Source of the DNA: a virus
Virus genome (UHGV): UHGV-0036582
Length of the DNA stretch: 64,000 nt
Direction: 5' to 3' (one strand)
A model generated the notes under the pieces. It saw only the letters and a program-made list of their open reading frames with translations. It made no database searches and was not told where the DNA came from. Positions within the stretch are counted from its first letter, which is position 1, and the number at the start of each line of letters is the position of its first letter. The position numbers were made by a program, and so were the translations under genes. Shown here piece by piece: positions 1-64,000 of the stretch.

Positions 1-129
1 TGTTTCCCGCAGGCTAAAAACACCAACCTCTTACCTCCAGGCAACCGACAAACCCACCTGTTCCCGTCCGGCTACCGTAACTTTCCACTTTGACGCCTTA
101 TTCGTACAACGATAATTAACACCAACAAG

Positions 130-143
130 AAAACAATTTGTTA
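130..143. promoter_or_regulatory. palindromic operator-like site AAAACAATTTGTTA upstream of first rightward gene
   Basis: Dyad AACAA-T-TTGTT about 20 nt upstream of RBS AAGGAA (152-157) and ATG 164; same 13-bp palindrome family recurs at 9271, 38500, 41432. Confidence 0.4.
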
Positions 144-163
144 TTTACGATAAGGAATTAATC

Positions 164-646
164 ATGAATTTTATCGCTACTGTAAACGCACCCGCACATG
201 GCAATATCGCTGTAACGTTCTCTGACATTGAAAAACGAGTACTTGGTGCATGGCGCGACAATGAGACGGTAGAACTGTCAGCACAAGAAAAATGCATTAT
301 TGCACGCGACATCATTGGCAATCGTCGTTACTCGCGGGTATTTGAAAAAGCGTATGTGGTAAATTCTGGATTCGGAACGTTCGTCTTTCCGGTGCGCTCC
401 GGGCGATTCTGCCAGTCCAAGCTGATTGAGTTCGCTACGCAGATTTCTGTCTGGATTAAAACTCAATCGTCGTTCAAATTTTCCGACGATGAAGCAGTAT
501 CGCAGGGGATGCGGATCGCCAACAATGCAATTAAATGCAAAAACATTACGTATACCGCTGGCGTTGACACATGGAAACTGTTTTGCGCTAACTTTATGCT
601 GAATGTATACGCAAGCAACCGCATCCACATCCTTGATGGCGTGTAA
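164..646 (+). CDS. hypothetical protein
   Basis: 160-aa ORF with AAGGAA RBS; followed by hairpin 655-678; no recognisable catalytic motif. Confidence 0.45.
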   Translation: MNFIATVNAPAHGNIAVTFSDIEKRVLGAWRDNETVELSAQEKCIIARDIIGNRRYSRVFEKAYVVNSGFGTFVFPVRSGRFCQSKLIEFATQISVWIKTQSSFKFSDDEAVSQGMRIANNAIKCKNITYTAGVDTWKLFCANFMLNVYASNRIHILDGV

Positions 647-654
647 CTGAGAAG

Positions 655-678
655 AGGGCCAGAAACGGCCCTTTCTCT
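655..678 (+). terminator. putative intrinsic terminator after ORF 164-646
   Basis: Stem AGGGCC / GGCCCT with 6-nt loop followed by TTCTCT; T-tract weak. Confidence 0.45.
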
Positions 679-775
679 ATAGCCACCAGCTGCCGCAGGG
701 AAATTTTCAGAAACGGCGAGGAACGTATTCATGAGCCGACGGGGAACGGCCAGGATTTTTTCGGGAAACGGCTGC
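660..775. repeat. four direct copies of GAAACGGC-like 8-mer (iteron-like)
   Basis: AGAAACGGC at 661, AGAAACGGC at 709, GGAACGGC at 743, GAAACGGC at 765 inside a 600-bp non-coding convergent region; read directly from sequence. Confidence 0.5.
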
Positions 776-899
776 ATTCGCCTTTATGTAGAAAAAACAT
801 CGGGAAGCTGGTGGAATCCAACCAGCGGTTGTCGGACAGGTGAGCGGGGAAAATTATGATGACTTTCGTCACCTGAGACATCCAGATTTCTTTCGTAGC

Positions 900-1025
900 A
901 TAATCACATACGTGATTAAGTGGTGTGATTATGTGAAAAATCACGCGCACATAATACGCGAGCGGATACAGAACAAAACAAAATGCCGATCCGCACCGAC
1001 AAATAAACGCGGATCACATAGCAAG
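900..1025. repeat. cluster of GTGATTA/TAATCAC and TCACATA short inverted/direct repeats
   Basis: TAATCAC-ATAC-GTGATTA palindrome at 901-918, GTGATTATGTGAAAAATCAC at 923-942, TCACATA again near 1013; non-coding. Confidence 0.4.
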
Positions 1026-1180
1026 ACTAAAAGCCAATGATTAACCATACTCTATAGCGCAATATAACGCGTTTTAAGCGCGTTAATGTGTTAAGTAATG
1101 GGTATGTACTGGCAAGGATATAAAAGCGCGTCTATGGCGTTATTTTGGTGCTTATTTTTATGTTGTTGGAGTGAGTTAAA

Positions 1181-1212
1181 GACAATAAAAAACGCGCCAT
1201 TGATGGCGCGTT
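1181..1212 (-). terminator. intrinsic terminator of leftward operon
   Basis: 9-bp stem AACGCGCCA / TGGCGCGTT, loop TTGA; on minus strand the hairpin is followed by TTTTTATTGTC. Confidence 0.6.
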
Positions 1213-1232
1213 ATTGTGGAAGTATTGGAAAC

Positions 1233-1268
1233 GAAAAAAGCGCCCATAGTGGGCGCTCGATTTTATTT
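1233..1268. terminator. bidirectional hairpin terminator (copy 1 of repeated 19-nt hairpin)
   Basis: AGCGCCCA-TAG-TGGGCGCT at 1239-1257 flanked by AAAAAA upstream and GATTTTATTT downstream. Confidence 0.55.
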
Positions 1269-1493
1269 ATGTAAACTGATTTCAAATCCCATTTCTACAA
1301 ACGCTTTCAGCATTAAAAATATATCAGCGTCGTTCACCTCAGCTTTTTTGCGCTCCTGGTCGCTCAATAAGTCAATTTTGCGCGTCGTTTCATCTATAAG
1401 CTCGACTGCGCGCCCAGCGTAACCAGCGATCCCAGCGATGCGATTAACATAATATTCATTATGGACGTTAACGCCAGCGATAAGAACAAACAT
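1263..1493 (-). CDS. hypothetical small protein
   Basis: 76-aa ORF at end of leftward operon immediately upstream of terminator hairpins. Confidence 0.4.
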   Translation of the reverse strand: MFVLIAGVNVHNEYYVNRIAGIAGYAGRAVELIDETTRKIDLLSDQERKKAEVNDADIFLMLKAFVEMGFEISLHK

Positions 1494-1513
1494 GATTAAG
1501 CTCCTTAAAAAAA

Positions 1514-1762
1514 TTAAATAGAATTTTGAAGTTTTCCGATTAATGCGCTTAAACGTAAGTATTCACGTTTGCGCTTGCAATCTCGCTTGCTGTTAAGCAA
1601 ATCAGAAAACGTAAAATTTAATTGGTCGCGTTGCGCGATCAAATCATCAATTAATTCCAGTTTGTAAGCGCGATACTTTGCGCGATATTCCGCGCGGATC
1701 TTGTCATAGCTGACCATCTTTAAAGCTCCTTTAAAGCGCCCATAGTGGGCGCTTGATTCCAT
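1514..1762 (-). CDS. hypothetical small basic protein (start uncertain)
   Basis: 82-aa ORF; N-terminal 15 codons overlap the repeated hairpin 1735-1753 so the real start may be the internal Met near 1717. Confidence 0.35.
   Translation of the reverse strand: MESSAHYGRFKGALKMVSYDKIRAEYRAKYRAYKLELIDDLIAQRDQLNFTFSDLLNSKRDCKRKREYLRLSALIGKLQNSI
1735..1753. repeat. second identical copy of 19-nt hairpin AGCGCCCATAGTGGGCGCT
   Basis: Identical to 1239-1257; sits between two leftward ORFs. Confidence 0.5.
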
Positions 1763-1765
1763 TAA

Positions 1766-2416
1766 TTACGCTTTAAAAGCATCAGCTAAATAATTGTAGA
1801 AATCATTCTTGATAAAGCGATATTGCTGTGTACCAGCTTTCGCACTCCCAGCTCCTTTGACTTTTTCAACAAGTCCAAGACGTTCGCAAAGATTGATCAA
1901 CTGGTTGGCTTGAGTATAGCCAGCGTCCAATTTAATTTCACACGCTTTTTTAGCTTCATTCATTAAATCGAAAACAGCGCCATTGGTGAACGTGTCGATC
2001 TCGTCGTTAATCATATCGATTAAAGCGAATACACGAGATCCAGACATATCAGCGATGGAATAAACGCATTTACCAGATTTAATTGATTTAACCAGATAAA
2101 CCAGTTTTTCCAGAGAATAACTATTAGTCATTGCATCACGAAAAAATACTTCTGGCGCTTGTTTGCTTGCTTTAATCGCATAGTAGAAAACAGAGCATAA
2201 TTTTTCGTCTTCTACTGCGTTTACGACGTTGTTGATGAAGTAAGCAAGTTTAGTGGTCGCAGCTTGCATATTTGCTTTGTCTGCTTTAGTGTGCGTACCA
2301 TTTTTATAATGTTCGTTATATGTTTGAGTTGCCAGATCTGCTTTTTCGCGCAGTTCATCGGATACAATGGAAGCAGCTTCAATGATGGATTTTTTAGAAA
2401 TGATAATGTTAGCCAT
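1766..2416 (-). CDS. hypothetical protein
   Basis: 216-aa ORF in leftward operon; no diagnostic motifs seen. Confidence 0.5.
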   Translation of the reverse strand: MANIIISKKSIIEAASIVSDELREKADLATQTYNEHYKNGTHTKADKANMQAATTKLAYFINNVVNAVEDEKLCSVFYYAIKASKQAPEVFFRDAMTNSYSLEKLVYLVKSIKSGKCVYSIADMSGSRVFALIDMINDEIDTFTNGAVFDLMNEAKKACEIKLDAGYTQANQLINLCERLGLVEKVKGAGSAKAGTQQYRFIKNDFYNYLADAFKA

Positions 2417-2654
2417 GATAATTTTTCCTTATGTAAATTTAAAATTTATTGTCGTTAGCGTCTTCGCTTTCGACGAGTTCAATTATCGATACGCGAAAAA
2501 AGATTGCAAGTGTTTTTTTAAAATTTTTTGCAGGGATGAAAGTCCTAGAAATAAAAGCGAGATCGTCGAAGGTGTTCCCTAAATAAATAATCGATTCCGG
2601 CTTTCGACCTTATATATATTTAGATTATTTGATTTATAGATATAAAGAAGTGAT

Positions 2655-2687
2655 GTGAAAAATAATAACCGGACTTAGCCGGTTATT
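2655..2687 (-). terminator. intrinsic terminator after ORF 2700-3008
   Basis: 9-bp stem AATAACCGG / CCGGTTATT (2664-2687); on minus strand followed by ATTTTTCAC. Confidence 0.55.
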
Positions 2688-2699
2688 AACCTTATAGAT

Positions 2700-3008
2700 T
2701 TATTGAACAGACTCTACAGCCTTACGATTGGTGTCAAATAGCGCATCAACGAACTGTGCCGATGACTCGCTAGATTCGCAATCCAACATTGCCCGTTCTT
2801 CATTTGCCACTTTCTTACACAGTTCCACATTCTCACCTATCGCTTTTCCTGCTTTTACGGCTGCCGAAAATTGATACATGCAAACTGATACATTCTGAGA
2901 CGTTGAGCACACGTCATTCATCAGCGACTGAATGACAGGCTTATAGTCCATTGCATTTGCCGCAACTGAGCAAAGTAAAAATAATGGTGGTAACAATATC
3001 GATTTCAT
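2700..3008 (-). CDS. secreted small protein with signal peptide
   Basis: N-terminus MKSILLPPLFLLCSVAANA typical Sec signal; several Cys in mature part. Confidence 0.5.
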   Translation of the reverse strand: MKSILLPPLFLLCSVAANAMDYKPVIQSLMNDVCSTSQNVSVCMYQFSAAVKAGKAIGENVELCKKVANEERAMLDCESSESSAQFVDALFDTNRKAVESVQ

Positions 3009-3011
3009 AAC

Positions 3012-3614
3012 TCAAAAAGGCAAAATTCGTTCAACCCAATCGAACAAAACAACTATTTTTCTACCGTTCTCGACACGTAGTGTAACCTGACAAGCATCTG
3101 CGCCTGCTGACACCCCCTCAATTTCACGGCCATCCGCCATGTACACCCTTATAGATTTGTTTGCTTTGTAGGCTTGGTTGCAAATTGCAAAAAAATCGCG
3201 GCGTGATGGCCGATTATCGACATAATCAGGGTGAACTGTTAGTCGACCTTTGAAATCGTGAGCGATACTGTCAACCACACCTGATTCAATTGTACTAATG
3301 CGTTCAAGTGGGAGCCTTATACGATTTTCTTTGTCAAAAGGGGCTGGGCAAAGGTCAACTTTGTTACGAGATGGCATGAGGCCATAAACGTACATGCAAA
3401 ACGCCTGGCCATCTTCGAGAGTGACCCTTACAGGAATTTGTTCTCTGCGCCAGAACATCAGTAGTTTTTCAACGTTAGTGTAATCTCGCGGCCAGAGTTC
3501 AGCTTGGATACCGTAGGTAATATCTTTGGTTGTCATGTCATCACAGAGTTGTTGGCAGAATGTCGATGTCACCAGAATTGCTGGTGAACACCCTGAACGC
3601 TTTTGTGTCTCCAT
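3012..3614 (-). CDS. hypothetical protein (start probably internal Met at 3536)
   Basis: ORF overlaps downstream end of lipoprotein gene; in-frame MTTKD start at 3536 avoids the overlap. Confidence 0.45.
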   Translation of the reverse strand: METQKRSGCSPAILVTSTFCQQLCDDMTTKDITYGIQAELWPRDYTNVEKLLMFWRREQIPVRVTLEDGQAFCMYVYGLMPSRNKVDLCPAPFDKENRIRLPLERISTIESGVVDSIAHDFKGRLTVHPDYVDNRPSRRDFFAICNQAYKANKSIRVYMADGREIEGVSAGADACQVTLRVENGRKIVVLFDWVERILPF

Positions 3615-3963
3615 TCTTCAGAGTCGTTTCTCGCTCTTGACGAGCGGGGTTTAGAGCACATAAACCTGCACCTTCAAGAGATGCACCCACAATTAATTCT
3701 CCGGCATTTAAATGGAAAGTCGCTTTTTCGCCTGTAGCCAGTTTTGCGACAGTTTCGCCGTTGATGAAAATGGAAGCATCACATCCAGCTCCTACAAAAC
3801 CTGTGTCTCTCATTACCACCAACGTAGCTGGCGCTGCGCTTTGATACTTGAACACTTTGGCCTGCGGTGCTGGTTTGGCGTCATGGATTGATATTGGGCG
3901 TGATTGGCACGCGGTAAGCATCAACACTGGTAACGTTAGTAGAGGGAGAAGCGAGTATTTCAT
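3541..3963 (-). CDS. lipoprotein
   Basis: MKYSLLPLLTLPVLMLTAC: signal peptide with lipobox LTAC; track ORF extends to 4005 but the signal peptide starts at the Met at 3963. Confidence 0.55.
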   Translation of the reverse strand: MKYSLLPLLTLPVLMLTACQSRPISIHDAKPAPQAKVFKYQSAAPATLVVMRDTGFVGAGCDASIFINGETVAKLATGEKATFHLNAGELIVGASLEGAGLCALNPARQERETTLKNGDTKAFRVFTSNSGDIDILPTTL

Positions 3964-4031
3964 GATAGTTTTAGAACAGAAAGTGAACAGTATGGGAGAC
4001 TTCATCTTTGTCTCCCTAATTGATAGCGTGA

Positions 4032-4310
4032 TTATTTTAATCTGCTTAATAGCGTTTCGAGATCTTCCTTTGTCATATTAGAGTTCTCATAGATACGCAT
4101 GATTTTCTCACGAGTCTTAGCGGAAGCCCCGACAGAAGATATAACCTTGTCAAAGTCGGCCATTGTCAATTGTTCCAGAATGGTATTTATGACTTCAGCC
4201 TTAGACATTTTGATATTTTTTTCTTTTAGTTTCACTTGAAACTTTCCAAGTTTGTCATTGGCCTTATCAGACAATGCTACCTGACAATAAGTTGTTTTCT
4301 TTTCGCTCAT
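4032..4310 (-). CDS. hypothetical protein
   Basis: 92-aa lysine-rich ORF directly downstream of helicase gene. Confidence 0.4.
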   Translation of the reverse strand: MSEKKTTYCQVALSDKANDKLGKFQVKLKEKNIKMSKAEVINTILEQLTMADFDKVISSVGASAKTREKIMRIYENSNMTKEDLETLLSRLK

Positions 4311-4312
4311 AA

Positions 4313-5872
4313 CTAATCTCGTTTCAGAACTCCAAAATCGAATGCTCCATCAATAGGCAATACACCTTCTGCAAAGCCAGGTGTGGTGTCGATGATGTGT
4401 TTTCGCTCATAAGAGTGAGACAACAGGTATTTGTTGCTAATGTCAATGAAATCAGTGATAAAACACACGTTTGCCTGATTTTTTTTGGCTCGTAAGCCAC
4501 GACCGACACGCTGCCTCATTTCAACTTCTGCTTTCCCACCACCAGCAAGAATGACCGCACCAACGCTTGGCACATCAACACCGACATCCAGAATAGTCGA
4601 GCCTATTAAAACATCTATTTCTCCAGACGCTAAACTGTTCAGCTTTGCTTGCCTTGTCGCCTGGTTAGATTCCCCATAGATGAAGTCAACTCTAAGGCCG
4701 GACTCTTTCATCATTTCCATCAGGATTTGCCCGTGGCGTTTAAGACGAACCAGAGTCATACAATTGAGAGAATGTTGCTTATAGAGCAATGCTTCGCGAA
4801 CAATGGCCTCGTTACGTCCCAAATTATACACGATCCCCAACTGATAAGCCTTTTGGTAGGCGGTGCTCATACCAACTCTAAAATTGAGGTGTTTGTTGGC
4901 AAGTTCGGCCTTGATTCTGGCCTCGTCTGGCTTGTAGGCAACTTTATGATAAAGGAAGTACGGCTTTGCCAGAATGCCTCGATCAATCAGGTACTTTTCT
5001 GTGACTTTAATTTCAATTCGCCCGGCCACCGCCATCAGGCGCATGTTGGCTTCCGTCGAATCCTTCATGAACGGCGTGGCTGTAAGCGCCAGACGATAGT
5101 CTGCGTTCACACATAATCTGGCGATGTCATAGAAATTTGAGCCTGAAGACTCATGCGCCTCTTCCAGAATAAGAAGAGAGACACTTGAAAGGAAGCGTTT
5201 CACCAACTCCCGACGTTTGAGGTGGTAGCTTTTCTTATCTGGTGTTGCATCGCGTGGTGGTTCTTCGAGGAAACTTGCAAGAGTTTGAACTGTAGCGACG
5301 TTGATATGTCGTGATACCTGGAACTCACCCGAGCCAATGACTCCAACCTTTTGGTCTTTTAACCACGGTTCGCCATTTTCGGCGCGGTAGTCGATGGATC
5401 TCTGGAAGTTTTCGGCCATTTGAAACATCAGAACAGAGCGGGTTGTTAAAAATAATGTCATTCGACCGATACGTGCAGCTGCTTTGCAGGCAACGTTAGA
5501 TTTCCCGCCACCAGTAGCGATCTGCGCAATCATCATTCCCTCTCGAACCAGTGTTTCCACAGTCTGATCCTGATACGCATAATCAGGATTGTATGGGAAT
5601 GGGTTAACCGCAGGATTTGGTTTACCAAGCGCCGGGGCTTTGTCTTTGCGGATATGAACACATTTGATGCCCGCCTTGTTCAAGTTCGCCGCTACAGGCT
5701 TGGCAAAGCCAGCAGGGAACGAGTTTTTACTCCAGTTGAACATCGTGCTTGTGCCCTTCCAGTCGCCAGTCTCGACTTCGTAGCTCAACATCTGTTGCAC
5801 CATTTGCTTTACCTTGTCATCTGCGCCAGAAATAAGCGCATTAACTGCGTTAGATACAATCCGAACAGTCAT
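4313..5872 (-). CDS. superfamily-2 DEAH-box DNA/RNA helicase
   Basis: Motif I ATGGGKS, motif II LILEEAHE (DEAH-type), motif III TATP, motif VI QRVGRGLR. Confidence 0.75.
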   Translation of the reverse strand: MTVRIVSNAVNALISGADDKVKQMVQQMLSYEVETGDWKGTSTMFNWSKNSFPAGFAKPVAANLNKAGIKCVHIRKDKAPALGKPNPAVNPFPYNPDYAYQDQTVETLVREGMMIAQIATGGGKSNVACKAAARIGRMTLFLTTRSVLMFQMAENFQRSIDYRAENGEPWLKDQKVGVIGSGEFQVSRHINVATVQTLASFLEEPPRDATPDKKSYHLKRRELVKRFLSSVSLLILEEAHESSGSNFYDIARLCVNADYRLALTATPFMKDSTEANMRLMAVAGRIEIKVTEKYLIDRGILAKPYFLYHKVAYKPDEARIKAELANKHLNFRVGMSTAYQKAYQLGIVYNLGRNEAIVREALLYKQHSLNCMTLVRLKRHGQILMEMMKESGLRVDFIYGESNQATRQAKLNSLASGEIDVLIGSTILDVGVDVPSVGAVILAGGGKAEVEMRQRVGRGLRAKKNQANVCFITDFIDISNKYLLSHSYERKHIIDTTPGFAEGVLPIDGAFDFGVLKRD

Positions 5873-5915
5873 AAACCTCTTTCCTTAGTGCCTTTTGTAT
5901 GTTATTTGGCTATTA

Positions 5916-5938
5916 TAATAAGTAAGTGATTACTTAGT
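5916..5938. promoter_or_regulatory. dyad TAAGTA/TACTTA motif in divergent promoter region
   Basis: ATAAGTAAGTGATTACTTAG between leftward helicase gene and rightward ParB-like gene; member of a recurrent intergenic motif family. Confidence 0.4.
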
Positions 5939-6635
5939 GGATTGTAGCAATAAAATGGATGTAAAAATCACGATTTTGCAGGTTGATGTTGCCAACCTTC
6001 GCCCGAATACCTGGAACACCAATTCGGTTGGTGCGCAGAATTTTGAAAAACTGAAAGGTTCTATCGAAAAATTGGGCTTTTTTAAGCCAATTTTGGCTCG
6101 TGAACTTGAAGATGGATTTTTTGAAATCCTCGGCGGCGAACATCGCTGGCGTGCTGCTATTGAGCAAGGAATTTCAACGGTTCCGGTGCTTTCTGTGGGC
6201 AAAATTAGCGATGTCGTAGCTAAACAGATGTCACTGGTGGACAACGAGCGATACGGTGAAGACGACCAAATCGCATTGCAACGCTTCATTGAAGAAATTC
6301 AGTCAGAACTTGACTATCAACTGTCTGAAATCGCCCCGTATGACGACGAAATCTCGATGGTTTTAGCAAAAGAGGCGGCAATCGACCTTGAAGCACTGGA
6401 GGCGTTGTCTCGTGGTAGTGATGAGCCTGTCGATACCGACAAACGAGAGAAAACCGAACGTGTGGGTGCGGAACATCAGACCATGCGCTTCAAAGTAACT
6501 TTCGATGCGTCAGATCGTGTTGCAGAAACCATAAAAAACATCATCAAAGAGCAGGCTATTAACACCGGTAATGAAATGGAGAACGCTGGTGAGGCTCTGG
6601 TGTGGCTGGTCGACTACTACAAGGAGCGTATGTAA
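5937..6635 (+). CDS. ParB-like nuclease-domain protein 1
   Basis: ParB/Srx N-terminal signature ILGGEHRWRAAIEQG (GxxRxRAA box); GTG start per ORF track. Confidence 0.65.
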   Translation: MDCSNKMDVKITILQVDVANLRPNTWNTNSVGAQNFEKLKGSIEKLGFFKPILARELEDGFFEILGGEHRWRAAIEQGISTVPVLSVGKISDVVAKQMSLVDNERYGEDDQIALQRFIEEIQSELDYQLSEIAPYDDEISMVLAKEAAIDLEALEALSRGSDEPVDTDKREKTERVGAEHQTMRFKVTFDASDRVAETIKNIIKEQAINTGNEMENAGEALVWLVDYYKERM

Positions 6636-7303
6636 TGACCAAAAAGTTTGAAATCGTATATCGCGACCCGGCAGATCTTATTCCCTATGAGATGAATGCC
6701 AAAAAGCATGATGAACAGCAGATCCGAGATCTGGCCGCAGCCATTAAAAAGCGCGGATTTGACCAGCCAATTACGGTCGATAAGAACGACGTAATTATTA
6801 CTGGCCACGGCCGCCGTGAGGCTGCAATTTTTGCTGGACTTGAGCGCGTACCGGTTATTGTTCGCGATGATCTCAGTGATGACGAGGTTCGTGCGAAGCG
6901 CCTTGAAGATAACCGACTTGCCAGCATTGATTACGATGCAATTAAGCTACAGAAAGAGCTTGAGTCGCTTGTTCTGGACGATATCGAGGTTTTCGGCTTT
7001 GAAGAGCGTGAGTTGAATGTTCTCGTTGGCAGTATGACAGAAGAAATGGACACCGACTCGCTAGTTATCGATCTTGGCGAAGAAACTAAACGACAGAAGG
7101 ATGAACACACCGAGATCAGTCGTGAAGTTGCAGCGGAAGAAGTACGTGTTGTCGACGTATTGGGCTTTAAAACGCTCCCTGCTGGCTCTGCCATTGTTGT
7201 TGGTGATTTGCTTGCCCATATGGAAGAAATGACGGGAGAAAGCGGGGTAGACGCATTTGTGGCATATGCGGAGAAGATCTCTTCCGGGGAGATGGCTGCA
7301 TGA
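6602..7303 (+). CDS. ParB-like nuclease-domain protein 2
   Basis: ITGHGRREAAIFAGL ParB-type arginine box; probable true start is the Met of MTKKFEIVY near 6636. Confidence 0.6.
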   Translation: MAGRLLQGAYVMTKKFEIVYRDPADLIPYEMNAKKHDEQQIRDLAAAIKKRGFDQPITVDKNDVIITGHGRREAAIFAGLERVPVIVRDDLSDDEVRAKRLEDNRLASIDYDAIKLQKELESLVLDDIEVFGFEERELNVLVGSMTEEMDTDSLVIDLGEETKRQKDEHTEISREVAAEEVRVVDVLGFKTLPAGSAIVVGDLLAHMEEMTGESGVDAFVAYAEKISSGEMAA

Positions 7304-7965
7304 GCAAATACATCATCAACATATCGTTTCAGACACGCGTAAATAAAACCACGCGCACGTTGGAAATCGCTGAGTCGTTCGGGCTTGGCCTGGACGAAAA
7401 AGAGTGGACGCTTTACGACAATCTGGAGCTGGAAGTGAAGCAGGGCGATGTGGTGTACATCACCGGCCAATCCGGTTCCGGCAAATCCGTTGTGCTGCGC
7501 GAGTTGCAACGACAGATGAAGGATGAAGGGCTGTCTGTAGCCTCCATCGATGATTTTACCTTCGATAATGAGGTTAACGTCATCGATCAGTTGGGCAAAA
7601 CGACCAGTGATGCGCTTGGGTTGTTATCTATGGCTGGTCTGAACGATGCATATCTGTTTGTTCGCAAGCCTTCTGAAATGTCAGACGGCCAGAAATATCG
7701 TCTCAAGATTGCCAAACTGATTGAGTCAGGCGCTAAAGTGTGGGCTGCTGACGAGTTCGGCGCTGTTCTCGACCGTGTAACCGCTCAGGTTGTGGCGTCT
7801 AACCTCCAGCGTGCCGCGCGAAAGGTTGGTGCGACGGTAATGGTGGCGACGACTCACGAAGACCTGAAGAACGCGCTGCGCCCGGATATGCAGATCACCA
7901 AGCACTACAAAGAACGCGTGAAGGTGGAATATCACAATGGTAGTCATGATGAGGTCCATTCATGA
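7300..7965 (+). CDS. stand-alone ABC-type ATPase
   Basis: Walker A GQSGSGKS, signature-like SDGQKYRL, Walker B VWAADEFG, H-loop ATTHED; no transmembrane domain. Confidence 0.65.
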   Translation: MSKYIINISFQTRVNKTTRTLEIAESFGLGLDEKEWTLYDNLELEVKQGDVVYITGQSGSGKSVVLRELQRQMKDEGLSVASIDDFTFDNEVNVIDQLGKTTSDALGLLSMAGLNDAYLFVRKPSEMSDGQKYRLKIAKLIESGAKVWAADEFGAVLDRVTAQVVASNLQRAARKVGATVMVATTHEDLKNALRPDMQITKHYKERVKVEYHNGSHDEVHS

Positions 7966-8852
7966 CGGACATCATCATTAAACGCTACCGCCCTGAAGAG
8001 TTTCCGCGTCATCTGGACTTTCTGGAGCGAATGACTGTTACAAAGGGAACTGTAGAGGACTGGCACGCTCTTAAGTCGCTTCACTACAAAACAGACGGCA
8101 AACCTTTCGCGCCAACTTACTATCGCTGCGAACTTGATGACCGTCTGGTGGGCGTCGTGGTTATGGCTTACCCGAAACTACTGTTGGCACCTCGCCACCG
8201 CATGTTTCCTAAGTTGAAACCAACCACTAATACCACCGTGGCTAACCAGTACTGGGGTCGGTACGTGAATAACAACTTTGCGGTGATCAGTCGCTCAGTT
8301 GTGGATACTCAGTATCGTGGCGTAGGCGTCTCTTATCGAATGATTAACCTGGTTAGCAGGATGCATGACCGGCCAATCATTGAGATCCAGTCCTCGATGA
8401 GCAAATACAATCCCTTCGCCATGAAAGCAGGGTTTAAGTTCATCCGCCCTGAGCGACCGAAGAGCTATGAAAGTGCACTGCGTGTATTCCAGCGCCATTT
8501 TCGTTCCGACCCGGGTGATAACGAGGCGATCGTCAAAGAGTTGTTCGCAATGAGCGAGTCTCGTCGTCGCCGTGCACTGCGTGATCTGGTGGCGGACTAC
8601 CATAAGAACAGTTCCCTGGCAAAAGCTGGGCGGAATCGTGGCACGACGATTCAGGACATTGCCGACAGTCTGGTGGACGAGGCCAGCATTGTGAAGTTGC
8701 TCAAGGACATTCACAACCTGAGCTTTACGTCTCCGTTGTATGGGGTGTATCGAAACCCTGACTTTGGTCGTCGACTGCCTGACACGCTGCCACTGCTGGC
8801 ATTCGACAAACAACCTTTGGATAAACCGTTAGAAATTGCTTTACCGGCATAA
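7962..8852 (+). CDS. GNAT-fold acyltransferase-like protein
   Basis: FAVISRSVVDTQYRGVGVSYRMINL (CoA-binding R-G-x-G) followed by NPFAMKAGFKFI (GNAT motif B); assignment by motif only. Confidence 0.5.
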   Translation: MTDIIIKRYRPEEFPRHLDFLERMTVTKGTVEDWHALKSLHYKTDGKPFAPTYYRCELDDRLVGVVVMAYPKLLLAPRHRMFPKLKPTTNTTVANQYWGRYVNNNFAVISRSVVDTQYRGVGVSYRMINLVSRMHDRPIIEIQSSMSKYNPFAMKAGFKFIRPERPKSYESALRVFQRHFRSDPGDNEAIVKELFAMSESRRRRALRDLVADYHKNSSLAKAGRNRGTTIQDIADSLVDEASIVKLLKDIHNLSFTSPLYGVYRNPDFGRRLPDTLPLLAFDKQPLDKPLEIALPA

Positions 8853-8861
8853 GGATTTGCC

Positions 8862-9128
8862 ATGACGTTAACCGATAAACAAAAGGACATCATCAAAACG
8901 CTCAATCTCGGTTATGAGCGAGGTCATCTACTTGATCTGGACGAATTGCTTGAAGTTTTGCCGTACAAGACAACCAAGCAAAGTATCCAGTTCTCAATTC
9001 GCGCTCTGATAAAAAAGGGGCTTGTGGAGAAAGGGCATACGCGCCAACGCAGTGACAATCGCTATCACCGCCGAACTCTTGGGTTAACCACTTTAGGTCG
9101 AGCCAAAGCGAAGTTACTGGTGATGTAA
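8862..9128 (+). CDS. small hypothetical protein, possible winged-helix DNA binder
   Basis: 88 aa, basic; KQSIQFSIRALIKKGLVEK helix-like segment; no firm motif. Confidence 0.35.
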   Translation: MTLTDKQKDIIKTLNLGYERGHLLDLDELLEVLPYKTTKQSIQFSIRALIKKGLVEKGHTRQRSDNRYHRRTLGLTTLGRAKAKLLVM

Positions 9129-9152
9129 TCGGTCTGGGAGCTTATTTAAAGA

Positions 9153-9207
9153 CCTGCTTCTGTATATATAAATAATAAGTAACTTATTAAATATATACGG
9201 AAGCAGG
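9153..9207. repeat. 55-bp near-perfect palindromic element, copy 1
   Basis: CCTGCTTCTGTATATATAAATAATAAGTAACTTATTAAATATATACGGAAGCAGG, nested inside outer arms GGTCTGGG 9131-9138 / CCCAGACC 9222-9229; second copy at 40508-40562. Confidence 0.7.
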
Positions 9208-9270
9208 CTTAATAAGACATGCCCAGACCTAATTAAACAACCCAGAAAACAAGTTGGTTAGAAAATGCAG

Positions 9271-9286
9271 TAAACAAGTTGTTTTA
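9271..9286. promoter_or_regulatory. palindromic operator-like site TAAACAAGTTGTTTTA upstream of terS
   Basis: AAACAA-G-TTGTTT dyad; imperfect second copy at 9245-9259; further palindrome GAGCGC-ATGGAC-GCGCTC at 9287-9304. Confidence 0.45.
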
Positions 9287-9324
9287 GAGCGCATGGACGC
9301 GCTCTGTGTGTTTTAGAGGGATCT

Positions 9325-9957
9325 ATGACGGTCGAAAAAGACGAGGTAAAAACTCGCCTGACACCAGCGGAGTGGGCCGAAGCTGAAGCCAAATGGACGT
9401 CAGGCGAATATACACTCTCAAAGCTGGAGGAAGAGTACGGCATTCGTCGTGAAACACTCTCCAGACATTTCAAAAAGCGAGGATTAGAGAAAGGCGCGGA
9501 CTCTGTTGGGAAGATGGTTCGTGAGTCTCTTAAATCTGACGCAGAGCTTCGCGCTAAAGCCCGTGCGGAAAAGATAGAAGAACGTCGTACACGTTATGAC
9601 GGCTGGGCGTATGCGTTGGGGCAGATGGTGATGGTCGAAGTCACTACGGCCAAACGTGAGGGTAAGCCTTTAGGGGCGATTGAGGATTCTCTCAAGAGCT
9701 TACAGAGAGCCAGTAATACCCTTGCAAAATGCTTTGAAGTTTCGTCCAAAGCATTGGGCATGGATCATGCGGAAAATGACGAGGAAGAAATTCCGAACCT
9801 GGTATTTGGTGAGCTTACGCCTTCCCAGGTGGCGAAATTACGTCAGGAAGACGACGAGCCTGAAATCATCGATGACGAATTGCTTGAGACGTTGGAAGAA
9901 GAAGCTCTAAGCGAATTTGATGCGACAGATGATGGAAGTGAAGGGGAGGACGAATAA
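9325..9957 (+). CDS. terS: terminase small subunit
   Basis: Directly upstream of terL with stop/start overlap; N-terminal HTH-like segment and acidic C-terminus. Confidence 0.55.
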   Translation: MTVEKDEVKTRLTPAEWAEAEAKWTSGEYTLSKLEEEYGIRRETLSRHFKKRGLEKGADSVGKMVRESLKSDAELRAKARAEKIEERRTRYDGWAYALGQMVMVEVTTAKREGKPLGAIEDSLKSLQRASNTLAKCFEVSSKALGMDHAENDEEEIPNLVFGELTPSQVAKLRQEDDEPEIIDDELLETLEEEALSEFDATDDGSEGEDE

Positions 9958-11213
9958 TGGCAATCCCGTCCTCGCTCAGTCTTGTGCAACTGCATTCTGG
10001 ACAGATGAAAGTCTTCCAGTCTCCGCATCGATTTAAAGTTGTTTGTGCTGGTCGACGCTGGGGAAAATCCCGGTTGTCGATCTCCACTATTATTCGTGCG
10101 GCGGCAAAGGAAAAAAAGCAAAGGGTCTGGTATGTCGCTCCTACTTACCAGATGGCTCGCCAGATTTTGTGGGACGATCTACAGGAAGTTCTGCCTCGTA
10201 AGTGGGTTAGGAAAAAGAACGACACCACGATGACAATCGTGTTGAAGAACGGTTCGGAGATCGCCCTCAAAGGTGCTGATAAGCCTGACACTCTGCGCGG
10301 CGTAGCGTTGCATTTTGTAGTGCTTGATGAATTTCAGGATATGAAGGCTGACACCTGGTACAAGGTGTTACGACCTACTCTTTCATCGACACGCGGCGGT
10401 GCACTGATCATTGGTACGCCAAAAGGTTTCTCGGAATTTCACAAACTGTGGACTATAGGCCAGAACGTAGAGCTGCAAAGAAAGGGACAGTGGAAGAGCT
10501 GGCAGTTTGTAACTGCCGATTCTCCGTTTGTGCCTACGGCGGAAATTGAAGCTGCTAAGAACGATATGGACCCGAAATCGTTCGCTCAGGAGTACCTGGC
10601 GAGCTTTGAGAACATGTCCGGGCGCGTTTACTACCCGTTCGATCGTAACGTGCATGTAAAACCGCTTCAGTTCAACCCTCGGTTGCCTATATGGGTAGGG
10701 CAGGACTTCAACATTGACCCGATGTCTTCAGTAATTTTGCAACCTCAGCCAAATGGTGAGCTATGGGCAATTGATGAATTGGTGCTCTTTTCCTCTAACA
10801 CGGCAGAGGTTTGTGATGAGCTTGAGAGACGCTTCTGGCGCTGGAAATCACAGATAACGGTATTTCCAGATCCGGCAGGTGCTTATCGCCAACATGCTCG
10901 CGGGGAGTCTGACGTCGACATATTCAAAGAGAAGGGATTCTTACGTGTCGATTATTCGAAAAAGCACCCGCCAATTGCGGATCGTGTTAATGCTGTTAAC
11001 CGAATGCTGATGACCGCATCTGGAGATATCCGGTTGTATATCGATCCGAAGTGCAAGCATTTGATTGATTCACTGGAAAAAGTCATCTACAAGCCTGGAA
11101 CACGAGATATGGATAAGACAGGTGGCATTGAGCATAGTGCAGACGCATTGGGCTATCCAGTACATCGTAGGTATCCAGTCAAAAACCGTGTTATTCTTGG
11201 TGGTTCTCGATAG
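9957..11213 (+). CDS. terL: terminase large subunit
   Basis: Walker A VVCAGRRWGKS, Walker B VVLDEFQD, C-terminal nuclease-like region; followed by portal gene. Confidence 0.85.
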   Translation: MAIPSSLSLVQLHSGQMKVFQSPHRFKVVCAGRRWGKSRLSISTIIRAAAKEKKQRVWYVAPTYQMARQILWDDLQEVLPRKWVRKKNDTTMTIVLKNGSEIALKGADKPDTLRGVALHFVVLDEFQDMKADTWYKVLRPTLSSTRGGALIIGTPKGFSEFHKLWTIGQNVELQRKGQWKSWQFVTADSPFVPTAEIEAAKNDMDPKSFAQEYLASFENMSGRVYYPFDRNVHVKPLQFNPRLPIWVGQDFNIDPMSSVILQPQPNGELWAIDELVLFSSNTAEVCDELERRFWRWKSQITVFPDPAGAYRQHARGESDVDIFKEKGFLRVDYSKKHPPIADRVNAVNRMLMTASGDIRLYIDPKCKHLIDSLEKVIYKPGTRDMDKTGGIEHSADALGYPVHRRYPVKNRVILGGSR

Positions 11214-11239
11214 GTAAGTAATTATCTAAGGTTATTCAA

Positions 11240-12814
11240 ATGGAATTGAACGACAAACAAATTAAGGATCTGGTGGCGCGACGCCACCCGGAATACGAAA
11301 AGAAAAAAGAACATTGGGACTTCCTCGCCAGCACTTACGCTGGCGGGCGTGGTTGGTTTACAGACAATATCTTTCGTTACTTTAAAGAGGGAGATCAGGA
11401 GTTTAAGGAGCGAGTTGAGCGTGCTTATCGCTTCAACCACACTCGTGAGGTGGTAAACCTCATCAACAAATATCTCTTTAAAGAAGACATTCATAGAAAT
11501 ATCGAAGAGGCACCAGAGCAGATCCGCAATTTCTGGAAACGTGCGACTCGCCAGAATGCCTCTATTGACTCATTTATGGCCGCTATTGATTTGCAGTCGT
11601 CTATTTACGGTCGCATATGGGTTGTTGTCGATAGCACGATGAGTGGTGATGTTGAGTCAGTAGCTGACGAGAAAAAGAAAGATGCTCGCGCCTACGCCTA
11701 CTGGATTTCACCTCAGCAAATGCTGGATGTGACATGGGACGACGACGGGAATATGTTGTGGGCGTTAATTGTGGAAGTCGCTCGTGATGACGCAGATCCT
11801 TTTACTTCTACAGGTCAGGAATACCAACGTTATCGTCTGTGGACACAAAACGAGTGGTATCTGTTCCGTGAGGAAGTGAAGAAGGGCGCTGGTGGAGCAG
11901 GTCGCCGTCAGGCAAAAGTTATTTTAGAGGATAGCGGTGAGCATAATCTCGGCGTAGTTCCTGTGTTTCCTGTTGATTGTATTGGAGAAAGTGAATCACC
12001 GTATTTCAGCCCATCGTTGATCGATGATATCGCTTATCTTGATCGTGCGGTTGCAAACTATCTGTCAAACCTTGATGCCATTATTCAGGATCAGACATTT
12101 AGCCAGTTGGCTATACCGGTACAGTCGCTTTTACCTGGTGATGAAAACCACACTAAAGTGCTTGAAATGGGCACAAAGCGAGTCTTCACCTACGATTCTG
12201 AAGGTGGAAACCAGCCGTTTTATCTGTCACCAGACCCGAAACAAGCTCAGATGATCATCACTACGATTAAGACGGTGATTAACGAAATCTACCATTCAGT
12301 TGGTGTAGCTGGTGAGCGAACGAAGCAGGACAACGCACAGGGAATCGATAATTCATCTGGTGCCGCAAAAATGTATGACTTCCAGCGTGTAAATAGCTTG
12401 CTTGTCACAAAAGCAGAGCGTCTGGAAAGGGCTGAACGCCAAATCATGCTACTGGTTGCGAAATGGATGGGGGTAGATCTGGACGAAGACCACTCTTTAA
12501 TTGCGTATCCAGAAAGTTTCGATATTCGTGGCCTTACTGATGAATTTTCTGTTGCCGAGAAACTGTCATTACTTCAGGCACCGGACTCTGTACGTCGTCA
12601 CCAGATGGAAATGCTTATTGAGAAGATTTTCCCGAACATTACTGAGGCGATGAAAAAGGAATTTGATAAAGATCTCTTGAATTTTCCTCCAAAAAATGAT
12701 CTAAATACCCTTGAAAATAAGTCAGTACTTACTTATGATCGTGGTGCAGCCCAAGAAAGCGGGCAAGATCAACCCCGAGGGAATGGGGACTCATCTACTC
12801 AAGAGAACGAGTGA
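11240..12814 (+). CDS. portal protein
   Basis: 524-aa ORF immediately after terL; size and position typical of portal. Confidence 0.7.
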   Translation: MELNDKQIKDLVARRHPEYEKKKEHWDFLASTYAGGRGWFTDNIFRYFKEGDQEFKERVERAYRFNHTREVVNLINKYLFKEDIHRNIEEAPEQIRNFWKRATRQNASIDSFMAAIDLQSSIYGRIWVVVDSTMSGDVESVADEKKKDARAYAYWISPQQMLDVTWDDDGNMLWALIVEVARDDADPFTSTGQEYQRYRLWTQNEWYLFREEVKKGAGGAGRRQAKVILEDSGEHNLGVVPVFPVDCIGESESPYFSPSLIDDIAYLDRAVANYLSNLDAIIQDQTFSQLAIPVQSLLPGDENHTKVLEMGTKRVFTYDSEGGNQPFYLSPDPKQAQMIITTIKTVINEIYHSVGVAGERTKQDNAQGIDNSSGAAKMYDFQRVNSLLVTKAERLERAERQIMLLVAKWMGVDLDEDHSLIAYPESFDIRGLTDEFSVAEKLSLLQAPDSVRRHQMEMLIEKIFPNITEAMKKEFDKDLLNFPPKNDLNTLENKSVLTYDRGAAQESGQDQPRGNGDSSTQENE

Positions 12815-12835
12815 TAAGTAACAAAAGGAATTTTT

Positions 12836-13723
12836 ATGAATCTGTGGCAAATGCTTTTGGCCCGTCGTGGTCTGATGGATGTCGCTGAAGCGCATGAGCG
12901 TGGAGGCGCTGGCGGTGTAGCTGCTGATAATGAGCAGAGTACACAAGATCCTGACAAACAGGGTGAACAAAAAGAGCAGCCGAAGGGCGATGACGAATAC
13001 GCTGGCATGACTCAGGAAGAGTTACTGGCCGAACTTCGTAAAACCAAGAAAGCTGGTGCTGAACTGCTGAAGGAGAACATGAAGCGCAAAGAGAAAGAGC
13101 GCACATTGGCCGATCAGCTTGCTCAGTACGGTGATATCGATCCGGCTCGTGCTCGCCAGCTTTTAGAAGCTGAACAGGCCGCAGAAAACGCACGTCGTGA
13201 GGCGGAGCAAGCTGAACTGGAGCGTCGTGGTGAGTTCGATGCTGTTAAAAAACAGATGATCGAAGCACACCAGGCAGAGCTGGCACAGCGTGACGAACGT
13301 TATGCAGCACTGGAAAGTGAAAACGCATCACTGAAATCTCAATTAGTCGAGATGACCGTGGGCGCGTCCTTCAGTAACTCTCTCTTCCTACGTGACAAAG
13401 TTCTGATGACCCCGGCAAAAGCCCGCGTGATCTACGGTTCTCATTTTGAAGTGGGTGAAGACGGTAGCGTAGTGGGTTATGACAAACCGGCAGGTCATAA
13501 AGAACGAGCTGTTCTGGTTGACGGTGAAGGTAAGCCGTTGCCGTTTGAATCCGCGATTGAACGCATTGTGCGGGCAGATCCGGAAGCTGACGCATTGATG
13601 CGTAGCGAAGCCAAGCAGGGTGTAGGCTCACATTCCAAATCGACCTACACAATATCCCAACCGAAGAACAAGTCGACTATGGATAAGTTGGCCTCCGGTC
13701 TGGGGAAAATTGGACTTAAGTAA
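12836..13723 (+). CDS. scaffolding protein
   Basis: Charged alpha-helical/coiled-coil rich, between portal and capsid genes. Confidence 0.5.
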   Translation: MNLWQMLLARRGLMDVAEAHERGGAGGVAADNEQSTQDPDKQGEQKEQPKGDDEYAGMTQEELLAELRKTKKAGAELLKENMKRKEKERTLADQLAQYGDIDPARARQLLEAEQAAENARREAEQAELERRGEFDAVKKQMIEAHQAELAQRDERYAALESENASLKSQLVEMTVGASFSNSLFLRDKVLMTPAKARVIYGSHFEVGEDGSVVGYDKPAGHKERAVLVDGEGKPLPFESAIERIVRADPEADALMRSEAKQGVGSHSKSTYTISQPKNKSTMDKLASGLGKIGLK

Positions 13724-13748
13724 CATCTAAATCAAAGGGAATTGATAG

Positions 13749-14624
13749 ATGCCATTACTGCGTGAAGAAGCTGAAAAGCTGTCTAACAACGAACTTGAAC
13801 AGGGTGTGATCGAAACTATCATCGATCGCGATGACCTGTTTGCCATCCTGCCTTTTATGAAAATTAATTCAAAGGCATATCTGTACAACCGTGAAAAAAC
13901 GCTGAGTGAAGCTACCTTCATCGACGTTAACGACACCATCCCTGAAGGTGCAGCAACCTTCGAAGAATGCGTTGCGAAACTGCGTATTCTGGCTGGTGAC
14001 GTAGACGTTGATAAATTCCTGGCGACCACTATGGCCGACACCAACAACCAGTTGGCTATTCAGGTTCGTCAGAAAGTTAAAGGTCTGGCTCGTGCGTTCC
14101 GTCGCAACCTGATTTTGGGTGACTCCAGCTCCAACAACAAGGCGTTTGACGGCATTCCACGCCTGATGCACGCAGATCAGAAGATCGATATCGCCGGTGC
14201 ATCTATGACTTTCTCTATGTTCGACGAACTGGTCGATGCGGTGAAAGATCTTGGTGCTGACTGCATCATGATGCGTTCAGAGCACCTGCGTGCTTACCGT
14301 GCGCTGCTGCGTACAGTAAACGTAGGTCCGTCTGAAATCATGATGGAGAACTTCGGTCGTCCGATGCTGTGTCATAACGGCGTTCCGTTCATCATCAACG
14401 ACTTCATCCCGACCGATTCTGGCAAAGCAAGCATCTACTGCCTGCATCTGTCAGAAGAGAACGGCGTTACTGGTCTGTATGGCGGCGACAACGCAGGTAT
14501 CGTTGTTGAAAACATTGGTACTGTACAGAACAAAGACGCAGTACGTACCCGTGTGAAGTGGTACTGCTCTCTGGCGAATAAGCACGATAAGGCTATCGCT
14601 GCACTGACCAATGTAAAAATTTAA
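13749..14624 (+). CDS. major capsid protein
   Basis: 291-aa ORF after scaffold, followed by strong terminator 14659-14684. Confidence 0.65.
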   Translation: MPLLREEAEKLSNNELEQGVIETIIDRDDLFAILPFMKINSKAYLYNREKTLSEATFIDVNDTIPEGAATFEECVAKLRILAGDVDVDKFLATTMADTNNQLAIQVRQKVKGLARAFRRNLILGDSSSNNKAFDGIPRLMHADQKIDIAGASMTFSMFDELVDAVKDLGADCIMMRSEHLRAYRALLRTVNVGPSEIMMENFGRPMLCHNGVPFIINDFIPTDSGKASIYCLHLSEENGVTGLYGGDNAGIVVENIGTVQNKDAVRTRVKWYCSLANKHDKAIAALTNVKI

Positions 14625-14658
14625 TCAGTGTAGTAGATAAGTAGTTATCTATGTTAAA

Positions 14659-14684
14659 GGGTGGGCTATACGCCCACCCTTTTT
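14659..14684 (+). terminator. intrinsic terminator after capsid gene
   Basis: GGGTGGGC-TATAC-GCCCACCC followed by TTTTTG. Confidence 0.8.
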
Positions 14685-14697
14685 GTAGGAGCGAGAA

Positions 14698-15618
14698 ATG
14701 CCAGAACAAAAGATGAAGATTACGGAAGAGGCATTTTCGGATTTTACGGGGCATATGTGCCGTGCCGGATTTACCAATTCTATCTCCGATGAACCTTTAA
14801 CCGAGCGGCAACAAAGTCAGCTATCTGCTTGTTTGCAGGCGGTTCCCCTCTCCCAATCCGTAAACATAACCCCGGCTTCACCGTCAGTTTTGGTTGGGAA
14901 AACTGTTCAACTTAGTGCAGGTATTAGTATGGGTAAGAGTGCCAGTTCATTCACCTGGAAGTCAGCCAATGACCAAATTGCAACCGTTAACGGCACTGGA
15001 TTAGTAACTGGCGTAGCCCCAGGCAAAGTAAAAATTACTGCAACTGATCAGGAAACCCAGCTTTCCGCTTCAGTGGAAGTCACCGTAAATCCGGTAGCCG
15101 TTCAATCCGTAACGGTAACGCCAGACTCAACCTCTGTTGAGAAAGGAAAATCAGTCAGTCTGAAAGCGAATGTTCAGCCGTCAAATGCGACGAATAAGGC
15201 TGTTACTTGGTCTTCCAAAAATGAAGATAAGGCAACGGTAGACCAGAGCGGGAACGTAACTGGTGTAGAAGTTGGCACTGCGACGATTGAGATCGTTTCC
15301 CAAGATGGTAGCAAAAAGGCAACTGCAACGGTGGAAGTAACTGCGCCTGTTGTGGCTGTTACCGGCGTCGAAATCGACCCAAATAGCACAACCGTTGAGG
15401 CAAACAAAACTGTTCAGCTGACAGCAAATGTCGAGCCGGCAGGAGCCACAAATAAAACCGTTACTTGGGAATCTAAAAATACCGAGTTTGCAACGGTTGA
15501 CAGCGAAACCGGTGTTGTAACTGGTGTTGCGGCTGGTACTGCCACAATCGAGGTTACTACCCAAGATGGTAGCCACAAAGCGACAGCGACCGTAGAAGTC
15601 ACTGCTGCACAGGAATAA
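14698..15618 (+). CDS. Ig-like (Big_2-type) domain protein, probable capsid decoration
   Basis: Three to four tandem ~80-aa repeats of the Big_2 pattern (VTVTPDSTSVEKGKSVSL...TATIEIVSQDGSKKATATVEVT). Confidence 0.65.
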   Translation: MPEQKMKITEEAFSDFTGHMCRAGFTNSISDEPLTERQQSQLSACLQAVPLSQSVNITPASPSVLVGKTVQLSAGISMGKSASSFTWKSANDQIATVNGTGLVTGVAPGKVKITATDQETQLSASVEVTVNPVAVQSVTVTPDSTSVEKGKSVSLKANVQPSNATNKAVTWSSKNEDKATVDQSGNVTGVEVGTATIEIVSQDGSKKATATVEVTAPVVAVTGVEIDPNSTTVEANKTVQLTANVEPAGATNKTVTWESKNTEFATVDSETGVVTGVAAGTATIEVTTQDGSHKATATVEVTAAQE

Positions 15619-15662
15619 TCAATATTGGGCGGCGAAAGCCGCCCATGTAGAGAGAATGCGTT

Positions 15663-16097
15663 ATGAAACCAGCAAAAATTGTTTTATTAGAACCGCAATT
15701 TTCCGGTTATTCGGGAATGTTGTGCGGCGTTCAGTTCGAGAACGGGGTGTCCGTAGCGGAGTTGCCTTTTATCGATCAGCAAAGGATTTGTGCCTCAATG
15801 CGAGCATCAACAGTCGAGGGCAAAAATGTTTCTCCGTCTGCCGCATACAGTGATCGTGGCGAGTTGACCGCAGACCTGATTACCGAGCCAGCAGCACCTG
15901 ACATTGTGCCAATGAAACGTGGGACACCAGATGAACCGGCCAAACAGATCCAGACTTTCACACGAGAAGAGCTGGAGTCAATTGCAGACAACGAAGGTAT
16001 TGCCGGTCTACGAGTTATTGGTAATCAGGTTGGTGTCAAAGCGAAAGGAATTGTCGAAATGATTGACGGCATCCTGAAAGCACAAGGCGGTGAGTAA
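15663..16097 (+). CDS. hypothetical virion protein
   Basis: 144-aa ORF in head morphogenesis block. Confidence 0.35.
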   Translation: MKPAKIVLLEPQFSGYSGMLCGVQFENGVSVAELPFIDQQRICASMRASTVEGKNVSPSAAYSDRGELTADLITEPAAPDIVPMKRGTPDEPAKQIQTFTREELESIADNEGIAGLRVIGNQVGVKAKGIVEMIDGILKAQGGE

Positions 16098-16930
16098 TGG
16101 CGCAGATCGACTCGTATCGTAGCGGTGAAGCTGTTTCTCTTTCATTTGCCTTCAACGTGCTGGATATCGAATCTGCCACCTACACAGTAAAGGACAGCAC
16201 CGGGGCTATTCTCGTTGATGGCGAGCCGCTAGAAATTACCATCGGTCAAATGTCGATTCCGGTTGTCGTGTCGGCTGAATATAACCAGCTCTCTGAGAAA
16301 GAGCGAGATCTGCGGTACGTCATTGTGAAGGCTGTTGCATCGGGTCTGACGCATGAAGAGCGGCAAATGTATGTTCTGCTGAATAGTTTTGAACTGTCGA
16401 TACCAGAACAGTCGTTTGCAACTGTCGCTGATGCTCAAATGCAGGCGATCGATATGCTGAATGGGGACACTTTGCTGTCGGATGGTGAAGGCTTAATGCG
16501 CAAGCGTCTCATTGAGGCTACCAGACGAATTAAAACTTTACCGTTCTCAATCCGCAAAATTCTACGTATCGACTTTGACCGATACGATCGCCCTCAAAAT
16601 ATGCTGAATGTGTATGACATTCCGTGGGGAGCAGATGGAGCGTACCGGCATGATTTAGTCGATTGGGAAAAGATGACGCAGGAGAAGTTTGAAGAGTTCC
16701 CTGACTACTTCAAAGAAGCGTTGATGCTTGCCGTTGTCAACGAAGCGTGTGAGATCGCAAATGGCAATGATGTAGCCGCAGCACGAGAGGATGGCATTTT
16801 GTCAGAGTCCATCGGTGAAACAACCAACATGTACCGTACCGGTAAAGCTGCAAACGTGCATGTGGCTCGTAGTACCTGGCGCTTGCTGGTCAGTTACATC
16901 AACAACCGTATGATTGTTCGCCGTGCGTAA
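16097..16930 (+). CDS. hypothetical head-tail joining protein
   Basis: 277-aa ORF, start overlaps upstream stop. Confidence 0.35.
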   Translation: MAQIDSYRSGEAVSLSFAFNVLDIESATYTVKDSTGAILVDGEPLEITIGQMSIPVVVSAEYNQLSEKERDLRYVIVKAVASGLTHEERQMYVLLNSFELSIPEQSFATVADAQMQAIDMLNGDTLLSDGEGLMRKRLIEATRRIKTLPFSIRKILRIDFDRYDRPQNMLNVYDIPWGADGAYRHDLVDWEKMTQEKFEEFPDYFKEALMLAVVNEACEIANGNDVAAAREDGILSESIGETTNMYRTGKAANVHVARSTWRLLVSYINNRMIVRRA

Positions 16931-17009
16931 CGCCAGTCGCATTATTTACTTTTGGTCGAAAGGGTTTTTGGCCAGTAATGAGAGCGACCGACAACAACAG
17001 GGAGAGAGC

Positions 17010-17354
17010 ATGAATATTTCATGGCAAACAGAAATTGCGATCTACCGCTTTGGCGCAAAGAACGTATACGGCGAGGCGCAATTACAATTCGTCAGGAAGA
17101 CGAATGTCGGCGTGGTTAAGTTCGAACAGAGTAATGAGAAATCGTCAGTTCGTGCTGATAGCTCTGGTAGTCGTGGTAAGGCGAGTCTGGAGCTGTTTGA
17201 TGCTGTGTTAGTTGTCCCTTTAGAAGCGGCTGTACAACTTGATGATGTGCTGATCCTTGAAGGTCAAAAATTAAAGGTGTCCAGTGTTCATCGCCGCTGG
17301 GGGCTACGAGGAAGACCTGGGCATCTTGAAGTGGGGGCGAATATATGGGTCTGA
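17010..17354 (+). CDS. hypothetical head-tail connector protein
   Basis: ATG at 17010 with GGGAGAGAG RBS; track ORF 16914-17354 has an upstream extension. Confidence 0.35.
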   Translation: MNISWQTEIAIYRFGAKNVYGEAQLQFVRKTNVGVVKFEQSNEKSSVRADSSGSRGKASLELFDAVLVVPLEAAVQLDDVLILEGQKLKVSSVHRRWGLRGRPGHLEVGANIWV

Positions 17355-17818
17355 AATACGATGCGCATCAGTTCAAACGTGCGGGGAATAGACTCAATAA
17401 CAGCCAGAAAGCATTTAAGCGATATCTTATTCGGGACATGGAAAAGCTGGCGCGTTTGGTTGAGCGTCTCAGCCGTGCAATGGCCCCGCTGGAAACCGGA
17501 TCTCTGGAGACAGCCATCTTTGCCAGGGTGATTAAAGAAGGTTATTCAGGGCTGCGCATTGAGCTTTCTGTGTCTGGAGCAAAACCACGTCAGGGGCATC
17601 CGGGCGTAGAAGTCGGTGACTATGCTAAGTACATGGAGCTGGGTAAATACCGACTCGGTTATCTTTCTCGAATGAAGAACGTGACAAACCCACCAATTGC
17701 CGGTGTTAAACCTCGTGTTGGGCCACACTTTCTGGAAAGAGCGGTGGAAATTAGCGAGAAGCAGTTCTCAGAAGCGATTCTTGAGGCTGCCAGAAAAGCC
17801 GGTTTTACGAGAGGTTAA
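17345..17818 (+). CDS. hypothetical tail completion protein
   Basis: 157-aa ORF, overlapping start/stop with neighbours. Confidence 0.35.
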   Translation: MGLKYDAHQFKRAGNRLNNSQKAFKRYLIRDMEKLARLVERLSRAMAPLETGSLETAIFARVIKEGYSGLRIELSVSGAKPRQGHPGVEVGDYAKYMELGKYRLGYLSRMKNVTNPPIAGVKPRVGPHFLERAVEISEKQFSEAILEAARKAGFTRG

Positions 17819-17819
17819 T

Positions 17820-18203
17820 GTGTTTATTGAAGCGTTTGCAAGTTTGATGCAGAAGGCAAAGATTGGCACGGTCGGGGCTGACATTTTCTGTCACTACTTG
17901 CCTGCCAATGTGAAATCTGGCGTCCTGCTTATTAACCCAAATACCGGTATCAGCATCGATCATGAGCTACAGGGCTTTTACCACGAATCATTCACAATAA
18001 TTGTGCGTGGTTCGTCAATTACTACGACGGTTGAGAAAGCCAATAAAATCATTGAGATGTTTCCAGTAGAGGAAACGGAATCTGGTGGTGTTTATTTTCG
18101 ACTGGTACGACCGATGGCGATGCCAATCATTTATCCCAAAAATGATGGAGCATTAATAGAAGCAGGCATTCCTGTTGAATTTGCTGGCTATTTATTGAAT
18201 TAA
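17820..18203 (+). CDS. hypothetical tail terminator-like protein
   Basis: In-frame GTG at 17820 with GAGAGG RBS 6 nt upstream, right after the upstream stop; track ORF starts at 17697. Confidence 0.35.
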   Translation: MFIEAFASLMQKAKIGTVGADIFCHYLPANVKSGVLLINPNTGISIDHELQGFYHESFTIIVRGSSITTTVEKANKIIEMFPVEETESGGVYFRLVRPMAMPIIYPKNDGALIEAGIPVEFAGYLLN

Positions 18204-18277
18204 GTTAATCGGTAAGTATATACTTATTGTTAGCGCAATGAATGCGTAGAATTAACGGAAAAAGGAGTTTTCCATCA

Positions 18278-19024
18278 ATGTCTAATACCCATGTAAAAAA
18301 CATCAAACTTGGTGCCTGTAAGGTGTCGTTTGGTGGTGTGGATTTGGGTTACACCAAAGGTGGTGTTCAGGTTGAAGTAGCCACTGAAACGCTGAAAGTC
18401 ACCGTCGATCAGTTGGGGCAGACCGTAATTTCCGAATTAGTTCAGGGGCGCAACATTACCATCACCGCGCCTCTGGCTGAGTCTGTACTCCAAAACATGG
18501 TTGACCTGATGCCTGGTTCTACTCTGAGCGAAGATGACAACTCTGTCACGATCACATCTGCACAGGGCGTTAATCTGATTGATGTGGCGAAGGAGCTGGT
18601 TCTGACTCCGCAGGACACCACCGACTATGTGTTGACCATCCCGAAAGCGGCAACCGCGGGCAACTTCACTATGACCTACCAGTCTGATGATGTTCGTGTG
18701 TTCTCTGTTCAGTTCAGCGCATACCCGGATGATGAAGGCGTTCTGGGCAAAATGAGCGGTCCTAAACCGGTAAAAACTGTGTCGATCTCACCGGAATCTC
18801 CAACCGTAAAAGCTGGAGAAACTGTGCAACTGACAGCCGAAATCACTCCAGCTGATGCCGCAGACAAAACCGGTGTTTGGGAATCCGAAGACCAGGAAAA
18901 GGCCACGGTAGATCAAACGGGTCTGGTACGTGGTGTGGCGCAGGGTTCTACAAATATCTCCTTCACCAGCAATAGCGGTGGTAAGAAGGCAACTAAGTCA
19001 GTAACGATTAACTCCGCAGGTTAA
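18278..19024 (+). CDS. major tail protein with C-terminal Ig-like (Big_2) domain
   Basis: ATG 18278 after AAAGGAG RBS; C-terminal VKTVSISPESPTVKAGETVQLTAEITPADA...ATKSVTINS Big_2 pattern; followed by terminator. Confidence 0.7.
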   Translation: MSNTHVKNIKLGACKVSFGGVDLGYTKGGVQVEVATETLKVTVDQLGQTVISELVQGRNITITAPLAESVLQNMVDLMPGSTLSEDDNSVTITSAQGVNLIDVAKELVLTPQDTTDYVLTIPKAATAGNFTMTYQSDDVRVFSVQFSAYPDDEGVLGKMSGPKPVKTVSISPESPTVKAGETVQLTAEITPADAADKTGVWESEDQEKATVDQTGLVRGVAQGSTNISFTSNSGGKKATKSVTINSAG

Positions 19025-19037
19025 TCAGTAATTAAGC

Positions 19038-19064
19038 AGAGGCTCAGGATGAGCCTCTCTTTTA
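19038..19064 (+). terminator. intrinsic terminator after major tail gene
   Basis: AGAGGCTC-AGGAT-GAGCCTCT followed by CTTTTAAAAG. Confidence 0.7.
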
Positions 19065-19079
19065 AAAGGATTTTAACCA

Positions 19080-19397
19080 ATGACCAAATTACTCGATCTC
19101 GATTCCATTCTGCCTCCGAAGAAAAGCATCAAATTTGGCGGTCAGGAATATCCCATCGTTGAAATGACGGTAGGTCTGTTCGTTTCCATCAAGCAGATGG
19201 AAGGCAAAGATCTCATGAACATGTCTCCTGTTGAGCAAGTGACAGCTTATGCAGATCTGGTTCGTAAGGTTATCCCTTCAGTACCTGACGAAGTTCTTGA
19301 AAAACTGACTGTTCAGCAACTCCAGCAGATCTTCACCTTCGCTATGGAAGTGATTGATGAAGAAAACGAAAAAGCGGCTGGCGAAGGGGCAAAGTAA
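19080..19397 (+). CDS. tail assembly chaperone (G-like)
   Basis: 105-aa acidic ORF between major tail and tape measure genes. Confidence 0.6.
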   Translation: MTKLLDLDSILPPKKSIKFGGQEYPIVEMTVGLFVSIKQMEGKDLMNMSPVEQVTAYADLVRKVIPSVPDEVLEKLTVQQLQQIFTFAMEVIDEENEKAAGEGAK

Positions 19398-19477
19398 TTT
19401 CCCGCGATGAATCCGGGACAAGGACCGTCTCAATAGATCTCGGATTCTATTTCAGTCGTGTAGTTGCTCACTACGCC

Positions 19478-19747
19478 GTGTCGCCATTAGAGCTACTGAA
19501 CGTTCCTCTCACGATGTTCTGGATGCTCAGTCGCAATATAGACCGTCTGCGTGCGGAAGAGGATGTCCGCAACTTACAAGTCGCTCGTGCGTCCCAGGCG
19601 GATGGCGAGGCTGTGAAGGCGTTCATGGAGGGTTTGCAACTCAGGATTGGAAGACCAGTCGTAACAGATAAAGTCTACGATCCAAGCCAGGATAAGGCAG
19701 ACCCTGACGCCAAAGAGCAACTGATGCAAATATTTGGCAGAGGATGA
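19478..19747 (+). CDS. tail assembly chaperone frameshift extension (GT-like)
   Basis: -1 frame relative to G is open from 19361, overlapping the last 12 codons of G; ends at start of tape measure gene. Confidence 0.45.
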   Translation: MSPLELLNVPLTMFWMLSRNIDRLRAEEDVRNLQVARASQADGEAVKAFMEGLQLRIGRPVVTDKVYDPSQDKADPDAKEQLMQIFGRG

Positions 19748-22700
19748 CAAGGGAATGTCACAAAACGTAGAGTTTATCCTGTCGCTGGAAGACAAACAGT
19801 TTACAGCGTCAATCGATCGTGCGGGGAAACTGCTTACTCGATTTGGTGAGCAGGTAACAAAGCCTGCTCAAAAAATCCAAACCTTTGAACGCTCTTTGGG
19901 TTCGGTCGCCCGTATCATTGGCGTTCTGGAAAGCAAGCTCGATTCTACGGCAGATAAACTACAGGATGTAGCTGCCGGTTTTGAGCTTGCTTCAGATGCT
20001 ACGCGTAAAATGCGTGGTAACATCACCAGCCTCAATTCTGGTCTTAAAGCCCTGATTGAGCGCGTCGATACGACAACTTCTTCAGTAGATAAACTCACCG
20101 CGTCATTACGTAAAGTGCAATCAGAGCTAAATGATTTCTCTGATTGGGCGACCTATGCAAGCAAAAGCGCAAGCCGCTTTGGTACGGAGGTCAAAGAGGC
20201 CTCTGCGTCCGTGAGTGGCATGAATACGCGCCTTAATACCACGACGAAGCGACTCAGTAATTGGGGTGTCACAACGAGTCAGGCTGCCGATGGACTGAAA
20301 AAGGTTCGTGAGCAGATGGACGAAGTTATCGGACGTCAACAACTGATTAGCAAGCCGGTACGCGTTCGTACATCTGGCAGTGGCGATGGTGGCAGCGGGC
20401 GGCGTAGCGGCTCTGGCCATAGCGGTAAAAGTAACGAAGGAGGTATGTTCTCTGGCCTTCGTGGCAATATTTTCCTGCTTGGCGAGATTGGAGATGCAGC
20501 CAGAACGGTTACTGACATCATGTTTGGATGGCAGAAGCCTATTGTTGAAGCTGCGGCCGAAATGGAACGTATGCGGGTGATGCTTCGTGGGTTGAATAAG
20601 GAGAAGTCTAACCCTGGCCAGGCAGCCGCCGATGACATGAAGTACATCGTAGACATGGCTCAAAATGCGCCGTTCGCGATGCAGGCGTTAACAGATTCCT
20701 TCGTGAAGTTTCGTTCTGCTGGCTTAGATCCAACCGATGGCTCTCTGAAGGCGCTGGTGGACTCCGTTGCTCGTTTTGGTGGTGATAGTGAGCTGTTGAA
20801 ACGTGCGGCTGTGGCCGTTCAGCAGATGTCCGGTAAGGGCGTCGTGTCAATGGAAGAGCTACGTCAGCAATTAGGTGAAGCCGTTCCTAACGCGATGCAG
20901 GCAATGGCAGACGCCGCAGGCATCACTATGGGGGAACTGACTAAAGCCGTTGCCAGCGGTACGGTTGAGGCAAAACAGGCGTTGTCTCTGATGTTTGTTG
21001 GTCTGCGTGCGGAGAATGAGAACGCAGCGAAAGACATGATGCAAACCTACACAGGTGCGCTGGCGCAACTTCAGACGTCATTCACGTTATTTGCTGATCG
21101 GGTTGGTCAGGCCGGATATCTGGATTCTCTATCGAAGGGGATGAAAGAACTGGCTTCAATCATGAATAGCGCCGAAGGGATTTCGTTTGCTAATTCTTTA
21201 GGTTCGGGGTTAACGACGGCAATCGATGGGTTGCGTCAGCTTGCTCAATGGTTAGCAAAGAACCAAGAACTGGTAATTAATCTCGGTAAGGTCGTGGCCG
21301 CGATGGTTGCGTTCAAACTGATGCGTGCAGGGATTATGGGCGTAGTTGGTGCTGGCGGCCAGATGGTTAGCACCTTCGCCACGATGGCAACCGCCATACA
21401 GACTCCATTTAACCTCGGCGCTACAGCAGTAACTCGATTCAATCGTGCGGCACGTATGGGGTTGGCTCCGATCCCCTCTCTTATTTTCGCCATCCGTGGG
21501 GCGATTACGGGGCTTAAAGGCGCTTTTGCAGGATTAACGGCGTTCATTGCGGCAAACCCTATAGGGGCAGCATTTACAGTCGCCACTGTAGCTGTTGCTG
21601 GCCTAATCACGTACATGACCATGCTCCGCAGCGAAACTTCAAAGGTCGTTGACGAGATTAGGAAAATACCAGAGGCGATGACGGCGGCCAAACGTGCACA
21701 AATGGCCGACCGCGCAGAAAAGCTCGAAAAGCAGATTCTTGCTGATCAACGAGCATTAAAAACTGGTGAGGGTGTTAATTACGTATCTAACTCTGCCGGT
21801 GTTATTACTCACAAAGAGTCGAAGGCTGACATCGAAGCACGCCTGAAAAAAAATCAGGAGGAGTATCAAAAGATAACCGGCACGATAGCTCTTGGTGACG
21901 GCGCTGTAGCAAAGCGTTTGGCTAAAGAGGCTGCCGAATCTCAGATTGAGAAAATTCGAGCGGAAAACCAGATTTTCGCGGCAACATTCGTGAAAGCCCG
22001 GCAAGAGGCTCTGGATAAGATCCAGAAAATCAATGATGACGGTTCACTTTCAGATGACGAAAAGAACAAGCTATTGGCACCGTTACGTGAAACGGTAAAC
22101 AAAAGCTATCTGGAGCCTGCGCAAAAACTGGTTGATTCACTTTCTTCTCGTAAGAATGCGACCGAGAAGCAAATTGCGACTCTTAATGATCAGCTTGAAA
22201 AAGCCAAAAAGGATGGAAATACCGAGCAGATCCAGAAACTGCAAGGCAGTATTCGTGGTTATCAGGAGCATTTGGAAGCCGTTGCTCAGGAGCTGACTCA
22301 GGCAGAGTTCGAGAGAGATAACGCGGCCAAAACTGGTAAGGGCGTAATGTCAAACCAGGGGACTGTTCTTGGGTTAGGTACAACTGATAAAGCTGCTCAG
22401 AAGGCGCTGGCGCAATATATGCGAAACCAGATGGATTCTGCGACTTATCAACGTACTTTGCCTGACGGCACTCCGATGATGGACTTCGAAGGTAAGCCGA
22501 TTATTGGGCCTAAACAACTCAAGACGCAGCTTAATTTGCAGAAAGCATCCAGTGCCAGCTCTCTGGAGAAAATGAGCGATGAAGAGCGTGCCGCAGCCAT
22601 TGCTGCACTGACTAAAGCTCGTGAACAGGATGCCGCAGCCGCCGAGAAAGCAGCCCAACGATCAGCTAATGCCTCGCAGCGAGCGGCCAAGAAAGAACAG

Positions 22701-24323
22701 GCAGCGCAACAGAAACTGGCGGCCGGATACCAGAAGGCTCTGGATAAAGCCGATCAGCTTATGGGGCAAATGGGTGAAAGCTCTAAGGCTACGGTATCGT
22801 TTGATCAGTCTCTACGCGATACAACGAAATCGCTGACGGATTTGGCTAATGCGGTTCCTAACGAGTTCATCACTCAAGAGATGATCGACAAGGCGAAAAA
22901 ACGTCTTGAAGACCTCAAAAATGCGACACCTGAATATCGCGAGATGTTTAATCGCCGCAATGTTGAGCAGATGATCTCCACTTGGGCACCGGAGGCGGAT
23001 TCCATTATTAGTGCTGGCTATACGCCGTCTCGTGAAGAGAAAGTTGCTGATTTCGAAGACACCTACAACCGCAATCTCAAAGCGTTGATAGAACTTCGTG
23101 ATAAGGCGTCTGATCCTAAAGTCGTGGCGCTTTATACAAAGAAAATCAATCAACTTATTGCTGCTGGCAATACCGCGCTTATTAAAGAGACGGGGACTGC
23201 GACGCAGAAGTTGGCACTGGAATACGAAAGCCTGGCAGAGCAGATCGAAAGCACCTGGACTGATTTGTTTAGTGGCTTAACTGATGTCCTGACTGATTTC
23301 GTTATTAACGGGAAGATGAGCTTCTCCAGCCTATCTCAGTCCATTTTGAAAGATATCACCAATATGGTCGTGAAGTCGCAGATCACGCTGCCTCTAATGA
23401 ACATGTTGGGGATGGGAACCACCGCTGCTGGTAGTTCACAGAGTGGTAATTTGCTGACCGGGGTTGCTTCCGCCGTTGCCAATCAAGGGGTACGAATGGG
23501 CAACACTGTTAACGGCGACAAGTCTGTAGGAGAAGCCACGAAGGAGACGTCCAGTTCGGTAACTGGATTGGGGCAAACAACACAGCAGACCACCAGCGCA
23601 ATTGGCACAGCAACAAATGCGATTGGTAGCTGGGTATCGGGGCTATTTGATAGCACCGAAGCCAAAGATGCTGAGACAAAAGCAGTGAAGGACTCCATCT
23701 TCTCGATGCAGAACCTCAGCTCTGTTACCGGCGCTCTGTCTGCCGCGTTTGCAATGCTTGGAGCTAATGCTTCCGGCTCTGGTAATAAGTGGTTGAATTT
23801 CGGCGCGACAGTTGCATCTGGTTTGGTTTCAGTATGGGCTGGTGGTGGATTCGATGGATTGATGTCCGGTTCTTCTGGCTCAACTTCCGGGTTCAACAAT
23901 CTGACCAGTTCTGCTGCCGATGGCACGAATGGTATTCCTGCAATTCCGAAGTTTGCAAATGGTGGCATATTCGGAAAAGACGGCGTGATCCCGCTCCGGG
24001 CATACCAGAAAGGCGGTATCGCCAACTCACCTCAATTGGCGTTGTTTGGGGAAGGCGATATGAATGAGGCGTATGTTCCATTGCCTGATGGTCGAACAAT
24101 CCCTGTAACGCTCAGTACCGATGGTATGAGTGGAGGAGGAAATGTTCTTTCTCCGGTATCAATTGAGATCAACGTCCATAGTGACGGTAGCACAACTGAA
24201 TCCGGCGATACAGAAAGCATATGGAACAATGCCGCTCAACGGATGAAAGCAATCGCGCTTGAGACTATCGCTCAAGAGAAACGCCCTGGCGGATCACTCA
24301 ACCCAAACACTCAACGTAACTAA
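19734..24323 (+). CDS. tail tape measure protein
   Basis: 1529 aa, alpha-helical, Gly/Ala-rich hydrophobic segments; position after G/GT. Confidence 0.9.
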   Translation: MAEDDKGMSQNVEFILSLEDKQFTASIDRAGKLLTRFGEQVTKPAQKIQTFERSLGSVARIIGVLESKLDSTADKLQDVAAGFELASDATRKMRGNITSLNSGLKALIERVDTTTSSVDKLTASLRKVQSELNDFSDWATYASKSASRFGTEVKEASASVSGMNTRLNTTTKRLSNWGVTTSQAADGLKKVREQMDEVIGRQQLISKPVRVRTSGSGDGGSGRRSGSGHSGKSNEGGMFSGLRGNIFLLGEIGDAARTVTDIMFGWQKPIVEAAAEMERMRVMLRGLNKEKSNPGQAAADDMKYIVDMAQNAPFAMQALTDSFVKFRSAGLDPTDGSLKALVDSVARFGGDSELLKRAAVAVQQMSGKGVVSMEELRQQLGEAVPNAMQAMADAAGITMGELTKAVASGTVEAKQALSLMFVGLRAENENAAKDMMQTYTGALAQLQTSFTLFADRVGQAGYLDSLSKGMKELASIMNSAEGISFANSLGSGLTTAIDGLRQLAQWLAKNQELVINLGKVVAAMVAFKLMRAGIMGVVGAGGQMVSTFATMATAIQTPFNLGATAVTRFNRAARMGLAPIPSLIFAIRGAITGLKGAFAGLTAFIAANPIGAAFTVATVAVAGLITYMTMLRSETSKVVDEIRKIPEAMTAAKRAQMADRAEKLEKQILADQRALKTGEGVNYVSNSAGVITHKESKADIEARLKKNQEEYQKITGTIALGDGAVAKRLAKEAAESQIEKIRAENQIFAATFVKARQEALDKIQKINDDGSLSDDEKNKLLAPLRETVNKSYLEPAQKLVDSLSSRKNATEKQIATLNDQLEKAKKDGNTEQIQKLQGSIRGYQEHLEAVAQELTQAEFERDNAAKTGKGVMSNQGTVLGLGTTDKAAQKALAQYMRNQMDSATYQRTLPDGTPMMDFEGKPIIGPKQLKTQLNLQKASSASSLEKMSDEERAAAIAALTKAREQDAAAAEKAAQRSANASQRAAKKEQAAQQKLAAGYQKALDKADQLMGQMGESSKATVSFDQSLRDTTKSLTDLANAVPNEFITQEMIDKAKKRLEDLKNATPEYREMFNRRNVEQMISTWAPEADSIISAGYTPSREEKVADFEDTYNRNLKALIELRDKASDPKVVALYTKKINQLIAAGNTALIKETGTATQKLALEYESLAEQIESTWTDLFSGLTDVLTDFVINGKMSFSSLSQSILKDITNMVVKSQITLPLMNMLGMGTTAAGSSQSGNLLTGVASAVANQGVRMGNTVNGDKSVGEATKETSSSVTGLGQTTQQTTSAIGTATNAIGSWVSGLFDSTEAKDAETKAVKDSIFSMQNLSSVTGALSAAFAMLGANASGSGNKWLNFGATVASGLVSVWAGGGFDGLMSGSSGSTSGFNNLTSSAADGTNGIPAIPKFANGGIFGKDGVIPLRAYQKGGIANSPQLALFGEGDMNEAYVPLPDGRTIPVTLSTDGMSGGGNVLSPVSIEINVHSDGSTTESGDTESIWNNAAQRMKAIALETIAQEKRPGGSLNPNTQRN

Positions 24324-24365
24324 CTATCGACTGCCCCGACCGGGGCAGTCTCACAAGGATGTGAG

Positions 24366-24701
24366 ATGGAAAGACAAACGTTTAATTGGTATCCAGATTA
24401 TGAATCTGAAAAAAGCGTAAAACCGAATGTAACGGTACTTAATTTTGGTGATGACTACGAGCAGCGACAGGCTCAAGGTCTTAATCGTATTAAAGAAGAA
24501 TGGTCGTTAACCTTTACCAGATCATACAACGAAATTAATGCAATCGATGACTTCCTGACTGAGCGAGCAGGCGTTGAGTCGTTCTATTGGGTTAATCCAA
24601 GAGGAAAACGGATTGTAGTTGTATGTGACAGTCATACGGTCAAGCGATATCAGGGGTACGCAGTATTAACCGCTCCATTCAGACAAGTATTTGAGGCTTA
24701 A
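24366..24701 (+). CDS. minor tail protein (lambda M-like)
   Basis: 111 aa, first gene of M/L/K/I/J-like order after tape measure. Confidence 0.65.
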   Translation: MERQTFNWYPDYESEKSVKPNVTVLNFGDDYEQRQAQGLNRIKEEWSLTFTRSYNEINAIDDFLTERAGVESFYWVNPRGKRIVVVCDSHTVKRYQGYAVLTAPFRQVFEA

Positions 24702-24750
24702 GTATCTGGATAAGTAAGTACTAATTTACTATCATTGTGGCGCTGACAGG

Positions 24751-25482
24751 ATGTTAGCGCCTACTTATTTCAAGGATGAAACAATGGGAATTAAAGCTGA
24801 TATTCAGAGCTTATCTCCCTCTGCACTCATTGAGTTGTTCGTACTGGATATGTCGAACACAACTTCAGGGGGGAAGCTATTCTTCCACGCCGGAACAAAC
24901 GAACTGATGCAACCGGTCGTCTGGCAAGGAGTGACATACGAGCCGTGGCCAATCAAAGCATCAGGCTTTGACAAAACGGGCCAGGGAACGTTGCCACGTC
25001 CAAAAATTCAGGTATCGAACTTTGCCGGAACCGTCTCTGCGGAAGTTCAGGCAAACGACGATCTTGTTGGCTGCCGCATTATTCGCAAGATGACGCTGGC
25101 TCGCTTCCTCGATGCCGTTAATTTTAAAGACGGTAATCCAACAGCAGATCCAAACCAACATTTCCCGGATGAAATGTGGTTTATCGAACAGAAAACGCTC
25201 GAAACTCATCAGGTTGTCGAGTTTGAGTTGTCCAGTGTGTTCGATTTGATGGGGGTGCAACTGCCGTATCGTCAGATCATTAAAAACACCTGCCCGTGGA
25301 AATACCGAGGGCCAGAATGCGGCTATACCGGTCCATATTTCGACAAAAATAACCAGCAGACGTCTATGTCTGGTGCTGATTACTGCACAAAACGTTATGA
25401 CGCCTGTAATGCGCGTCGGAATTATTTTGCCAACGGAGTGATCCATTTTGGCGGGTTTATTGGAGCTACGCGATATGGGTAA
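24751..25482 (+). CDS. minor tail protein (lambda L-like)
   Basis: 243 aa with C-terminal Cys cluster CPWKYRGPECGY...CTKRYDAC. Confidence 0.65.
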   Translation: MLAPTYFKDETMGIKADIQSLSPSALIELFVLDMSNTTSGGKLFFHAGTNELMQPVVWQGVTYEPWPIKASGFDKTGQGTLPRPKIQVSNFAGTVSAEVQANDDLVGCRIIRKMTLARFLDAVNFKDGNPTADPNQHFPDEMWFIEQKTLETHQVVEFELSSVFDLMGVQLPYRQIIKNTCPWKYRGPECGYTGPYFDKNNQQTSMSGADYCTKRYDACNARRNYFANGVIHFGGFIGATRYG

Positions 25483-26272
25483 TAAAGCAATCCCTGAGCT
25501 TGGCTCTGATGTTATGCAGCAAATCTATCTCTGCGCCATAAATCGCTACCCTAATGAAGCGTGTGGCTTTCTGGTGAGAACTAATGGCGACAAATATCGC
25601 TTTATGGAAGCGCGAAATGTTTCGGAGAACCCGCAGAACACTTTTGTAATGCACGTTGACGACATTATGGCGGCAGAGGATGCAGGTGACGTAATCGCAA
25701 TCTGGCATTCACATACTGATGAATCAGCAGAAGCATCTGATGCCGATCGTGCAGGCTGTGAAGCGACGGAAGTTCCGTGGATGATTCTGGCTATTCGCAA
25801 GAATGTTGAGGGCGATGCCCCTTTCCATTTTAGCGAGATGAATGTGATCACACCTGATGGTTTCGAAATGCCATACCTGGGTAGACCGTATGTATTTGGC
25901 GTATTCGATTGCTGGATGTTGTGTCGGGACTATTTGAAGCGTGAGTTTAACGTCGAGCTTAACCCGAACGCACACCTGCATATTCCATCGTGGTACACCG
26001 GCGATAACGACATTCTCGACCAGAACTACCGAAACGAAGGGTTGGTACGGCTTGCGCCTGGAACAGAGCCTCAACGTGGGGACGTCTTCTTTATTCAATA
26101 CGGGAAAATGCCAGATCACTGCGCGGTTTATATCGGCGATGGAATGATTCTTCATCACCAGATCGACCGTCTTAGTTGTCGTGCTTATTACGGCGGAATG
26201 TATCAGAAACATACGACGCATCACTTGCGTCACAGAGACTTGCTCAAGGGAGATGAGACGTGTCTGAGTTAG
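25448..26272 (+). CDS. tail protein K-like (JAB/MPN + NlpC/P60 domains)
   Basis: JAB motif IWHSHTDESAEASDAD (H-x-H...S..D) and NlpC/P60-like Cys/His (FDCWML...ILHH). Confidence 0.75.
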   Translation: MAGLLELRDMGNKAIPELGSDVMQQIYLCAINRYPNEACGFLVRTNGDKYRFMEARNVSENPQNTFVMHVDDIMAAEDAGDVIAIWHSHTDESAEASDADRAGCEATEVPWMILAIRKNVEGDAPFHFSEMNVITPDGFEMPYLGRPYVFGVFDCWMLCRDYLKREFNVELNPNAHLHIPSWYTGDNDILDQNYRNEGLVRLAPGTEPQRGDVFFIQYGKMPDHCAVYIGDGMILHHQIDRLSCRAYYGGMYQKHTTHHLRHRDLLKGDETCLS

Positions 26273-26853
26273 TTCATGTGCAGCTTGGCGGACCTATGGC
26301 TAAACATTTTGGTCGCCACTGGCATCTAAAGGTGCGCAATACAAAACAGGCTCTGGATTTAATTGAAGCCAACAAGCCTGGGTTTAAAGCATGGATGAAG
26401 CGCAATATCAAAACCTATGACAGTTACCACATCCAGATCACCAATAAACAGGGCCACAAGTGGTCTGTTGACGAAAGTGAATATCAGATGATGGGGCAGT
26501 CTGACAACATTGCCAAAATCCGCATTACACCTGTTCCGCGAGGAAGCGGTGGATCTGCTTTTGGGTGGTTTCAGACGGTAGTAGGGGCCGCTTTGTTGGT
26601 TGTATCGGCGGTAGTGATGCCTGCTTTAGCACCTCTCGGTTTGTCACTGATGATGGGCGGCATATCACAAATCATATCGCCGCAAGCCACTAACGAAAGT
26701 GTGAGACAGGCAGATAACTCGAACTCTTATTATTTCGACGGCCCTCAAAATACAGAAAACCAGGGCAACCCAGTACAACTTATCTATGGCGAGGAAATTC
26801 TGGTTGGCTCACAGGTTGTGAGTTCTTCAATCACGATTGACCAGCTAATGTAA
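26260..26853 (+). CDS. tail assembly protein I-like
   Basis: 197 aa with C-terminal hydrophobic segment, between K-like and J-like genes. Confidence 0.6.
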   Translation: MSELVHVQLGGPMAKHFGRHWHLKVRNTKQALDLIEANKPGFKAWMKRNIKTYDSYHIQITNKQGHKWSVDESEYQMMGQSDNIAKIRITPVPRGSGGSAFGWFQTVVGAALLVVSAVVMPALAPLGLSLMMGGISQIISPQATNESVRQADNSNSYYFDGPQNTENQGNPVQLIYGEEILVGSQVVSSSITIDQLM

Positions 26854-26864
26854 ACAAGGATTTT

Positions 26865-29800
26865 TTGAACATGGAACAGTTCAAGAAGAAAAAGCTACCG
26901 CTGTTTATTGCCGGTGCGGGTGGTAAAAAAAGCAGCAAAAGCTCCAGCCGTACACCGGTTGAAGCCGACGATACCGTAAATTCTCGTGCAATGGCCGCTA
27001 TCCTCGATCTTCTTGGGGAAGGGGTAATTGGCGGCTTAGTAAATGGCGCAAGATCTATTTTTATCGACGATCTGCCGATTGTAAATGAAGACGGTTCCTC
27101 CAACTTCAGCGGAATCACATGGGATTTTCGCGACGGTTCACAAGACCAGACTCCAATGTCTGGCTTTGATTTCGTTGAAACGCCTAAATCCGTCAATATC
27201 CAGTTAAAAAAAACACATTATGTAACGGTTTCAATCGATAACGATGAAGCTGATCGGGTTCGTGTCATCATGAAGTTTCCTTCTTTGCGAAGCATAGATA
27301 AAAAAACTGGTGACACGAACGGTACGACTGTTGAGTACAAGTTCCAGATAGCAAATGGCGACTCAACATTTGTAGATGTGGTCGCGGAAGGTGAAAAAAG
27401 CGTTGGCATTAAGCTAACAGCAAAGAAGACCGGCGTTTATTACCGTAGCTACGAGCTGAAGCTGCCTAAGCCTGGACGCGCATACAAGGTTCGTGTAGTC
27501 CGTATTACCGATGATAACAGTAGCCAGTATCTCTATAACGATACATGGGTGGATTCAATCGGGGAAATTGTCGATACACCGATGAACTATCCAAACTCTG
27601 TTTTGGTTGGATTGAAGGTAAACTCTGAGCAATTCGGCAGCACCATGCCATCTCGCTCTTATCTGGTGCGTGGCCTAAAAATTCGAGTACCTTCAAACTA
27701 TAACGAGTCAAGTAACACTTACGCTGGGGTATGGGATGGTACTTTTAAGCTGTTGTCTTCTTCGAACCCCGCGTGGATTCTCTTTGATTTGCTGACCAAT
27801 GCTCGATATGGCCTTGGTCAGTATGTGTCGGAATCTATGATTGACCTTGGTCAGTTGTACCAGATTGGTCGATATTGTGACGAAGAGGTCGATGATGGCT
27901 TTGGTGGCAAAGAGAAACGCTTTGCAATCAATACGCAGATCACCAGTCGACAGGACGCATACCGACTAATTCAGGATATTGCTGGAGCATTCCGCGGCAT
28001 GGTGTTTTGGGCTGGTGGGATGGTTAACATCATGCAGGATAGCCCATCAGATCCGGTAATGATGTTTACCAACTCTAACGTCAAAGATGGATTGTTTACC
28101 TATAAAGGTTCTGCGCGTAAAGATCGCCCATCCGTTGCGCTCGTAACCTACAACAACAAGGAGGACGGTTATAAGCAAAACATCGAGTACGTTGAAGATC
28201 AGGACGCAATGCGCCGTTATGGTGAGCGTAAGACAGAAGTCGTAGCATTTGGCTGTACAAGCCGAGGGCAGGCTCACCGAGTTGGTTTATGGCTTTTATA
28301 TACCGCCAGAATGGAGTCGGATGTAATTACATTTACTGCCGGCTTAGACGCGTCATTTCTGATGCCTGGTGAAACCGTTCTGATTCAGAACAAATATCGC
28401 GCAGGCAAACGTAACTCAGGTCGAATTGTGGCGTTTACCAAAAACAGCGTCACACTCGATGCGCCTGTGTCGTTAGCCAAAGGCGGCTGCTTTATTCGAA
28501 TACTGAATCAGGAAGGCAAAATCGTTGAACGCGATGTTCTTGAAACTGGCGAAAATATAACAAAAGTTACGTTTTCAAAAGCCCTGTCTTCGGCTGAAAC
28601 GCCTGTTTTGAACGGCGTCTGGACTATTACAGAACCAGACCTCGAACCTATGCGCGTTCGCATCGTTAACATCGCGCAGGGGGAAACGCCGGGTAGCTTT
28701 GACATCACCGCTGTTGAGAACAATCCGTCTAAATATGAGGCGATCGACAATGGTGCAACGCTTATCCCGCAAAATACGACGGTATTGGACCCGACTTACT
28801 CCAAGCCGTCTAATTTGCAAATCACCGAAGGGACTTATCTCTCAAGCCCTGGCAACCTGTCAGTAAAACTGACTGCAACATGGGAAGGGAAATCTCCAGA
28901 GTATTGGATCAGTTGGCGACGTTCTGATGAAAACAATGTATCGAACTGGCAATCGGCGCGTGTAACCGAAGAGCAATACGAAATCGTTAATGTTGCGGAG
29001 AATGGACGCTACGACTTCCAACTGTATGCGGTTTCATTCAACGGTAAAAAAACAGAGATTATCAGTACCGTTTATCAGGTGCTGGGCACAATGACACCGC
29101 CAGATGCCCCAACGTCATTAACGGCCGTTGGAGACTATCGTAATGTGATACTGAATTGGGTTAATCCAGATTCGGTAGACCTTGATCACATTAATGTTTA
29201 CGCGTCCCAGACCAATAATCTGGATACGGCGAAACTGATCGCAGAGTCTGCAAGCACCACCTTTACACATGCTGGTCTTGGGGATAGCGAAACGTGGTAT
29301 TACTGGGTTCGAGCATCGAACAAGCGAGGTATGTTAAGTCCTCCGAACTCAAACTTGGGTACAGAGGCGACAACTCGCGATGTACTGTCGTTCCTGACTG
29401 GCAAAATTACATCTTCCGAGCTTGGTCAGGCTCTGCTTGAGGACATCAACAGCAAAGCCTCTCAAGAAGCCGTTGACGAGTTAAATGAGCATATCAACCA
29501 GAGCGTCGAATCTTTGGAGGGGGCGGTAAACGACGTTAAGGAAGATATAGCTGAATTAGATAAGCAGTTCAGCGATAACCTCGCGGATTTTGAAATAAAA
29601 TTCAACGAGCGTAGCGATGCTTTGGAGAACGCACAAACCGAGCTTAAAGGTGAGGTTTCGGCAACGATCGACAAGGTCAATAAAGCGTTTGAAAAAATTG
29701 ATGCTACTGATGCTGCAATTGTTGAAATCGAAAATACCGTATCTGAACACGATAAAGCTCTCGCTAATACAGTCGAGGCAATAAAGGCTGCAAGAGATGA

Positions 29801-31499
29801 AGCGGCGGCTCTTATTGCTAAGGAAAGCGAGGCTCGTGTTGAAGGCGATGCTGCAAACGCTAAACAACTGGAAGTGTTGCAGTCAACGGTAGAGGAAAGC
29901 TCCGCTGCCGTTGAAGAAATGAAAAAGACGGTTGCAGAGGTCGATCGTGCAAGTGCAGAACTGACTACGAACATTGAGGCGTTAGCCAAAACAAATATTG
30001 ACCTGGCTCTTCGTCAAGATGAAGACCAGCACAAGCAGATGGTCAATAACGCGAAGATCGCAACAACACAGAAAACCTTTGCTGATGATATGTCTGCAAT
30101 GGCTACGAAGGTTGAAGAAATTCGCGTAGAAATTGGCGAAGACATTAAGTCCAGTATTCTGGAAGAGTCCACCGCTCGTGCCGATGGCGATGAAGCGTTG
30201 GCAAAGCGTGTCACTCAACTGCAATCTAAGTTTGAAGGAGATATCAGCGCAGCCATTAAGGAAGAGCAAGAAGCCCGAGCAACCGAAGATTCGGCACTGG
30301 CAAGCCAGATCACCCAACTTCAGGCAAAAGTTGATGATGATATTTCTGCTGCAATACGCAGTGAGCAGGAGGCTCGTGCGAGCGGAGACTCTGCGTTAGC
30401 TAAACAAATAAACCAGCTTCAAGCAAAGGTTGACGGTGATATATCCGCCGCCATCACTCAGGAGCAGGAGGCCAGAGCAAGTGCTGACGAGGCGCTCTCA
30501 CGAGAAATTAACAGCCTGCGGGCGCAGACCGGAACTGATATTGCCGCAGCTGTTGCTGTAGAGACAAAAGCAAGGACTGACGCTGATAGTGCATTGTCCA
30601 GCCAGATTACATCTCTTACAGCAAAAGCTAATGATCTCGAGGCGTCTCTTTCCAGAGAGACAACGGCTCGTGCAGATGGTGATACCGCTTTAACAAAAGA
30701 GGTTTCAAGTTTAAAAGCACAGACTGCGAAAGATATTAGTGCGGCCGTTGCAGTGGAAACGCAGGCTCGAACTGATGCTGACTCGGCGTTGTCATCTCAG
30801 ATCACCAAGCTGACCTCTCAATACAAAGAGGATATTAAAGCGGCTGTAGCAACCGAAACGAAAACGCGTACAGAGCAAGATGCGGCATTGGCGACTCAAA
30901 TCACACACTTAGAGTCTCAAACGGCAGCCAACATTTCCGCGGCGGTCACAACTGAAACGACAGCGAGAACGCAGGCAGATAATGCTCTGAGTGGGCGAAT
31001 CGATACTCTGAAAGCAGAGGTGGATGGAAATACCGCGACAATTCAACAGCAGGCAACAGCTATTGCTGATACCAACAAAAAAGTGTCAACCGCGTGGACG
31101 TTGAAAATGGAGACTTCAACGAGCGGAGGGCAGAAGTATGTTGCCGGTATTGCGCTTGGTATTGACACCACTGGGCTATCTCAGTTTTTGGTTCAGGCGG
31201 ACAGGTTTGGTTTGGTCAACTCTGTCAACGGGAAGATCACCACGCCATTTGTTATCGAAAACAGTATTGCCTATATGAATGGTGCTTATATCAAGGATGG
31301 CACAATCACCAATGCAAAGGTAGGCGATCTGCAATCTACCAATTTTGTTAGCGGTAGATCTGGATGGCGATTCGGTAAAAATGGAACGCTTGAAATAAAC
31401 GGTAATAGCGGCGGCAATGGGCGATTGGTCATTAATGGTCAGCGGATTGACGTTTATGACGATAACAACGTCCTACGAGTAAGAATTGGCCGTCTGTGA
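26865..31499 (+). CDS. tail tip / central fibre protein (lambda J-like)
   Basis: 1544 aa; N-terminal region J-like, then about nine tandem ~29-aa repeats (ISAAI..EQEARA..DSALA.QI.QLQAKVD.D) at ~30160-31020. Confidence 0.8.
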   Translation: MNMEQFKKKKLPLFIAGAGGKKSSKSSSRTPVEADDTVNSRAMAAILDLLGEGVIGGLVNGARSIFIDDLPIVNEDGSSNFSGITWDFRDGSQDQTPMSGFDFVETPKSVNIQLKKTHYVTVSIDNDEADRVRVIMKFPSLRSIDKKTGDTNGTTVEYKFQIANGDSTFVDVVAEGEKSVGIKLTAKKTGVYYRSYELKLPKPGRAYKVRVVRITDDNSSQYLYNDTWVDSIGEIVDTPMNYPNSVLVGLKVNSEQFGSTMPSRSYLVRGLKIRVPSNYNESSNTYAGVWDGTFKLLSSSNPAWILFDLLTNARYGLGQYVSESMIDLGQLYQIGRYCDEEVDDGFGGKEKRFAINTQITSRQDAYRLIQDIAGAFRGMVFWAGGMVNIMQDSPSDPVMMFTNSNVKDGLFTYKGSARKDRPSVALVTYNNKEDGYKQNIEYVEDQDAMRRYGERKTEVVAFGCTSRGQAHRVGLWLLYTARMESDVITFTAGLDASFLMPGETVLIQNKYRAGKRNSGRIVAFTKNSVTLDAPVSLAKGGCFIRILNQEGKIVERDVLETGENITKVTFSKALSSAETPVLNGVWTITEPDLEPMRVRIVNIAQGETPGSFDITAVENNPSKYEAIDNGATLIPQNTTVLDPTYSKPSNLQITEGTYLSSPGNLSVKLTATWEGKSPEYWISWRRSDENNVSNWQSARVTEEQYEIVNVAENGRYDFQLYAVSFNGKKTEIISTVYQVLGTMTPPDAPTSLTAVGDYRNVILNWVNPDSVDLDHINVYASQTNNLDTAKLIAESASTTFTHAGLGDSETWYYWVRASNKRGMLSPPNSNLGTEATTRDVLSFLTGKITSSELGQALLEDINSKASQEAVDELNEHINQSVESLEGAVNDVKEDIAELDKQFSDNLADFEIKFNERSDALENAQTELKGEVSATIDKVNKAFEKIDATDAAIVEIENTVSEHDKALANTVEAIKAARDEAAALIAKESEARVEGDAANAKQLEVLQSTVEESSAAVEEMKKTVAEVDRASAELTTNIEALAKTNIDLALRQDEDQHKQMVNNAKIATTQKTFADDMSAMATKVEEIRVEIGEDIKSSILEESTARADGDEALAKRVTQLQSKFEGDISAAIKEEQEARATEDSALASQITQLQAKVDDDISAAIRSEQEARASGDSALAKQINQLQAKVDGDISAAITQEQEARASADEALSREINSLRAQTGTDIAAAVAVETKARTDADSALSSQITSLTAKANDLEASLSRETTARADGDTALTKEVSSLKAQTAKDISAAVAVETQARTDADSALSSQITKLTSQYKEDIKAAVATETKTRTEQDAALATQITHLESQTAANISAAVTTETTARTQADNALSGRIDTLKAEVDGNTATIQQQATAIADTNKKVSTAWTLKMETSTSGGQKYVAGIALGIDTTGLSQFLVQADRFGLVNSVNGKITTPFVIENSIAYMNGAYIKDGTITNAKVGDLQSTNFVSGRSGWRFGKNGTLEINGNSGGNGRLVINGQRIDVYDDNNVLRVRIGRL

Positions 31500-31592
31500 T
31501 GGTGGAAAAAAAATTTTATATCGGTAAAAATAGGTAAGTACTTACTAAATGGCGGGCAAGGATAGCCCGCCAAATCAAGGAGCATATTCAAC

Positions 31593-34500
31593 ATGTGGTA
31601 CAGGGAAGGTACTATCACATTTACACAGGGTAGCAATACTCTGGTTGGGGCAGGGACAGCCTGGAACGTAACAGCTAATGGTGTGTTGCCGGGGATGATC
31701 GTCATTGGCCCCGACAACAAGCTGTATGAGATCAAGCGCGTAACCAGTGATACGAACATTGTTCTCTCAGAACCTTATACCGGCGAAACTCAGTCTGAAG
31801 TTCCGTGCCGAATCATTACGACCTATGAAGGCGACTTAACACAGTTTAGCGCGCGCTTTACTGCACTAATGTCGCGTATGTCGGCTGATTCCAAGTCCAT
31901 GCGCAGTTGGTTGACTGCTCTGGATGAGGTGACAATCGAGCGTGAAGACGGTACAGAAGTGACCGTTAAGCCGCTAATGCAGATCGTCAACGAGCACAAC
32001 GAAAACGTTGAGTGGTATAAAAATAACACTGACGCGATTAATGCTGCTGGCGACAAAGCTCGTGAGGCGGCGGCCAGTGCTGCCGCAGCAGCAGAAAGCG
32101 CCAATACCGCTGGAGAAAAAGCCTCTCAAGCGTCTCAAAGTGCATCCGCTGCGGCATCTTCACAAAGTGCTGCAAGTGCGAGCGCAACTGCTGCGAAAAA
32201 ATCTGAAACGAACGCACAAGCCGCAAAAGAAGCGGCAGCAGAATCAGCATCTGTAGCGTCGGCCAAAGCATCGGAGGCAGCAACATCTGCGTCCAGTGCC
32301 TCTGCATCTAAGGATGCAGCCAAAGTATCAGAGACTAACGCTTCATCGAGCGCAAACGCGGCAGCATCATCGGCAACAGAAGCTGCAAATTCGTCTAAGG
32401 CAGCAAAAACGTCAGAGACAAACGCAAAAGCATCTGAAACGGCCGCCGGGCAGAGTGCAAAGTCTGCAAACAGTTCGAAATCTGCGGCAGAAGCCTCAGC
32501 AAGCGCAGCCTCAGCAAGCGCGGATAGTGCTTCATCAAGTGCAACAGCGGCAGGAAAATCTGCGGAAAGTGCATCGTCATCAGCGACAACAGCTACCACA
32601 AAAGCGACAGAGGCGACGAGTCAGGCTACAGCTGCTAAAAATTCAGCATCGGCAGCAAAAGCCTCTGAAACAAATGCAAAGACTTCAGAAGACAATGCTG
32701 CTTCCTCTAAGGCGGCAGCTGCTGAATCTGCAAGTTCTGCGTCTGCATCAGCTACCTCGGCATCCGCTTCAAAAGATGAGGCGACTAAACAGGCGTCAGC
32801 AGCGAAGGGCAGTGCCACGACGGCATCCACAAAGGCAACAGAGGCGGCAGGCAGTGCGACGGCTGCATCTCAGAGCAAAACTGCTGCCGAATCTGCTGCG
32901 ACCCGTGCAGAAGCAGCCGCAGATCGTGCTGAAGAGATTGCCGGTGCAGTTGCGATGGAAGACGCAACCCTTACAACTAAAGGTGTTGTGAAACTTAGTA
33001 GTGCGACAGATAGCACCAGTGAATCGCTGGCTGCAACGCCAAAGGCAGTTAAAGCAGCCAATGACAATGCGAATAGTAGGGTGCCATCTAACCGAAAAAT
33101 TAACGGGAAAGCACTGACTGCGGATATCACATTAACGCCGAAAGATATTGGCACTTTAAATTCAGTAACGATGTCTTTCTCTGGCGGGGCTGGGTGGTTC
33201 AAACTGGCTACGGTTACCATGCCACAAGCGAGTTCCATCGTTTACATTGCATTGATTGGTGGCGCTGGTTACAACGTCGGCTCCCCACAGCAGGCAGGCA
33301 TTTCAGAACTGGTTTTACGAGCAGGCAATGGAAACCCCAAAGGGATTACCGGAGCTTTGTGGAAGCGTACAGCCGTCGGATTAACGAATTTCGCCTGGAT
33401 CAACACATCCGGCGATAAATATGATATTTACGTTGAGATTGGCAATTATGCGACGAGTGTAAATATCCATTGGGACTGTACTGCAAATGCGTCAGTTTCT
33501 GTTTATACCTCGCCAACATATTCAGCGAGTAAGCCTTCCGGCGTTACCGATGGCGTTGTTTATACGGTGTATAGCTCACACCAGAAACCTACACCATCAG
33601 ATATTGGAGCACTGCCAACAACGGGAGGGACTATTTCAGGTCCGTTGGCTGTTACTGGTGGGATCACCGGAACATTAAATGGCAATGCAAGTACCGCTAC
33701 GAAATTGCAGACTGCAAGAACTATCGGCGGCGTGGCCTTCGATGGCTCTGCGAACATAAATTTGCCTGGTGTAAACACGGCAGGTAATCAGAGCACTACT
33801 GGTAATGCCGCAACCGCTACAAAACTTCAAACGGCAAGAACGATTGGTGGCGTTTCATTTAACGGAACTGCCAACATCGACTTGCCCGGAGTTAACAAAA
33901 CTGGCAACCAAAGCACCACAGGTAATGCTGCTACAGCTACTAAATTGCAGACTGCAAGAACCATCGGTGGTGTTAGCTTTGATGGCACTGCGAATATTAA
34001 TTTGCCAGGTGTAAATACGGCAGGTAATCAGAGCACTACAGGTAACGCGGCCACAGCGACCAAGTTGCAAACTGCTAGAACTATTAACGGGGTGTCGTTT
34101 AACGGCTCTGCGAATATTTCAATACCAACAATTACGTCCAGAGGACGCGTTACTGCGCTCACCGGTACAACACAAGGTGCTGCGACTGGATTGCAGATGT
34201 ACGAGGCATATAACAATGGCTACCCTTCGACTTACGGGAATGTGCTTCATCTTAAGGGCGCAACGGCCGTTGGTGAAGGTGAGTTGTTCATAGGTTGGAG
34301 CGGTACAAGTGGCGCTCATGCACCTGTACATGTACGTTCGCGACGAGATACGGATACATCCAGTTGGTCTGAATGGGCGCAAGTTTATACGTCCAAAGAC
34401 TCAATTCCAGGTGTTAATGCCACCGGTAATCAGAACACTACTGGCAACGCGGCAACCGCCACCAAATTGCAGACAGCGAGAAGAATTAACAATGTGGCTT

Positions 34501-35471
34501 TTGACGGCACGAAAGATATTACTCTAACGCCTGGTAATATCGGCGCTGCTGCTTCGTCTCAGGCATGGCTGAATACTGGCGATTCAGGACAATCATTATC
34601 CACATCGTCATTTATTACGCTGCTGCAAAATAACGGCGCATTCAATCAGCGTACATGGATTGCTCGCTGTTCGTGGGCTTATGCTAATAACGCCTCAATA
34701 CCGGATAGCGAAACAAAATGCGGCACTATTCCGCTTGCTGGCGCACTGATTGAAATAACCAGCTTTGGCATGACTAACTACACAATTAGGATCACCACCG
34801 CAACGACTACCAGCGTTTCCGGTGCAAAAGTAAACGCCGAATTTATTTACGTTTACAATGGGGATGGTTATTCGCCAGGCTGGCGCAGGCAGTACAATAC
34901 TAAAAACCTGCCGACGCCACTTGAGATAGGAACTTACAGCAAATCGGAGATTGACAATTTAAATAGGAATTTTCTCACATCGTCAAGACTTGAAGCTGGC
35001 TCGTTAGATGCAAACTTCCAGACGTTAACTTGTTATTATTTGCAAATATTCGACATTCAGACAACAACCGATAGTCCTAACATGTTCGTAAGTCCGATTG
35101 CTGGCTACAACATGGTTTTTCGTTCGACTTCATCCCGTCGATACAAGACGGATATCGAGTCTTTAGAGAACAAGTACGCGGACGAGCTGTTGAAACTTCG
35201 TCCTGTATGGTATCGCTCGACTTGTGAAAGGGACAGAAAGGACTGGGGACATTATGGCCTTATTGCAGAAGAAGTCGGAGAGATAGCACCGCAATATGTT
35301 CACTGGCGTCCTCTTACAGACGAAGATGATCCAAGTATAGCGTCTGATAATGGGATGGTTGCTGAAGGCGTGATGTATGACCGTCTGGTTGTTCCACTCA
35401 TTCACCATATTCAAAAACTGACAAAAAGGGTTGAGGAGCTTGAAGCGAAGTTAAATTCACCTGAAGAATAA
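31593..35471 (+). CDS. tail fibre protein with C-terminal S74-type intramolecular chaperone
   Basis: Ala/Ser-rich low-complexity region; five tandem ~40-aa repeats GNQSTTGNAATATKLQTARTIGGVSFDGTANI; C-terminal RRYKTDIESLENKYADELLKLRPVWYR...GLIAEEV motif block. Confidence 0.8.
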   Translation: MWYREGTITFTQGSNTLVGAGTAWNVTANGVLPGMIVIGPDNKLYEIKRVTSDTNIVLSEPYTGETQSEVPCRIITTYEGDLTQFSARFTALMSRMSADSKSMRSWLTALDEVTIEREDGTEVTVKPLMQIVNEHNENVEWYKNNTDAINAAGDKAREAAASAAAAAESANTAGEKASQASQSASAAASSQSAASASATAAKKSETNAQAAKEAAAESASVASAKASEAATSASSASASKDAAKVSETNASSSANAAASSATEAANSSKAAKTSETNAKASETAAGQSAKSANSSKSAAEASASAASASADSASSSATAAGKSAESASSSATTATTKATEATSQATAAKNSASAAKASETNAKTSEDNAASSKAAAAESASSASASATSASASKDEATKQASAAKGSATTASTKATEAAGSATAASQSKTAAESAATRAEAAADRAEEIAGAVAMEDATLTTKGVVKLSSATDSTSESLAATPKAVKAANDNANSRVPSNRKINGKALTADITLTPKDIGTLNSVTMSFSGGAGWFKLATVTMPQASSIVYIALIGGAGYNVGSPQQAGISELVLRAGNGNPKGITGALWKRTAVGLTNFAWINTSGDKYDIYVEIGNYATSVNIHWDCTANASVSVYTSPTYSASKPSGVTDGVVYTVYSSHQKPTPSDIGALPTTGGTISGPLAVTGGITGTLNGNASTATKLQTARTIGGVAFDGSANINLPGVNTAGNQSTTGNAATATKLQTARTIGGVSFNGTANIDLPGVNKTGNQSTTGNAATATKLQTARTIGGVSFDGTANINLPGVNTAGNQSTTGNAATATKLQTARTINGVSFNGSANISIPTITSRGRVTALTGTTQGAATGLQMYEAYNNGYPSTYGNVLHLKGATAVGEGELFIGWSGTSGAHAPVHVRSRRDTDTSSWSEWAQVYTSKDSIPGVNATGNQNTTGNAATATKLQTARRINNVAFDGTKDITLTPGNIGAAASSQAWLNTGDSGQSLSTSSFITLLQNNGAFNQRTWIARCSWAYANNASIPDSETKCGTIPLAGALIEITSFGMTNYTIRITTATTTSVSGAKVNAEFIYVYNGDGYSPGWRRQYNTKNLPTPLEIGTYSKSEIDNLNRNFLTSSRLEAGSLDANFQTLTCYYLQIFDIQTTTDSPNMFVSPIAGYNMVFRSTSSRRYKTDIESLENKYADELLKLRPVWYRSTCERDRKDWGHYGLIAEEVGEIAPQYVHWRPLTDEDDPSIASDNGMVAEGVMYDRLVVPLIHHIQKLTKRVEELEAKLNSPEE

Positions 35472-35597
35472 ACAACCTCAACGAGAATTAGTTTAGAAAC
35501 AAGTTCTCATTAGTTTTTTAATATATATAGGTAAGTACACGCCTATTAATTGAGGGGTGAAATATGATATAAATCCGCCATCCCGATTTGGCTTTTC

Positions 35598-35933
35598 ATG
35601 GAGGAAAACATGTCGAACGAGATGGCGGGCGTTACAACAGAGCAAGTTGAGCGTATTGCCGCGATCGTTGCTCGGGAGGTTGTTGGCAAATTAGGTAAAG
35701 AGCTACGTGAAGAAATTGGCCAGGAGGTCAACGATCAGCTGAAAACCTACTTTGGTGATATGACCCCGGCGCAACATAGTATTCAACACTCCAACCTGGA
35801 CAAACTCCTTAACCGGTTAGATTCCATCTCAAGTGGGTTCTTTGGCGGCATTGTTTCTAAAATAACGTCGTTCATTATTACCGCACTGCTTTTGGGGTTA
35901 GCCGCGTATGGCGTAAAAAATGGACTGCAATAA
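35598..35933 (+). CDS. putative holin or lysis-associated membrane protein
   Basis: 111 aa with single C-terminal TM segment ITSFIITALLLGLAAYGV, first gene of lysis block; topology atypical for holins. Confidence 0.3.
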   Translation: MEENMSNEMAGVTTEQVERIAAIVAREVVGKLGKELREEIGQEVNDQLKTYFGDMTPAQHSIQHSNLDKLLNRLDSISSGFFGGIVSKITSFIITALLLGLAAYGVKNGLQ

Positions 35934-36639
35934 CAGGAGATCAAGGATGAAGACTCCGAGAGGCATTCGTAATAATAACCCCGGTAATCTTGATAAAGGA
36001 TCACCGTGGCAAGGTCTGGTTGCGAATCCAGACGAACCGCGCTTTTGCACGTTTAAAGACCCTGTTTGGGGGATTCGTGCACTGGCGGTGACTCTAATTA
36101 CCTACCACGACAAGCGTCGCGCAAAAGACGGCTCAAGTATCGATACCATTCGTGAAGTTATTGAACGTTGGGCACCGCCGAATGAAAACAACACTGACGC
36201 CTACATTAATGAGGTGTCTAAAGCCGTTGGTGTAACCGCAGACATGATTATCGATCTGCATGATTACGACATTCTTCGACCTTTGGTTGAGGCAATCATT
36301 CGCCATGAGAATGGGCGAGGTCCGCTAAAAACGCTGAACACCTGGTATGCGGCAGAAGTTATTGAGGAAGGTCTGCGTCGAGCTGGCGTCGTTAAGCCGG
36401 TGAAAACCGTGAAGGCTGTTCCTGTAACTAAAGAAACGGCAGGCGCAACTGTTACAGCAGGTATTGGTCTGGCGCAGCTGGCCGATGTTATGCCGCAGGT
36501 TTCCGCTGCTATGGATAAAGCACAAGGTCATATCTCTAGCGGGGATACAGTACGCATCATCTTCGGTATTGCCACTATTGTTGTGGCTGGATTTATCGCC
36601 TGGTCGCAGGTAAGAAGACACCAGAAAGGGATGGTCTAA
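35920..36639 (+). CDS. putative endolysin / cell-wall hydrolase with C-terminal membrane anchor
   Basis: Sits immediately upstream of the spanin pair; N-terminal GIRNNNPGNL motif; C-terminal TM IIFGIATIVVAGFIAW; enzymatic class not assignable. Confidence 0.35.
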   Translation: MDCNNRRSRMKTPRGIRNNNPGNLDKGSPWQGLVANPDEPRFCTFKDPVWGIRALAVTLITYHDKRRAKDGSSIDTIREVIERWAPPNENNTDAYINEVSKAVGVTADMIIDLHDYDILRPLVEAIIRHENGRGPLKTLNTWYAAEVIEEGLRRAGVVKPVKTVKAVPVTKETAGATVTAGIGLAQLADVMPQVSAAMDKAQGHISSGDTVRIIFGIATIVVAGFIAWSQVRRHQKGMV

Positions 36640-36640
36640 T

Positions 36641-36892
36641 ATGCTAGGCAGCCTGATGACAAAGCTAAAAGTTGCTTTGATTACGCTGGCTGCCGTTCTT
36701 TTCGTTCTGGTCGGCGCTTACACGATGGGCGGAAATGCGGCGCGACGAGCAATGGAAGAGAAGGCAAAACAGGAAGACAGGAAACGACTTCAAAGCACAG
36801 TGGACGTCAAAAATGAAACACTTGATGAGTTACGGCGCAAGGATGCTTCTACTGTTCATCATGAGTTGCACAATAAGTGGTTGCGTGATTAA
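36641..36892 (+). CDS. i-spanin (Rz-like)
   Basis: N-terminal TM VALITLAAVLFVLVGAY followed by charged helical periplasmic region. Confidence 0.55.
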   Translation: MLGSLMTKLKVALITLAAVLFVLVGAYTMGGNAARRAMEEKAKQEDRKRLQSTVDVKNETLDELRRKDASTVHHELHNKWLRD

Positions 36893-37043
36893 GCCTCAAC
36901 CCGCTGGTGTGCTTTTCTGCGATGCGGCTACACCGCTATACATCAGCCGTGATGATCTCATGACCGAAGAGACTGAAAGAGAGGTGCTTTTTCACAATAT
37001 GATTGGGGAGCGATTGTGTGGATGGGGCAGAAAAGTGCCATAA
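36735..37043 (+). CDS. o-spanin (Rz1-like lipoprotein) in +1 frame overlapping the i-spanin gene
   Basis: MKHLMSYGARMLLLFIMSCTISGC: signal peptide with lipobox ISGC; real start probably an internal Met near 36813. Confidence 0.55.
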   Translation: MRRDEQWKRRQNRKTGNDFKAQWTSKMKHLMSYGARMLLLFIMSCTISGCVIKPQPAGVLFCDAATPLYISRDDLMTEETEREVLFHNMIGERLCGWGRKVP

Positions 37044-37217
37044 CAAAAGTGGCGTTTTCTAACATAAAATTTGCATATTATTAGAGCACAAGGTAGATTT
37101 GATGCATGGATGTCAAGTAAATCATACCTTGTTTTAATAAATCGACGCATACTCGTAGCCTCTAAACCGACAAGGTCGCCGCTATGACATAAAGTTATTA
37201 CCGGCTAAGGTGGAAAC

Positions 37218-37616
37218 ATGCATACTGCACTTAACGCATCTCGTTCTATTCAGACGATAAGAGACTGTACCAAGATGATCGCATCGGTTCCGTTGCGGCA
37301 TTGGAATGACTCGCTCCAAATTCGTGAAATGAACAAACCGGGTATGCTTAAGGATCAGCGTTTCATCGTTAACCTTAAAAGTGACGTTGAAGAAGGCAAG
37401 TTTACCATCAAATTGTTTGCAGAAATGATGGTGCTCAACAATCGGTTACGTTTTCTTGTTAAGCCAGAAAAACAGTTTCCCGATGTTGTGCGTTGTGAAC
37501 AGGATGCTTTCTATGAGATTGAAAGCAAAATAGCTAAATTTATCAAAGATAAATACCGCGTAGATGTTAAAATAGCGAAACTGGATTCATCTACGGATAT
37601 GCGGCTTGCTAACTAA
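37218..37616 (+). CDS. hypothetical protein
   Basis: 132-aa ORF. Confidence 0.4.
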   Translation: MHTALNASRSIQTIRDCTKMIASVPLRHWNDSLQIREMNKPGMLKDQRFIVNLKSDVEEGKFTIKLFAEMMVLNNRLRFLVKPEKQFPDVVRCEQDAFYEIESKIAKFIKDKYRVDVKIAKLDSSTDMRLAN

Positions 37617-38393
37617 ATGTCACCATCATTCATAGCAGAGTATTCAAAAGTACTGTCTGGTTTCCCTGAATGTGAAGCAAGAGAGAAAATCAGAGTTGGC
37701 TACATGGTTAACTCTGATTTTTCTGTTTTACGGCTCACAGAGTGGTCCTTGATCGGGTCTAATTATGATTACTGTTTGACAGTGTCATTTGTAGGCGACC
37801 CTGATGCAGATTGGCTTCAAGAACATGCAATGGATCTTGACGAGCAGGGGTATTCAGAAGCAGAGATAGTTCATAGTGTTCGTGAATTAGTTGGTGATGA
37901 GCAAGAAGATGATGACGGCATTCAGATCGCCAGGTTCGTCTACAAACGATTCCAGTTTCGCTCACAAAAAGGCTCTCATCTTGGGGTCCAGATTAAAGGG
38001 GCATTTGTAACCCCTTCAAAGGAACAAAAGGGACTTGCTAGAAGAGTTTACAATTTCCTTCTCAATTGGCATGACCATGTGGTATGTGATGACCATCAGA
38101 CGGTTTACGGTGCCAGAATTTGGGCGGTCGGTATGCTTCTGGTCGGGCGTGTCCAAATCTATGACAATTTAAACAAAGAATTTATAGATGTCCTTGTTGA
38201 AGGTGGTATTGGGCAGAATGGCGTCAAACCGTGGGACGCGCTGCTATTGAGCAGCGAGGCCCAGTTACGTCACTGGAACCCTATGGCCGTCAGCATAGAC
38301 CCATCTAGTCAGATTCTCGCCATCATCTCCAAAGAAGACCGTCACATTGAAGTGGGCGTTACAACTTTTGACGCCAGGTCTACCAACCATTAA
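37617..38393 (+). CDS. hypothetical protein
   Basis: 258-aa ORF followed by strong terminator. Confidence 0.45.
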   Translation: MSPSFIAEYSKVLSGFPECEAREKIRVGYMVNSDFSVLRLTEWSLIGSNYDYCLTVSFVGDPDADWLQEHAMDLDEQGYSEAEIVHSVRELVGDEQEDDDGIQIARFVYKRFQFRSQKGSHLGVQIKGAFVTPSKEQKGLARRVYNFLLNWHDHVVCDDHQTVYGARIWAVGMLLVGRVQIYDNLNKEFIDVLVEGGIGQNGVKPWDALLLSSEAQLRHWNPMAVSIDPSSQILAIISKEDRHIEVGVTTFDARSTNH

Positions 38394-38398
38394 TTCCT

Positions 38399-38421
38399 AA
38401 ACCCGCTTCGGCGGGTTTTTG
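38399..38421 (+). terminator. intrinsic terminator
   Basis: AAACCCGC-TTCG-GCGGGT followed by TTTT. Confidence 0.85.
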
Positions 38422-38499
38422 ATGTTTCAGTTTCTTTATCAACCTACTAATTAACCTTTACACCGCAGCCGTAGGCATTTAGGCTATATCACATATAAG

Positions 38500-38513
38500 A
38501 AAACAAGTTGTTT
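38500..38513. promoter_or_regulatory. palindromic operator-like site AAAACAAGTTGTTT upstream of parA
   Basis: Same 13-bp dyad as at 9273 and 41433. Confidence 0.45.
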
Positions 38514-38548
38514 CAGACGATAATTATATACGCAAAGGGAACTCTCCA

Positions 38549-39217
38549 ATGACCAAGATCTTTGTGGTTGGCGGCACAAAGGGCGGGCCTGGCAAATCCA
38601 CCGTTGCCCAGCAAATTGCCGTTTGCCTGAAAGTCAAAAAGAAGAAGAAGGTTTATATCACTGATATAGATATTCAGCGCACGACAACAAGCTGGTGTGA
38701 AGACCGTCGACAGAACGAAGACCTTGAGCTGATTCCTTTTGCATACGTTCAGGATGACATCATTAAGCACCTAAAATCGCTTCAGGGTAGAGCTGAGTTT
38801 GTAGTGGTAGATGCTGGTGGCTTTGACTCCGAAATTCAGCGACAAGCGATGCTGATGGCCGACGTTATCATTATCCCGCTGCGTCCTAAGCGTCGTGATT
38901 TGAAATCTTTACGTGACATCGATCCTATTATCGACAATGTTCGTAATGTAAACGATAAAGTGAAGGTCCGCGCGGTCATGAACCAGTGCCCGGCTTTGCC
39001 ATCACAAGTGTCTCGCATTTTGGCGGCTAAAGAGATTGTCGAGACGTTTGGCATCGAGTCTGCGCCAGTCAATTTATATAACCGCAACGTCTATGATGAT
39101 GCGGAAGAGTCTGGTCGTTCTATCTTTGAAATGACCGGTAGCGAGCGCGACAAAAAGGCGGAAGCCGAGTTTGAAGAATTTGTAGATTATCTGTTGAGTC
39201 TGGAGGAAGAAGAATAA
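38549..39217 (+). CDS. parA: ParA-family partition ATPase
   Basis: Deviant Walker A GGTKGGPGKST, Walker B VVVDAGG; 222 aa (small type Ib ParA size). Confidence 0.8.
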   Translation: MTKIFVVGGTKGGPGKSTVAQQIAVCLKVKKKKKVYITDIDIQRTTTSWCEDRRQNEDLELIPFAYVQDDIIKHLKSLQGRAEFVVVDAGGFDSEIQRQAMLMADVIIIPLRPKRRDLKSLRDIDPIIDNVRNVNDKVKVRAVMNQCPALPSQVSRILAAKEIVETFGIESAPVNLYNRNVYDDAEESGRSIFEMTGSERDKKAEAEFEEFVDYLLSLEEEE

Positions 39218-39576
39218 TGTCCATGAAAATGGGTGACCTAGCAAAGCGCAAAGAGTCTGATGCACCGGCTAAGAACACAACTCCTTTGCGCCAACCAGTC
39301 AGACCACAGGGACGCCCGACTCGTGGCAAAGAGAAAATTAAAAGCCGCACAATGTCACTGGAGGACGAATACTTCGAACTGCTGGAGATGATGAAGTTCA
39401 TCCCTCGCTTCGAGAAGTTCACTCGTTCTGACGTGATTCGAGCAGCCATTTTCCATCTGGCAGAGAAGTCACCGCAGGAAATCGAGGACATCGTGAAATT
39501 GAATGAGGCGATCACCGCTGCCGATGTCACGATGCGTACCGATGAAATCAAACGAGAGTTGATGAAGAAAGGTTAA
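39217..39576 (+). CDS. small partition DNA-binding partner (ParG/ribbon-helix-helix-like)
   Basis: 119 aa, basic N-terminal tail, translationally coupled to parA (stop/start overlap). Confidence 0.45.
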   Translation: MSMKMGDLAKRKESDAPAKNTTPLRQPVRPQGRPTRGKEKIKSRTMSLEDEYFELLEMMKFIPRFEKFTRSDVIRAAIFHLAEKSPQEIEDIVKLNEAITAADVTMRTDEIKRELMKKG

Positions 39577-39580
39577 AAAT

Positions 39581-39613
39581 CATGCATTGGCGTAATGTAC
39601 GCGCCAATGCATG
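39581..39613. repeat. perfect 12-bp inverted repeat CATGCATTGGCG / CGCCAATGCATG with 9-nt loop
   Basis: Between convergent par operon and GIY-YIG gene; no T-tract; possible factor-dependent terminator or centromere-like site. Confidence 0.5.
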
Positions 39614-39628
39614 AGTACAATGTCAGTT

Positions 39629-40396
39629 TTATGCCGCGCTAACACTATGTTCAGTCCTAACCACTCCAACCTTCACAAAAGGGCTACCGTAGCTTGGTGG
39701 CTTCTTGATTAATTTGCCAACATACAGTTTTCTAATATGCTCATCGGCTATTCTGCCAACAAATTCATAACGTTTTGTGTCGGGGCCAAGAGCTATATCC
39801 CTTGTAAAGTACTGCTGAGAACCGGCTTTGACCCAGCATTCAATCTGATAAACTTCCATTATCAGCCCACCATATGTAGCGTAGGCATATTTGAGATTCT
39901 CGTCTCTTGGAACCTTTGCCCATACGCCACGCGTAGCTTCATATAATGCCAGAGCGGACATTCCTGACTTGTAGGTGCTGTTTAGCAGGAAGGCAAGACC
40001 GGCGTGCTCAGGAGCAATTTCAGTTTCCTCTTGCAGCACTAAGTGATGGTAGGCGTCCAGTGATATTCTGCCCATCATGGAACCACTTCCTCGTACCTTA
40101 TTCGTAAGCTCTCCGACCCCCATAAGGTCGATGCATGTCGCCTCAACAAGTTTGGCTGTGGTTTCATCCATACCATGACGAAGTATATCTATGCCTAATT
40201 TTTTATTAGCCAAAAGTTCTTTGATCCGCATGGATTTGGGAGAGTCATCGGGATACTTGATGTGATCGAGACAACGAGTCGATTTGCCTTTTCCTATGTA
40301 AAACGGTCTTTTCATCTTGTCTTCTGTATCATAGAGACAGTAAACATAGTATTTAGCCTTATCCAATGATCTCGCGTATACCGATAAATCGTCCAT
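39629..40396 (-). CDS. GIY-YIG family endonuclease (homing-endonuclease-like)
   Basis: N-terminus YVYCLYD-(10 aa)-FYIGKGKSTRCLDH matches GIY...YIG...R..H spacing. Confidence 0.6.
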   Translation of the reverse strand: MDDLSVYARSLDKAKYYVYCLYDTEDKMKRPFYIGKGKSTRCLDHIKYPDDSPKSMRIKELLANKKLGIDILRHGMDETTAKLVEATCIDLMGVGELTNKVRGSGSMMGRISLDAYHHLVLQEETEIAPEHAGLAFLLNSTYKSGMSALALYEATRGVWAKVPRDENLKYAYATYGGLIMEVYQIECWVKAGSQQYFTRDIALGPDTKRYEFVGRIADEHIRKLYVGKLIKKPPSYGSPFVKVGVVRTEHSVSAA

Positions 40397-40507
40397 TATT
40401 GCATCTCTTAGCTACTGACTAATGCGTTCTATTTTACACATAAGTTTTTAATCAATTTAACAGGCTCAAAGTGTAGAGCTTCTGGGCGTCTAAGACGACA
40501 AGTTATG

Positions 40508-40562
40508 CCTGCTTCTGTATATATTTAATAAGTTACTTATTATTTATATATACAGAAGCAGG
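40508..40562. repeat. 55-bp near-perfect palindromic element, copy 2 (inverted relative to copy 1)
   Basis: Reverse complement matches 9153-9207 at 54 of 55 positions. Confidence 0.7.
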
Positions 40563-40671
40563 TCTTTTAAAAAGACACCCACCAGAACAACTCCCTTCCG
40601 TTTCCACTTCCAAAAACTGTCACCAGTCGCTATCATCCGCTCATTGTGATAAGTAAGTAACTACCTACCAG

Positions 40672-41421
40672 GTGAGCCACATGAGCCAAATCTTTTTCGA
40701 TACCATTGACAACGACCAGTACGACTTCATGACAGAGTGGAATACCGCTGTTATGGACAAGTGGGTCGCTGAAAACATTGGTTTGTCGCGCTGCAAAGAC
40801 GAGGCTGAACTCTTCGAGACGAAGTGGTTTGATTACCGCGATATGCATCCTCTCATGGCCACCTGTCTTTTTACGGAGGCATACAAACGTCAGTACTCAA
40901 ATATCATGCTGACGCACGGTCGCGAACACTTTGAAACAGCTCCGTTCACCACCGGGTTAAAACGCCTGCCTTATCAGGAGTTGTCGACTGCCAATAAAAC
41001 GTCTCTATGGAAAGCACGCCAGTTTGCTGACCGCTATTGCTGCTCATACGACTACTTTATCTCCACCGTTCTTTCCGCAGCTGCACGACGTCTGTGGGAC
41101 AAGCTGCCGCGTCCGCAGCATTTATGGCAGCCAGAACTGATTGAGATATTTGAAGAGAAATTAGCCAGACGCGCAATAACCCGTCTGGATGACTCTCTGG
41201 TTAGCTTTAAGCATATGGGAGACATGCAGTTCAACCCGATTCAGGAAAGCTATTTTGAGTGGATTCTGGAGCGTTTGCGCACCATCCCTCGCAGCAAGCG
41301 CATACGCGCAATTTTCTCCGCTATCTGGCTAATGGAAATCGTTCCAGAGCGCCTTATTTCCGCCCACTTTCCAGAAGAACTGGAAGAAGCACGGCGGTTT
41401 ATTGATCCCCTATCTAATTAA
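40672..41421 (+). CDS. hypothetical protein upstream of replicative helicase
   Basis: 249-aa ORF, first gene of rightward replication operon; no motif identified. Confidence 0.4.
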   Translation: MSHMSQIFFDTIDNDQYDFMTEWNTAVMDKWVAENIGLSRCKDEAELFETKWFDYRDMHPLMATCLFTEAYKRQYSNIMLTHGREHFETAPFTTGLKRLPYQELSTANKTSLWKARQFADRYCCSYDYFISTVLSAAARRLWDKLPRPQHLWQPELIEIFEEKLARRAITRLDDSLVSFKHMGDMQFNPIQESYFEWILERLRTIPRSKRIRAIFSAIWLMEIVPERLISAHFPEELEEARRFIDPLSN

Positions 41422-41431
41422 CTAATACTAG

Positions 41432-41445
41432 AAAACAATTTGTTT
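41432..41445. promoter_or_regulatory. palindromic operator-like site AAAACAATTTGTTT upstream of DnaB-like gene
   Basis: AAACAA-T-TTGTTT dyad 20 nt upstream of ATG 41465. Confidence 0.45.
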
Positions 41446-41464
41446 AAAAAACAAAGGAAAGCAC

Positions 41465-42805
41465 ATGACCGAACTTTGCCATACAGGACGCGGGCTGTCC
41501 GAAGAGTTTGATGAAGATTTTCAGAACAGATTGACGGCCTATTTTTGTCGTGATCACGAGTTTCTTACTCGTGCTGGAGATCTGGTTGTACCTAGCCAAT
41601 TTGCCAATGCGGCCAATGCCATATTGGTTAATATGGTTTCGGGCTATTACCGTATGTACAAGAGCGCGCCCTCTTCATCTGCGATTCTGGATATGCTTAA
41701 GCGTGCGAAACGCGATAAGACTATCCGTGAGGAACTATTCGCCGATGTTGTTGCTGCGTTTAAGCGCATCCTTGCAGAAAAATTGTCTGATACCTCGTAC
41801 ATGGTTGACCAGGTATCAACCTTCGCAAAAAGCGTAGCGTTTGATGATGCTCTGATTAAGGCTGCTGAACTGAAAGAGAAGGGCGACTTTCAGGGGGCGA
41901 TGGCAATCATGGCCAAGGTTCAGCAGATTGGATCGAACGAAGCGACCGGAATCTATGACTACTACACCTCCGCAAGTGAGCGATTGAAAGCGCGTGAATA
42001 TGAGGCTTCAGAGGAGTATGTGCCAAACAGCATTACAACTGGACTCCCTCTGCTCGATAGGTTGCTGTACCAAAAAGGCTGGGCGAAGCGTGAAATGGTG
42101 CTCTTCATGGGGTTCGCTAAATCCGGTAAATCGACCGCAATGGGTGAGTTTTCCATAAACGCAACGCTTGCTGGCTACAATGTTCTGTATCTCTCGCTGG
42201 AGGTTCACACCAACATTTTGTCCGACCGCTTTGATGCAAGATTGTCGGAGACGGAAATGTCCAAGCTGGTGGAACGGCGCGATGAAGTTCATCGTAAGTT
42301 GGCAGAGTTGGGAGCCACTAAGGGGATTGGTAGTTTGTGGGTTGTTGAGCGTCCGTCAGGAAGTATGTCACCGGCAGATCTGGACCGTATGCTTAACAGT
42401 ATGAAAGCCAATGGCATGGTGCCTGACATGGTTGTTGTCGACTACGCAGATTTGATGCGTGCCAGTTATGACCTTCGTGATGATCGCGCCAATATTCGTA
42501 GTATCTACACCGATTTACGTGCTCTTTATGACAAGCATAACGTTGCTGGGATCACGGCATCGCAGACAAACCGTGAAGGTGGCGCGTCAGAAGTTGCCAC
42601 AATGATGCACGCCGCCGATAACATCGAAAAAGTACGTATTGCTGACCTGGTAATAACGATCAACAAAACCGAAGAAGAAGAAGCGAAAGGAGAGGCTCGT
42701 CTCTACTTTGCTGGTTCACGTAACCAGCAGGGTGGGATCAGCATTCGCGTTAAACAAAACCTCGAACAAATGCGTTTCATTGAGCGAATCTTAGACGTTA
42801 CCTAA
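41465..42805 (+). CDS. dnaB: DnaB-like replicative DNA helicase
   Basis: Walker A GFAKSGKST, Walker B MVVVDYADLM, ITASQTNREG arginine-finger region; N-terminal helical domain. Confidence 0.8.
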   Translation: MTELCHTGRGLSEEFDEDFQNRLTAYFCRDHEFLTRAGDLVVPSQFANAANAILVNMVSGYYRMYKSAPSSSAILDMLKRAKRDKTIREELFADVVAAFKRILAEKLSDTSYMVDQVSTFAKSVAFDDALIKAAELKEKGDFQGAMAIMAKVQQIGSNEATGIYDYYTSASERLKAREYEASEEYVPNSITTGLPLLDRLLYQKGWAKREMVLFMGFAKSGKSTAMGEFSINATLAGYNVLYLSLEVHTNILSDRFDARLSETEMSKLVERRDEVHRKLAELGATKGIGSLWVVERPSGSMSPADLDRMLNSMKANGMVPDMVVVDYADLMRASYDLRDDRANIRSIYTDLRALYDKHNVAGITASQTNREGGASEVATMMHAADNIEKVRIADLVITINKTEEEEAKGEARLYFAGSRNQQGGISIRVKQNLEQMRFIERILDVT

Positions 42806-42814
42806 AAAATAAGC

Positions 42815-44068
42815 GTGGAGAACACCTCCACGCTTGATTCATTTGTGAAACAACTTTTCTTTTGCCAAACCACAAAAGAAAAACACATGAGCCTTTATGT
42901 TATATCAACATTTAGGTTGGTCACAATATTGCCTGTTAAAAGTGGAATTATCGTGAGCGAGCTGAAAGAGCTAATTGCCGAATTAGATTTTGAACAATGG
43001 TTGGATACTGAAGGTATCGTTTATCGACGTGGAGGCGTGAGTGCTCGCGGTCGTGAAGTGAATATCAAGGAATGTCCGGTATGCGGCAGCTCCAACTGGA
43101 AGGTATATTTCAATCTGACCAGTGGCGTCGGCAAATGCTTTGCTGGTGATCATCCCGAAGAGATTCAGTTCAATAAGCTGGTCTTCCTCAAGCACTACAG
43201 CGGCAAATCACGACGACAGTTCGAGGAATATGTGCAGAACGCTCTTCTTTCCCAGGGGTGGGCACCAAAGAAAGAAGAGATAGTGCTTGCAAGCACAGTC
43301 GAGTTAGAGGGACCAGTTGCCCTCCCTCGTCATTACGAACTTCCTATAGATGGCCGTCTTCCAGACTATCTGGTTGAACGAAACATATCGCCTGAAATGG
43401 CAAAGTATTTTGACCTACGATACTGCGTCGAAGGCAAGCACGCTTATGTAGATCCGTATACAGATCAGGTAAAAGGACAGATATTCGATATGCGAATACT
43501 CATACCGGTTTACGATCTGGATGGGGTAATGAAGACATTTCAGGGACGAGACATTACCGGTACAGCAGAACGTCGCTACCTCTTTCCTATGCAGCTTCCA
43601 GCTTCAGGTAAGTTTCTCTACAACGGCCATAATGCAGTCGGCAAACAGACGGTAGTTGTCTGTGAGGGGGCGTTCGATGTTATGGGGGTCAAACGAGCTA
43701 TTTTTGACGAAGAAACATTACGTGATTACGTGGAACCAATAGGAACGTTCGGGATGCATCTATCTGGCAACACCACTCAGGATGCAGAAGATCAGCTGGG
43801 CGCGTTCCTGACGCTCAAGGCGCGTGGATTACGTAATGTGATCATGATGTGGGATAGTGAAAAGCAAGCTATACGCAACACTATGGCCGCAGCTAGGCGA
43901 CTCACAAGTATTGGCCTTAATGTCAAAGTTGCGTGTTTGGGCGAGGAAGGACTCGACCCCGGCGATGCGACACCGGGGCAGATTATCAAAGCCTACTATT
44001 GCGCAAAACCTTATTCACGACAGCTTGAACTCTTAAGCAAGGTGAAAGGCATTGCAGCACTAGTTTGA
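42815..44068 (+). CDS. DNA primase (zinc ribbon + TOPRIM)
   Basis: CPVCGSSNW...GKCFAGDHP zinc ribbon; TOPRIM-like VVVCEGAFDVMGV and MMWDSE; start uncertain. Confidence 0.7.
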   Translation: MENTSTLDSFVKQLFFCQTTKEKHMSLYVISTFRLVTILPVKSGIIVSELKELIAELDFEQWLDTEGIVYRRGGVSARGREVNIKECPVCGSSNWKVYFNLTSGVGKCFAGDHPEEIQFNKLVFLKHYSGKSRRQFEEYVQNALLSQGWAPKKEEIVLASTVELEGPVALPRHYELPIDGRLPDYLVERNISPEMAKYFDLRYCVEGKHAYVDPYTDQVKGQIFDMRILIPVYDLDGVMKTFQGRDITGTAERRYLFPMQLPASGKFLYNGHNAVGKQTVVVCEGAFDVMGVKRAIFDEETLRDYVEPIGTFGMHLSGNTTQDAEDQLGAFLTLKARGLRNVIMMWDSEKQAIRNTMAAARRLTSIGLNVKVACLGEEGLDPGDATPGQIIKAYYCAKPYSRQLELLSKVKGIAALV

Positions 44069-45097
44069 ACCAGTATTAGTCACGTAAACATTGACCGAAA
44101 ATGATTTAACTTCTGTGTTGAAGTTGTCAGTCATTACCGCGAGGTAGGCATTCTTGGTATCTCTGAATTGCTTCAGGATGATTTGAACGTTATCGGTGCA
44201 AACAAACGAGGTAGCCAGATTGCCTCCTTTCTCTGAAAAATCCTTTAGGAAAGTGCAGTCAATTTTGCCATCATTAGCGGTGAAGGTGGCATCATCACCC
44301 TGCCAGGTAAATGTTGCGTTAACGCCTTTATCAATGGATTTAGCAATAAGTCGCTGAGTGGAGGATTTTGCTTTAGATCTTGCTGCTGATGGTTGGTATT
44401 TACCGCTTTCTTTTAGTTCTGCAATGTAATCACAGCCATTTTTATCTTCTTTATCGCAAGCTGCCTGATAAAGCTCAGCTGCTTTTTTATAATCTTTTTT
44501 AACCCCTTCACCATACTCATACATAATGCCAAGATTCGCCAATGCAGATGCACTGCCTAGTTCGATTCCTTTTTTATAATACTCTATTGCCTTTTTGTAG
44601 CTTTTTGGCACGCCTGCGCCAACATAATATAACTGTCCTAAATATGACGCAGATTCAGGGTCGCCAGCCTCTACTGCAAGTTTGTGATATTTCAGGGAAA
44701 GTTTTTGGTCTTTCTTACCCGCAAGTCCTTTATGATAAATAACACCCAGATTGTGATAAGAGTTGCCTCCAGCTGCATCACCAGCTTTCTTAAAGAGTTC
44801 CTCTGCCTTTTTGAAATTTTTATCAACCCCATACCCAAGGGCATACATTATACCTAGAGCATTAAACGCTTCTTTGTTCCCCTTAGAAGTCGCCAGTTCA
44901 AGCCATTTTCTGGCTTCATCGTAGTTTTTTTCGACACCATGAATACCTTTCATATAGTCGATACCTAAAGCACTCTGTGACTCAACGTCGCCTGCTTTTG
45001 CCGCATCGATCAGCTTTTGTATTTCATAGGCATGTGCACTCCCCGAAACAAGTAATAGCGACAACATAAAGAAAGATATTGGTTTGAAATGTTTCAT
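44060..45097 (-). CDS. secreted Sel1-repeat (TPR-like) protein, moron
   Basis: Signal peptide MKHFKPISFFMLSLLLVSGSAHA; at least six Sel1-type ~36-aa repeats; antisense to flanking operon; sampled line about 37 percent GC. Confidence 0.75.
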   Translation of the reverse strand: MKHFKPISFFMLSLLLVSGSAHAYEIQKLIDAAKAGDVESQSALGIDYMKGIHGVEKNYDEARKWLELATSKGNKEAFNALGIMYALGYGVDKNFKKAEELFKKAGDAAGGNSYHNLGVIYHKGLAGKKDQKLSLKYHKLAVEAGDPESASYLGQLYYVGAGVPKSYKKAIEYYKKGIELGSASALANLGIMYEYGEGVKKDYKKAAELYQAACDKEDKNGCDYIAELKESGKYQPSAARSKAKSSTQRLIAKSIDKGVNATFTWQGDDATFTANDGKIDCTFLKDFSEKGGNLATSFVCTDNVQIILKQFRDTKNAYLAVMTDNFNTEVKSFSVNVYVTNTGSN

Positions 45098-45278
45098 TTT
45101 TGGATTTTCACAAGATGGTTAGGTGGTTGTGGCTACTCGGTGTAAGGCTTTGTAATCACCGATTGGTAAGGTTACTTCAATTTAGCTTAACTGTCAGCAT
45201 ACCCAATCGCCGAAAAGATAAGTAGATGATTACTTATTGGTGTGTAAGAATACTGCCATCTGTTAGCTAGGAGTTGGT

Positions 45279-46061
45279 ATGAAAGAAGAAATTAAGAGAT
45301 TAGCCTGCAACATCATTGATAAAACTGGTTTAGAAATCAGCGAGAGCAATCGGCTAGACATCATTGAAAAAGCCGTCAATACGGCAATGGATCATATCGC
45401 CACTCGTTTGGTCGAGATCCCGCTACCGGGGCTACCTTATCTGAAGGTTAAGTTGCGCGTATGGGGCGAACCTGCACATGCACGACGTTCTGCATTAGTT
45501 GTTTTTGTACGCAAAGAAAACTTACGAACTCTAAAAGTGCAGGTTGGGGCGTGGTTTGATGGCAGAGTCATCTATACAGATACCATTATCTGTCCTCCAG
45601 GTGACGAACATATTGAAGCCGTCATTCGAGAATCAATTCGAGCTATGCGCAGTTTAGCTTTGCTGGAAGACAAGCAAAACTTTGAAGATTACTTGCTGTC
45701 GGTAAAAGCTGAACCAACATTGTCTCTGAAAGCCGATTTCGTCACCCCGACAAATCTGTTGGAGGTTTTGATTAATAAAGGGGCTAATGATGCTGTAAAC
45801 CTAATCAGGGAAAGCGAATATTCGACTCTTTGCGACATGTGCAAAAGCCAGTTGGATCTTGTGCATATCATTGTTGATGCGGGGAAGGCGTGTGATGGCG
45901 TAATGGCGGAATTTGCTGGGAAGATGGTCAGGATTGCTAATGAATTACCGATGATAGAGCAAGAGGCCAAATCATACGCCACCAATCATGTCACAGAGCT
46001 TCTTGCCCCCTATCGCTTAGAAAGCGATCAGCGCAAGATGATTAGCTGGGGAAGTTGGTAA
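45279..46061 (+). CDS. hypothetical protein
   Basis: 260-aa ORF preceded by dyad TAAGTA motif at 45217. Confidence 0.4.
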   Translation: MKEEIKRLACNIIDKTGLEISESNRLDIIEKAVNTAMDHIATRLVEIPLPGLPYLKVKLRVWGEPAHARRSALVVFVRKENLRTLKVQVGAWFDGRVIYTDTIICPPGDEHIEAVIRESIRAMRSLALLEDKQNFEDYLLSVKAEPTLSLKADFVTPTNLLEVLINKGANDAVNLIRESEYSTLCDMCKSQLDLVHIIVDAGKACDGVMAEFAGKMVRIANELPMIEQEAKSYATNHVTELLAPYRLESDQRKMISWGSW

Positions 46062-46128
46062 GCTCTCTGTGTGTCGTTTTTTACGCAAATAATGATAGGT
46101 AAGCACAAGATTATTTCTGGCGGTAATT

Positions 46129-46599
46129 GTGAAAGCTGATTTGTCAAAAATCCCTTCTATTTCAGGAAATAACGGTTATTCACTTCGTTGTGAGGAAGTA
46201 AAGATAAACGGTGAGTCGGCATATTGCAGCTATTCCGTTTGCCAGCACACCATTCTTGCCTTCAAAGAAAACCGTCTTCCTCGAACTTCTTTCCAGTCGT
46301 GCGCAACCGCTATTAAAGCAGGCAAATGTAAGGCGTTAAAAATGATGGTTGAAGAGATTCGTAAAGGAGAATCTCTGTATTTCGAAGATATGACCGCACT
46401 CATTAAGGAGGTTGAAGAACGGAATAAACAAGCCAGAACTTTAAAACGAAAACGTGACAGTGTAACTATTAATAGCATGGTTAAGAAGAGCGCCACATCA
46501 CAAACATCGATCTCTGACGTGTATGCGGCATTGCTTGAAGAAACAACAAAAGAAACACATGAGCAAATCGATCAACATATGGAGGCAAAACAACAATGA
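46129..46599 (+). CDS. hypothetical Cys-rich protein
   Basis: 156 aa with N-terminal C-x-C...C..C cluster. Confidence 0.4.
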   Translation: MKADLSKIPSISGNNGYSLRCEEVKINGESAYCSYSVCQHTILAFKENRLPRTSFQSCATAIKAGKCKALKMMVEEIRKGESLYFEDMTALIKEVEERNKQARTLKRKRDSVTINSMVKKSATSQTSISDVYAALLEETTKETHEQIDQHMEAKQQ

Positions 46600-47918
46600 A
46601 AAAGTTGATCGCACTTAAGCATAAGCTGGACGAAATGAAAGCTATGGGAACCAATGCAAAAAAAGAGGCATTGGCCAACATGGATGACTTCGAGCAAAGC
46701 ATGGTTTCATTGATGCTCAACCCTTTCATCCGTTTTGGGGTAAAGAAATACAAAGTGGCAGAGCCGCTTAGTGAGTCCGTCCCAAGTGACGAAAAAGCCA
46801 TTGATGTACTGAATAAGCTGGCCTCTCGCGAGCTGACGGGGAACGCAGCAATAGCTGCTGTTGAGTCTATCGTGGCGTCAATGTGCGCCGATGGGCAGGA
46901 CGTGTTCCGTCGTTTCCTCTTAAAAGACCCGAAAGCGGGTGTTGGGATTAGCCTATGCAACAAGGTTTTTGAAAATCCCATTCCGAAATTCGAGGTGCAG
47001 CTGGCGTCACCGTATAAAGAAAAAGGCGACAAATACCCCTTCAAGCCAAACCCTAAAGCAAAATGGCCGATGATTGGCAGCCTTAAGCTCGATGGTTTGC
47101 GAGTAATTTGCGAGGTTATTGTTGACGAAGAAGAGGTTAACTTCCTTTCTCGTACTGGTAATCCAATCACGTCTCTCGATCACCTAAAGCCAGCCATGCT
47201 CGAATTAGGCAAACTTTCAGGCCACAAACACATCTTCTTCGATGGTGAAGGCACAGCCGGTTCATTTAACCAGTCCGTATCTGCATTGCGCAAAAAGAAC
47301 GTGCAGGCAATTGGCGCTATTTATCATGTTTTCGACTTCTTCCTACCGGAATGGCGAGCACAGGCTAAATCCAAAGAGTATGCAAAGACAGGTATGAAGC
47401 TGAAAGAGCGCCTGGCTATGCTCGTGGCGTTGTTCAAAAACGATCGCAGTGAAGGCTACGCACAAGACATTCACCTGCATCCGTTCTACATCATCCATAG
47501 CCACGAAGACTTCATCGAACGCTTCATGAAACGCCTGGACGATAACGAAGAAGGGGAGATGGGCAAAGATCCGAACTCTGTTTACGAGTTTAAACGTACC
47601 CGCAGCTGGTGGAAGTTAAAAGACGAAGATTCAGAAGATGGTGAAATTATCGATTTTGAGCCGGGCGACCCGGACTCTGGTTTTGCCAACACGCTTGGGA
47701 AAATTGTTATTCGTCTTGAAAACGGCGTCATCGTTCGTGCGAGCGGCATTAAGCATAAATATCTGGACGAGATCTGGAACAACAAAGAGAAGTACCGTGG
47801 TCGTATTGTCGAGGTTCATTGTCACGAGAAAACACCTGATGGCAGCTTACGCCACCCACGACTGAAATGGCCGCGTTGCTTACGCGATACCGAAGATCGA
47901 ATCGGAGATAAAGAATGA
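46596..47918 (+). CDS. ATP-dependent DNA ligase
   Basis: Nucleotidyltransferase motif I K-x-D-G-x-R in SLKLDGLRV. Confidence 0.65.
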   Translation: MKKLIALKHKLDEMKAMGTNAKKEALANMDDFEQSMVSLMLNPFIRFGVKKYKVAEPLSESVPSDEKAIDVLNKLASRELTGNAAIAAVESIVASMCADGQDVFRRFLLKDPKAGVGISLCNKVFENPIPKFEVQLASPYKEKGDKYPFKPNPKAKWPMIGSLKLDGLRVICEVIVDEEEVNFLSRTGNPITSLDHLKPAMLELGKLSGHKHIFFDGEGTAGSFNQSVSALRKKNVQAIGAIYHVFDFFLPEWRAQAKSKEYAKTGMKLKERLAMLVALFKNDRSEGYAQDIHLHPFYIIHSHEDFIERFMKRLDDNEEGEMGKDPNSVYEFKRTRSWWKLKDEDSEDGEIIDFEPGDPDSGFANTLGKIVIRLENGVIVRASGIKHKYLDEIWNNKEKYRGRIVEVHCHEKTPDGSLRHPRLKWPRCLRDTEDRIGDKE

Positions 47919-48130
47919 TCGTATTAAGTAAACGGGAGAAAGAAACGCTTCATGAAATAAGTAAGTGGCCGGAGTTCCCTGAGTACTGGAAGCCTAAAAC
48001 GCGAGCTAAGTTAGAGCGTTTAGGGTTGGTTGCAAACGTTTCTGAAACGTGGTGCTCGGCCAACTACCAGTTAACTGATAAAGGGAAATTATTGCTACAG
48101 CAATTAGTAGAATCAGGAGCCTTTAAATGA
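47915..48130 (+). CDS. hypothetical small protein
   Basis: 71-aa ORF coupled to ligase gene. Confidence 0.35.
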   Translation: MIVLSKREKETLHEISKWPEFPEYWKPKTRAKLERLGLVANVSETWCSANYQLTDKGKLLLQQLVESGAFK

Positions 48131-48275
48131 TTCCATACATCTCATTAGCTTTTATGGCTGGCTTCCTTATCGGCTTCGGCATCTGTCGTGATTTGATTAA
48201 GCAGGAACTTAAAACCAAAACACTGTGCATCGGGAAGCGTGTGTATCGGGTAGTTCATGAAACAAAGGTGAGAAA

Positions 48276-48566
48276 ATGAGTAATTTAACTTCTTGGGAAT
48301 GGTGGTTGGCAACCTATTTTATGGCAGCCGGAGTCGCATTCGCTTTTTACGTAGGGCAGTTAGTCGTAAAACTGCTGCTGATTAAATTTGCTAGCCATAA
48401 ACGTATTGATGATGGCCTGTGGCGTCTTGGTACCCTTGTGGAAACTCGCTACGGGCAACTTAATGAGAACGAAACCATTACTATCCAAGCGAAACGATTC
48501 ACTGCCACGATCACAAGAACACCTGATCGTAGAGTGGCCTTGATCAAAAAAGTCACAACCGAATAA
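48276..48566 (+). CDS. small membrane protein
   Basis: N-terminal TM WWLATYFMAAGVAFAFYVG. Confidence 0.4.
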   Translation: MSNLTSWEWWLATYFMAAGVAFAFYVGQLVVKLLLIKFASHKRIDDGLWRLGTLVETRYGQLNENETITIQAKRFTATITRTPDRRVALIKKVTTE

Positions 48567-48801
48567 AAACATCTCGATAAGTATTTACTTACTTATCTTT
48601 TATGTATAAGATGACTTTGTTTTCGTTGAGACGCGACTGTTTGAACTTAAATACAAGTGCAAACGAAGAAGTCTATCTGGCAGTAGCCTAATAAGCCAAA
48701 CACCAGCGAGGTCAGTTTCCAGCCTCGTTACCGAAATGGGACACACTGAGCGAGTGTGATTGCAGAACGCAGGAGGGAACATTCATGTTCCCTCCGATGA
48801 A

Positions 48802-48880
48802 GTAACAGAATGGGCGGTTGGTATATTTTCAACTCCATATGACTCCCGGATTCTTAGCCACTGACCGCCCATCCTGTTAC
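48802..48880. repeat. long-range inverted repeat (17-bp arms, 45-nt spacer) in tRNA leader
   Basis: GTAACAGAATGGGCGGT vs ACCGCCCATCCTGTTAC (16 of 17 complementary); enclosed by further hairpins (GGAGGGAACAT / ATGTTCCCTCC at 48771-48794). Confidence 0.55.
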
Positions 48881-48956
48881 GTCATTTTGTTCAATTATGT
48901 CGTTTATACTGGGTTAAAAAGCGGCGACGTAGCCCGGCTGGTATGGTTAGCCAGCA

Positions 48957-49079
48957 CACAACGTTGAGGCCATTACATTTTTATCAATTCTAAGGTTCTA
49001 TTCACAGAGATACCGGCGAGCGTTGATATGTAACATGTTGGGCAAACATTCAATCGGAGTAGTGGCCTCAACGTTGTGA
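48957..49079. repeat. long-range inverted repeat (16-bp arms, 91-nt spacer) in tRNA leader
   Basis: CACAACGTTGAGGCCA at 48957-48972 vs GTGGCCTCAACGTTGTG at 49063-49079. Confidence 0.55.
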
Positions 49080-49342
49080 AGACGGGATTGTTGTGTAGGT
49101 TTAACCACTGTTGCCATTGGTGCCTGTTTTCACAACAAATGATTCCATACATCACATTGTATAAATTACAAAGTAGGTGCTGTCCTCAGAAACATCATCT
49201 ACTTAAAGATTTTGCCTTCTATTGAGCGAAGTCGAAAACGTCTGGCACTAACGGAAAGTGCAAGTAGCGGTGCGTTTCCTGGCAGAAACTAACACCGCCG
49301 CGATTGGCACTGTTGAGTAATAAATACTGGCAGTGCTGAATT

Positions 49343-49417
49343 GATGGTGTAGCTCAGCGGTAGAGCAGTTGGCTGTTAACCAACTGGTCGGTGGTTCGAA
49401 TCCACCCACCATCGCCA
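49343..49417 (+). tRNA. tRNA-Asn (anticodon GTT)
   Basis: Cloverleaf folded by hand: acceptor GATGGTG/CACCATC, D-stem GCTC/GAGC, anticodon stem GTTGG/CCAAC with loop CTGTTAA, T-arm GGTGG-TTCGAAT-CCACC, 3' GCCA. Confidence 0.85.
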
Positions 49418-49422
49418 ATTTA

Positions 49423-49509
49423 GGGGAGTTAGTCCGTAGGGGCAGCGGGGTAGACTGTAAATCTACTGTCATTGCGACTCGGGTGGTTCGACTCCATCAC
49501 TCCCCACCA
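49423..49509 (+). tRNA. tRNA-Tyr (anticodon GTA), long variable arm
   Basis: Acceptor GGGGAGT/ACTCCCC, anticodon stem GTAGA/TCTAC with loop CTGTAAA, long variable arm, T-arm GGTGG-TTCGACT-CCATC, 3' ACCA; D-arm pairing irregular. Confidence 0.6.
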
Positions 49510-49513
49510 AATT

Positions 49514-49589
49514 GCCGGTTTAGCTCAGTTGGTAGAGCGCCTGCCTTGTAAGCAGGATGTCAGCGGTTCGAGTCCGCTAACCGGCACCA
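49514..49589 (+). tRNA. tRNA-Thr (anticodon TGT)
   Basis: Acceptor GCCGGTT/AACCGGC, D-stem GCTC/GAGC, anticodon stem CCTGC/GCAGG with loop CTTGTAA, T-arm AGCGG-TTCGAGT-CCGCT, 3' ACCA. Confidence 0.85.
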
Positions 49590-49813
49590 ATACAACGATA
49601 AGATCATTACGGTTAATCGTCGTTCATGTGCACAATGACTGGTCGAAAGGTAGTGATCTTACCGTTGTGGTGGATTCGCAGACTGATGCGATAGCTTTCT
49701 TGGATGTTAGGGAAATGCGGCCGCAAATCTTCCCTTTCGCGAGCGGTGATCGTCCGTAGTCCTAATTGGCTGCACCGTATGCCGGAGATTCAGTACCGGC
49801 CACCACAACGGCC

Positions 49814-49900
49814 GGAGAGTAGGGAGCATGGTGCTCAAGCGGTCTTGAAAACCGTCCCATTGCGCAAGCGATGATGGTTCGATTCCATTACTCTCCGCCA
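49814..49900 (+). tRNA. tRNA-Ser (anticodon TGA), long variable arm
   Basis: Acceptor GGAGAGT/ACTCTCC, D-stem GAGC/GCTC, anticodon loop CTTGAAA, long variable arm, T-loop TTCGATT, 3' GCCA. Confidence 0.7.
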
Positions 49901-49902
49901 GA

Positions 49903-49980
49903 CACAGCGTTGAGCGGTTTGGCCTTTTAATCAACTCGATTAAGACTCCGCTAACATAAACCAGACCGCTCAACGCTGTG
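49903..49980. repeat. 16-bp perfect inverted repeat directly after tRNA-Ser
   Basis: CACAGCGTTGAGCGGT vs ACCGCTCAACGCTGTG with 46-nt spacer; arms resemble those of the 48957/49064 repeat. Confidence 0.6.
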
Positions 49981-50054
49981 ATAGACAATTACGGCAGACG
50001 TTCTTAACCATAGCTTGCTAACATCCTAGCAACACTTTTTTCAGCGCAAAATTC

Positions 50055-50078
50055 AAAGGGGCTTCGGCCCCTTTTTTG
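50055..50078. terminator. bidirectional intrinsic terminator
   Basis: AAA-GGGGC-TTCG-GCCCC-TTTTTT; ends both the tRNA transcript and the convergent minus-strand gene. Confidence 0.85.
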
Positions 50079-50092
50079 TTGAACAGTGCAAT

Positions 50093-51355
50093 TTACTTTG
50101 CATAGTCGCCCAATTTTAATATTTCGCGCTTATATTCATTAACCATGCTACTGGATTCAGTATAAATTCGATTTAAAAGATTATCGTTATCTTTATTTTC
50201 ATTTATCTTAATTAGTGCTAATTTATATTCATAGTCATCAAATGCCACAATTAAATGGTGGCCTGGGATTATATCTTCGTCACTCTTAAAGTATATATCT
50301 TCAAGTATGTAATCTAGTTGATTAGATTTTCTTTTCTCGATGTAATCTTCAGCCATAGCTATTACATCATTCCTGTCATTTAACCTGTTTTTTTCGGAAG
50401 GCACATCTTCGTAATGTTGCACGATTGAACAACCAATAAGGCGTGGGATGTAAACGTCAAAATGAGTAACTCTATCATTCGCGGTTTTAAGTAGTTCCTC
50501 AAAGTAGTTTCTTACATGTAAAGGCAACTTCTCAAAGTAATCATTAATTATAGGAGAACAAGGAGTTTTATAATTCATAAGAACCGACGGTACGAGCTTT
50601 GGGTGTCGAAACATCCAGTCCCTTTTAACGTCCGATGGAACATAATAACTTTTAATGATATTATCAAAATAATTTATCATTCGAGATTTGAATATTTTGT
50701 TGAATCTAAGGTTTATGAATGTATCCAGATAAGGCATATTTGAATAAGCATCATCAAAAAATATTTCATCATTGAAAAAATCATATTTATTCAATAAACA
50801 ACACAGTTTTTCCGAATTAATATGTTCACAATAATCGATTTTTAATCCAAAGATAGCAATGATCAACTTCATCTGAGGTGGGATTTTAAAAATTAATTGT
50901 GACACATACGCTCTTTTTTCCTTGAGACATTCCCCATCAATATAAAATGAACCATCCACATACTCAAATATATTAATAATATGCTTCACATACTGTATTA
51001 CCTCATGCTGTCTTACCAATGGATAATATAGTCTATGTAACTCATCGCTGTTTAAATTAATTTTGTGTTTATCGATAATTTGTTTTGCAAGAAGACATAA
51101 CTCATCATGTTGATTTAATAAGGAATCAAACCATTGTTTAAATGCACTCTTTCGCATTTCGAACAATGATTCAGTTGTTAATTGAAGGGCTGAAAAAGCT
51201 GCTTTTGCACTTTTTCTCGCTTCGTAGGCATTCCATGCTGTTGCTATAAAAGCAAATGCTGTAGCCAATGTTCCAACAGTTTGACCATTTAAAACAACCC
51301 AATCCCAAAAAATGACGGTGAGCAGTAGTATAATAATGAAAATTAAAAAAGGCAT
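50093..51355 (-). CDS. AT-rich moron: membrane-anchored protein of unknown function (candidate exclusion/abortive-infection factor)
   Basis: 420 aa; N-terminal hydrophobic segments (FLIFIIILLLTVIFWDWVV, VGTLATAFAFIATAW); hand-counted GC about 20-28 percent in sampled lines versus about 50 percent in structural genes; opposite strand to flanking genes. Confidence 0.6.
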   Translation of the reverse strand: MPFLIFIIILLLTVIFWDWVVLNGQTVGTLATAFAFIATAWNAYEARKSAKAAFSALQLTTESLFEMRKSAFKQWFDSLLNQHDELCLLAKQIIDKHKINLNSDELHRLYYPLVRQHEVIQYVKHIINIFEYVDGSFYIDGECLKEKRAYVSQLIFKIPPQMKLIIAIFGLKIDYCEHINSEKLCCLLNKYDFFNDEIFFDDAYSNMPYLDTFINLRFNKIFKSRMINYFDNIIKSYYVPSDVKRDWMFRHPKLVPSVLMNYKTPCSPIINDYFEKLPLHVRNYFEELLKTANDRVTHFDVYIPRLIGCSIVQHYEDVPSEKNRLNDRNDVIAMAEDYIEKRKSNQLDYILEDIYFKSDEDIIPGHHLIVAFDDYEYKLALIKINENKDNDNLLNRIYTESSSMVNEYKREILKLGDYAK

Positions 51356-51529
51356 GTATGTATTTCACTCTACTAACTATAAAATATTAGGCTAATGTTA
51401 ACCAAACAATGCCTTAATTAATAGATTGATCGAGGCTTTAATAGCTTTATAATGCAGACTGTAAAGATAAGTATGCACATACCTATCTTCTTTGTAAGTA
51501 AAGTTGCATATCAATTCTATGAGGTAACA

Positions 51530-51775
51530 ATGACGATCACTATCTACGGACGAGATAACTGCTCATACTGCAAACGTGCGGTCGAGCTGGCGAAGCAACT
51601 AAAGGGACATGGCTACGGTGATTATGAGTACATCGACATCACCACTGCCGGTATCGACAAGGAAAAACTAAGTGAAATTGTTGGTAAACCGGTAGAGACT
51701 ATCCCCCAAGTGCTGATCGATGGCCAACCGATTGGCGGATACACAGAACTGGCTGCATACGTCAGCACCCTCTGA
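51530..51775 (+). CDS. glutaredoxin (NrdC-like)
   Basis: ITIYGRDNCSYCKRA CxxC active site; C-terminal PQVLIDGQPIGGY; ATG 51530 after GAGGTAA RBS. Confidence 0.75.
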   Translation: MTITIYGRDNCSYCKRAVELAKQLKGHGYGDYEYIDITTAGIDKEKLSEIVGKPVETIPQVLIDGQPIGGYTELAAYVSTL

Positions 51776-51780
51776 TTTTA

Positions 51781-51805
51781 ACGGCTCACAGGAGCCGTTT
51801 TTATT
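51781..51805 (+). terminator. intrinsic terminator after glutaredoxin gene
   Basis: ACGGCTC-ACAG-GAGCCGT followed by TTTTATT. Confidence 0.8.
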
Positions 51806-51854
51806 CCCACCAAACTCACTCCCGTTTCCCTTAAAATTCAAAAAACAACGTCAA

Positions 51855-51887
51855 AATGATTCCATACCTACTATGTATGGAATCATT
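51855..51887. promoter_or_regulatory. 12-bp perfect inverted repeat upstream of recombinase gene
   Basis: AATGATTCCATA-cctactatg-TATGGAATCATT; left arm is the third copy of the AAATGATTCCATAC repeat. Confidence 0.5.
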
Positions 51888-51985
51888 GCTGAAAATGAGT
51901 TACTTTTACTCTTGATCCTATAAGAATCTATGCCTAATATACTGTTTACTTATACAGTGCATCGGCGTAACTCGGTGATTGTCAT

Positions 51986-53089
51986 ATGAAAAATAGCTTT
52001 GACAGAGCACGCGCTGCGGAGAACACCTCAAAAGAGGCGATAGAGTATCTCGAAAGAGCATCTCAAATGCAGGCCGTTATGATCTCCCAGGTCAGCAATG
52101 ACATGAGATTCTCGGACGCATTCATGTTATTCACTCGCTTATCTCTGCTGATAACCAGACGTCGGCCAGAGATCGCTGTTCATTGTATTTTGATACATGT
52201 TTTGCCGCACCTTGCCGATGTAAAAGTAAGTGACATTAATAGGTTCATGGTGAACCAACTGGTCAACCCACTAATACTGGATGGCAAAATTGTTATGGGC
52301 CGCCGCGTTTTCTCTCTGATGAAGCAGTTCCTTAGCTGGTGCGCCTTCCAGGGGATGATAGACGTGTCACCGTTAAACGATATGTCACTTAACAATGTTG
52401 CCGGTGGCGCAAAGCCCACACCTCGCGAGCGGAAGCTGACCGACGCAGAGGTATGGGTGTTCTGGAATATATGGGACTACTTCAATGTGTGCGCTGGTAC
52501 AAAATGGGCGGCCAGGCTATGTCTTGTATCCGCAAGACGACCTGACGAAGTACTGCGGGCTAAAAAAAGTGAGTTCAACCTCCAGCGTGGGGTTTGGAAT
52601 CAAGGCAAGAGAAACAAATCAGCCCGTGAGCATTCTCTGCCTTTAAGCACATTAATGCGCACATGCATTGAAGAGTTATTCGAATATGGTAAAGGCAGCC
52701 AGTGGCTTGTGCCTTCGAATAAAAAAATCGGGAATGATCTTCCGATGTCTAAAGTGGCAATAGCCCAGGCATTACGCCGTATCCTGGAACGACCAGAACT
52801 GATGGAGCTTGAGCCATTTACACCCCGAGATTTGCGTCGTACTGCGCGTAGTTACTTCCCAGCATTAGGCATAAGCCAGGAGGTATCACGCAAAATCATG
52901 AACCACAGTCTTGAGGGGATAGATCGGGTCTACGACCGGCACGATTATATGGACGAGATGCGAGACGCCTTAGAAAGTTTCTCGACGTACATCGCATCAA
53001 TCGTAGAGCAACCGGATTTAGACGAAATTGACCACAAATTCAAGGGAGATCGTCTATCAACAGAGCTTATTCGTGTAAATTTTTCATAG
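51986..53089 (+). CDS. tyrosine recombinase / phage integrase family
   Basis: C-terminal catalytic block PRDLRRTARS ... MNHS ... VYDRHDY (Arg/His/Tyr positions of the tyrosine recombinase fold); 367 aa. Confidence 0.7.
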   Translation: MKNSFDRARAAENTSKEAIEYLERASQMQAVMISQVSNDMRFSDAFMLFTRLSLLITRRRPEIAVHCILIHVLPHLADVKVSDINRFMVNQLVNPLILDGKIVMGRRVFSLMKQFLSWCAFQGMIDVSPLNDMSLNNVAGGAKPTPRERKLTDAEVWVFWNIWDYFNVCAGTKWAARLCLVSARRPDEVLRAKKSEFNLQRGVWNQGKRNKSAREHSLPLSTLMRTCIEELFEYGKGSQWLVPSNKKIGNDLPMSKVAIAQALRRILERPELMELEPFTPRDLRRTARSYFPALGISQEVSRKIMNHSLEGIDRVYDRHDYMDEMRDALESFSTYIASIVEQPDLDEIDHKFKGDRLSTELIRVNFS

Positions 53090-53470
53090 AGACTTTATGG
53101 CCTCAACAACCTTTTGTGATGCGCCTTTCTCTTTACCGAATCGCTCGTTATATGCAGCAAGAACCTGTTTTTCGTCCTCGTTAAGAGGCGCAGTGCCTTC
53201 TTTGTATAAAAATGCTGCGAGTTCAGGTTGGCGTTCTTCCAGCACCATCATCATAAGACGACTTGGCTCAATACCCAGCGCCAGCGCCAGCGGACGAACC
53301 TTATCGATAGGCAAAGGAATTTTGCCACTTTTAATTAAAGAAAGGTTGTTGGCATTTTTATAACCAATAAGTCTAGCTATTTGGGCCTGACTCATAGGTG
53401 AGGATTCAATCAGCCCTGCGATAAAAGCAGCATAGCGACTTTCTATAAATTCAATCTTGTTGTCAGACAT
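53084..53470 (-). CDS. XRE-family HTH transcriptional regulator (repressor-like)
   Basis: SQAQIARLIGYKNANNLSLIKSGK helix-turn-helix; no peptidase domain; convergent with recombinase, divergent from downstream operon. Confidence 0.7.
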   Translation of the reverse strand: MSDNKIEFIESRYAAFIAGLIESSPMSQAQIARLIGYKNANNLSLIKSGKIPLPIDKVRPLALALGIEPSRLMMMVLEERQPELAAFLYKEGTAPLNEDEKQVLAAYNERFGKEKGASQKVVEAIKSL

Positions 53471-53501
53471 TGTTACAACCTTTGCGCGTTTAATTCTCTC
53501 T

Positions 53502-53515
53502 GGTAAGTGCTTACC
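53502..53515. promoter_or_regulatory. GGTAAG...CTTACC palindrome in divergent promoter region
   Basis: GGTAAGTGCTTACC; further GGTAAG/CTTACC half-sites at about 53617 and 53685. Confidence 0.45.
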
Positions 53516-53721
53516 GATATTACATCAAAGGTTAGGGTTGTAAAGCTATTATCATTTTTTTCGGCAGGCACTTGTAAGACCGAGCAAAGGCCCACGCATG
53601 GAGAAAAACTAGCCCAAAATAGGTAAGAAAATTAACTTGCATCTGATATGGATGTATTCAGTATTGATATAATTTTTAGTAGTATTCCTTACCATAGTAT
53701 AAGTTAGAATGGATTGATTGA

Positions 53722-53934
53722 ATGAACACCACTATTTCCAGCCTAATCGCTCTTGAGATCGGACACGTACAAAAATTAGCTGATGAATGTGTAGCTGACA
53801 TTCTCACCGATCTACCGAATGAGCAGATTCAGGTTGGTGTGAATGACACAACTGGCTTTATATTCGAACTTAACAACAAACGCTTCACGCTTCTCAATAC
53901 CGGCTCCGGGTCTTTAGCCGTCAGAATCTGTTAA
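53722..53934 (+). CDS. hypothetical small protein
   Basis: 70-aa ORF divergent from regulator gene. Confidence 0.35.
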   Translation: MNTTISSLIALEIGHVQKLADECVADILTDLPNEQIQVGVNDTTGFIFELNNKRFTLLNTGSGSLAVRIC

Positions 53935-54032
53935 CCCCTCTTCTCCCTGCGCGAATGGCTTAGTTCCCTGTTCGCGCAGTGCTACATTAAACATACTAGT
54001 AAATAATTTGTTTTCATAACAAAGGATTAGCC

Positions 54033-56132
54033 ATGTCTAAAAAACGTTCCATCAAAGAGGTTCAGGACTTCCGTGACAGTGTAAAACGAGTAGTCGCTCT
54101 CCTTTCAGGTAAAAACATCCCTGTTGCAGAACGAGGGGACGACGCTTATGTACGCTATAACGATGATGGAGAGCCAATTCTCGTAAACATCCCATCAATC
54201 CCGGATAACGCAACACCAGCATTGATGAATGCTGTGCGCGGATTTCTCGATCATGAGGTTGCTCACATTTTGTTTACCGATATTCATGTGTCCAACAAAA
54301 TGAGAGAAAAAGGACGCGTTCCTTCCTGGTCGCTATGGAATGCCTTAGAAGACGTGTTTATCGAGCGAAAAATGGGGCAGGTCTTTAACGGAACAAGACG
54401 TAATCTGATGGCAACTCAGCGCCTTATAATCGAAAAAGTCTTTAAACCAAAGGCTTCAGAGGCTATTACTTATTGTGGCAAAGATCAGCGCGCGCTTTTT
54501 CTAAACTTCTTTCTCTGTCCGGTTGTAAGAGCCTGGGATGGCCAAGCACCGTTCGTAGATTTCATGGATGAATACTGGCCTGTCATTGAGAAACCAATTT
54601 CATTATTAAAAGAACATGGTATCGATGTGGCCGTGCGTAACATGTCTTGCACCGGGGATTGTTTAAAGGTGGCTGCGACCATCGCTAAGATCCTCAAAGA
54701 CACAGAAAGTGAAAGCAAAGGTAAGGAGTCAGCTCCGGGAAAAACTTCCGATCCTTCAGACGCTGATCACGCGGATTCCTCTGGAGAAGGCGATGAAGAT
54801 CACAAGACACCCGAATCGTTAGATAATCACATATCTATTAAAGAAAATTCAAAAGGTAAGCACAAATACGATAATAACAACAGTGATAATTCAGATAACT
54901 CTGAATCATCAGAAACAATATTCGATGATACAGAAAATGATAAAGAGGTATCAGATTCTGGTGCTTCTGATAACGCGGCGTCAGAAGCATTGACCACTGA
55001 CCACGAAAAAAGAAAATCGACAGAAGACGGCTCTTCAGACATTCCAACTCCGTCAAAAATGAGTCTGGAAGAGGCTTTAGAGGAGTTGGATAGCATGGAA
55101 GATGAAGTCGGAGGCATGACAGAAGATGCGCTATCCGAAACGATTAAAAGCGAGTTAACAGAAAGCTCGAAAAGCGAATACAGGCCATACAATCGCTCAT
55201 ACGACTTCATCGGCTCGATTGATCAGGCAGAAGCCCATATCAAACGGCTTATTAAAACATTCTCCGATATTGATTTAGGTGGATATCCAATCAGCCGTTA
55301 TCGCATCGTTCCTGAAGGCAACCAACTCTTCGACAAATATATTGAAAAGCACCTTTCGTCAGGTGTTTCGTCGACGCTGGCAAAAGACCTGGAACGTGCA
55401 ATAGCAAGCAGAAACAGAGTTCAGTTTATACCTGGCCAGCGTCGGGGGCGCATTCATGGTTCAAGTATCTACAGATTAACAATGAATGATGATCGCGTGT
55501 TTCGTAAAAAAGAAGAATCTAAAGCCGTTAACGCCTGTGTTCAACAAGTGATTGATTTATCAGGTTCAATGAGTGGTATAACGATACAATTGGCTCTTGC
55601 AAGTGCATATACCATCGCCGATGCCCTTGATCGAATAAATGTTCCCAACATTATCACCGGCTTCACTACATTTGGTAGTCATATGGCGGCAGGAGAACTT
55701 AAGGCTGTCAAGTATGAGTTCTCTCGCTTTGAATCTTTAATGCTACCTATCATCAAAAATTGGAATGAAAAGGTAAATTCTCGCGAAGTTCGCTCACGTA
55801 TGGGGTGCGTAGGCTACACATTCCCACTTCTTAATAACGTGGATGGTGAAAGCATAGCCAGCCTTGCATCGTTATTTTCCGGTCGCATGGAGGACAGGAA
55901 GATCATGCTTGTTCTGAGTGATGGCGCGCCGTGGGCTGTTGGGAGAGGTTTTGACGCTCATTTGCGTTCGGTTGCGAAGCAAATTGAAACGCAGACTGAT
56001 ATTGATTTGATGGCAATTGGCATCATGACTGACGCACCGGAGAGATTTTACTCAAATCATGCCCTGGTAACGAGCGTTGATAGTCTTGGTTCATCTGTAG
56101 TTACTGAACTATCTCGTATCATTTTAAAGTGA
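54033..56132 (+). CDS. CobT-like von Willebrand factor A (VWA) domain protein
   Basis: C-terminal MIDAS motif VIDLSGSMSG; long acidic Ser/Asp/Glu-rich insert at about 54700-55100. Confidence 0.7.
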   Translation: MSKKRSIKEVQDFRDSVKRVVALLSGKNIPVAERGDDAYVRYNDDGEPILVNIPSIPDNATPALMNAVRGFLDHEVAHILFTDIHVSNKMREKGRVPSWSLWNALEDVFIERKMGQVFNGTRRNLMATQRLIIEKVFKPKASEAITYCGKDQRALFLNFFLCPVVRAWDGQAPFVDFMDEYWPVIEKPISLLKEHGIDVAVRNMSCTGDCLKVAATIAKILKDTESESKGKESAPGKTSDPSDADHADSSGEGDEDHKTPESLDNHISIKENSKGKHKYDNNNSDNSDNSESSETIFDDTENDKEVSDSGASDNAASEALTTDHEKRKSTEDGSSDIPTPSKMSLEEALEELDSMEDEVGGMTEDALSETIKSELTESSKSEYRPYNRSYDFIGSIDQAEAHIKRLIKTFSDIDLGGYPISRYRIVPEGNQLFDKYIEKHLSSGVSSTLAKDLERAIASRNRVQFIPGQRRGRIHGSSIYRLTMNDDRVFRKKEESKAVNACVQQVIDLSGSMSGITIQLALASAYTIADALDRINVPNIITGFTTFGSHMAAGELKAVKYEFSRFESLMLPIIKNWNEKVNSREVRSRMGCVGYTFPLLNNVDGESIASLASLFSGRMEDRKIMLVLSDGAPWAVGRGFDAHLRSVAKQIETQTDIDLMAIGIMTDAPERFYSNHALVTSVDSLGSSVVTELSRIILK

Positions 56133-56227
56133 ACAAAACAGCCTTAATGATAAGTAACCACTTACGATAGATAATGATATATTTATATAAGAAGTTGAAC
56201 GCTCATTAGAGAACAAAGGAAAAACGC

Positions 56228-57463
56228 ATGACGACTACTGCACTGCAAAATGAAAAAAATCCTTCTGATTACCTTGTTTGCAAGTGGTGCGGCAAATCAT
56301 TTCACTATTTTAAGTCCCATGTAGCCAATGGTAATTGCGAGGGCATTCCTGAGTCAGTAAAAGATGCCGATCCTGACACCGTACTGAAAATGTACACAAC
56401 GCAGTTTCCAGATGAACCAACGCTATCGAAAAAGGCACTTGATGCAATTCAAGCTAAACGTGCCGAGCAAAAAAGCGAAATGGCCAAATCTTCTGGCTTG
56501 ACCAGTAGCCCTGGCTACACAGGCACAGTTGAGTACAAGACAGATCTGGTCGCAGCTCACGAACTGCTAAACGTAACGGTGGAAGAACTCGGAACAAAAC
56601 GTGGGACGCCGCTCATGGTTAGCGTCAACGTCAATACGCCGTATCCAGAGTTCGTTCCCGAAGTGAAGAAAGGCTACGTATATGGCGACTTCGAACTGAT
56701 CAAAGATATTTTCATGATGCTTGAACTTGGCATACCTGGCTATTTGTGGGGTCATGCAGGAACAGGCAAATCGTCATTGCCTACACAGCTATGTGCTTTG
56801 CTCAATCGTCCGTTGATCCGTGCCCAACATACAGCATCAATGGAAGAGGCACATGTTACGGGGCAAATTCTGGCGCGTGATGGCTCTACGTATTTCGAAC
56901 CTGGCTTGCTTGCGCTCGCAATGAAGCATGGCTGGGTTTACCTCGCAGATGAATACGACTTTGCGTTTCCACAAATTCTTGGCGTGTATCAGCCAGTGCT
57001 GGAAGGTGAAGCGTTGGTCATCAAAGAGGCAACTCCAGAATGGCGTCGCATTACTCCGCATGAACGGTTTGCTTTCATTGGCACTGGCAACACGAACGGA
57101 TCTGGTGATGAAACCGGCTTGTACCAGGGTACAAACATCCAGAACGCCGCGAACTTTTCGCGTTTTGGCATCGTTTCGAATGTGAAATACATGAGCAAAG
57201 ACGCAGAGATCAACATGTTGACAAATGCAGGCATCGTGGATGAATACGCTGAAAAGATGGTTAAGTTTGCCGGTATCGTTCGCGATGGATACGAAGAACA
57301 CCTTATTAGTCAGCCAATTGGCCCTCGTGAACTTTTGTTGTCGGCCAAGATTGGAATGATGCGAGGCGACTTTGTGACAGGTATTGAGCGTTCTTTCATT
57401 AACAAACTCCCTTCAGCTTCTGCACAAGCGGCTCGTGAAGTTGTTCAAAAAATATTTGGTTAA
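56228..57463 (+). CDS. CobS/MoxR-like AAA+ ATPase
   Basis: Walker A GHAGTGKSS, Walker B VYLADEYD; N-terminal Cys cluster CKWCGK...GNCEG. Confidence 0.75.
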   Translation: MTTTALQNEKNPSDYLVCKWCGKSFHYFKSHVANGNCEGIPESVKDADPDTVLKMYTTQFPDEPTLSKKALDAIQAKRAEQKSEMAKSSGLTSSPGYTGTVEYKTDLVAAHELLNVTVEELGTKRGTPLMVSVNVNTPYPEFVPEVKKGYVYGDFELIKDIFMMLELGIPGYLWGHAGTGKSSLPTQLCALLNRPLIRAQHTASMEEAHVTGQILARDGSTYFEPGLLALAMKHGWVYLADEYDFAFPQILGVYQPVLEGEALVIKEATPEWRRITPHERFAFIGTGNTNGSGDETGLYQGTNIQNAANFSRFGIVSNVKYMSKDAEINMLTNAGIVDEYAEKMVKFAGIVRDGYEEHLISQPIGPRELLLSAKIGMMRGDFVTGIERSFINKLPSASAQAAREVVQKIFG

Positions 57464-57465
57464 TC

Positions 57466-57669
57466 GTGCGTAAAGGATGTTTCGGCTCTCTTATCGCTGC
57501 TTCTGAAACTGGTAAGGCTTGTCTGGTGTGTCCAGACAAGCCCGATTGTCACCAATCAGCAAAAGAAGTTGCGATTTCGATGCATGGGAAGTTCGTAGGC
57601 TTCCCCAATGACAAAATCAAAAAAACCAGAAAGGTAAAAACACATGAAGGCACTGATGGTTCGAACTGA
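57466..57669 (+). CDS. small Cys-rich (zinc-finger-like) protein
   Basis: 67 aa with C..C...C..C..C spacing; overlaps start of DnaE gene. Confidence 0.3.
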   Translation: MRKGCFGSLIAASETGKACLVCPDKPDCHQSAKEVAISMHGKFVGFPNDKIKKTRKVKTHEGTDGSN

Positions 57670-60600
57670 CTTCTCACTTGGGGAGTCGGCTCTAAAAGCA
57701 GAAAACGCGGTGAAGATTGCCAGAGAAGCTGGCTACACCGCTGTAATTTCAGCAGATAGCATGAATATTGCGAGCGTTATTCCACTACAACGTGCCGCTG
57801 GTGACGACATGGCGGTTATTTGTGGTGTGAAACTAAACATTGTTGATGATCCCACATACGAGCACCGGGCTAAACTTGCTAAAGAATCTATGAGATGTAT
57901 GGAATCATTAGAGCGGGGACGTAACTACTCGTTTACCGCTCTAATTAAAAATGAGCAAGGATATCGCGACATCTGCGAACTAATGACGGTGGCCAACACA
58001 CGAGAACAGTTCTACTTTGTACCGCGTCTCTCGCTCGAACAGTTGGTTTCTACATATGCCAAAGGCAACATCATCCTGCTCACTTCCGACATCGGTAGCG
58101 TGTTCCAACGCAACGATTTTGCAAAAATCATAAGCTCACTGATTACAGCGGGCGGGAAAGACAACTTCTATAGCGTGGTTTATCCGCACCCTACCCCATT
58201 CTACGACCAGATTAACGTCCGAGCGATGAAAGTAGCCAGCGCACTGAAAATAGAGCCAGTAGCGTTCTATCCCGCTTATTACGAATCGATCGACGATGCA
58301 GACATTAAAGACATTGCGCACATGGTTACGAACAACATAAAAATCGACCAGCCGCATCGTCTGCGTATCCCCCACCAGCGAGATAACGCCATCAATGGTC
58401 GTCGCCATCTCCTTGAGGCGCTTAAAGCCTTCTCCGTTCGCATGGATGTGCCGGTAACAGCTGCAATGGCCTCAACAACGCAGGACTCCATTATCGATGC
58501 CTGCACATGGCGCTGGCATGAATTGCCACCAGCACTGCCCAAGATGGCAGACGACGAACCTGCAACGCTGATGAAACTGGCTGTTGCAGGGCTGCGTAAA
58601 CGTCTTACCACAAAAGAGTTTGGATACACACCACCTGCTTCTGAGAACAGGGTTTATGTTGAGCGGCTAAAGTACGAAATGGACACGCTGACTCGCCTGG
58701 GATTCTGTGGTTACTTCCTGATGGTACGCGATCTGATGAATCACAGCCGTGAAACTGGCATTCCTGTCGGGCCTGGTCGTGGTTCCTCTGCCGGTTCTCT
58801 GGTGGCGTGGTGCATAGGCATAACCAACGTCGACCCAATCCGTCACGGTCTTCTGTTTGAGCGTTTCATCAACCCTGAGCGTCTCGACTTGCCGGATGCG
58901 GACTTGGACTTCAGCCAGGCACGTCGCCATGAGGTGATCGAGTATCTGAATGAACGCTACGGCGAAGATTACGTTGCAGGCATTCCGAACTTCACCTACC
59001 TGGGCGCAGCCTCTGCACTACGTGACACCGCTCGTATTTATGGTGTGGAGTCCGCAGATATGGCGGTATCAAAAGAACTGAAGAACGTCGAGGATGATAG
59101 CCTTCCATTGGAAGAGCTGCGCGAACAACTGGCAAGTCTCGACAAATACGCAACAAAATATCCTGATGCATTCAATGCAGCCTGCAAGTTACAAAGCCTT
59201 ATGCGTGGCTTTGGTAGACATGCGGCAGGGATGATCGTAGCAGGTGTTCCTCTGACAGAACGTACACCGGTTGAACGCCGTGGTGACGCGCGTTGTATCG
59301 CATTTGACAAGCGTTACTGCGAGGCTATGGGCCTAATTAAGCTGGACGTACTTGGTCTGGCAACTCTCGATTTGCTCGATAGTGCAAAACGCTACATAAA
59401 AGAGAACACAGGTGAAGATATCAATCTTGATGCCATTTCTCTTGAAGATCGCAAGGTGCTGGATGGTTTTGCTGCTGGGTACACTCAAGGTGTTTTCCAG
59501 CTTGAATCAGGCCCAATGCGCAAGCTGCTTAAAGATTTAGGTGGTGGAATTGAGCCAATGAGCTTTAAAACGGTTGTTGCTACGACTGCGCTCTTCCGGC
59601 CGGGTCCAATTCAGTCAGGCATGTTGGATGACTATGTTTCTGTAGCCAAAGGCTTTATGACGCCGGAATCATTACACCCCGTTCTTGATGAACTTACCGC
59701 AGAAACAAATGGCGTGATTCTCTATCAGGAACAGACGATGAACGCGACTCGATTGCTTGCTGGCTTCACAATGGCTGAAGCTGACGGCGTTCGTAAAGCG
59801 ATCGGCAAAAAAGACATGGAAAAAATGAAGAGCATGGGCGAGAAGTTCATCGTTCAGGCTCAAGCTGGCTGGATAGACGTTGAGCTGGAAGATGGCACTA
59901 CACAGCGCATTCACCGTGCGGAACATTTTAAATGCGAAGACGGAACTCTGAAAACTGTCGAAGAGGCACTTGAGTACGGCGCAAAACTACCTATAAACGC
60001 AGTACGCGTTACAGCGTCACATCCAGGGCTATCAGAGATGAAAGCGAAGGAGATCTGGACCGCATTCGAAAAGAATGGTGCCTACCAGTTCAACAAATCA
60101 CACTCTGTTGCTTACTCCTTAATCAGTTATCAATCTATGTGGTTGAAAACTCATTATCCCGCGGAGTTCTTCGCTGCTGCTCTCACTATTCTTGGCGAAG
60201 ATAAACACCAGGGGCTGGTTAAAGATGCGCTGACCTATGGTATTCGCGTATTGCCACCAGACGTTAACGTGTCATCTAACCGAATCGAGATCCGCACGCT
60301 TGAAGATGGCAGCCAGGTGCTGTATGCGCCCTTCTCTGCTGTGAAAGGGTGTTCTGAGAATGGCTGCCAAGCCATCATGAGAGCGCGAGAAAAAGTTGGC
60401 GGCAAATTCGAGTCACTGGCGCAATTCGAAGAAGCTGTCGAGAAACGTGCCTGTAATAGTCGAGTGCGCGAATCACTGCAAAAAGTAGGTGCGTTTGCAT
60501 CCATCGAGCCAGGTAGTCTGCCAGCAACTGATCCAGAGCGTCTCCGCGACCAGGCTGAATTGATGGGAAACCTTGTCATAGACGCAGTTAAAGCCTCACG

Positions 60601-61162
60601 TCCGTTTGAGATGAACCCCAAACGTTCGGCTGAGATTAACGTGCTCATGACACGGATGGCGGCTGAAATGGGATTAGGTGATGAACTAATCCGCCCTAGC
60701 ATTGGCATTAAGCCGAAAATCATGATCATTCTGGACAATGCGAACGGCAATGATGCTCGAACCGGTTACTTTATGGAGAACGGATACGACGACTTTAAGG
60801 CCAAGCTATTGACGGCTGGAGATTTACGCATGGGCGATCTCTATGTCACAGGCGTTTGCAAGAAGGTTAAAGACAAAGAAAAAGACTACACCAAAGACGA
60901 GATCGGCCAGTTCACCGACTTTATACGTGAAGAGATCAATCTGGTGCGTCCGACCTATGTGCTGACGTGTGGCAGCCGGGCAACGGCATTGTTTAACAAC
61001 AAAAACAAGCCATCCGATTTGGTCGGCAGGAAGGAGTACCTTCCAGACCTTGACGTTACTGTCTTTTACGGGTTTAACCCCAACATTCTTTACTTCAGAC
61101 CTGAAGAGGGAGAACGACTAGAAGCGATATTAGCCGACGTAGCAGAAACCATTAAGACGTGA
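57644..61162 (+). CDS. dnaE: DnaE-type DNA polymerase III alpha subunit (PHP + polymerase core)
   Basis: 1172 aa; N-terminal PHP-like region, conserved blocks GFCGYFLMVRDL, GPGRGSSAGSLVAWCIGIT, LDFSQARR, GVFQLESG. Confidence 0.9.
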   Translation: MKALMVRTDFSLGESALKAENAVKIAREAGYTAVISADSMNIASVIPLQRAAGDDMAVICGVKLNIVDDPTYEHRAKLAKESMRCMESLERGRNYSFTALIKNEQGYRDICELMTVANTREQFYFVPRLSLEQLVSTYAKGNIILLTSDIGSVFQRNDFAKIISSLITAGGKDNFYSVVYPHPTPFYDQINVRAMKVASALKIEPVAFYPAYYESIDDADIKDIAHMVTNNIKIDQPHRLRIPHQRDNAINGRRHLLEALKAFSVRMDVPVTAAMASTTQDSIIDACTWRWHELPPALPKMADDEPATLMKLAVAGLRKRLTTKEFGYTPPASENRVYVERLKYEMDTLTRLGFCGYFLMVRDLMNHSRETGIPVGPGRGSSAGSLVAWCIGITNVDPIRHGLLFERFINPERLDLPDADLDFSQARRHEVIEYLNERYGEDYVAGIPNFTYLGAASALRDTARIYGVESADMAVSKELKNVEDDSLPLEELREQLASLDKYATKYPDAFNAACKLQSLMRGFGRHAAGMIVAGVPLTERTPVERRGDARCIAFDKRYCEAMGLIKLDVLGLATLDLLDSAKRYIKENTGEDINLDAISLEDRKVLDGFAAGYTQGVFQLESGPMRKLLKDLGGGIEPMSFKTVVATTALFRPGPIQSGMLDDYVSVAKGFMTPESLHPVLDELTAETNGVILYQEQTMNATRLLAGFTMAEADGVRKAIGKKDMEKMKSMGEKFIVQAQAGWIDVELEDGTTQRIHRAEHFKCEDGTLKTVEEALEYGAKLPINAVRVTASHPGLSEMKAKEIWTAFEKNGAYQFNKSHSVAYSLISYQSMWLKTHYPAEFFAAALTILGEDKHQGLVKDALTYGIRVLPPDVNVSSNRIEIRTLEDGSQVLYAPFSAVKGCSENGCQAIMRAREKVGGKFESLAQFEEAVEKRACNSRVRESLQKVGAFASIEPGSLPATDPERLRDQAELMGNLVIDAVKASRPFEMNPKRSAEINVLMTRMAAEMGLGDELIRPSIGIKPKIMIILDNANGNDARTGYFMENGYDDFKAKLLTAGDLRMGDLYVTGVCKKVKDKEKDYTKDEIGQFTDFIREEINLVRPTYVLTCGSRATALFNNKNKPSDLVGRKEYLPDLDVTVFYGFNPNILYFRPEEGERLEAILADVAETIKT

Positions 61163-61170
61163 TCCCATAA

Positions 61171-61197
61171 ACATGGCCTCTATGGCCATGTTTTCCC
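61171..61197 (+). terminator. putative terminator after dnaE
   Basis: ACATGGCC-TCTAT-GGCCATGT followed by TTTCCC; T-tract weak. Confidence 0.5.
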
Positions 61198-61287
61198 TTA
61201 TCCCCTCATATCCCCTATCCTCGAACTCCTTGCCTTATCATCACAATGATATAATCAATATAAAATGATAAGTAAAAAGGAAAGCAC

Positions 61288-61719
61288 ATGATCACCGATA
61301 TTTACGAGAAAATAATGTCTGATCTCGAGTTTGACCGAGACAATCTGGAGGAAGTCTGGCGTAGACAACCCCGCCTTTTAATGGAGTATGGCTCAAAACT
61401 CGCTCATGCAGAAAGAAGTGTCGCAGAGGCAAAACTTAACCTTGAAGCTGTTGAAGCAAAGCTATACGACACAGAGCGTAAGAACTTGAGTATGAACGGC
61501 ATTAAGTTCAACGAGTCTGTACTGGACGCTAAGGTTAAAACAAACCCACAGTATCTGTCTAAACGGCAGAAGTTGGATGAAGCACGGCACATCGCAGACA
61601 TATACAAACATGCTGTCGCCGCCTTTTCGCATCGCCGAGACATGATCGTTCAGGCGTCAAAGATGGCCATCGTTGAATTAGAGCGATTAGGCTCTGAACG
61701 CTTTATTACTCCCCGTTGA
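61288..61719 (+). CDS. hypothetical protein, possibly UvsY-like recombination mediator
   Basis: 143 aa, helical; loose resemblance to the T4 UvsY N-terminal pattern; position upstream of SSB. Confidence 0.3.
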   Translation: MITDIYEKIMSDLEFDRDNLEEVWRRQPRLLMEYGSKLAHAERSVAEAKLNLEAVEAKLYDTERKNLSMNGIKFNESVLDAKVKTNPQYLSKRQKLDEARHIADIYKHAVAAFSHRRDMIVQASKMAIVELERLGSERFITPR

Positions 61720-61836
61720 TTTTTGATAGATAATAAGTAAGTACTGATCTATCATTTAACAGCTCGAAAGAGCCACGAATGAACGAAAGCCCAACGCGCA
61801 TAGCGCCATCGGCCAAATCACAACAAGGAGAAACAC

Positions 61837-62865
61837 ATGTCTAAGACATTACTTGATTTGCTTAACAAAACTCGTGAAGACATTGCCGCCAAACGTGGTA
61901 ACAACGTTGATCTGACTCGCTTAAAAGACGGCGTCAACTATATCCGCATCTTCCCGAATAAAGACGACCCAAACGGTAAGTTCTTCCAGACTTTCGGTAT
62001 GCACTACGTTAAGTATCAGAACGAGGAAGGTAAAGAAGCAACCAACGCTTATATTTGTGAGCAACATACTCACGGTCGCGCTTGTCAGCTATGCGAAATG
62101 GTGATGGAAGGTCGCGCTCGTCACAAGGGTAACAAAGCAATGGAAGAACGCATCGGTCAAATGCGTGCCACTCCTCGCTACCTGGTCAACGGCATTCTTT
62201 CTGCTCGTGAGGATTTCGCAGATGCTGAGAAATGCCAGTTAATCGAGCTGCCGTCTACTGTATTCGATGATATCTGCAAAGCAATCACCGAAGACATCGC
62301 TGATGATATCGGCAATCCACTGAGCAAAGAGGAAGGCTACGCATTCCTGATTAAACGTACTGGCTCTGGTCGCGATACCAAATATGACGTCTCGCCTAAG
62401 CGTAAAGTCTACAAAGGCGATATCGAAGATAAATTCTGGAATACCCAGCATGATCTGATCGCATACGCAAATCAGGCTGATGAAACTCGTCTTCTGTCGA
62501 CAGTTCGCACTATGGGTCGTCTGATTGGCATCGCTGCACCAACTGCCGCAGCATCTGCACCAGCAATTTCCTCAACCGCGAAAACATCGGCTGCGGCACT
62601 ACCTGGATTTGGCTCTGTCACTGGTCATACAGAAGGAGCGACGGCTGTAGCAACCGCGCACACACCGGCTTCTGAACCAACCAGTCTGGTTGATGAAGAA
62701 ATCCTCCGTGCCGTTGAAACTGAATTTAAACCAGAGGCAAGTTCCGCTGCCGTTGCTGTATCAGTCAAAGAGTCTGAAGCAGTCGCAGCGACATCTGTAG
62801 CAACCGCATCTGCGACGGAAGATGAAGGTCTGGATGACCTACTGAGAGAGCTGGACTCTCTGTAA
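61837..62865 (+). CDS. gp32-like single-stranded DNA-binding protein
   Basis: IRIFPNKDD...HYVKY...YICEQHTHGRACQLCE parallels the T4 gp32 zinc site (His, Cys x3); acidic C-terminal tail DEGLDDLLRELDSL. Confidence 0.6.
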   Translation: MSKTLLDLLNKTREDIAAKRGNNVDLTRLKDGVNYIRIFPNKDDPNGKFFQTFGMHYVKYQNEEGKEATNAYICEQHTHGRACQLCEMVMEGRARHKGNKAMEERIGQMRATPRYLVNGILSAREDFADAEKCQLIELPSTVFDDICKAITEDIADDIGNPLSKEEGYAFLIKRTGSGRDTKYDVSPKRKVYKGDIEDKFWNTQHDLIAYANQADETRLLSTVRTMGRLIGIAAPTAAASAPAISSTAKTSAAALPGFGSVTGHTEGATAVATAHTPASEPTSLVDEEILRAVETEFKPEASSAAVAVSVKESEAVAATSVATASATEDEGLDDLLRELDSL

Positions 62866-62880
62866 TCCCATTACGTGACC

Positions 62881-62912
62881 AGTAAGGCGTCTACGGACGC
62901 CTTACTTTTTGG
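62881..62912 (+). terminator. intrinsic terminator after SSB gene
   Basis: AGTAAGGCGTC-TACG-GACGCCTTACT followed by TTTTGG. Confidence 0.7.
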
Positions 62913-62925
62913 AAGGAATGTACCG

Positions 62926-63870
62926 GTGAATTATCTCTTCGTAGATGGCAATAGCCTGGGTTATTACCACCAACAATCTGACAAATTGCACAACGGCGAA
63001 ATGGAAGTACAGGCTGCTTTCGGCTTTGTTAAGAACGTCCGTCGTTATGCCTCCATCCTCCATGCCCGACCTATGATTCTTTGGGATGGATTTAGTGACA
63101 AGCGTCGCGACTTTTACCCGGACTACAAAGCAAATCGCGACGACGATCCTGATATGAAAAAGATGAAGGAAGGCTTTGCTATCCAGAAGCCATACATCCT
63201 CAAAATGATGACCGCGCTTGGTGTTAACCAAATCATTGCAAAAGATGCAGAAGCGGATGATCTGGCCGGGCTGCTGGTATCCCGCATGGCACCGCAGCCA
63301 ACCGTTGAACACATCTATCTGTTAACAGGCGATAGCGACTGGCTTCAGTTAGTTCGCGAAAACGTAAGCTGGGTAAGCCTGCGTGAAGACGCCAAAAACA
63401 AGCAGGTTAATTTTGAGCAATTTGCGGAGCTGACAGGATTCGCCACGCCTCGCGCATTTTTGGAAGCAAAAGCATTACAAGGCGATAACTCGGACAACAT
63501 TAGCGGTGTTGGTGGCATTGGTGCTGGCGGTGCGAAAGAGCTGCTGCATGAATGGGGAAGTGTCGCAACGATGGTACGCGGCATCAACGACGGCTCAATC
63601 GTGGTTAATAAAGGGCGTCATAAGACCGCCTTCAACAAACTAGCGAAGAATGCCTTCAACGAGAAAACAGGCTGTCGAATGCTCGAAGCGTTCAAGAGAA
63701 ACATCACCCTAATGAACCTGATTGAGACGAAGTTTCCGCCTACCGAAATCGAAACAATCAAAGGCAATCGTGACGTGAAAGCATTCGAGCAACTGTGCTA
63801 CGAGCTGAATTTCCGTTCGTTCCTTGAAGACCTTGAAGTGTTTGTTCTTCCATTCGAAAGGTATTGCTAA
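62926..63870 (+). CDS. 5'-3' exonuclease / flap endonuclease (FEN, PIN + H3TH)
   Basis: LFVDGNSLGYY, LTGDSDWLQL, GVGGIGAGGAKELL motifs; GTG 62926 after GGAAGG RBS; track ORF start 62875 lies inside the upstream terminator. Confidence 0.85.
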   Translation: MNYLFVDGNSLGYYHQQSDKLHNGEMEVQAAFGFVKNVRRYASILHARPMILWDGFSDKRRDFYPDYKANRDDDPDMKKMKEGFAIQKPYILKMMTALGVNQIIAKDAEADDLAGLLVSRMAPQPTVEHIYLLTGDSDWLQLVRENVSWVSLREDAKNKQVNFEQFAELTGFATPRAFLEAKALQGDNSDNISGVGGIGAGGAKELLHEWGSVATMVRGINDGSIVVNKGRHKTAFNKLAKNAFNEKTGCRMLEAFKRNITLMNLIETKFPPTEIETIKGNRDVKAFEQLCYELNFRSFLEDLEVFVLPFERYC

Positions 63871-64000
63871 TGCTTAAATCGATTATCAATGGCGCTACAA
63901 CCACCCCTGCCCAACTGGCAAAAGAGATTGTCTTTTATCACGGTGAGTACGCTGTCATCGCACTGCCGTCAATTCTAGGCGCTGCCGGAATGAAAGCGAC
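63870..64000 (+). CDS. partial ORF running off window end
   Basis: ATG overlaps FEN stop (TAATG); 43 codons visible. Confidence 0.3.
   Translation, partial: MLKSIINGATTTPAQLAKEIVFYHGEYAVIALPSILGAAGMKA

Follow-up and report, generated by a model that had tools for sequence, protein, structure and literature searches.

The window analysed here, a 64,000-nucleotide stretch of DNA, is an SSU5/pHCM2-type phage-plasmid of Escherichia coli. A variable cassette located between its tRNA cluster and its integrase gene carries the gene that is the subject of this analysis, and the relevant features are listed below by their positions in the window.

49343-49900, plus strand: tRNA cluster (Asn, Tyr, Thr, Ser) forming the left conserved flank (ARAGORN; Rfam).
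50055-50074, no strand assigned: GC-rich hairpin (AAAGGGGC-TTCG-GCCCCTTT), a terminator located 18 nt past the stop codon of the AbiC-like gene (terminator scan).
50079-51518, no strand assigned: variable cassette without a counterpart in phage Cyrano (blastn; Cyrano annotation).
50096-51355, minus strand: coding sequence of the AbiC-like 420-aa protein (ORF list), with its stop codon at 50093-50095.
50096-50755, minus strand: variable C-terminal half, residues 201-420, predicted to be mostly helical with a small three-stranded sheet (AF2, pLDDT mostly >85).
50756-51010, minus strand: region homologous to the core of Pfam putAbiC (PF16872), residues ~116-200 (hhalign; putAbiC match of the 32%-identical allele).
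51068-51280, minus strand: long helix, residues 26-96, comprising predicted transmembrane (TM) helix 2 (~26-44) and a juxtamembrane stalk (AF2, a single helix from 24 to 96).
51290-51352, minus strand: predicted TM helix 1, residues 2-22 (Kyte-Doolittle 19-residue means up to 2.83; AF2 helices 2-15 and 17-22).
51356-51529, no strand assigned: AT-rich (29% GC) divergent intergenic region with a weak promoter candidate for the AbiC-like gene and a strong promoter for grx.
51530-51775, plus strand: GrxA-type glutaredoxin gene (grx, 81 aa), the right neighbour (Pfam Glutaredoxin, E=8.6e-11).
51986-53089, plus strand: tyrosine integrase/recombinase gene, a backbone marker bounding the accessory region (Pfam Phage_integrase).

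The ORF at 50093-51355 on the minus strand begins with ATG and encodes 420 amino acids, exactly as proposed in the initial annotation of this DNA. GC content is 31.4% in the ORF and averages 46.4% across the window (z = -4.4, with a standard deviation of 3.4% among windows of equal length), and no other 1,263-bp stretch in the 64 kb is as low in GC. An earlier estimate of 20-28% GC within the gene against about 50% in its neighbours overstated the contrast, given that GC varies between 18% and 47% among individual 60-nt lines of the ORF and between 41% and 53% among the neighbours. All alleles of the gene exhibit 31-34% GC, independent of the GC content of the carrier element.

Comparison with the 86%-identical allele of E. 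albertii yields a dN/dS of 0.32 overall, with a value of 0.11 for codons 1-70 and a peak of 0.45 for codons 200-300. Because of the overall value, we judge the ORF to be a real gene under purifying selection. An identical protein is encoded on ~110-kb E. coli plasmids, and plasmids with an intact full-length ORF number over 100 and come from five genera; for some homologs, partial or split database entries also exist. No support was obtained for an overlapping 65-aa ORF (51171-51368) as a hidden partner gene in the cassette, and Rfam reported only the four tRNAs and no hidden RNA in the cassette.

The gene is oriented opposite to its flanking genes, as had been recognized, with the tRNAs, grx and the integrase gene all located on the plus strand. 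Its placement between the tRNA cluster and the recombinase gene also holds, except that the glutaredoxin gene intervenes before the latter. This grx gene is divergently transcribed and is kept beside the alleles in the phage-plasmids of both E. coli and E. albertii. A promoter region of its own, rich in A and T, had been ascribed to the AbiC-like gene. The 29% GC spacer agrees with this description, but the minus-strand promoter candidate (51376-51405; TTGGTT-18-TATAGT, 8/12, ending 21 nt upstream of the ATG) is weak, and the strong promoter, on the plus strand at 51426-51453, faces grx and points away from the AbiC-like gene. Similarly, a shared bidirectional terminator had been proposed. The hairpin is indeed found just past the stop codon, but it is called on the plus strand only, and its T-run on the minus strand is interrupted (TTTGAATTTT). 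We interpret this structure as the terminator of the plus-strand tRNA cluster, with possible action in both directions. The hairpin is conserved in Cyrano and is part of the backbone, outside the inserted cassette.

At the corresponding site, Cyrano instead has a 376-bp segment with an unrelated gene of the N4-gp49 family (CYRAN_41), as judged by Pfam and blastn. Matches to the integrase were found in 933 plasmid records, ~785 of them at 80% identity or more, and 139 of these ~785 plasmids carry any AbiC-like homolog. Among Escherichia examples in PLSDB, the family occupies one site in 72 of 229 (~31%), and the allele described here is present in 39 of the 212 E. coli genomes having the flanks. 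Where the ligase, integrase and repressor of the backbone are 98-100% identical to those of the window, the site is either empty or holds an allele of 86, 54, 38 or 32% identity. In relatives, the cargo of an adjacent gap includes YafO toxin pairs and a gene for colicin immunity. A tblastn search with the AbiC-like protein against 50,697 phage records gave no match, and the family was found on plasmids only. The gene had initially been described as a horizontally acquired accessory gene; its absence from Cyrano and from most of the ~785 plasmids, its replacement by diverged alleles in near-identical backbones and the AT-richness of all alleles support this reading. The carrier is a phage-plasmid and not an integrating temperate phage.

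The gene stands alone wherever its context was compared. In the phage-plasmids it is found by itself next to grx. One homolog occurs singly in a P2-like prophage, flanked by genes for tail-fibre assembly and for the sheath, at what we take to be the Z/fun position; this prophage has a TIR gene as well. On a Pantoea plasmid, another homolog is a solitary gene with transposase, DUF4145 and RES-toxin genes around it. No conserved partner (antitoxin) gene was evident in these three context types. This observation bears on the proposal that the product is a non-defence membrane protein that serves the phage-plasmid itself, through post-segregational killing (addiction), lysis timing or modulation of host physiology. 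Such a role would be in line with the YafO toxin-antitoxin cargo in the neighbouring variable gap of relatives and with the toxicity that membrane-anchored helical proteins can have, and a defence function is itself deduced from sequence. Nevertheless, we regard it as unlikely, given the lack of a conserved partner gene. Moreover, the gene is dispensable for most elements with the same backbone, including the inducible phage Cyrano, and therefore lies outside the core life cycle, and its allelic hyper-diversity in near-identical backbones is better explained by an arms race than by a housekeeping role.

Accessory hotspots of temperate phages have been described at the old/tin and Z/fun loci of P2 and at the psu-int locus of P4 (PMC9122126). 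The site examined here resembles them in being a small locus with conserved flanks and fast turnover of cargo that is unrelated or strongly diverged, AT-rich and often antisense. It differs in that it belongs to SSU5/pHCM2-type phage-plasmids, extending from the tRNA cluster to the integrase gene, and in that its cargo consists of allelic variants of one family rather than many unrelated systems. No description of a tRNA-integrase hotspot in SSU5/pHCM2-type phage-plasmids was found in the literature searched.

When the AbiC-like protein alone was scanned against Pfam, NCBIfam and PADLOC, nothing was recovered even at E<=10, and hence the kind of defence-system search put forward in the initial annotation gave no match for the protein itself. 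The sole family-scan match is to the unnamed phrog_18168 (E=2e-217), a PHROG to which canonical putAbiC members also belong. Relationships to that family are conspicuous in more sensitive comparisons. BLASTP aligns the protein at E=3e-31 (27% over 342 aa) to P0011, which is annotated with PF16872 as a 'putative phage abortive infection protein', and at E=7e-20 to P0052. With a profile of the window subfamily, proteins annotated with PF16872 are recovered at E values from 6e-37 to 1e-20, hhalign aligns the subfamily with putAbiC relatives over 379 columns (probability 99.9%, E=4e-32), and a reciprocal tblastn match supports the homology. The Pfam putAbiC model matches 9 of the 15 clade-plus-bridge members at E<1 (best E=8.6e-9) and 25 of the 27 distant relatives at E<1e-3 (best E=1e-10). 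For the 32%-identical allele (P0007), residues 131-212 match at 18 bits (E=0.004), where the gathering threshold of PF16872 is 22 bits; the window protein gives no match to this model even at E<=10. A later protein search with a broad profile added at least four further sequences.

Among the same distant relatives, the PADLOC model for AbiC (PDLC02343) matches 5 of 27 and that for AbiP (PDLC02351) matches 2 of 27. One member of the phage-plasmid clade alignment (A3) matches PADLOC AbiP at 0.002, and PADLOC AbiC matches no protein of the close clade, the window protein included. A tblastn search of plasmids with P0052 had no Lactococcus records among its matches. On the strength of these sequence and profile comparisons, we consider it secure that the protein is a highly divergent member of the putAbiC/AbiC (PF16872) superfamily, with a link to lactococcal AbiC that is only transitive, through the PADLOC AbiC model. 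The gene is accordingly not fundamentally new, but an unannotated relative of the known AbiC family. We also note that the Pfam name putAbiC itself reads 'putative'.

The PF16872 family is found in Proteobacteria and Firmicutes, examples being P0011 from a Citrobacter P2-like prophage and PGAP-named plasmid genes of Pantoea and Erwinia. Homology to the window protein spans most of the length, and the shared characteristics include a size of 410-470 aa, an N-terminal TM hairpin followed by a conserved helix rich in A, S and T, the order of the core motifs (F..F.LLL.QH / Y...L / Y.S.L...I / LL.K[FY]DFF), AT-richness, and a single-gene organization on mobile elements. The window clade differs in being confined to one site of SSU5-type phage-plasmids and in lacking the family's GH, S, MR, H, K, RS, ND, N, YQ and EH residues, which are replaced across the clade.

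An AF2 model built from 56 sequences reaches a pLDDT of 85.5, and an earlier model from seven sequences was discarded (pLDDT 61.6). The N-terminal hydrophobic segments that had been noticed in the sequence correspond to residues ~2-22 and ~26-44 in both the hydropathy profile and the model. Residues 26-96 contain the most conserved motif of the clade, with T32, A35, A38, W41, A43, E45, A46, S49, A52, A56, L64, E66 and F72 as invariant columns of the clade alignment, and conservation along this helix is periodic, with a maximum at 102 degrees that was reached by 20 of 2000 shuffles. A conserved stripe of Ala, Ser and Thr residues, a putative helix-packing face, extends from TM2 into the stalk. 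The positive-inside rule, applied to the basic cluster (R47, K48 and K51) that follows TM2, suggests that the C-terminal domain is cytoplasmic. Downstream of the stalk, the region of residues ~116-200 retains a hydrophobic scaffold composed of Y122, L130, Y150, I158, L188, F193, F194 and F199. Column conservation is 0.42-0.61 in the N-terminal half and drops to ~0.2 in the C-terminal half, where the last ~100 residues of alleles at the same locus are not alignable. We propose that residues 201-420 may constitute a specificity or sensor module. The model has no informative structural neighbour, and a profile search of PDB sequences with the family gave no meaningful match.

The protein has lost most of the polar residues typical of its canonical relatives. 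The invariant polar columns of putAbiC (G-H, S, M-R, H, K, S, R-S, N-D, N, Y-Q and E-H) are occupied in the window protein by R115, Q116, I120, V123, K124, N128, E131, I155, F156, P160, Q161, F169, L184, C185, N195 and D196. Within the phage-plasmid clade these columns lack conservation as well; the clade shares only S152 and the hydrophobic scaffold with canonical members, but has its own set of invariant residues that is kept down to 30% identity. That no catalytic motif could be assigned from the sequence initially is thus borne out, and the protein moreover lacks the polar residues that its canonical relatives conserve. A HEPN-like Rx4-6H motif was also considered and rejected: in canonical members the spacing is R-x3-H (MRvLYH) instead of that of HEPN, and neither residue is present in the window clade.

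Replacement of nearly all canonical polar residues, together with the partial or split database entries, raises the prospect that the gene is a decaying relic, an AbiC-type gene devoid of its functional residues that persists only through recent acquisition. We consider this very unlikely. The constraint on the coding sequence, which is tightest in the N-terminal 70 codons, the clade-specific invariant residues, the many intact ORFs in five genera and the confident AF2 model all argue against decay. Rather, the loss of these residues indicates that function may have changed, and because they are gone, the canonical polar site is probably not what the window clade relies on; effects on the membrane or between proteins are the more probable mode of action.

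AbiC (Prf) of Lactococcus lactis was reportedly described by Durmaz et al. in 1992. Lactococcal AbiC has two TM helices and an extra-membrane helical domain without an assignable fold, and it reduces production of the major capsid protein while leaving DNA replication unaffected, by a mechanism that is unresolved; AbiP, with one TM helix and RNA binding, was grouped with it as 'AbiC/P' (PMC13064643). The window protein is similar to lactococcal AbiC in having two N-terminal TM helices, as predicted by hydropathy and AF2, followed by a helical domain, and in being a single plasmid-borne protein whose solitary gene has no conserved partner in the three contexts. It differs in having a Gram-negative host and a phage-plasmid as carrier, and its two predicted TM helices distinguish it from AbiP.

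A point against a defence role is that a lactococcal AbiC-like protein, 38% identical to AbiC, conferred no resistance to the phages with which it was challenged (PMC11381338). No phenotype was reported for proteobacterial putAbiC homologs in the literature searched, and a DefenseFinder survey of 1,227 SSU5-group contigs listed no AbiC. Two other reports were set aside. An 'AbiC' paper on S. aureus (PMC13590631) concerns the Abi_C/AbiJ HEPN domain, which is an unrelated family. Protection by an SSU5-like plasmid of Klebsiella (PMC8969562) is no evidence for the AbiC-like gene, because its authors credit an RM system.

The initial annotation had suggested superinfection exclusion or abortive infection as functions for this gene, a guess that fits the homology to the putAbiC/AbiC superfamily. 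The two suggestions are not equally probable. Proteins such as P22 SieA, T4 Imm and lactococcal Sie2009 block DNA entry at the envelope, and an inner-membrane protein that stops incoming phage DNA in this way, with no abortive mechanism after entry, would be compatible with the N-terminal hairpin and with a prophage-borne accessory gene at a variable site; an ancestral activity also need not persist once the canonical polar residues are lost. Even so, we think exclusion of this type quite improbable here, given that the AbiC effect to which homology points is exerted after entry. Furthermore, ~375 of the 420 residues make up a soluble domain with a predicted cytoplasmic location, whereas typical Sie proteins are small, and scans of Pfam, PHROG, NCBIfam and PADLOC revealed no similarity to a Sie family.

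Given its swap-prone location in an E. coli phage-plasmid, the AbiC-like gene is a plausible phage-defence gene. We lean towards the view that its product, a divergent, single-protein member of the AbiC/putAbiC superfamily, is a membrane-anchored anti-phage factor of the abortive-infection type that is carried as a swappable cassette. Under this hypothesis, the plasmid prophage would express the protein from its own weak promoter, and the membrane hairpin would place the large domain of ~375 residues in the cytoplasm. The N-terminal half, comprising TM2, the stalk with its helix-packing face and the putAbiC-like core, would be a self-associating effector, and the fast-evolving C-terminal half would decide which component of an invading phage is recognized. 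Upon infection by a competing phage, the protein would halt late phage development or compromise the membrane, and the clonal population and the resident phage-plasmid would be protected as a consequence.

A more far-reaching proposal is that the phage-plasmid clade represents a mechanistically distinct offshoot of AbiC rather than a copy that has merely drifted in sequence, one that has discarded the polar site to become a non-enzymatic, self-associating membrane effector with a C-terminal sensor of phage proteins, located in a new defence hotspot. We offer this only tentatively and consider it unlikely. If true, however, there would be an unrecognized tRNA-integrase defence hotspot in SSU5/pHCM2/pMT1-type phage-plasmids of clinical Enterobacteriaceae that is missed by current tools.

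Clinical E. coli, Shigella, Salmonella Typhi, Klebsiella and Yersinia commonly harbour phage-plasmids of the SSU5/pHCM2 type, whose accessory genes have largely obscure roles. The AbiC-like family evolves much faster than the backbone and escapes Pfam, NCBIfam and PADLOC. Through its link to AbiC, what was a 'hypothetical protein' becomes a concrete candidate for defence that can be tested at low cost. The AbiC/AbiP group, whose mode of action has been a question since 1992, thereby gains members in the genetically tractable E. coli. The loss of polar residues bears on which parts of an AbiC-type protein are required for function. The natural series of alleles (100, 86, 54, 38 and 32% identity) in isogenic backbones would lend itself to mapping the determinants of specificity and the triggers of these proteins.

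The window represents an SSU5/pHCM2-type phage-plasmid of Escherichia coli. Among phage records it is closest to Escherichia phage Cyrano (108,379 bp, equal in length to the plasmid carried by E. coli LF82) and to 'CMS-2020a', and all matches to the region of the AbiC-like gene among 5,426 complete E. coli genomes are located on plasmids. Approximately 785 plasmids share the backbone of CobT-like protein, AAA ATPase and integrase (integrase identity of at least 80%), including Yersinia pestis plasmids of ~101 kb and Salmonella plasmids of ~106 kb. The relevant features are as follows.

49343-49900, plus strand: cluster of four tRNA genes (Asn, Tyr, Thr, Ser)
50055-50074: GC-rich hairpin, 18 nt past the stop codon of the AbiC-like gene
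50093-51355, minus strand: AbiC-like gene (ATG start, 420 aa)
51530-51775, plus strand: glutaredoxin gene, grx (81 aa)
51986-53089, plus strand: tyrosine integrase gene
54033-56132: backbone region for the CobT-like protein and AAA ATPase

The coordinates and length of the AbiC-like ORF are exactly those of the initial annotation, which also correctly described its orientation opposite to the flanking genes, here the tRNA, glutaredoxin and integrase genes, and its N-terminal hydrophobic segments, of which there are two (residues ~2-22 and ~26-44). The proposed compositional anomaly is real, as the gene has a GC content of 31.4% versus a window mean of 46.4% and is the lowest-GC stretch of 1,263 bp in the 64 kb (z = -4.4; 41, 25 and 28% at the three codon positions), but the earlier estimate of 20-28% against ~50% was exaggerated. 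The hairpin, which is part of the backbone common with Cyrano, had been considered a bidirectional terminator. Its plus-strand form is called as a terminator; its minus-strand form, in which the T-run is interrupted, is not. Similarly, the upstream spacer is AT-rich (29% GC) as claimed, but it offers the AbiC-like gene only a weak candidate promoter (TTGGTT-18-TATAGT), and its strong promoter is directed towards grx. The gene is under purifying selection, with a dN/dS of 0.32 relative to an 86%-identical allele and 0.11 over the first 70 codons, and is therefore real.

Its distribution agrees with the proposal of a horizontally acquired accessory gene, given that a minority of backbones carry it at this site, that it is replaced in Cyrano, and that its alleles range from 86 to 32% identity. 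Specifically, window positions 50079-51518 have no counterpart in Cyrano, wherein an N4-gp49-family gene takes their place, and the protein is encoded by none of the phage records searched. Homologs are encoded by 139 PLSDB plasmids, versus ~785 with the adjacent integrase at 80% identity or more; the count is 72 of 229 integrase carriers for Escherichia plasmids, and 0 of 63 for Yersinia records sharing the backbone. Among E. coli and E. albertii phage-plasmids that match the window at 98-100% identity in ligase, integrase and repressor, the site is either empty or occupied by alleles of 86, 54, 38 or 32% identity, and a Klebsiella allele (36%) lies at the same tRNA-proximal position. All alleles are AT-rich (31-34% GC) on carrier elements of 42-53% GC. 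The site behaves as a diversity hotspot, much like those described for P2 and P4 (PMC9122126). The family has several partial or split entries in databases, and in RefSeq NZ_AP022542.1 (region L009, 2501-3733) and similar records PGAP starts some alleles at an internal ATG (399 rather than 410-411 aa), so that the annotated protein lacks most of its first transmembrane helix.

A second variable spot, the grx-integrase gap (51754-51836), is empty in the window. In Cyrano (region L001, 4594-5148) it holds a 184-aa ORF of phrog_28788, which has no assigned function, and in other E. coli and Klebsiella phage-plasmids it holds a YafO-toxin gene together with a partner of ~202 aa (regions L005, 4450-5478, and L008, 1326-2786), in Klebsiella additionally with a colicin E1-type immunity gene. 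Relative to Cyrano, the tRNA cluster of the window has an additional tRNA-Tyr (49423-49509) and a 224-bp, 50%-GC spacer between tRNA-Thr and tRNA-Ser (49590-49813), in which neither Rfam nor ARAGORN detects an RNA gene. With 46.6 bits, the tRNA-Ser (anticodon TGA; 49813-49897) comes close to the gathering score of the Rfam tRNA-Sec model (47), most likely on account of its long variable arm alone, given that ARAGORN calls tRNA-Ser. The second-lowest-GC patch (1514-2699; 31-41% GC) may be another accessory cassette. It contains two minus-strand ORFs without Pfam matches, one of 82 aa (phrog_6145, category 'moron/auxiliary', with the label MIT family metal ion transporter) and one of 216 aa (phrog_1513, no assigned function).

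Taken alone, and at a cutoff as permissive as E<=10, the AbiC-like protein has no match in Pfam, NCBIfam or PADLOC, and its sole family match is PHROG 18168, which has no assigned function. Searched directly against 5.8 billion proteins, it yields seven cluster representatives, and a subfamily profile run exhaustively with HMMER against 1.84 billion representatives yields 66 matches; thus, the family is small. The 32% allele reaches 18 bits against Pfam putAbiC (PF16872), below the threshold of 22 bits. The subfamily profile finds PF16872-annotated proteins (E=6e-37 to 1e-20), including one that bears the name 'putative phage abortive infection protein', and 25 of the 27 more distant matches pass Pfam putAbiC, while five match PADLOC AbiC and two AbiP. 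Profile-profile comparison gives 99.9% probability (E=4e-32, 379 columns), and BLASTP aligns the window protein with a PF16872 protein of a Citrobacter P2-like prophage (E=3e-31, 27% over 342 aa) and with a second canonical member (E=7e-20). Reverse tblastn from a canonical member also recovers the relationship, and canonical members are assigned to the same PHROG. Given these concordant sequence comparisons, we judge homology to the putAbiC/AbiC superfamily to be secure.

Comparing three groups residue by residue in an alignment of 56 sequences reveals how the phage-plasmid clade departs from the canonical putAbiC core, whose invariant polar residues are G-H, S, M-R, H, K, S, R-S, N-D, N, Y-Q and E-H. 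Almost all of these are replaced in the clade (Q116, I120, K124, N128, I155, F156, P160, Q161, F169 and D196 in the window protein), and the substitutes are not conserved within it. The hydrophobic scaffold is retained (Y122, L130, Y150, I158, L188, F193, F194, F199), and a motif spanning TM2 and the stalk is very strongly kept (T32, A35, A38, W41, A43, E45, A46, S49, A52, A56, L64, E66, F72). This pattern explains why the Pfam and PADLOC models fail, and the polar replacements mark the clade as a variant rather than a typical putAbiC member. A decaying relic of an AbiC-type gene is very improbable, as both the dN/dS and the clade-specific conservation contradict it.

Conservation along TM2 and the stalk is helically periodic (maximum at 102 degrees, reached by 20 of 2,000 shuffles), which suggests a helix-packing interface. 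Across the superfamily, residues 21-200 are conserved and residues 201-420 are not; the last ~100 residues are unalignable even between alleles of the same locus. A confident AlphaFold2 model built from the same alignment (pLDDT 85.5, pTM 0.74) consists of a two-helix N-terminal hairpin, wherein the second helix runs on as a 73-residue helix (24-96), and a downstream domain that is mostly helical and includes a small three-stranded sheet. By the positive-inside rule, the cluster of basic residues that follows TM2 (R47/K48/K51) would place the large domain in the cytoplasm.

The gene and its homologs are solitary in all contexts examined, with unrelated neighbours, which excludes a conserved partner. 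The phage-plasmid alleles adjoin grx, and the homolog on a Pantoea plasmid is found amid transposase, recombinase, DUF4145 and RES-toxin genes. That of the Citrobacter prophage lies between tail-fibre assembly and sheath genes, which is where P2 carries its Z/fun exclusion gene. These neighbourhoods are typical of defence cargo. The same prophage carries an antisense CAP12/PCTIR TIR-domain gene between its tail-completion (S) and baseplate (V) genes (region L004, 2653-3477), and the two genes are candidate defence cargos of one element.

We consider the AbiC-like protein to be probably a single-protein, membrane-anchored, abortive-infection-type anti-phage factor. It would be expressed by the resident phage-plasmid, with self-association and effector function falling to the conserved N-terminal half and specificity to the variable C-terminal half, and it would presumably act independently of the canonical polar residues. 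Lactococcal AbiC lessens major-capsid-protein production and leaves DNA replication unaffected (PMC13064643). Counting against a defence function, a lactococcal AbiC-like protein (38% identical to AbiC) was inactive against the phages tested (PMC11381338), and the literature searched holds no phenotype for the window protein or any proteobacterial homolog. The function could also have changed when the conserved polar residues were lost. Among other readings, superinfection exclusion at the envelope is distinctly unlikely, and so, to a slightly lesser degree, is a role outside defence that serves the phage-plasmid itself, for example in addiction or lysis control. It is a tentative possibility that the abortive-infection-type factor has a distinct mechanism, as a non-enzymatic effector at the membrane whose sensor half is hyper-variable.

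AbiC and putAbiC proteins are already known as single-gene, membrane-anchored Abi candidates in mobile-element hotspots, and the AbiC-like gene is of the same kind; an Abi-like moron on a phage-plasmid will not surprise specialists. New are a clade undetected by Pfam, NCBIfam and PADLOC, the replacement, as judged from the alignment, of the family's invariant polar residues within it, and a series of alleles that occupy a single fixed site in a phage-plasmid backbone that is clinically widespread. AbiC is not listed in a DefenseFinder survey of 1,227 SSU5-group contigs. The clade is a tractable E. coli way into the mechanism of AbiC/AbiP, and its site points to a hotspot so far unrecognised.

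Follow-up and report, generated by a model that had tools for sequence, protein, structure and literature searches.

The motor-adaptor-effector logic by which MoxR-class AAA+ ATPases work with VWA proteins has been established for CobSTN, NorQD and CbbQO (preprint 10.64898/2026.07.21.739949). Related pairs are carried by phages, where few viral "metabolic" genes are reported as widely as cobS/cobT, which form the basis for claims that phages boost B12 production in their hosts. Phage cobS/cobT are classed as auxiliary metabolic genes for cobalamin, and in marine T4-like cyanophages they are core genes. The phage pairs have also been described as MoxR-vWA systems with an N-terminal metallopeptidase domain (PMC7824862; PMC8651126), and a zincin fold has been asserted for relatives of the CobT N-domain (PMC7824862). 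The literature that we found on what the phage pair does consists of bioinformatic proposals, namely that it hijacks host CobN (PMC8651126) or that it functions in virion assembly (PMC7824862), and we found no experiments on phage CobS/CobT in it. The initial annotation of the locus studied here was thus correct in regarding the role of the pair as not established.

We analyzed a 64,000-nucleotide stretch of DNA (the window) that belongs to an SSU5-like E. coli phage-plasmid and that published phages match at 97-98% identity. An E. coli phage-plasmid that keeps such a pair under selection in a host without a B12 pathway constitutes a clean and genetically tractable system for finding its function. 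The replication gene block of this element opens with a conserved CobT-like/CobS-like pair (Table 1). All four ORFs of the initial annotation, which had placed the pair and a Cys-rich micro-ORF ahead of a Pol III alpha homologue, are present at the coordinates given there, and their order is kept in relatives. The pair itself is a known and widespread phage gene pair whose arrangement is already present in public annotations, with NCBI naming the proteins "CobT-related" and "AAA family ATPase", and it is kept in elements from E. coli, Salmonella, Klebsiella and Cronobacter. A candidate repressor gene is transcribed divergently from the CobT-to-DnaE block, and its position suggests that the block may be under repressor control. 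A promoter and terminator scan of 51.3-64 kb returned sites no commoner than in shuffled sequence, and a repeat scan of the intergenic region at 53.4-54.1 kb gave nothing convincing. PADLOC assigned no defence-system membership to the pair, the micro-ORF or their neighbours.

Table 1. Features of the replication gene block and its flank in the 64-kb window.
Feature	Coordinates	Strand	Basis or remarks
HTH (cI-like) repressor candidate	53084..53470	-	weak Pfam HTH_19/HTH_37 matches
CobT-like adaptor	54033..56132	+	699 aa; Pfam CobT and CobT_C
HExxH motif of CobT-like N-domain	54252..54266	+	H74-E75-x-x-H78
CobS-like MoxR-class AAA+ ATPase	56228..57463	+	411 aa; Pfam AAA_5
Ros/MucR-type zinc finger of CobS-like protein	56267..56437	+	aa 14-70
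Cys4 micro-ORF	57466..57669	+	67 aa, GTG start; PHROG 6337
DnaE-type (family C) polymerase	57644..61162	+	Pfam and NCBIfam; alignment with E. coli DnaE and 51 relatives
UDG-family-4-like domain of DnaE	60701..61159	+	C-terminal, about aa 1020-1172
UvsY-like recombination mediator candidate	61288..61719	+	PHROG 2058; weak match to PHROG 231 (UvsY-like)
gp32-like single-stranded DNA-binding protein	61837..62865	+	Pfam gp32, E 1.7e-66
5'-3' flap exonuclease (FEN)	62875..63870	+	Pfam 5_3_exonuc_N/5_3_exonuc

Among loci long enough to show gene order, CobT lies directly upstream of CobS in all 147 informative cases (76/76 close loci and 71/71 distant loci, the latter at 35-46%, or about 40%, identity), and DnaE follows the pair in 66 of 68 close loci and 70 of 70 distant loci. 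The extended order CobT-CobS-(sigma)-(Cys4 protein)-DnaE-UvsY-like-gp32-FEN is kept in all informative distant loci, the position of the UvsY-like candidate is syntenic in most relatives, and the same CobT-to-FEN order is present in the cultured Pseudomonas phage ZY21 and Rhizobium phage RHph_N1_10. Because the order is conserved in both close and distant loci, the link between CobT/CobS and replication genes is not accidental. Additionally, the pair occupies the replication region of two unrelated phage types: the CobT-like/CobS pair of the T4-like cyanophage S-RIM2 adjoins that phage's own gp45 clamp and gp44/gp62 clamp loader, and in the podovirus JSF27, a Vibrio phage, its neighbours are a helicase and a Pol A polymerase. 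The pair is therefore not tied to DnaE.

The locus encodes a MoxR-class AAA+/VWA pair in that an AAA_5-type ATPase adjoins a VWA protein with an intact MIDAS. The closest solved relative of the AAA+ module (aa 142-411) is cobaltochelatase CobS (PDB 9ujv, E 1e-25), followed by Midasin, CbbQ and NorQ. All ATPase motifs are intact and invariant, with Walker A K181, Walker B D241-E242, sensor-1 N288, Arg finger R312 and sensor-2 R367 corresponding to K77, D141-E142, N186, R210 and R271 of solved CobS. The N-terminal Cys cluster that had been noted earlier on this MoxR/CobS-like protein consists of C18, C21, H31 and C37, and is separated from the AAA+ module by a variable linker. A family profile built from CobS-like N-termini matches Ros87 (2jsp) with an E value of 3.5e-6, Pfam ROS_MUCR (PF05443) is found in 6 of 16 CobS-like homologues (best E 1.5e-4), and both the ligand spacing and the profile similarity of the family agree with PF05443, while the zinc finger of the window protein itself gives no Pfam match. 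By these sequence comparisons the N-terminus of the CobS-like family is a Ros/MucR-type zinc finger, a new detail of this analysis. We found no mention of the Ros-type finger in the literature. The finger domain has a median net charge of -1 (56 representatives), close to neutral, so DNA binding cannot be taken for granted. The motif is altered in Rhizobium phage RHph_N1_10, where its second Cys and apparently a later ligand are substituted. A search of the whole library with the CobS-like N-terminus gave 13 matches that were mostly fragments of the same family, with no new architectures.

The CobT-like protein exhibits the architecture of the CobT superfamily, which comprises an N-domain, an acidic linker and a VWA domain with MIDAS. 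Pfam CobT (PF06213) covers aa 9-296 (E 1e-24, 88 bits) and the CobT_C VWA domain (PF11775) aa 489-698 (E 1.2e-82, 277 bits), both above gathering cutoffs. Among solved structures the protein matches CobT (PDB 9uka, E 9e-17), and in this alignment the MIDAS residues D508, S510, S512, N602 and D630 correspond to D422, S424, S426, N518 and D546 of solved CobT; D508, S510, S512 and D630 are invariant in 67 of 67 family members. The initial annotation's reading of a MIDAS-bearing VWA protein with a long acidic insert is borne out, the insert (aa 223-390) having 28% D+E, 18.5% S and a net charge of -30. It is a family trait, since an acidic disordered linker is found in cellular CobT as well. A segment at approximately aa 460-500 is homologous to the CobT shaft. 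The AlphaFold model of this protein, made with an alignment of close homologues only, is unusable (mean pLDDT 38.9).

The M48-like N-domain of the CobT-like protein retains a zincin-type HExxH motif that is conserved in 60 of 67 family members, and two downstream Glu ligand candidates, E106 and E111, are invariant (n=67). The domain may therefore have a putative zincin peptidase activity, and the retention of HExxH by the CobT-like protein is a second new detail of this analysis. One lineage (7/67) has QEVAK in place of HExxH and the CobT-like protein of Pseudomonas phage ZY21 also lacks the motif, indicating that proteolysis is not essential everywhere. When PDB sequences were searched with a profile of the N-domain, the N-domain of CobT was not recovered. 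A weak match of this profile to AcrIIA26 (E 0.008) was taken as chance.

The micro-ORF begins 2 nt past the cobS stop and overlaps dnaE by 26 nt. Its four cysteines (C5, C19, C22 and C28) form the pattern C-x13-C-x2-C-x5-C. It is a real gene as judged from its intact state in 76 of 79 close relatives and from purifying selection (pN/pS 0.18-0.34). In all 72 distant loci a protein of 170-250 aa is located between cobS and dnaE, and its N-terminal Cys4 domain matches the micro-ORF. A third new detail is that the micro-ORF is what remains, namely the Cys4 domain, of a larger protein that in relatives also carries a winged helix. Only family members lacking annotation came back from a BFVD fold search with the Cys4-wHTH protein. 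The first Cys spacing in Wbl proteins is longer than 13 residues, and a WhiB-like identity for the micro-ORF was dropped as its 13-residue spacing is too short.

The locus combines homology to CobS/CobT, intact catalytic and MIDAS motifs and a defined domain architecture, and its position relative to replication genes is strictly conserved. We propose, with a probability of roughly 40%, that the pair works as a MoxR-class motor with its adaptor, specific to phages and sharing ancestry with cobaltochelatase CobS/CobT but not acting as a chelatase, and remodels a DNA-associated protein early in lytic replication. By analogy with CobST, CobS-like subunits would assemble into an ATP-hydrolysing ring on which the CobT-like protein would dock, with its pre-VWA "shaft" entering the pore. 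The MIDAS site would capture a target protein, which could additionally be cleaved by the zincin HExxH...E site of the CobT-like N-domain, and the Ros/MucR-type zinc finger would place the motor on or near DNA. The pair is probably expressed together with the replication and recombination genes, so that at the onset of lytic replication a DNA-associated protein would be remodelled, released or processed. Candidate targets are a component of the phage replisome or recombination apparatus, or a host DNA-bound protein. Phage gene order mirrors timing as much as function, which is a point against this remodeller reading.

Of the other explanations, a virion-assembly chaperone and protease, in which a MoxR-vWA pair with a metallopeptidase domain folds or processes structural proteins, was proposed for T4-like jumbo phages by Iyer et al. 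2021, with the Acidianus two-tailed virus as precedent (PMC7824862). Conservation of HExxH is consistent with this proposal, as is the fact that MoxR-VWA systems are general protein remodellers. However, in three phage types the pair is located in a replication region and not in a morphogenesis region, cobS serves as an "early gene" marker in cyanophage P-SSM2 (PMC6628666), and capsid or tail assembly offers no evident use for a zinc finger of a DNA-binding type, all of which make this explanation unlikely. A distinctly unlikely explanation is that the pair, much like NorQD, CoxDE and CobST, is a chaperone that would insert metal into some other phage or host metalloenzyme, for example RNR, an Fe-S protein or the polymerase. 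Several MoxR-VWA pairs do insert metals, the cysteine pattern of the adjoining micro-ORF is typical of metal or cluster sites, and the DnaE of relatives carries a UDG4-like domain with CxxC. Yet no single metalloenzyme adjoins the pair in all three phage types, and metal insertion leaves both the zinc finger and HExxH unexplained.

We consider it very unlikely that the genes are auxiliary metabolic genes whose products join host CobN to raise cobalamin synthesis, even though their usual annotation is "porphyrin/cobalamin biosynthesis". This role has been proposed for tailed viruses (PMC8651126) and is in line with true CobS and CobT homology, with the full domain set, and with use of the aerobic pathway by Pseudomonas and Rhizobium, the hosts of some relatives. 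However, the CobS-like protein scores 86.6 bits against the CobS equivalog cutoff of 558.55 (NCBIfam TIGR01650) and the CobT-like protein 72.8 bits against the CobT cutoff of 759.05 (TIGR01651), which is 7- to 10-fold under. Because of these scores, and because the NCBI names differ, the two proteins are not orthologues of chelatase subunits. Pfam scans of the phage genome detected no CobN-like protein, which a CobNST holoenzyme requires, and, on the host side, E. coli synthesizes no B12, rendering a cobalt-chelatase role implausible; Salmonella uses the class II chelatase CbiK (PMC7689651). Furthermore, the phage RNR is class Ia and B12-independent, and neither the extra zinc finger, the retained HExxH nor the location in replication modules is in keeping with a metabolic role.

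The initial annotation had raised the idea that the pair may take over from a canonical clamp loader in replisome assembly or remodelling. The phage DnaE has a degenerate PHP domain, a palm/thumb/fingers core and HhH by Pfam and alignment, and has no OB or tau-binding domain, this region being replaced by the UDG-family-4-like domain. It passes the TIGR00594 superfamily cutoff (633 vs 434 bits) but is below the equivalog cutoff (679 vs 1002 bits). As had been noted, no family of clamps or clamp loaders was detected in the window, and scanning the remainder of PhiR41_1, a genome 97% identical, with Pfam on proteins of at least 150 aa and with PHROGs on ten unannotated proteins gave none either. 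The accompanying claim that there is no separate proofreading subunit holds inside the window, but is a window-edge artefact as PhiR41_1 encodes a DnaQ-like RNase_T exonuclease at 11107-11664, outside the region that the window covers. Although the lack of a detectable clamp and loader, the adjacency to DnaE and the missing tau-binding end are what such a substitute might call for, we regard it as extremely improbable and unsupported because the S-RIM2 pair coexists with its own clamp and loader and the JSF27 pair occurs with Pol A, and moreover the CobS-like ATPase belongs to the wrong AAA+ clade (no DNA_pol3_delta/delta2/gamma3 or RFC Pfam match up to E 1), there is no detectable phage-encoded clamp for it to load, and the host supplies a clamp and loader, which could be used through a conserved D-Q-x-E-L-M that phage DnaE carries at the site of the internal clamp-binding motif QADMF of E. 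coli alpha.

Should replication-linked remodelling prove true, many metagenomic AMG assignments would have to be revised, and phage replication would gain a newly defined accessory activity. A broader generalization, which we hold as possible but doubtful, is that phage "cobS/cobT" are not B12 genes but encode a conserved, early-expressed, DNA-associated AAA+/VWA/zincin machine that readies the template or replisome for phage DNA replication. In the SSU5/Nickievirus-like clade this machine would be recruited by the Ros/MucR-type finger, and its genes would accompany those of the Cys4 protein and a sigma factor.

Comparison with known systems places the pair nearest to cobaltochelatase. The CobS-like protein shares a homologous AAA+ module with CobS of CobSTN, including the same Walker A/B, sensor-1, Arg-finger and sensor-2 residues, and the CobT-like protein shares with CobT the N-domain, acidic disordered linker, pre-VWA segment and VWA domain with MIDAS. 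Identity is nevertheless about 30% and confined to the cores, the phage motor has an extra 140-aa N-terminus with the Ros/MucR-type finger, the phage adaptor N-domain, unlike that of cobaltochelatase CobT, keeps HExxH, and there is neither CobN in the phage nor B12 synthesis in the host. Clamp loaders such as the E. coli gamma complex, T4 gp44/62 and RFC are likewise AAA+ ATPases encoded near a polymerase gene, but they form open spirals of five subunits whose substrate is a sliding clamp, for which this phage has no detected gene, and the CobS-like protein matches none of their sequence families. CbbQ-CbbO (Rubisco activase), NorQ-NorD, RavA-ViaA and Rea1/Midasin share an AAA_5-type ring ATPase, a MIDAS adaptor and a protein target with the phage pair. 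They differ in their targets and accessory domains, their motors lack a Ros-type zinc finger, and they are not located in a replication operon.

The Ros/MucR C2H2 domain (2jsp) resembles the family consensus C-x2-C-x9-H-x4-H followed by a "...T..EY..." segment, whereas the window protein has a variant, C-x2-C-x9-H-x5-C with an insert. In contrast to Ros/MucR, the phage domain is fused to an AAA+ ATPase and is non-basic, and its DNA binding is putative. The cobS/cobT ("peptidase") pairs of T4-like cyanophages and jumbo phages constitute the same two-gene unit (PMC7824862; PMC8651126). Their CobS proteins in cyanophages and JSF27 are alignable with ours over the AAA+ part only, at about 30%, and have other N-termini that are not Ros-type and gave no match in a Pfam scan. 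These pairs also accompany Pol B or Pol A instead of DnaE, with the cyanophage adding a phage-encoded clamp and loader. Their adaptors do, however, combine HExxH with a VWA/MIDAS domain as ours does (HEVGH/DWSGS in S-RIM2 and HECYH/DSSGS in JSF27), and the pairs of S-RIM2 and JSF27, like the one described here, are located in the replication region.

The four open reading frames described in the initial annotation are all present, and the 7.1-kb region that holds them matches Escherichia phages CMS-2020a and PhiR41_1 at 97-98% identity over its full length, phage Cyrano at 94% and Salmonella phage SSU5 at ~80%, which identifies the window as part of an SSU5-like phage-plasmid of ~108 kb. The gene arrangement is already in public records of these phages, where the genes are named 'porphyrin biosynthesis protein', 'CobS-like protein' and 'DNA polymerase III alpha subunit'. 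The Cyrano record (OV696614.1) labels the pair 'dimethylbenzimidazole phosphoribosyltransferase' and 'cobalamin synthetase'; such names belong to the CobT and CobS of Salmonella nomenclature, which are unrelated proteins, and the labels are thus a name-collision annotation error. VWA/AAA+ pairs were rightly said to be known from phages; this one belongs to that known kind, and its value is that it offers a tractable E. coli system for finding its function.

Features of the window and of related sequences
Feature	Sequence	Coordinates	Strand	Details
Sel1-repeat protein	window	44060-45097	-	signal-peptide-like N-terminus
420-aa protein	window	50093-51355	-	34% GC island; hydrophobic N-terminus
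Glutaredoxin/NrdH-like ORF	window	51452-51775	+	CSYC
CobT-like VWA protein	window	54033-56132		699 aa
AcrIIA26 match	window	~54330-54380		CobT-like aa 100-116, LN.[VI]ED.FIE
CobS-like AAA+ ATPase	window	56228-57463		411 aa
Cys-rich micro-ORF	window	57466-57669		67 aa; GTG start; PHROG 6337
DnaE polymerase	window	57644-61162		
Candidate clamp site	window	60548-60571		DnaE aa 969-976, DQAELMGN
UDG-family-4-like domain	window	60701-61159		DnaE aa ~1020-1172
DnaQ-like exonuclease	PhiR41_1	11107-11664		outside window
269-aa protein	PhiR41_1	11825-12634		next to dnaQ
Sigma-70-like factor and Cys4/winged-helix protein	relative L087	11148-11834, 11836-12543		between cobS and dnaE
Same arrangement	relative L167	10209-11371		between cobS and dnaE
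RecA with intein; Mrp/NUBPL and MetRS block (one entry)	L165 and L001 (PhiR41_1)	299-2638; 26801-30092		outside window

Several other features of these elements were observed. The Sel1-repeat gene is an opposite-strand insertion that separates the primase gene from the replication-region genes that follow it. The 420-aa protein has no match in Pfam or PADLOC; its gene is followed by the glutaredoxin/NrdH-like ORF and then by an integrase gene, and the low-GC island is probably acquired cargo. Outside the window, RecA is split by an intein that carries a LAGLIDADG domain, and PhiR41_1 has a divergent Mrp/NUBPL and MetRS block that looks host-derived; mrp and metG adjoin each other in E. coli.

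We sampled viral contigs with relatives of the CobS-like protein, 80 close and 80 distant, the distant set (most contigs 100-115 kb) sharing only 40-46% identity in CobS and 35-40% in DnaE. The CobT-like gene lies directly upstream of the CobS-like gene at every informative locus (76/76 close, 71/71 distant), and a DnaE gene lies downstream in 66 of 68 close and all 70 distant loci. FEN follows DnaE in 54/57 close loci and 56/57 distant ones. The gene order is helicase-primase-ligase-CobT-CobS-(sigma)-(Cys protein)-DnaE-SSB-FEN-RecA in Pseudomonas phage ZY21 (Nickievirus) and in Rhizobium phage RHph_N1_10, which are among the cultured members. Additionally, the T4-like cyanophage S-RIM2 encodes a 701-aa CobT-like protein (HEVGH, DWSGS) and CobS directly ahead of its gp45 clamp, gp44 and gp62, and in Vibrio podovirus JSF27 a helicase and a Pol A polymerase are encoded 2.5 kb downstream of CobT-CobS. 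Thus, the pair is found in replication regions of phages with family C, B and A polymerases and is not tied to DnaE. Its link with replication is real and ancient.

The CobS-like protein is an AAA_5 ATPase; among solved structures CobS is the nearest to it, followed by Midasin, CbbQ and NorQ. All five of its ATPase elements are intact and invariant. The N-terminal Cys cluster noted initially was confirmed as C18-x2-C21-x9-H31-x5-C37, a variant ligand set, and the N-terminus (aa 14-70) is a zinc finger of the Ros/MucR type. A profile of 24 such N-termini finds Ros87 (2jsp; E 3.5e-6) far ahead of any other solved chain, Pfam ROS_MUCR matches 6/16 homologues, and the family consensus reads KI.C.ICGA.VH.IQ.HL...HP..T...Y...YP.APLLS. 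The domain is not basic, its ligand motif is partly substituted in the Rhizobium phage protein, and the N-termini of the cyanophage and JSF27 CobS proteins are without the Ros-type motif. We found no mention in the searchable literature of a Ros/MucR zinc finger fused to a CobS-like ATPase.

Pfam assigns CobT (N-domain) and CobT_C (VWA) to the CobT-like protein, which also matches solved CobT. Its MIDAS residues D508, S510, S512, N602 and D630, conserved family-wide, align with D422, S424, S426, N518 and D546 of CobT, and its long acidic insert proved to be a serine-rich stretch (aa 223-390) with a net charge of -30, equivalent to the likewise disordered acidic linker of cellular CobT. The N-domain retains the motif GFLDHEV[AG]H...N..ED..[IV]E, in which H74, E75 and H78 (HExxH) are kept by 60/67 members, whereas E106 and E111 never vary; in one lineage QEVAK stands in place of HExxH. 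This agrees with the 'vWA fused to an N-terminal metallopeptidase domain' of Iyer et al. (PMC7824862) and with the reported fold of cellular CobT_N, which is M48C-like. The N-domain profile also weakly matches the anti-CRISPR AcrIIA26 (E 0.008), probably by chance.

The best-supported reading, to which we assign a probability of about 0.4, is that the pair constitutes a MoxR-type motor and its adaptor, probably with a zincin site, which would be expressed early together with the replication genes and would act, without CobN, on a DNA-associated protein. In cyanophage P-SSM2, cobS serves as the early-gene marker (PMC6628666); that the pair is a virion-assembly chaperone seems unlikely. A role as metal-insertion chaperone is unlikely as well. 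Each of the two phage proteins is a true homologue, one of CobS and the other of CobT. A chelatase AMG is very unlikely in this host, given scores that miss the NCBIfam equivalog cutoffs by a wide margin (86.6 vs 558.55 bits for CobS-like, 72.8 vs 759.05 bits for CobT-like), the requirement of cobaltochelatase for CobN (PMC8651126; preprint 10.64898/2026.07.21.739949) with no CobN-like protein among the Pfam results for the phage genome, the absence of B12 synthesis in E. coli and the unrelated Salmonella chelatase CbiK (PMC7689651), and a phage RNR of class Ia. Despite these conditions, conservation of the pair is strong across the elements of E. coli, Salmonella, Klebsiella and Cronobacter; NCBI names its members 'AAA family ATPase' and 'CobT-related protein'.

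The initial annotation had raised, as speculation, the possibility that the pair acts in place of a canonical clamp loader. We scanned with Pfam all PhiR41_1 proteins of at least 150 aa encoded outside the window, together with the window's non-structural proteins, and ran PHROGs on ten remaining unknowns. Matches were to a DnaB-like helicase, DnaG-like primase, ATP-dependent ligase, SF2 helicase, SbcCD, RecA with intein, RuvC-like resolvase, Rep3 initiator and DnaQ-like exonuclease. Because the last of these lies outside the window, the observation that no separate proofreading subunit was seen fails for the genome, while the reported absence of clamp and clamp-loader families holds at the sensitivity of these scans. 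A clamp-loader substitute is nevertheless highly improbable, since it disagrees with the CobS-like family assignment, and the pair coexists with gp44/62 and gp45 in the cyanophage and occurs with other polymerase types.

The Cys-rich micro-ORF directly upstream of dnaE is a real gene, being intact in 76/79 close relatives with a pN/pS of 0.18-0.34. In distant relatives the cobS-dnaE gap is 0.6-3.9 kb and encodes a 170-250 aa protein in 72/72 loci, all members of which carry C-x13-C-x2-C-x5-C N-terminally, and a sigma-70-like gene in 55 of the 72 (Sigma70_r2 above the gathering cutoff). The micro-ORF aligns to exactly the N-terminal Cys part of this family, and in the SSU5-like lineage the C-terminal, winged-helix part matches another gene, that of the 269-aa protein beside dnaQ in PhiR41_1 (E 7e-6). 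The micro-ORF is thus what is retained of a regulator-like protein that was split or truncated, a predicted module for binding Zn or an Fe-S cluster, and the match of the 269-aa protein suggests a split gene that now adjoins the other polymerase subunit. In relatives, the stop and start codons of the sigma-70-like and Cys4/winged-helix genes overlap, an arrangement that resembles a sigma/anti-sigma pair; in the SSU5-like lineage the sigma gene is gone and the Cys4 module alone is kept.

Pfam finds PHP, core, fingers and HhH domains in DnaE; the HxH ligands of the PHP domain are lost. A UDG-family-4-like domain (TIGR00758, E 2.6e-7, below cutoff) replaces the OB and tau-binding end; its GE[AG]PG catalytic motif is itself replaced, and a CxxC just upstream is kept in distant relatives and lost from the window protein. 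Before this domain, the motif D-[QR]-x-E-L-[ML]-P-G, conserved across 52 relatives, marks a candidate site for the host clamp and suggests that the host clamp is used. The UDG4-like end recalls UDG-fold processivity factors, and the motif, lying after the HhH domain, occupies the place of the internal beta-clamp-binding QADMF of E. coli Pol III alpha.
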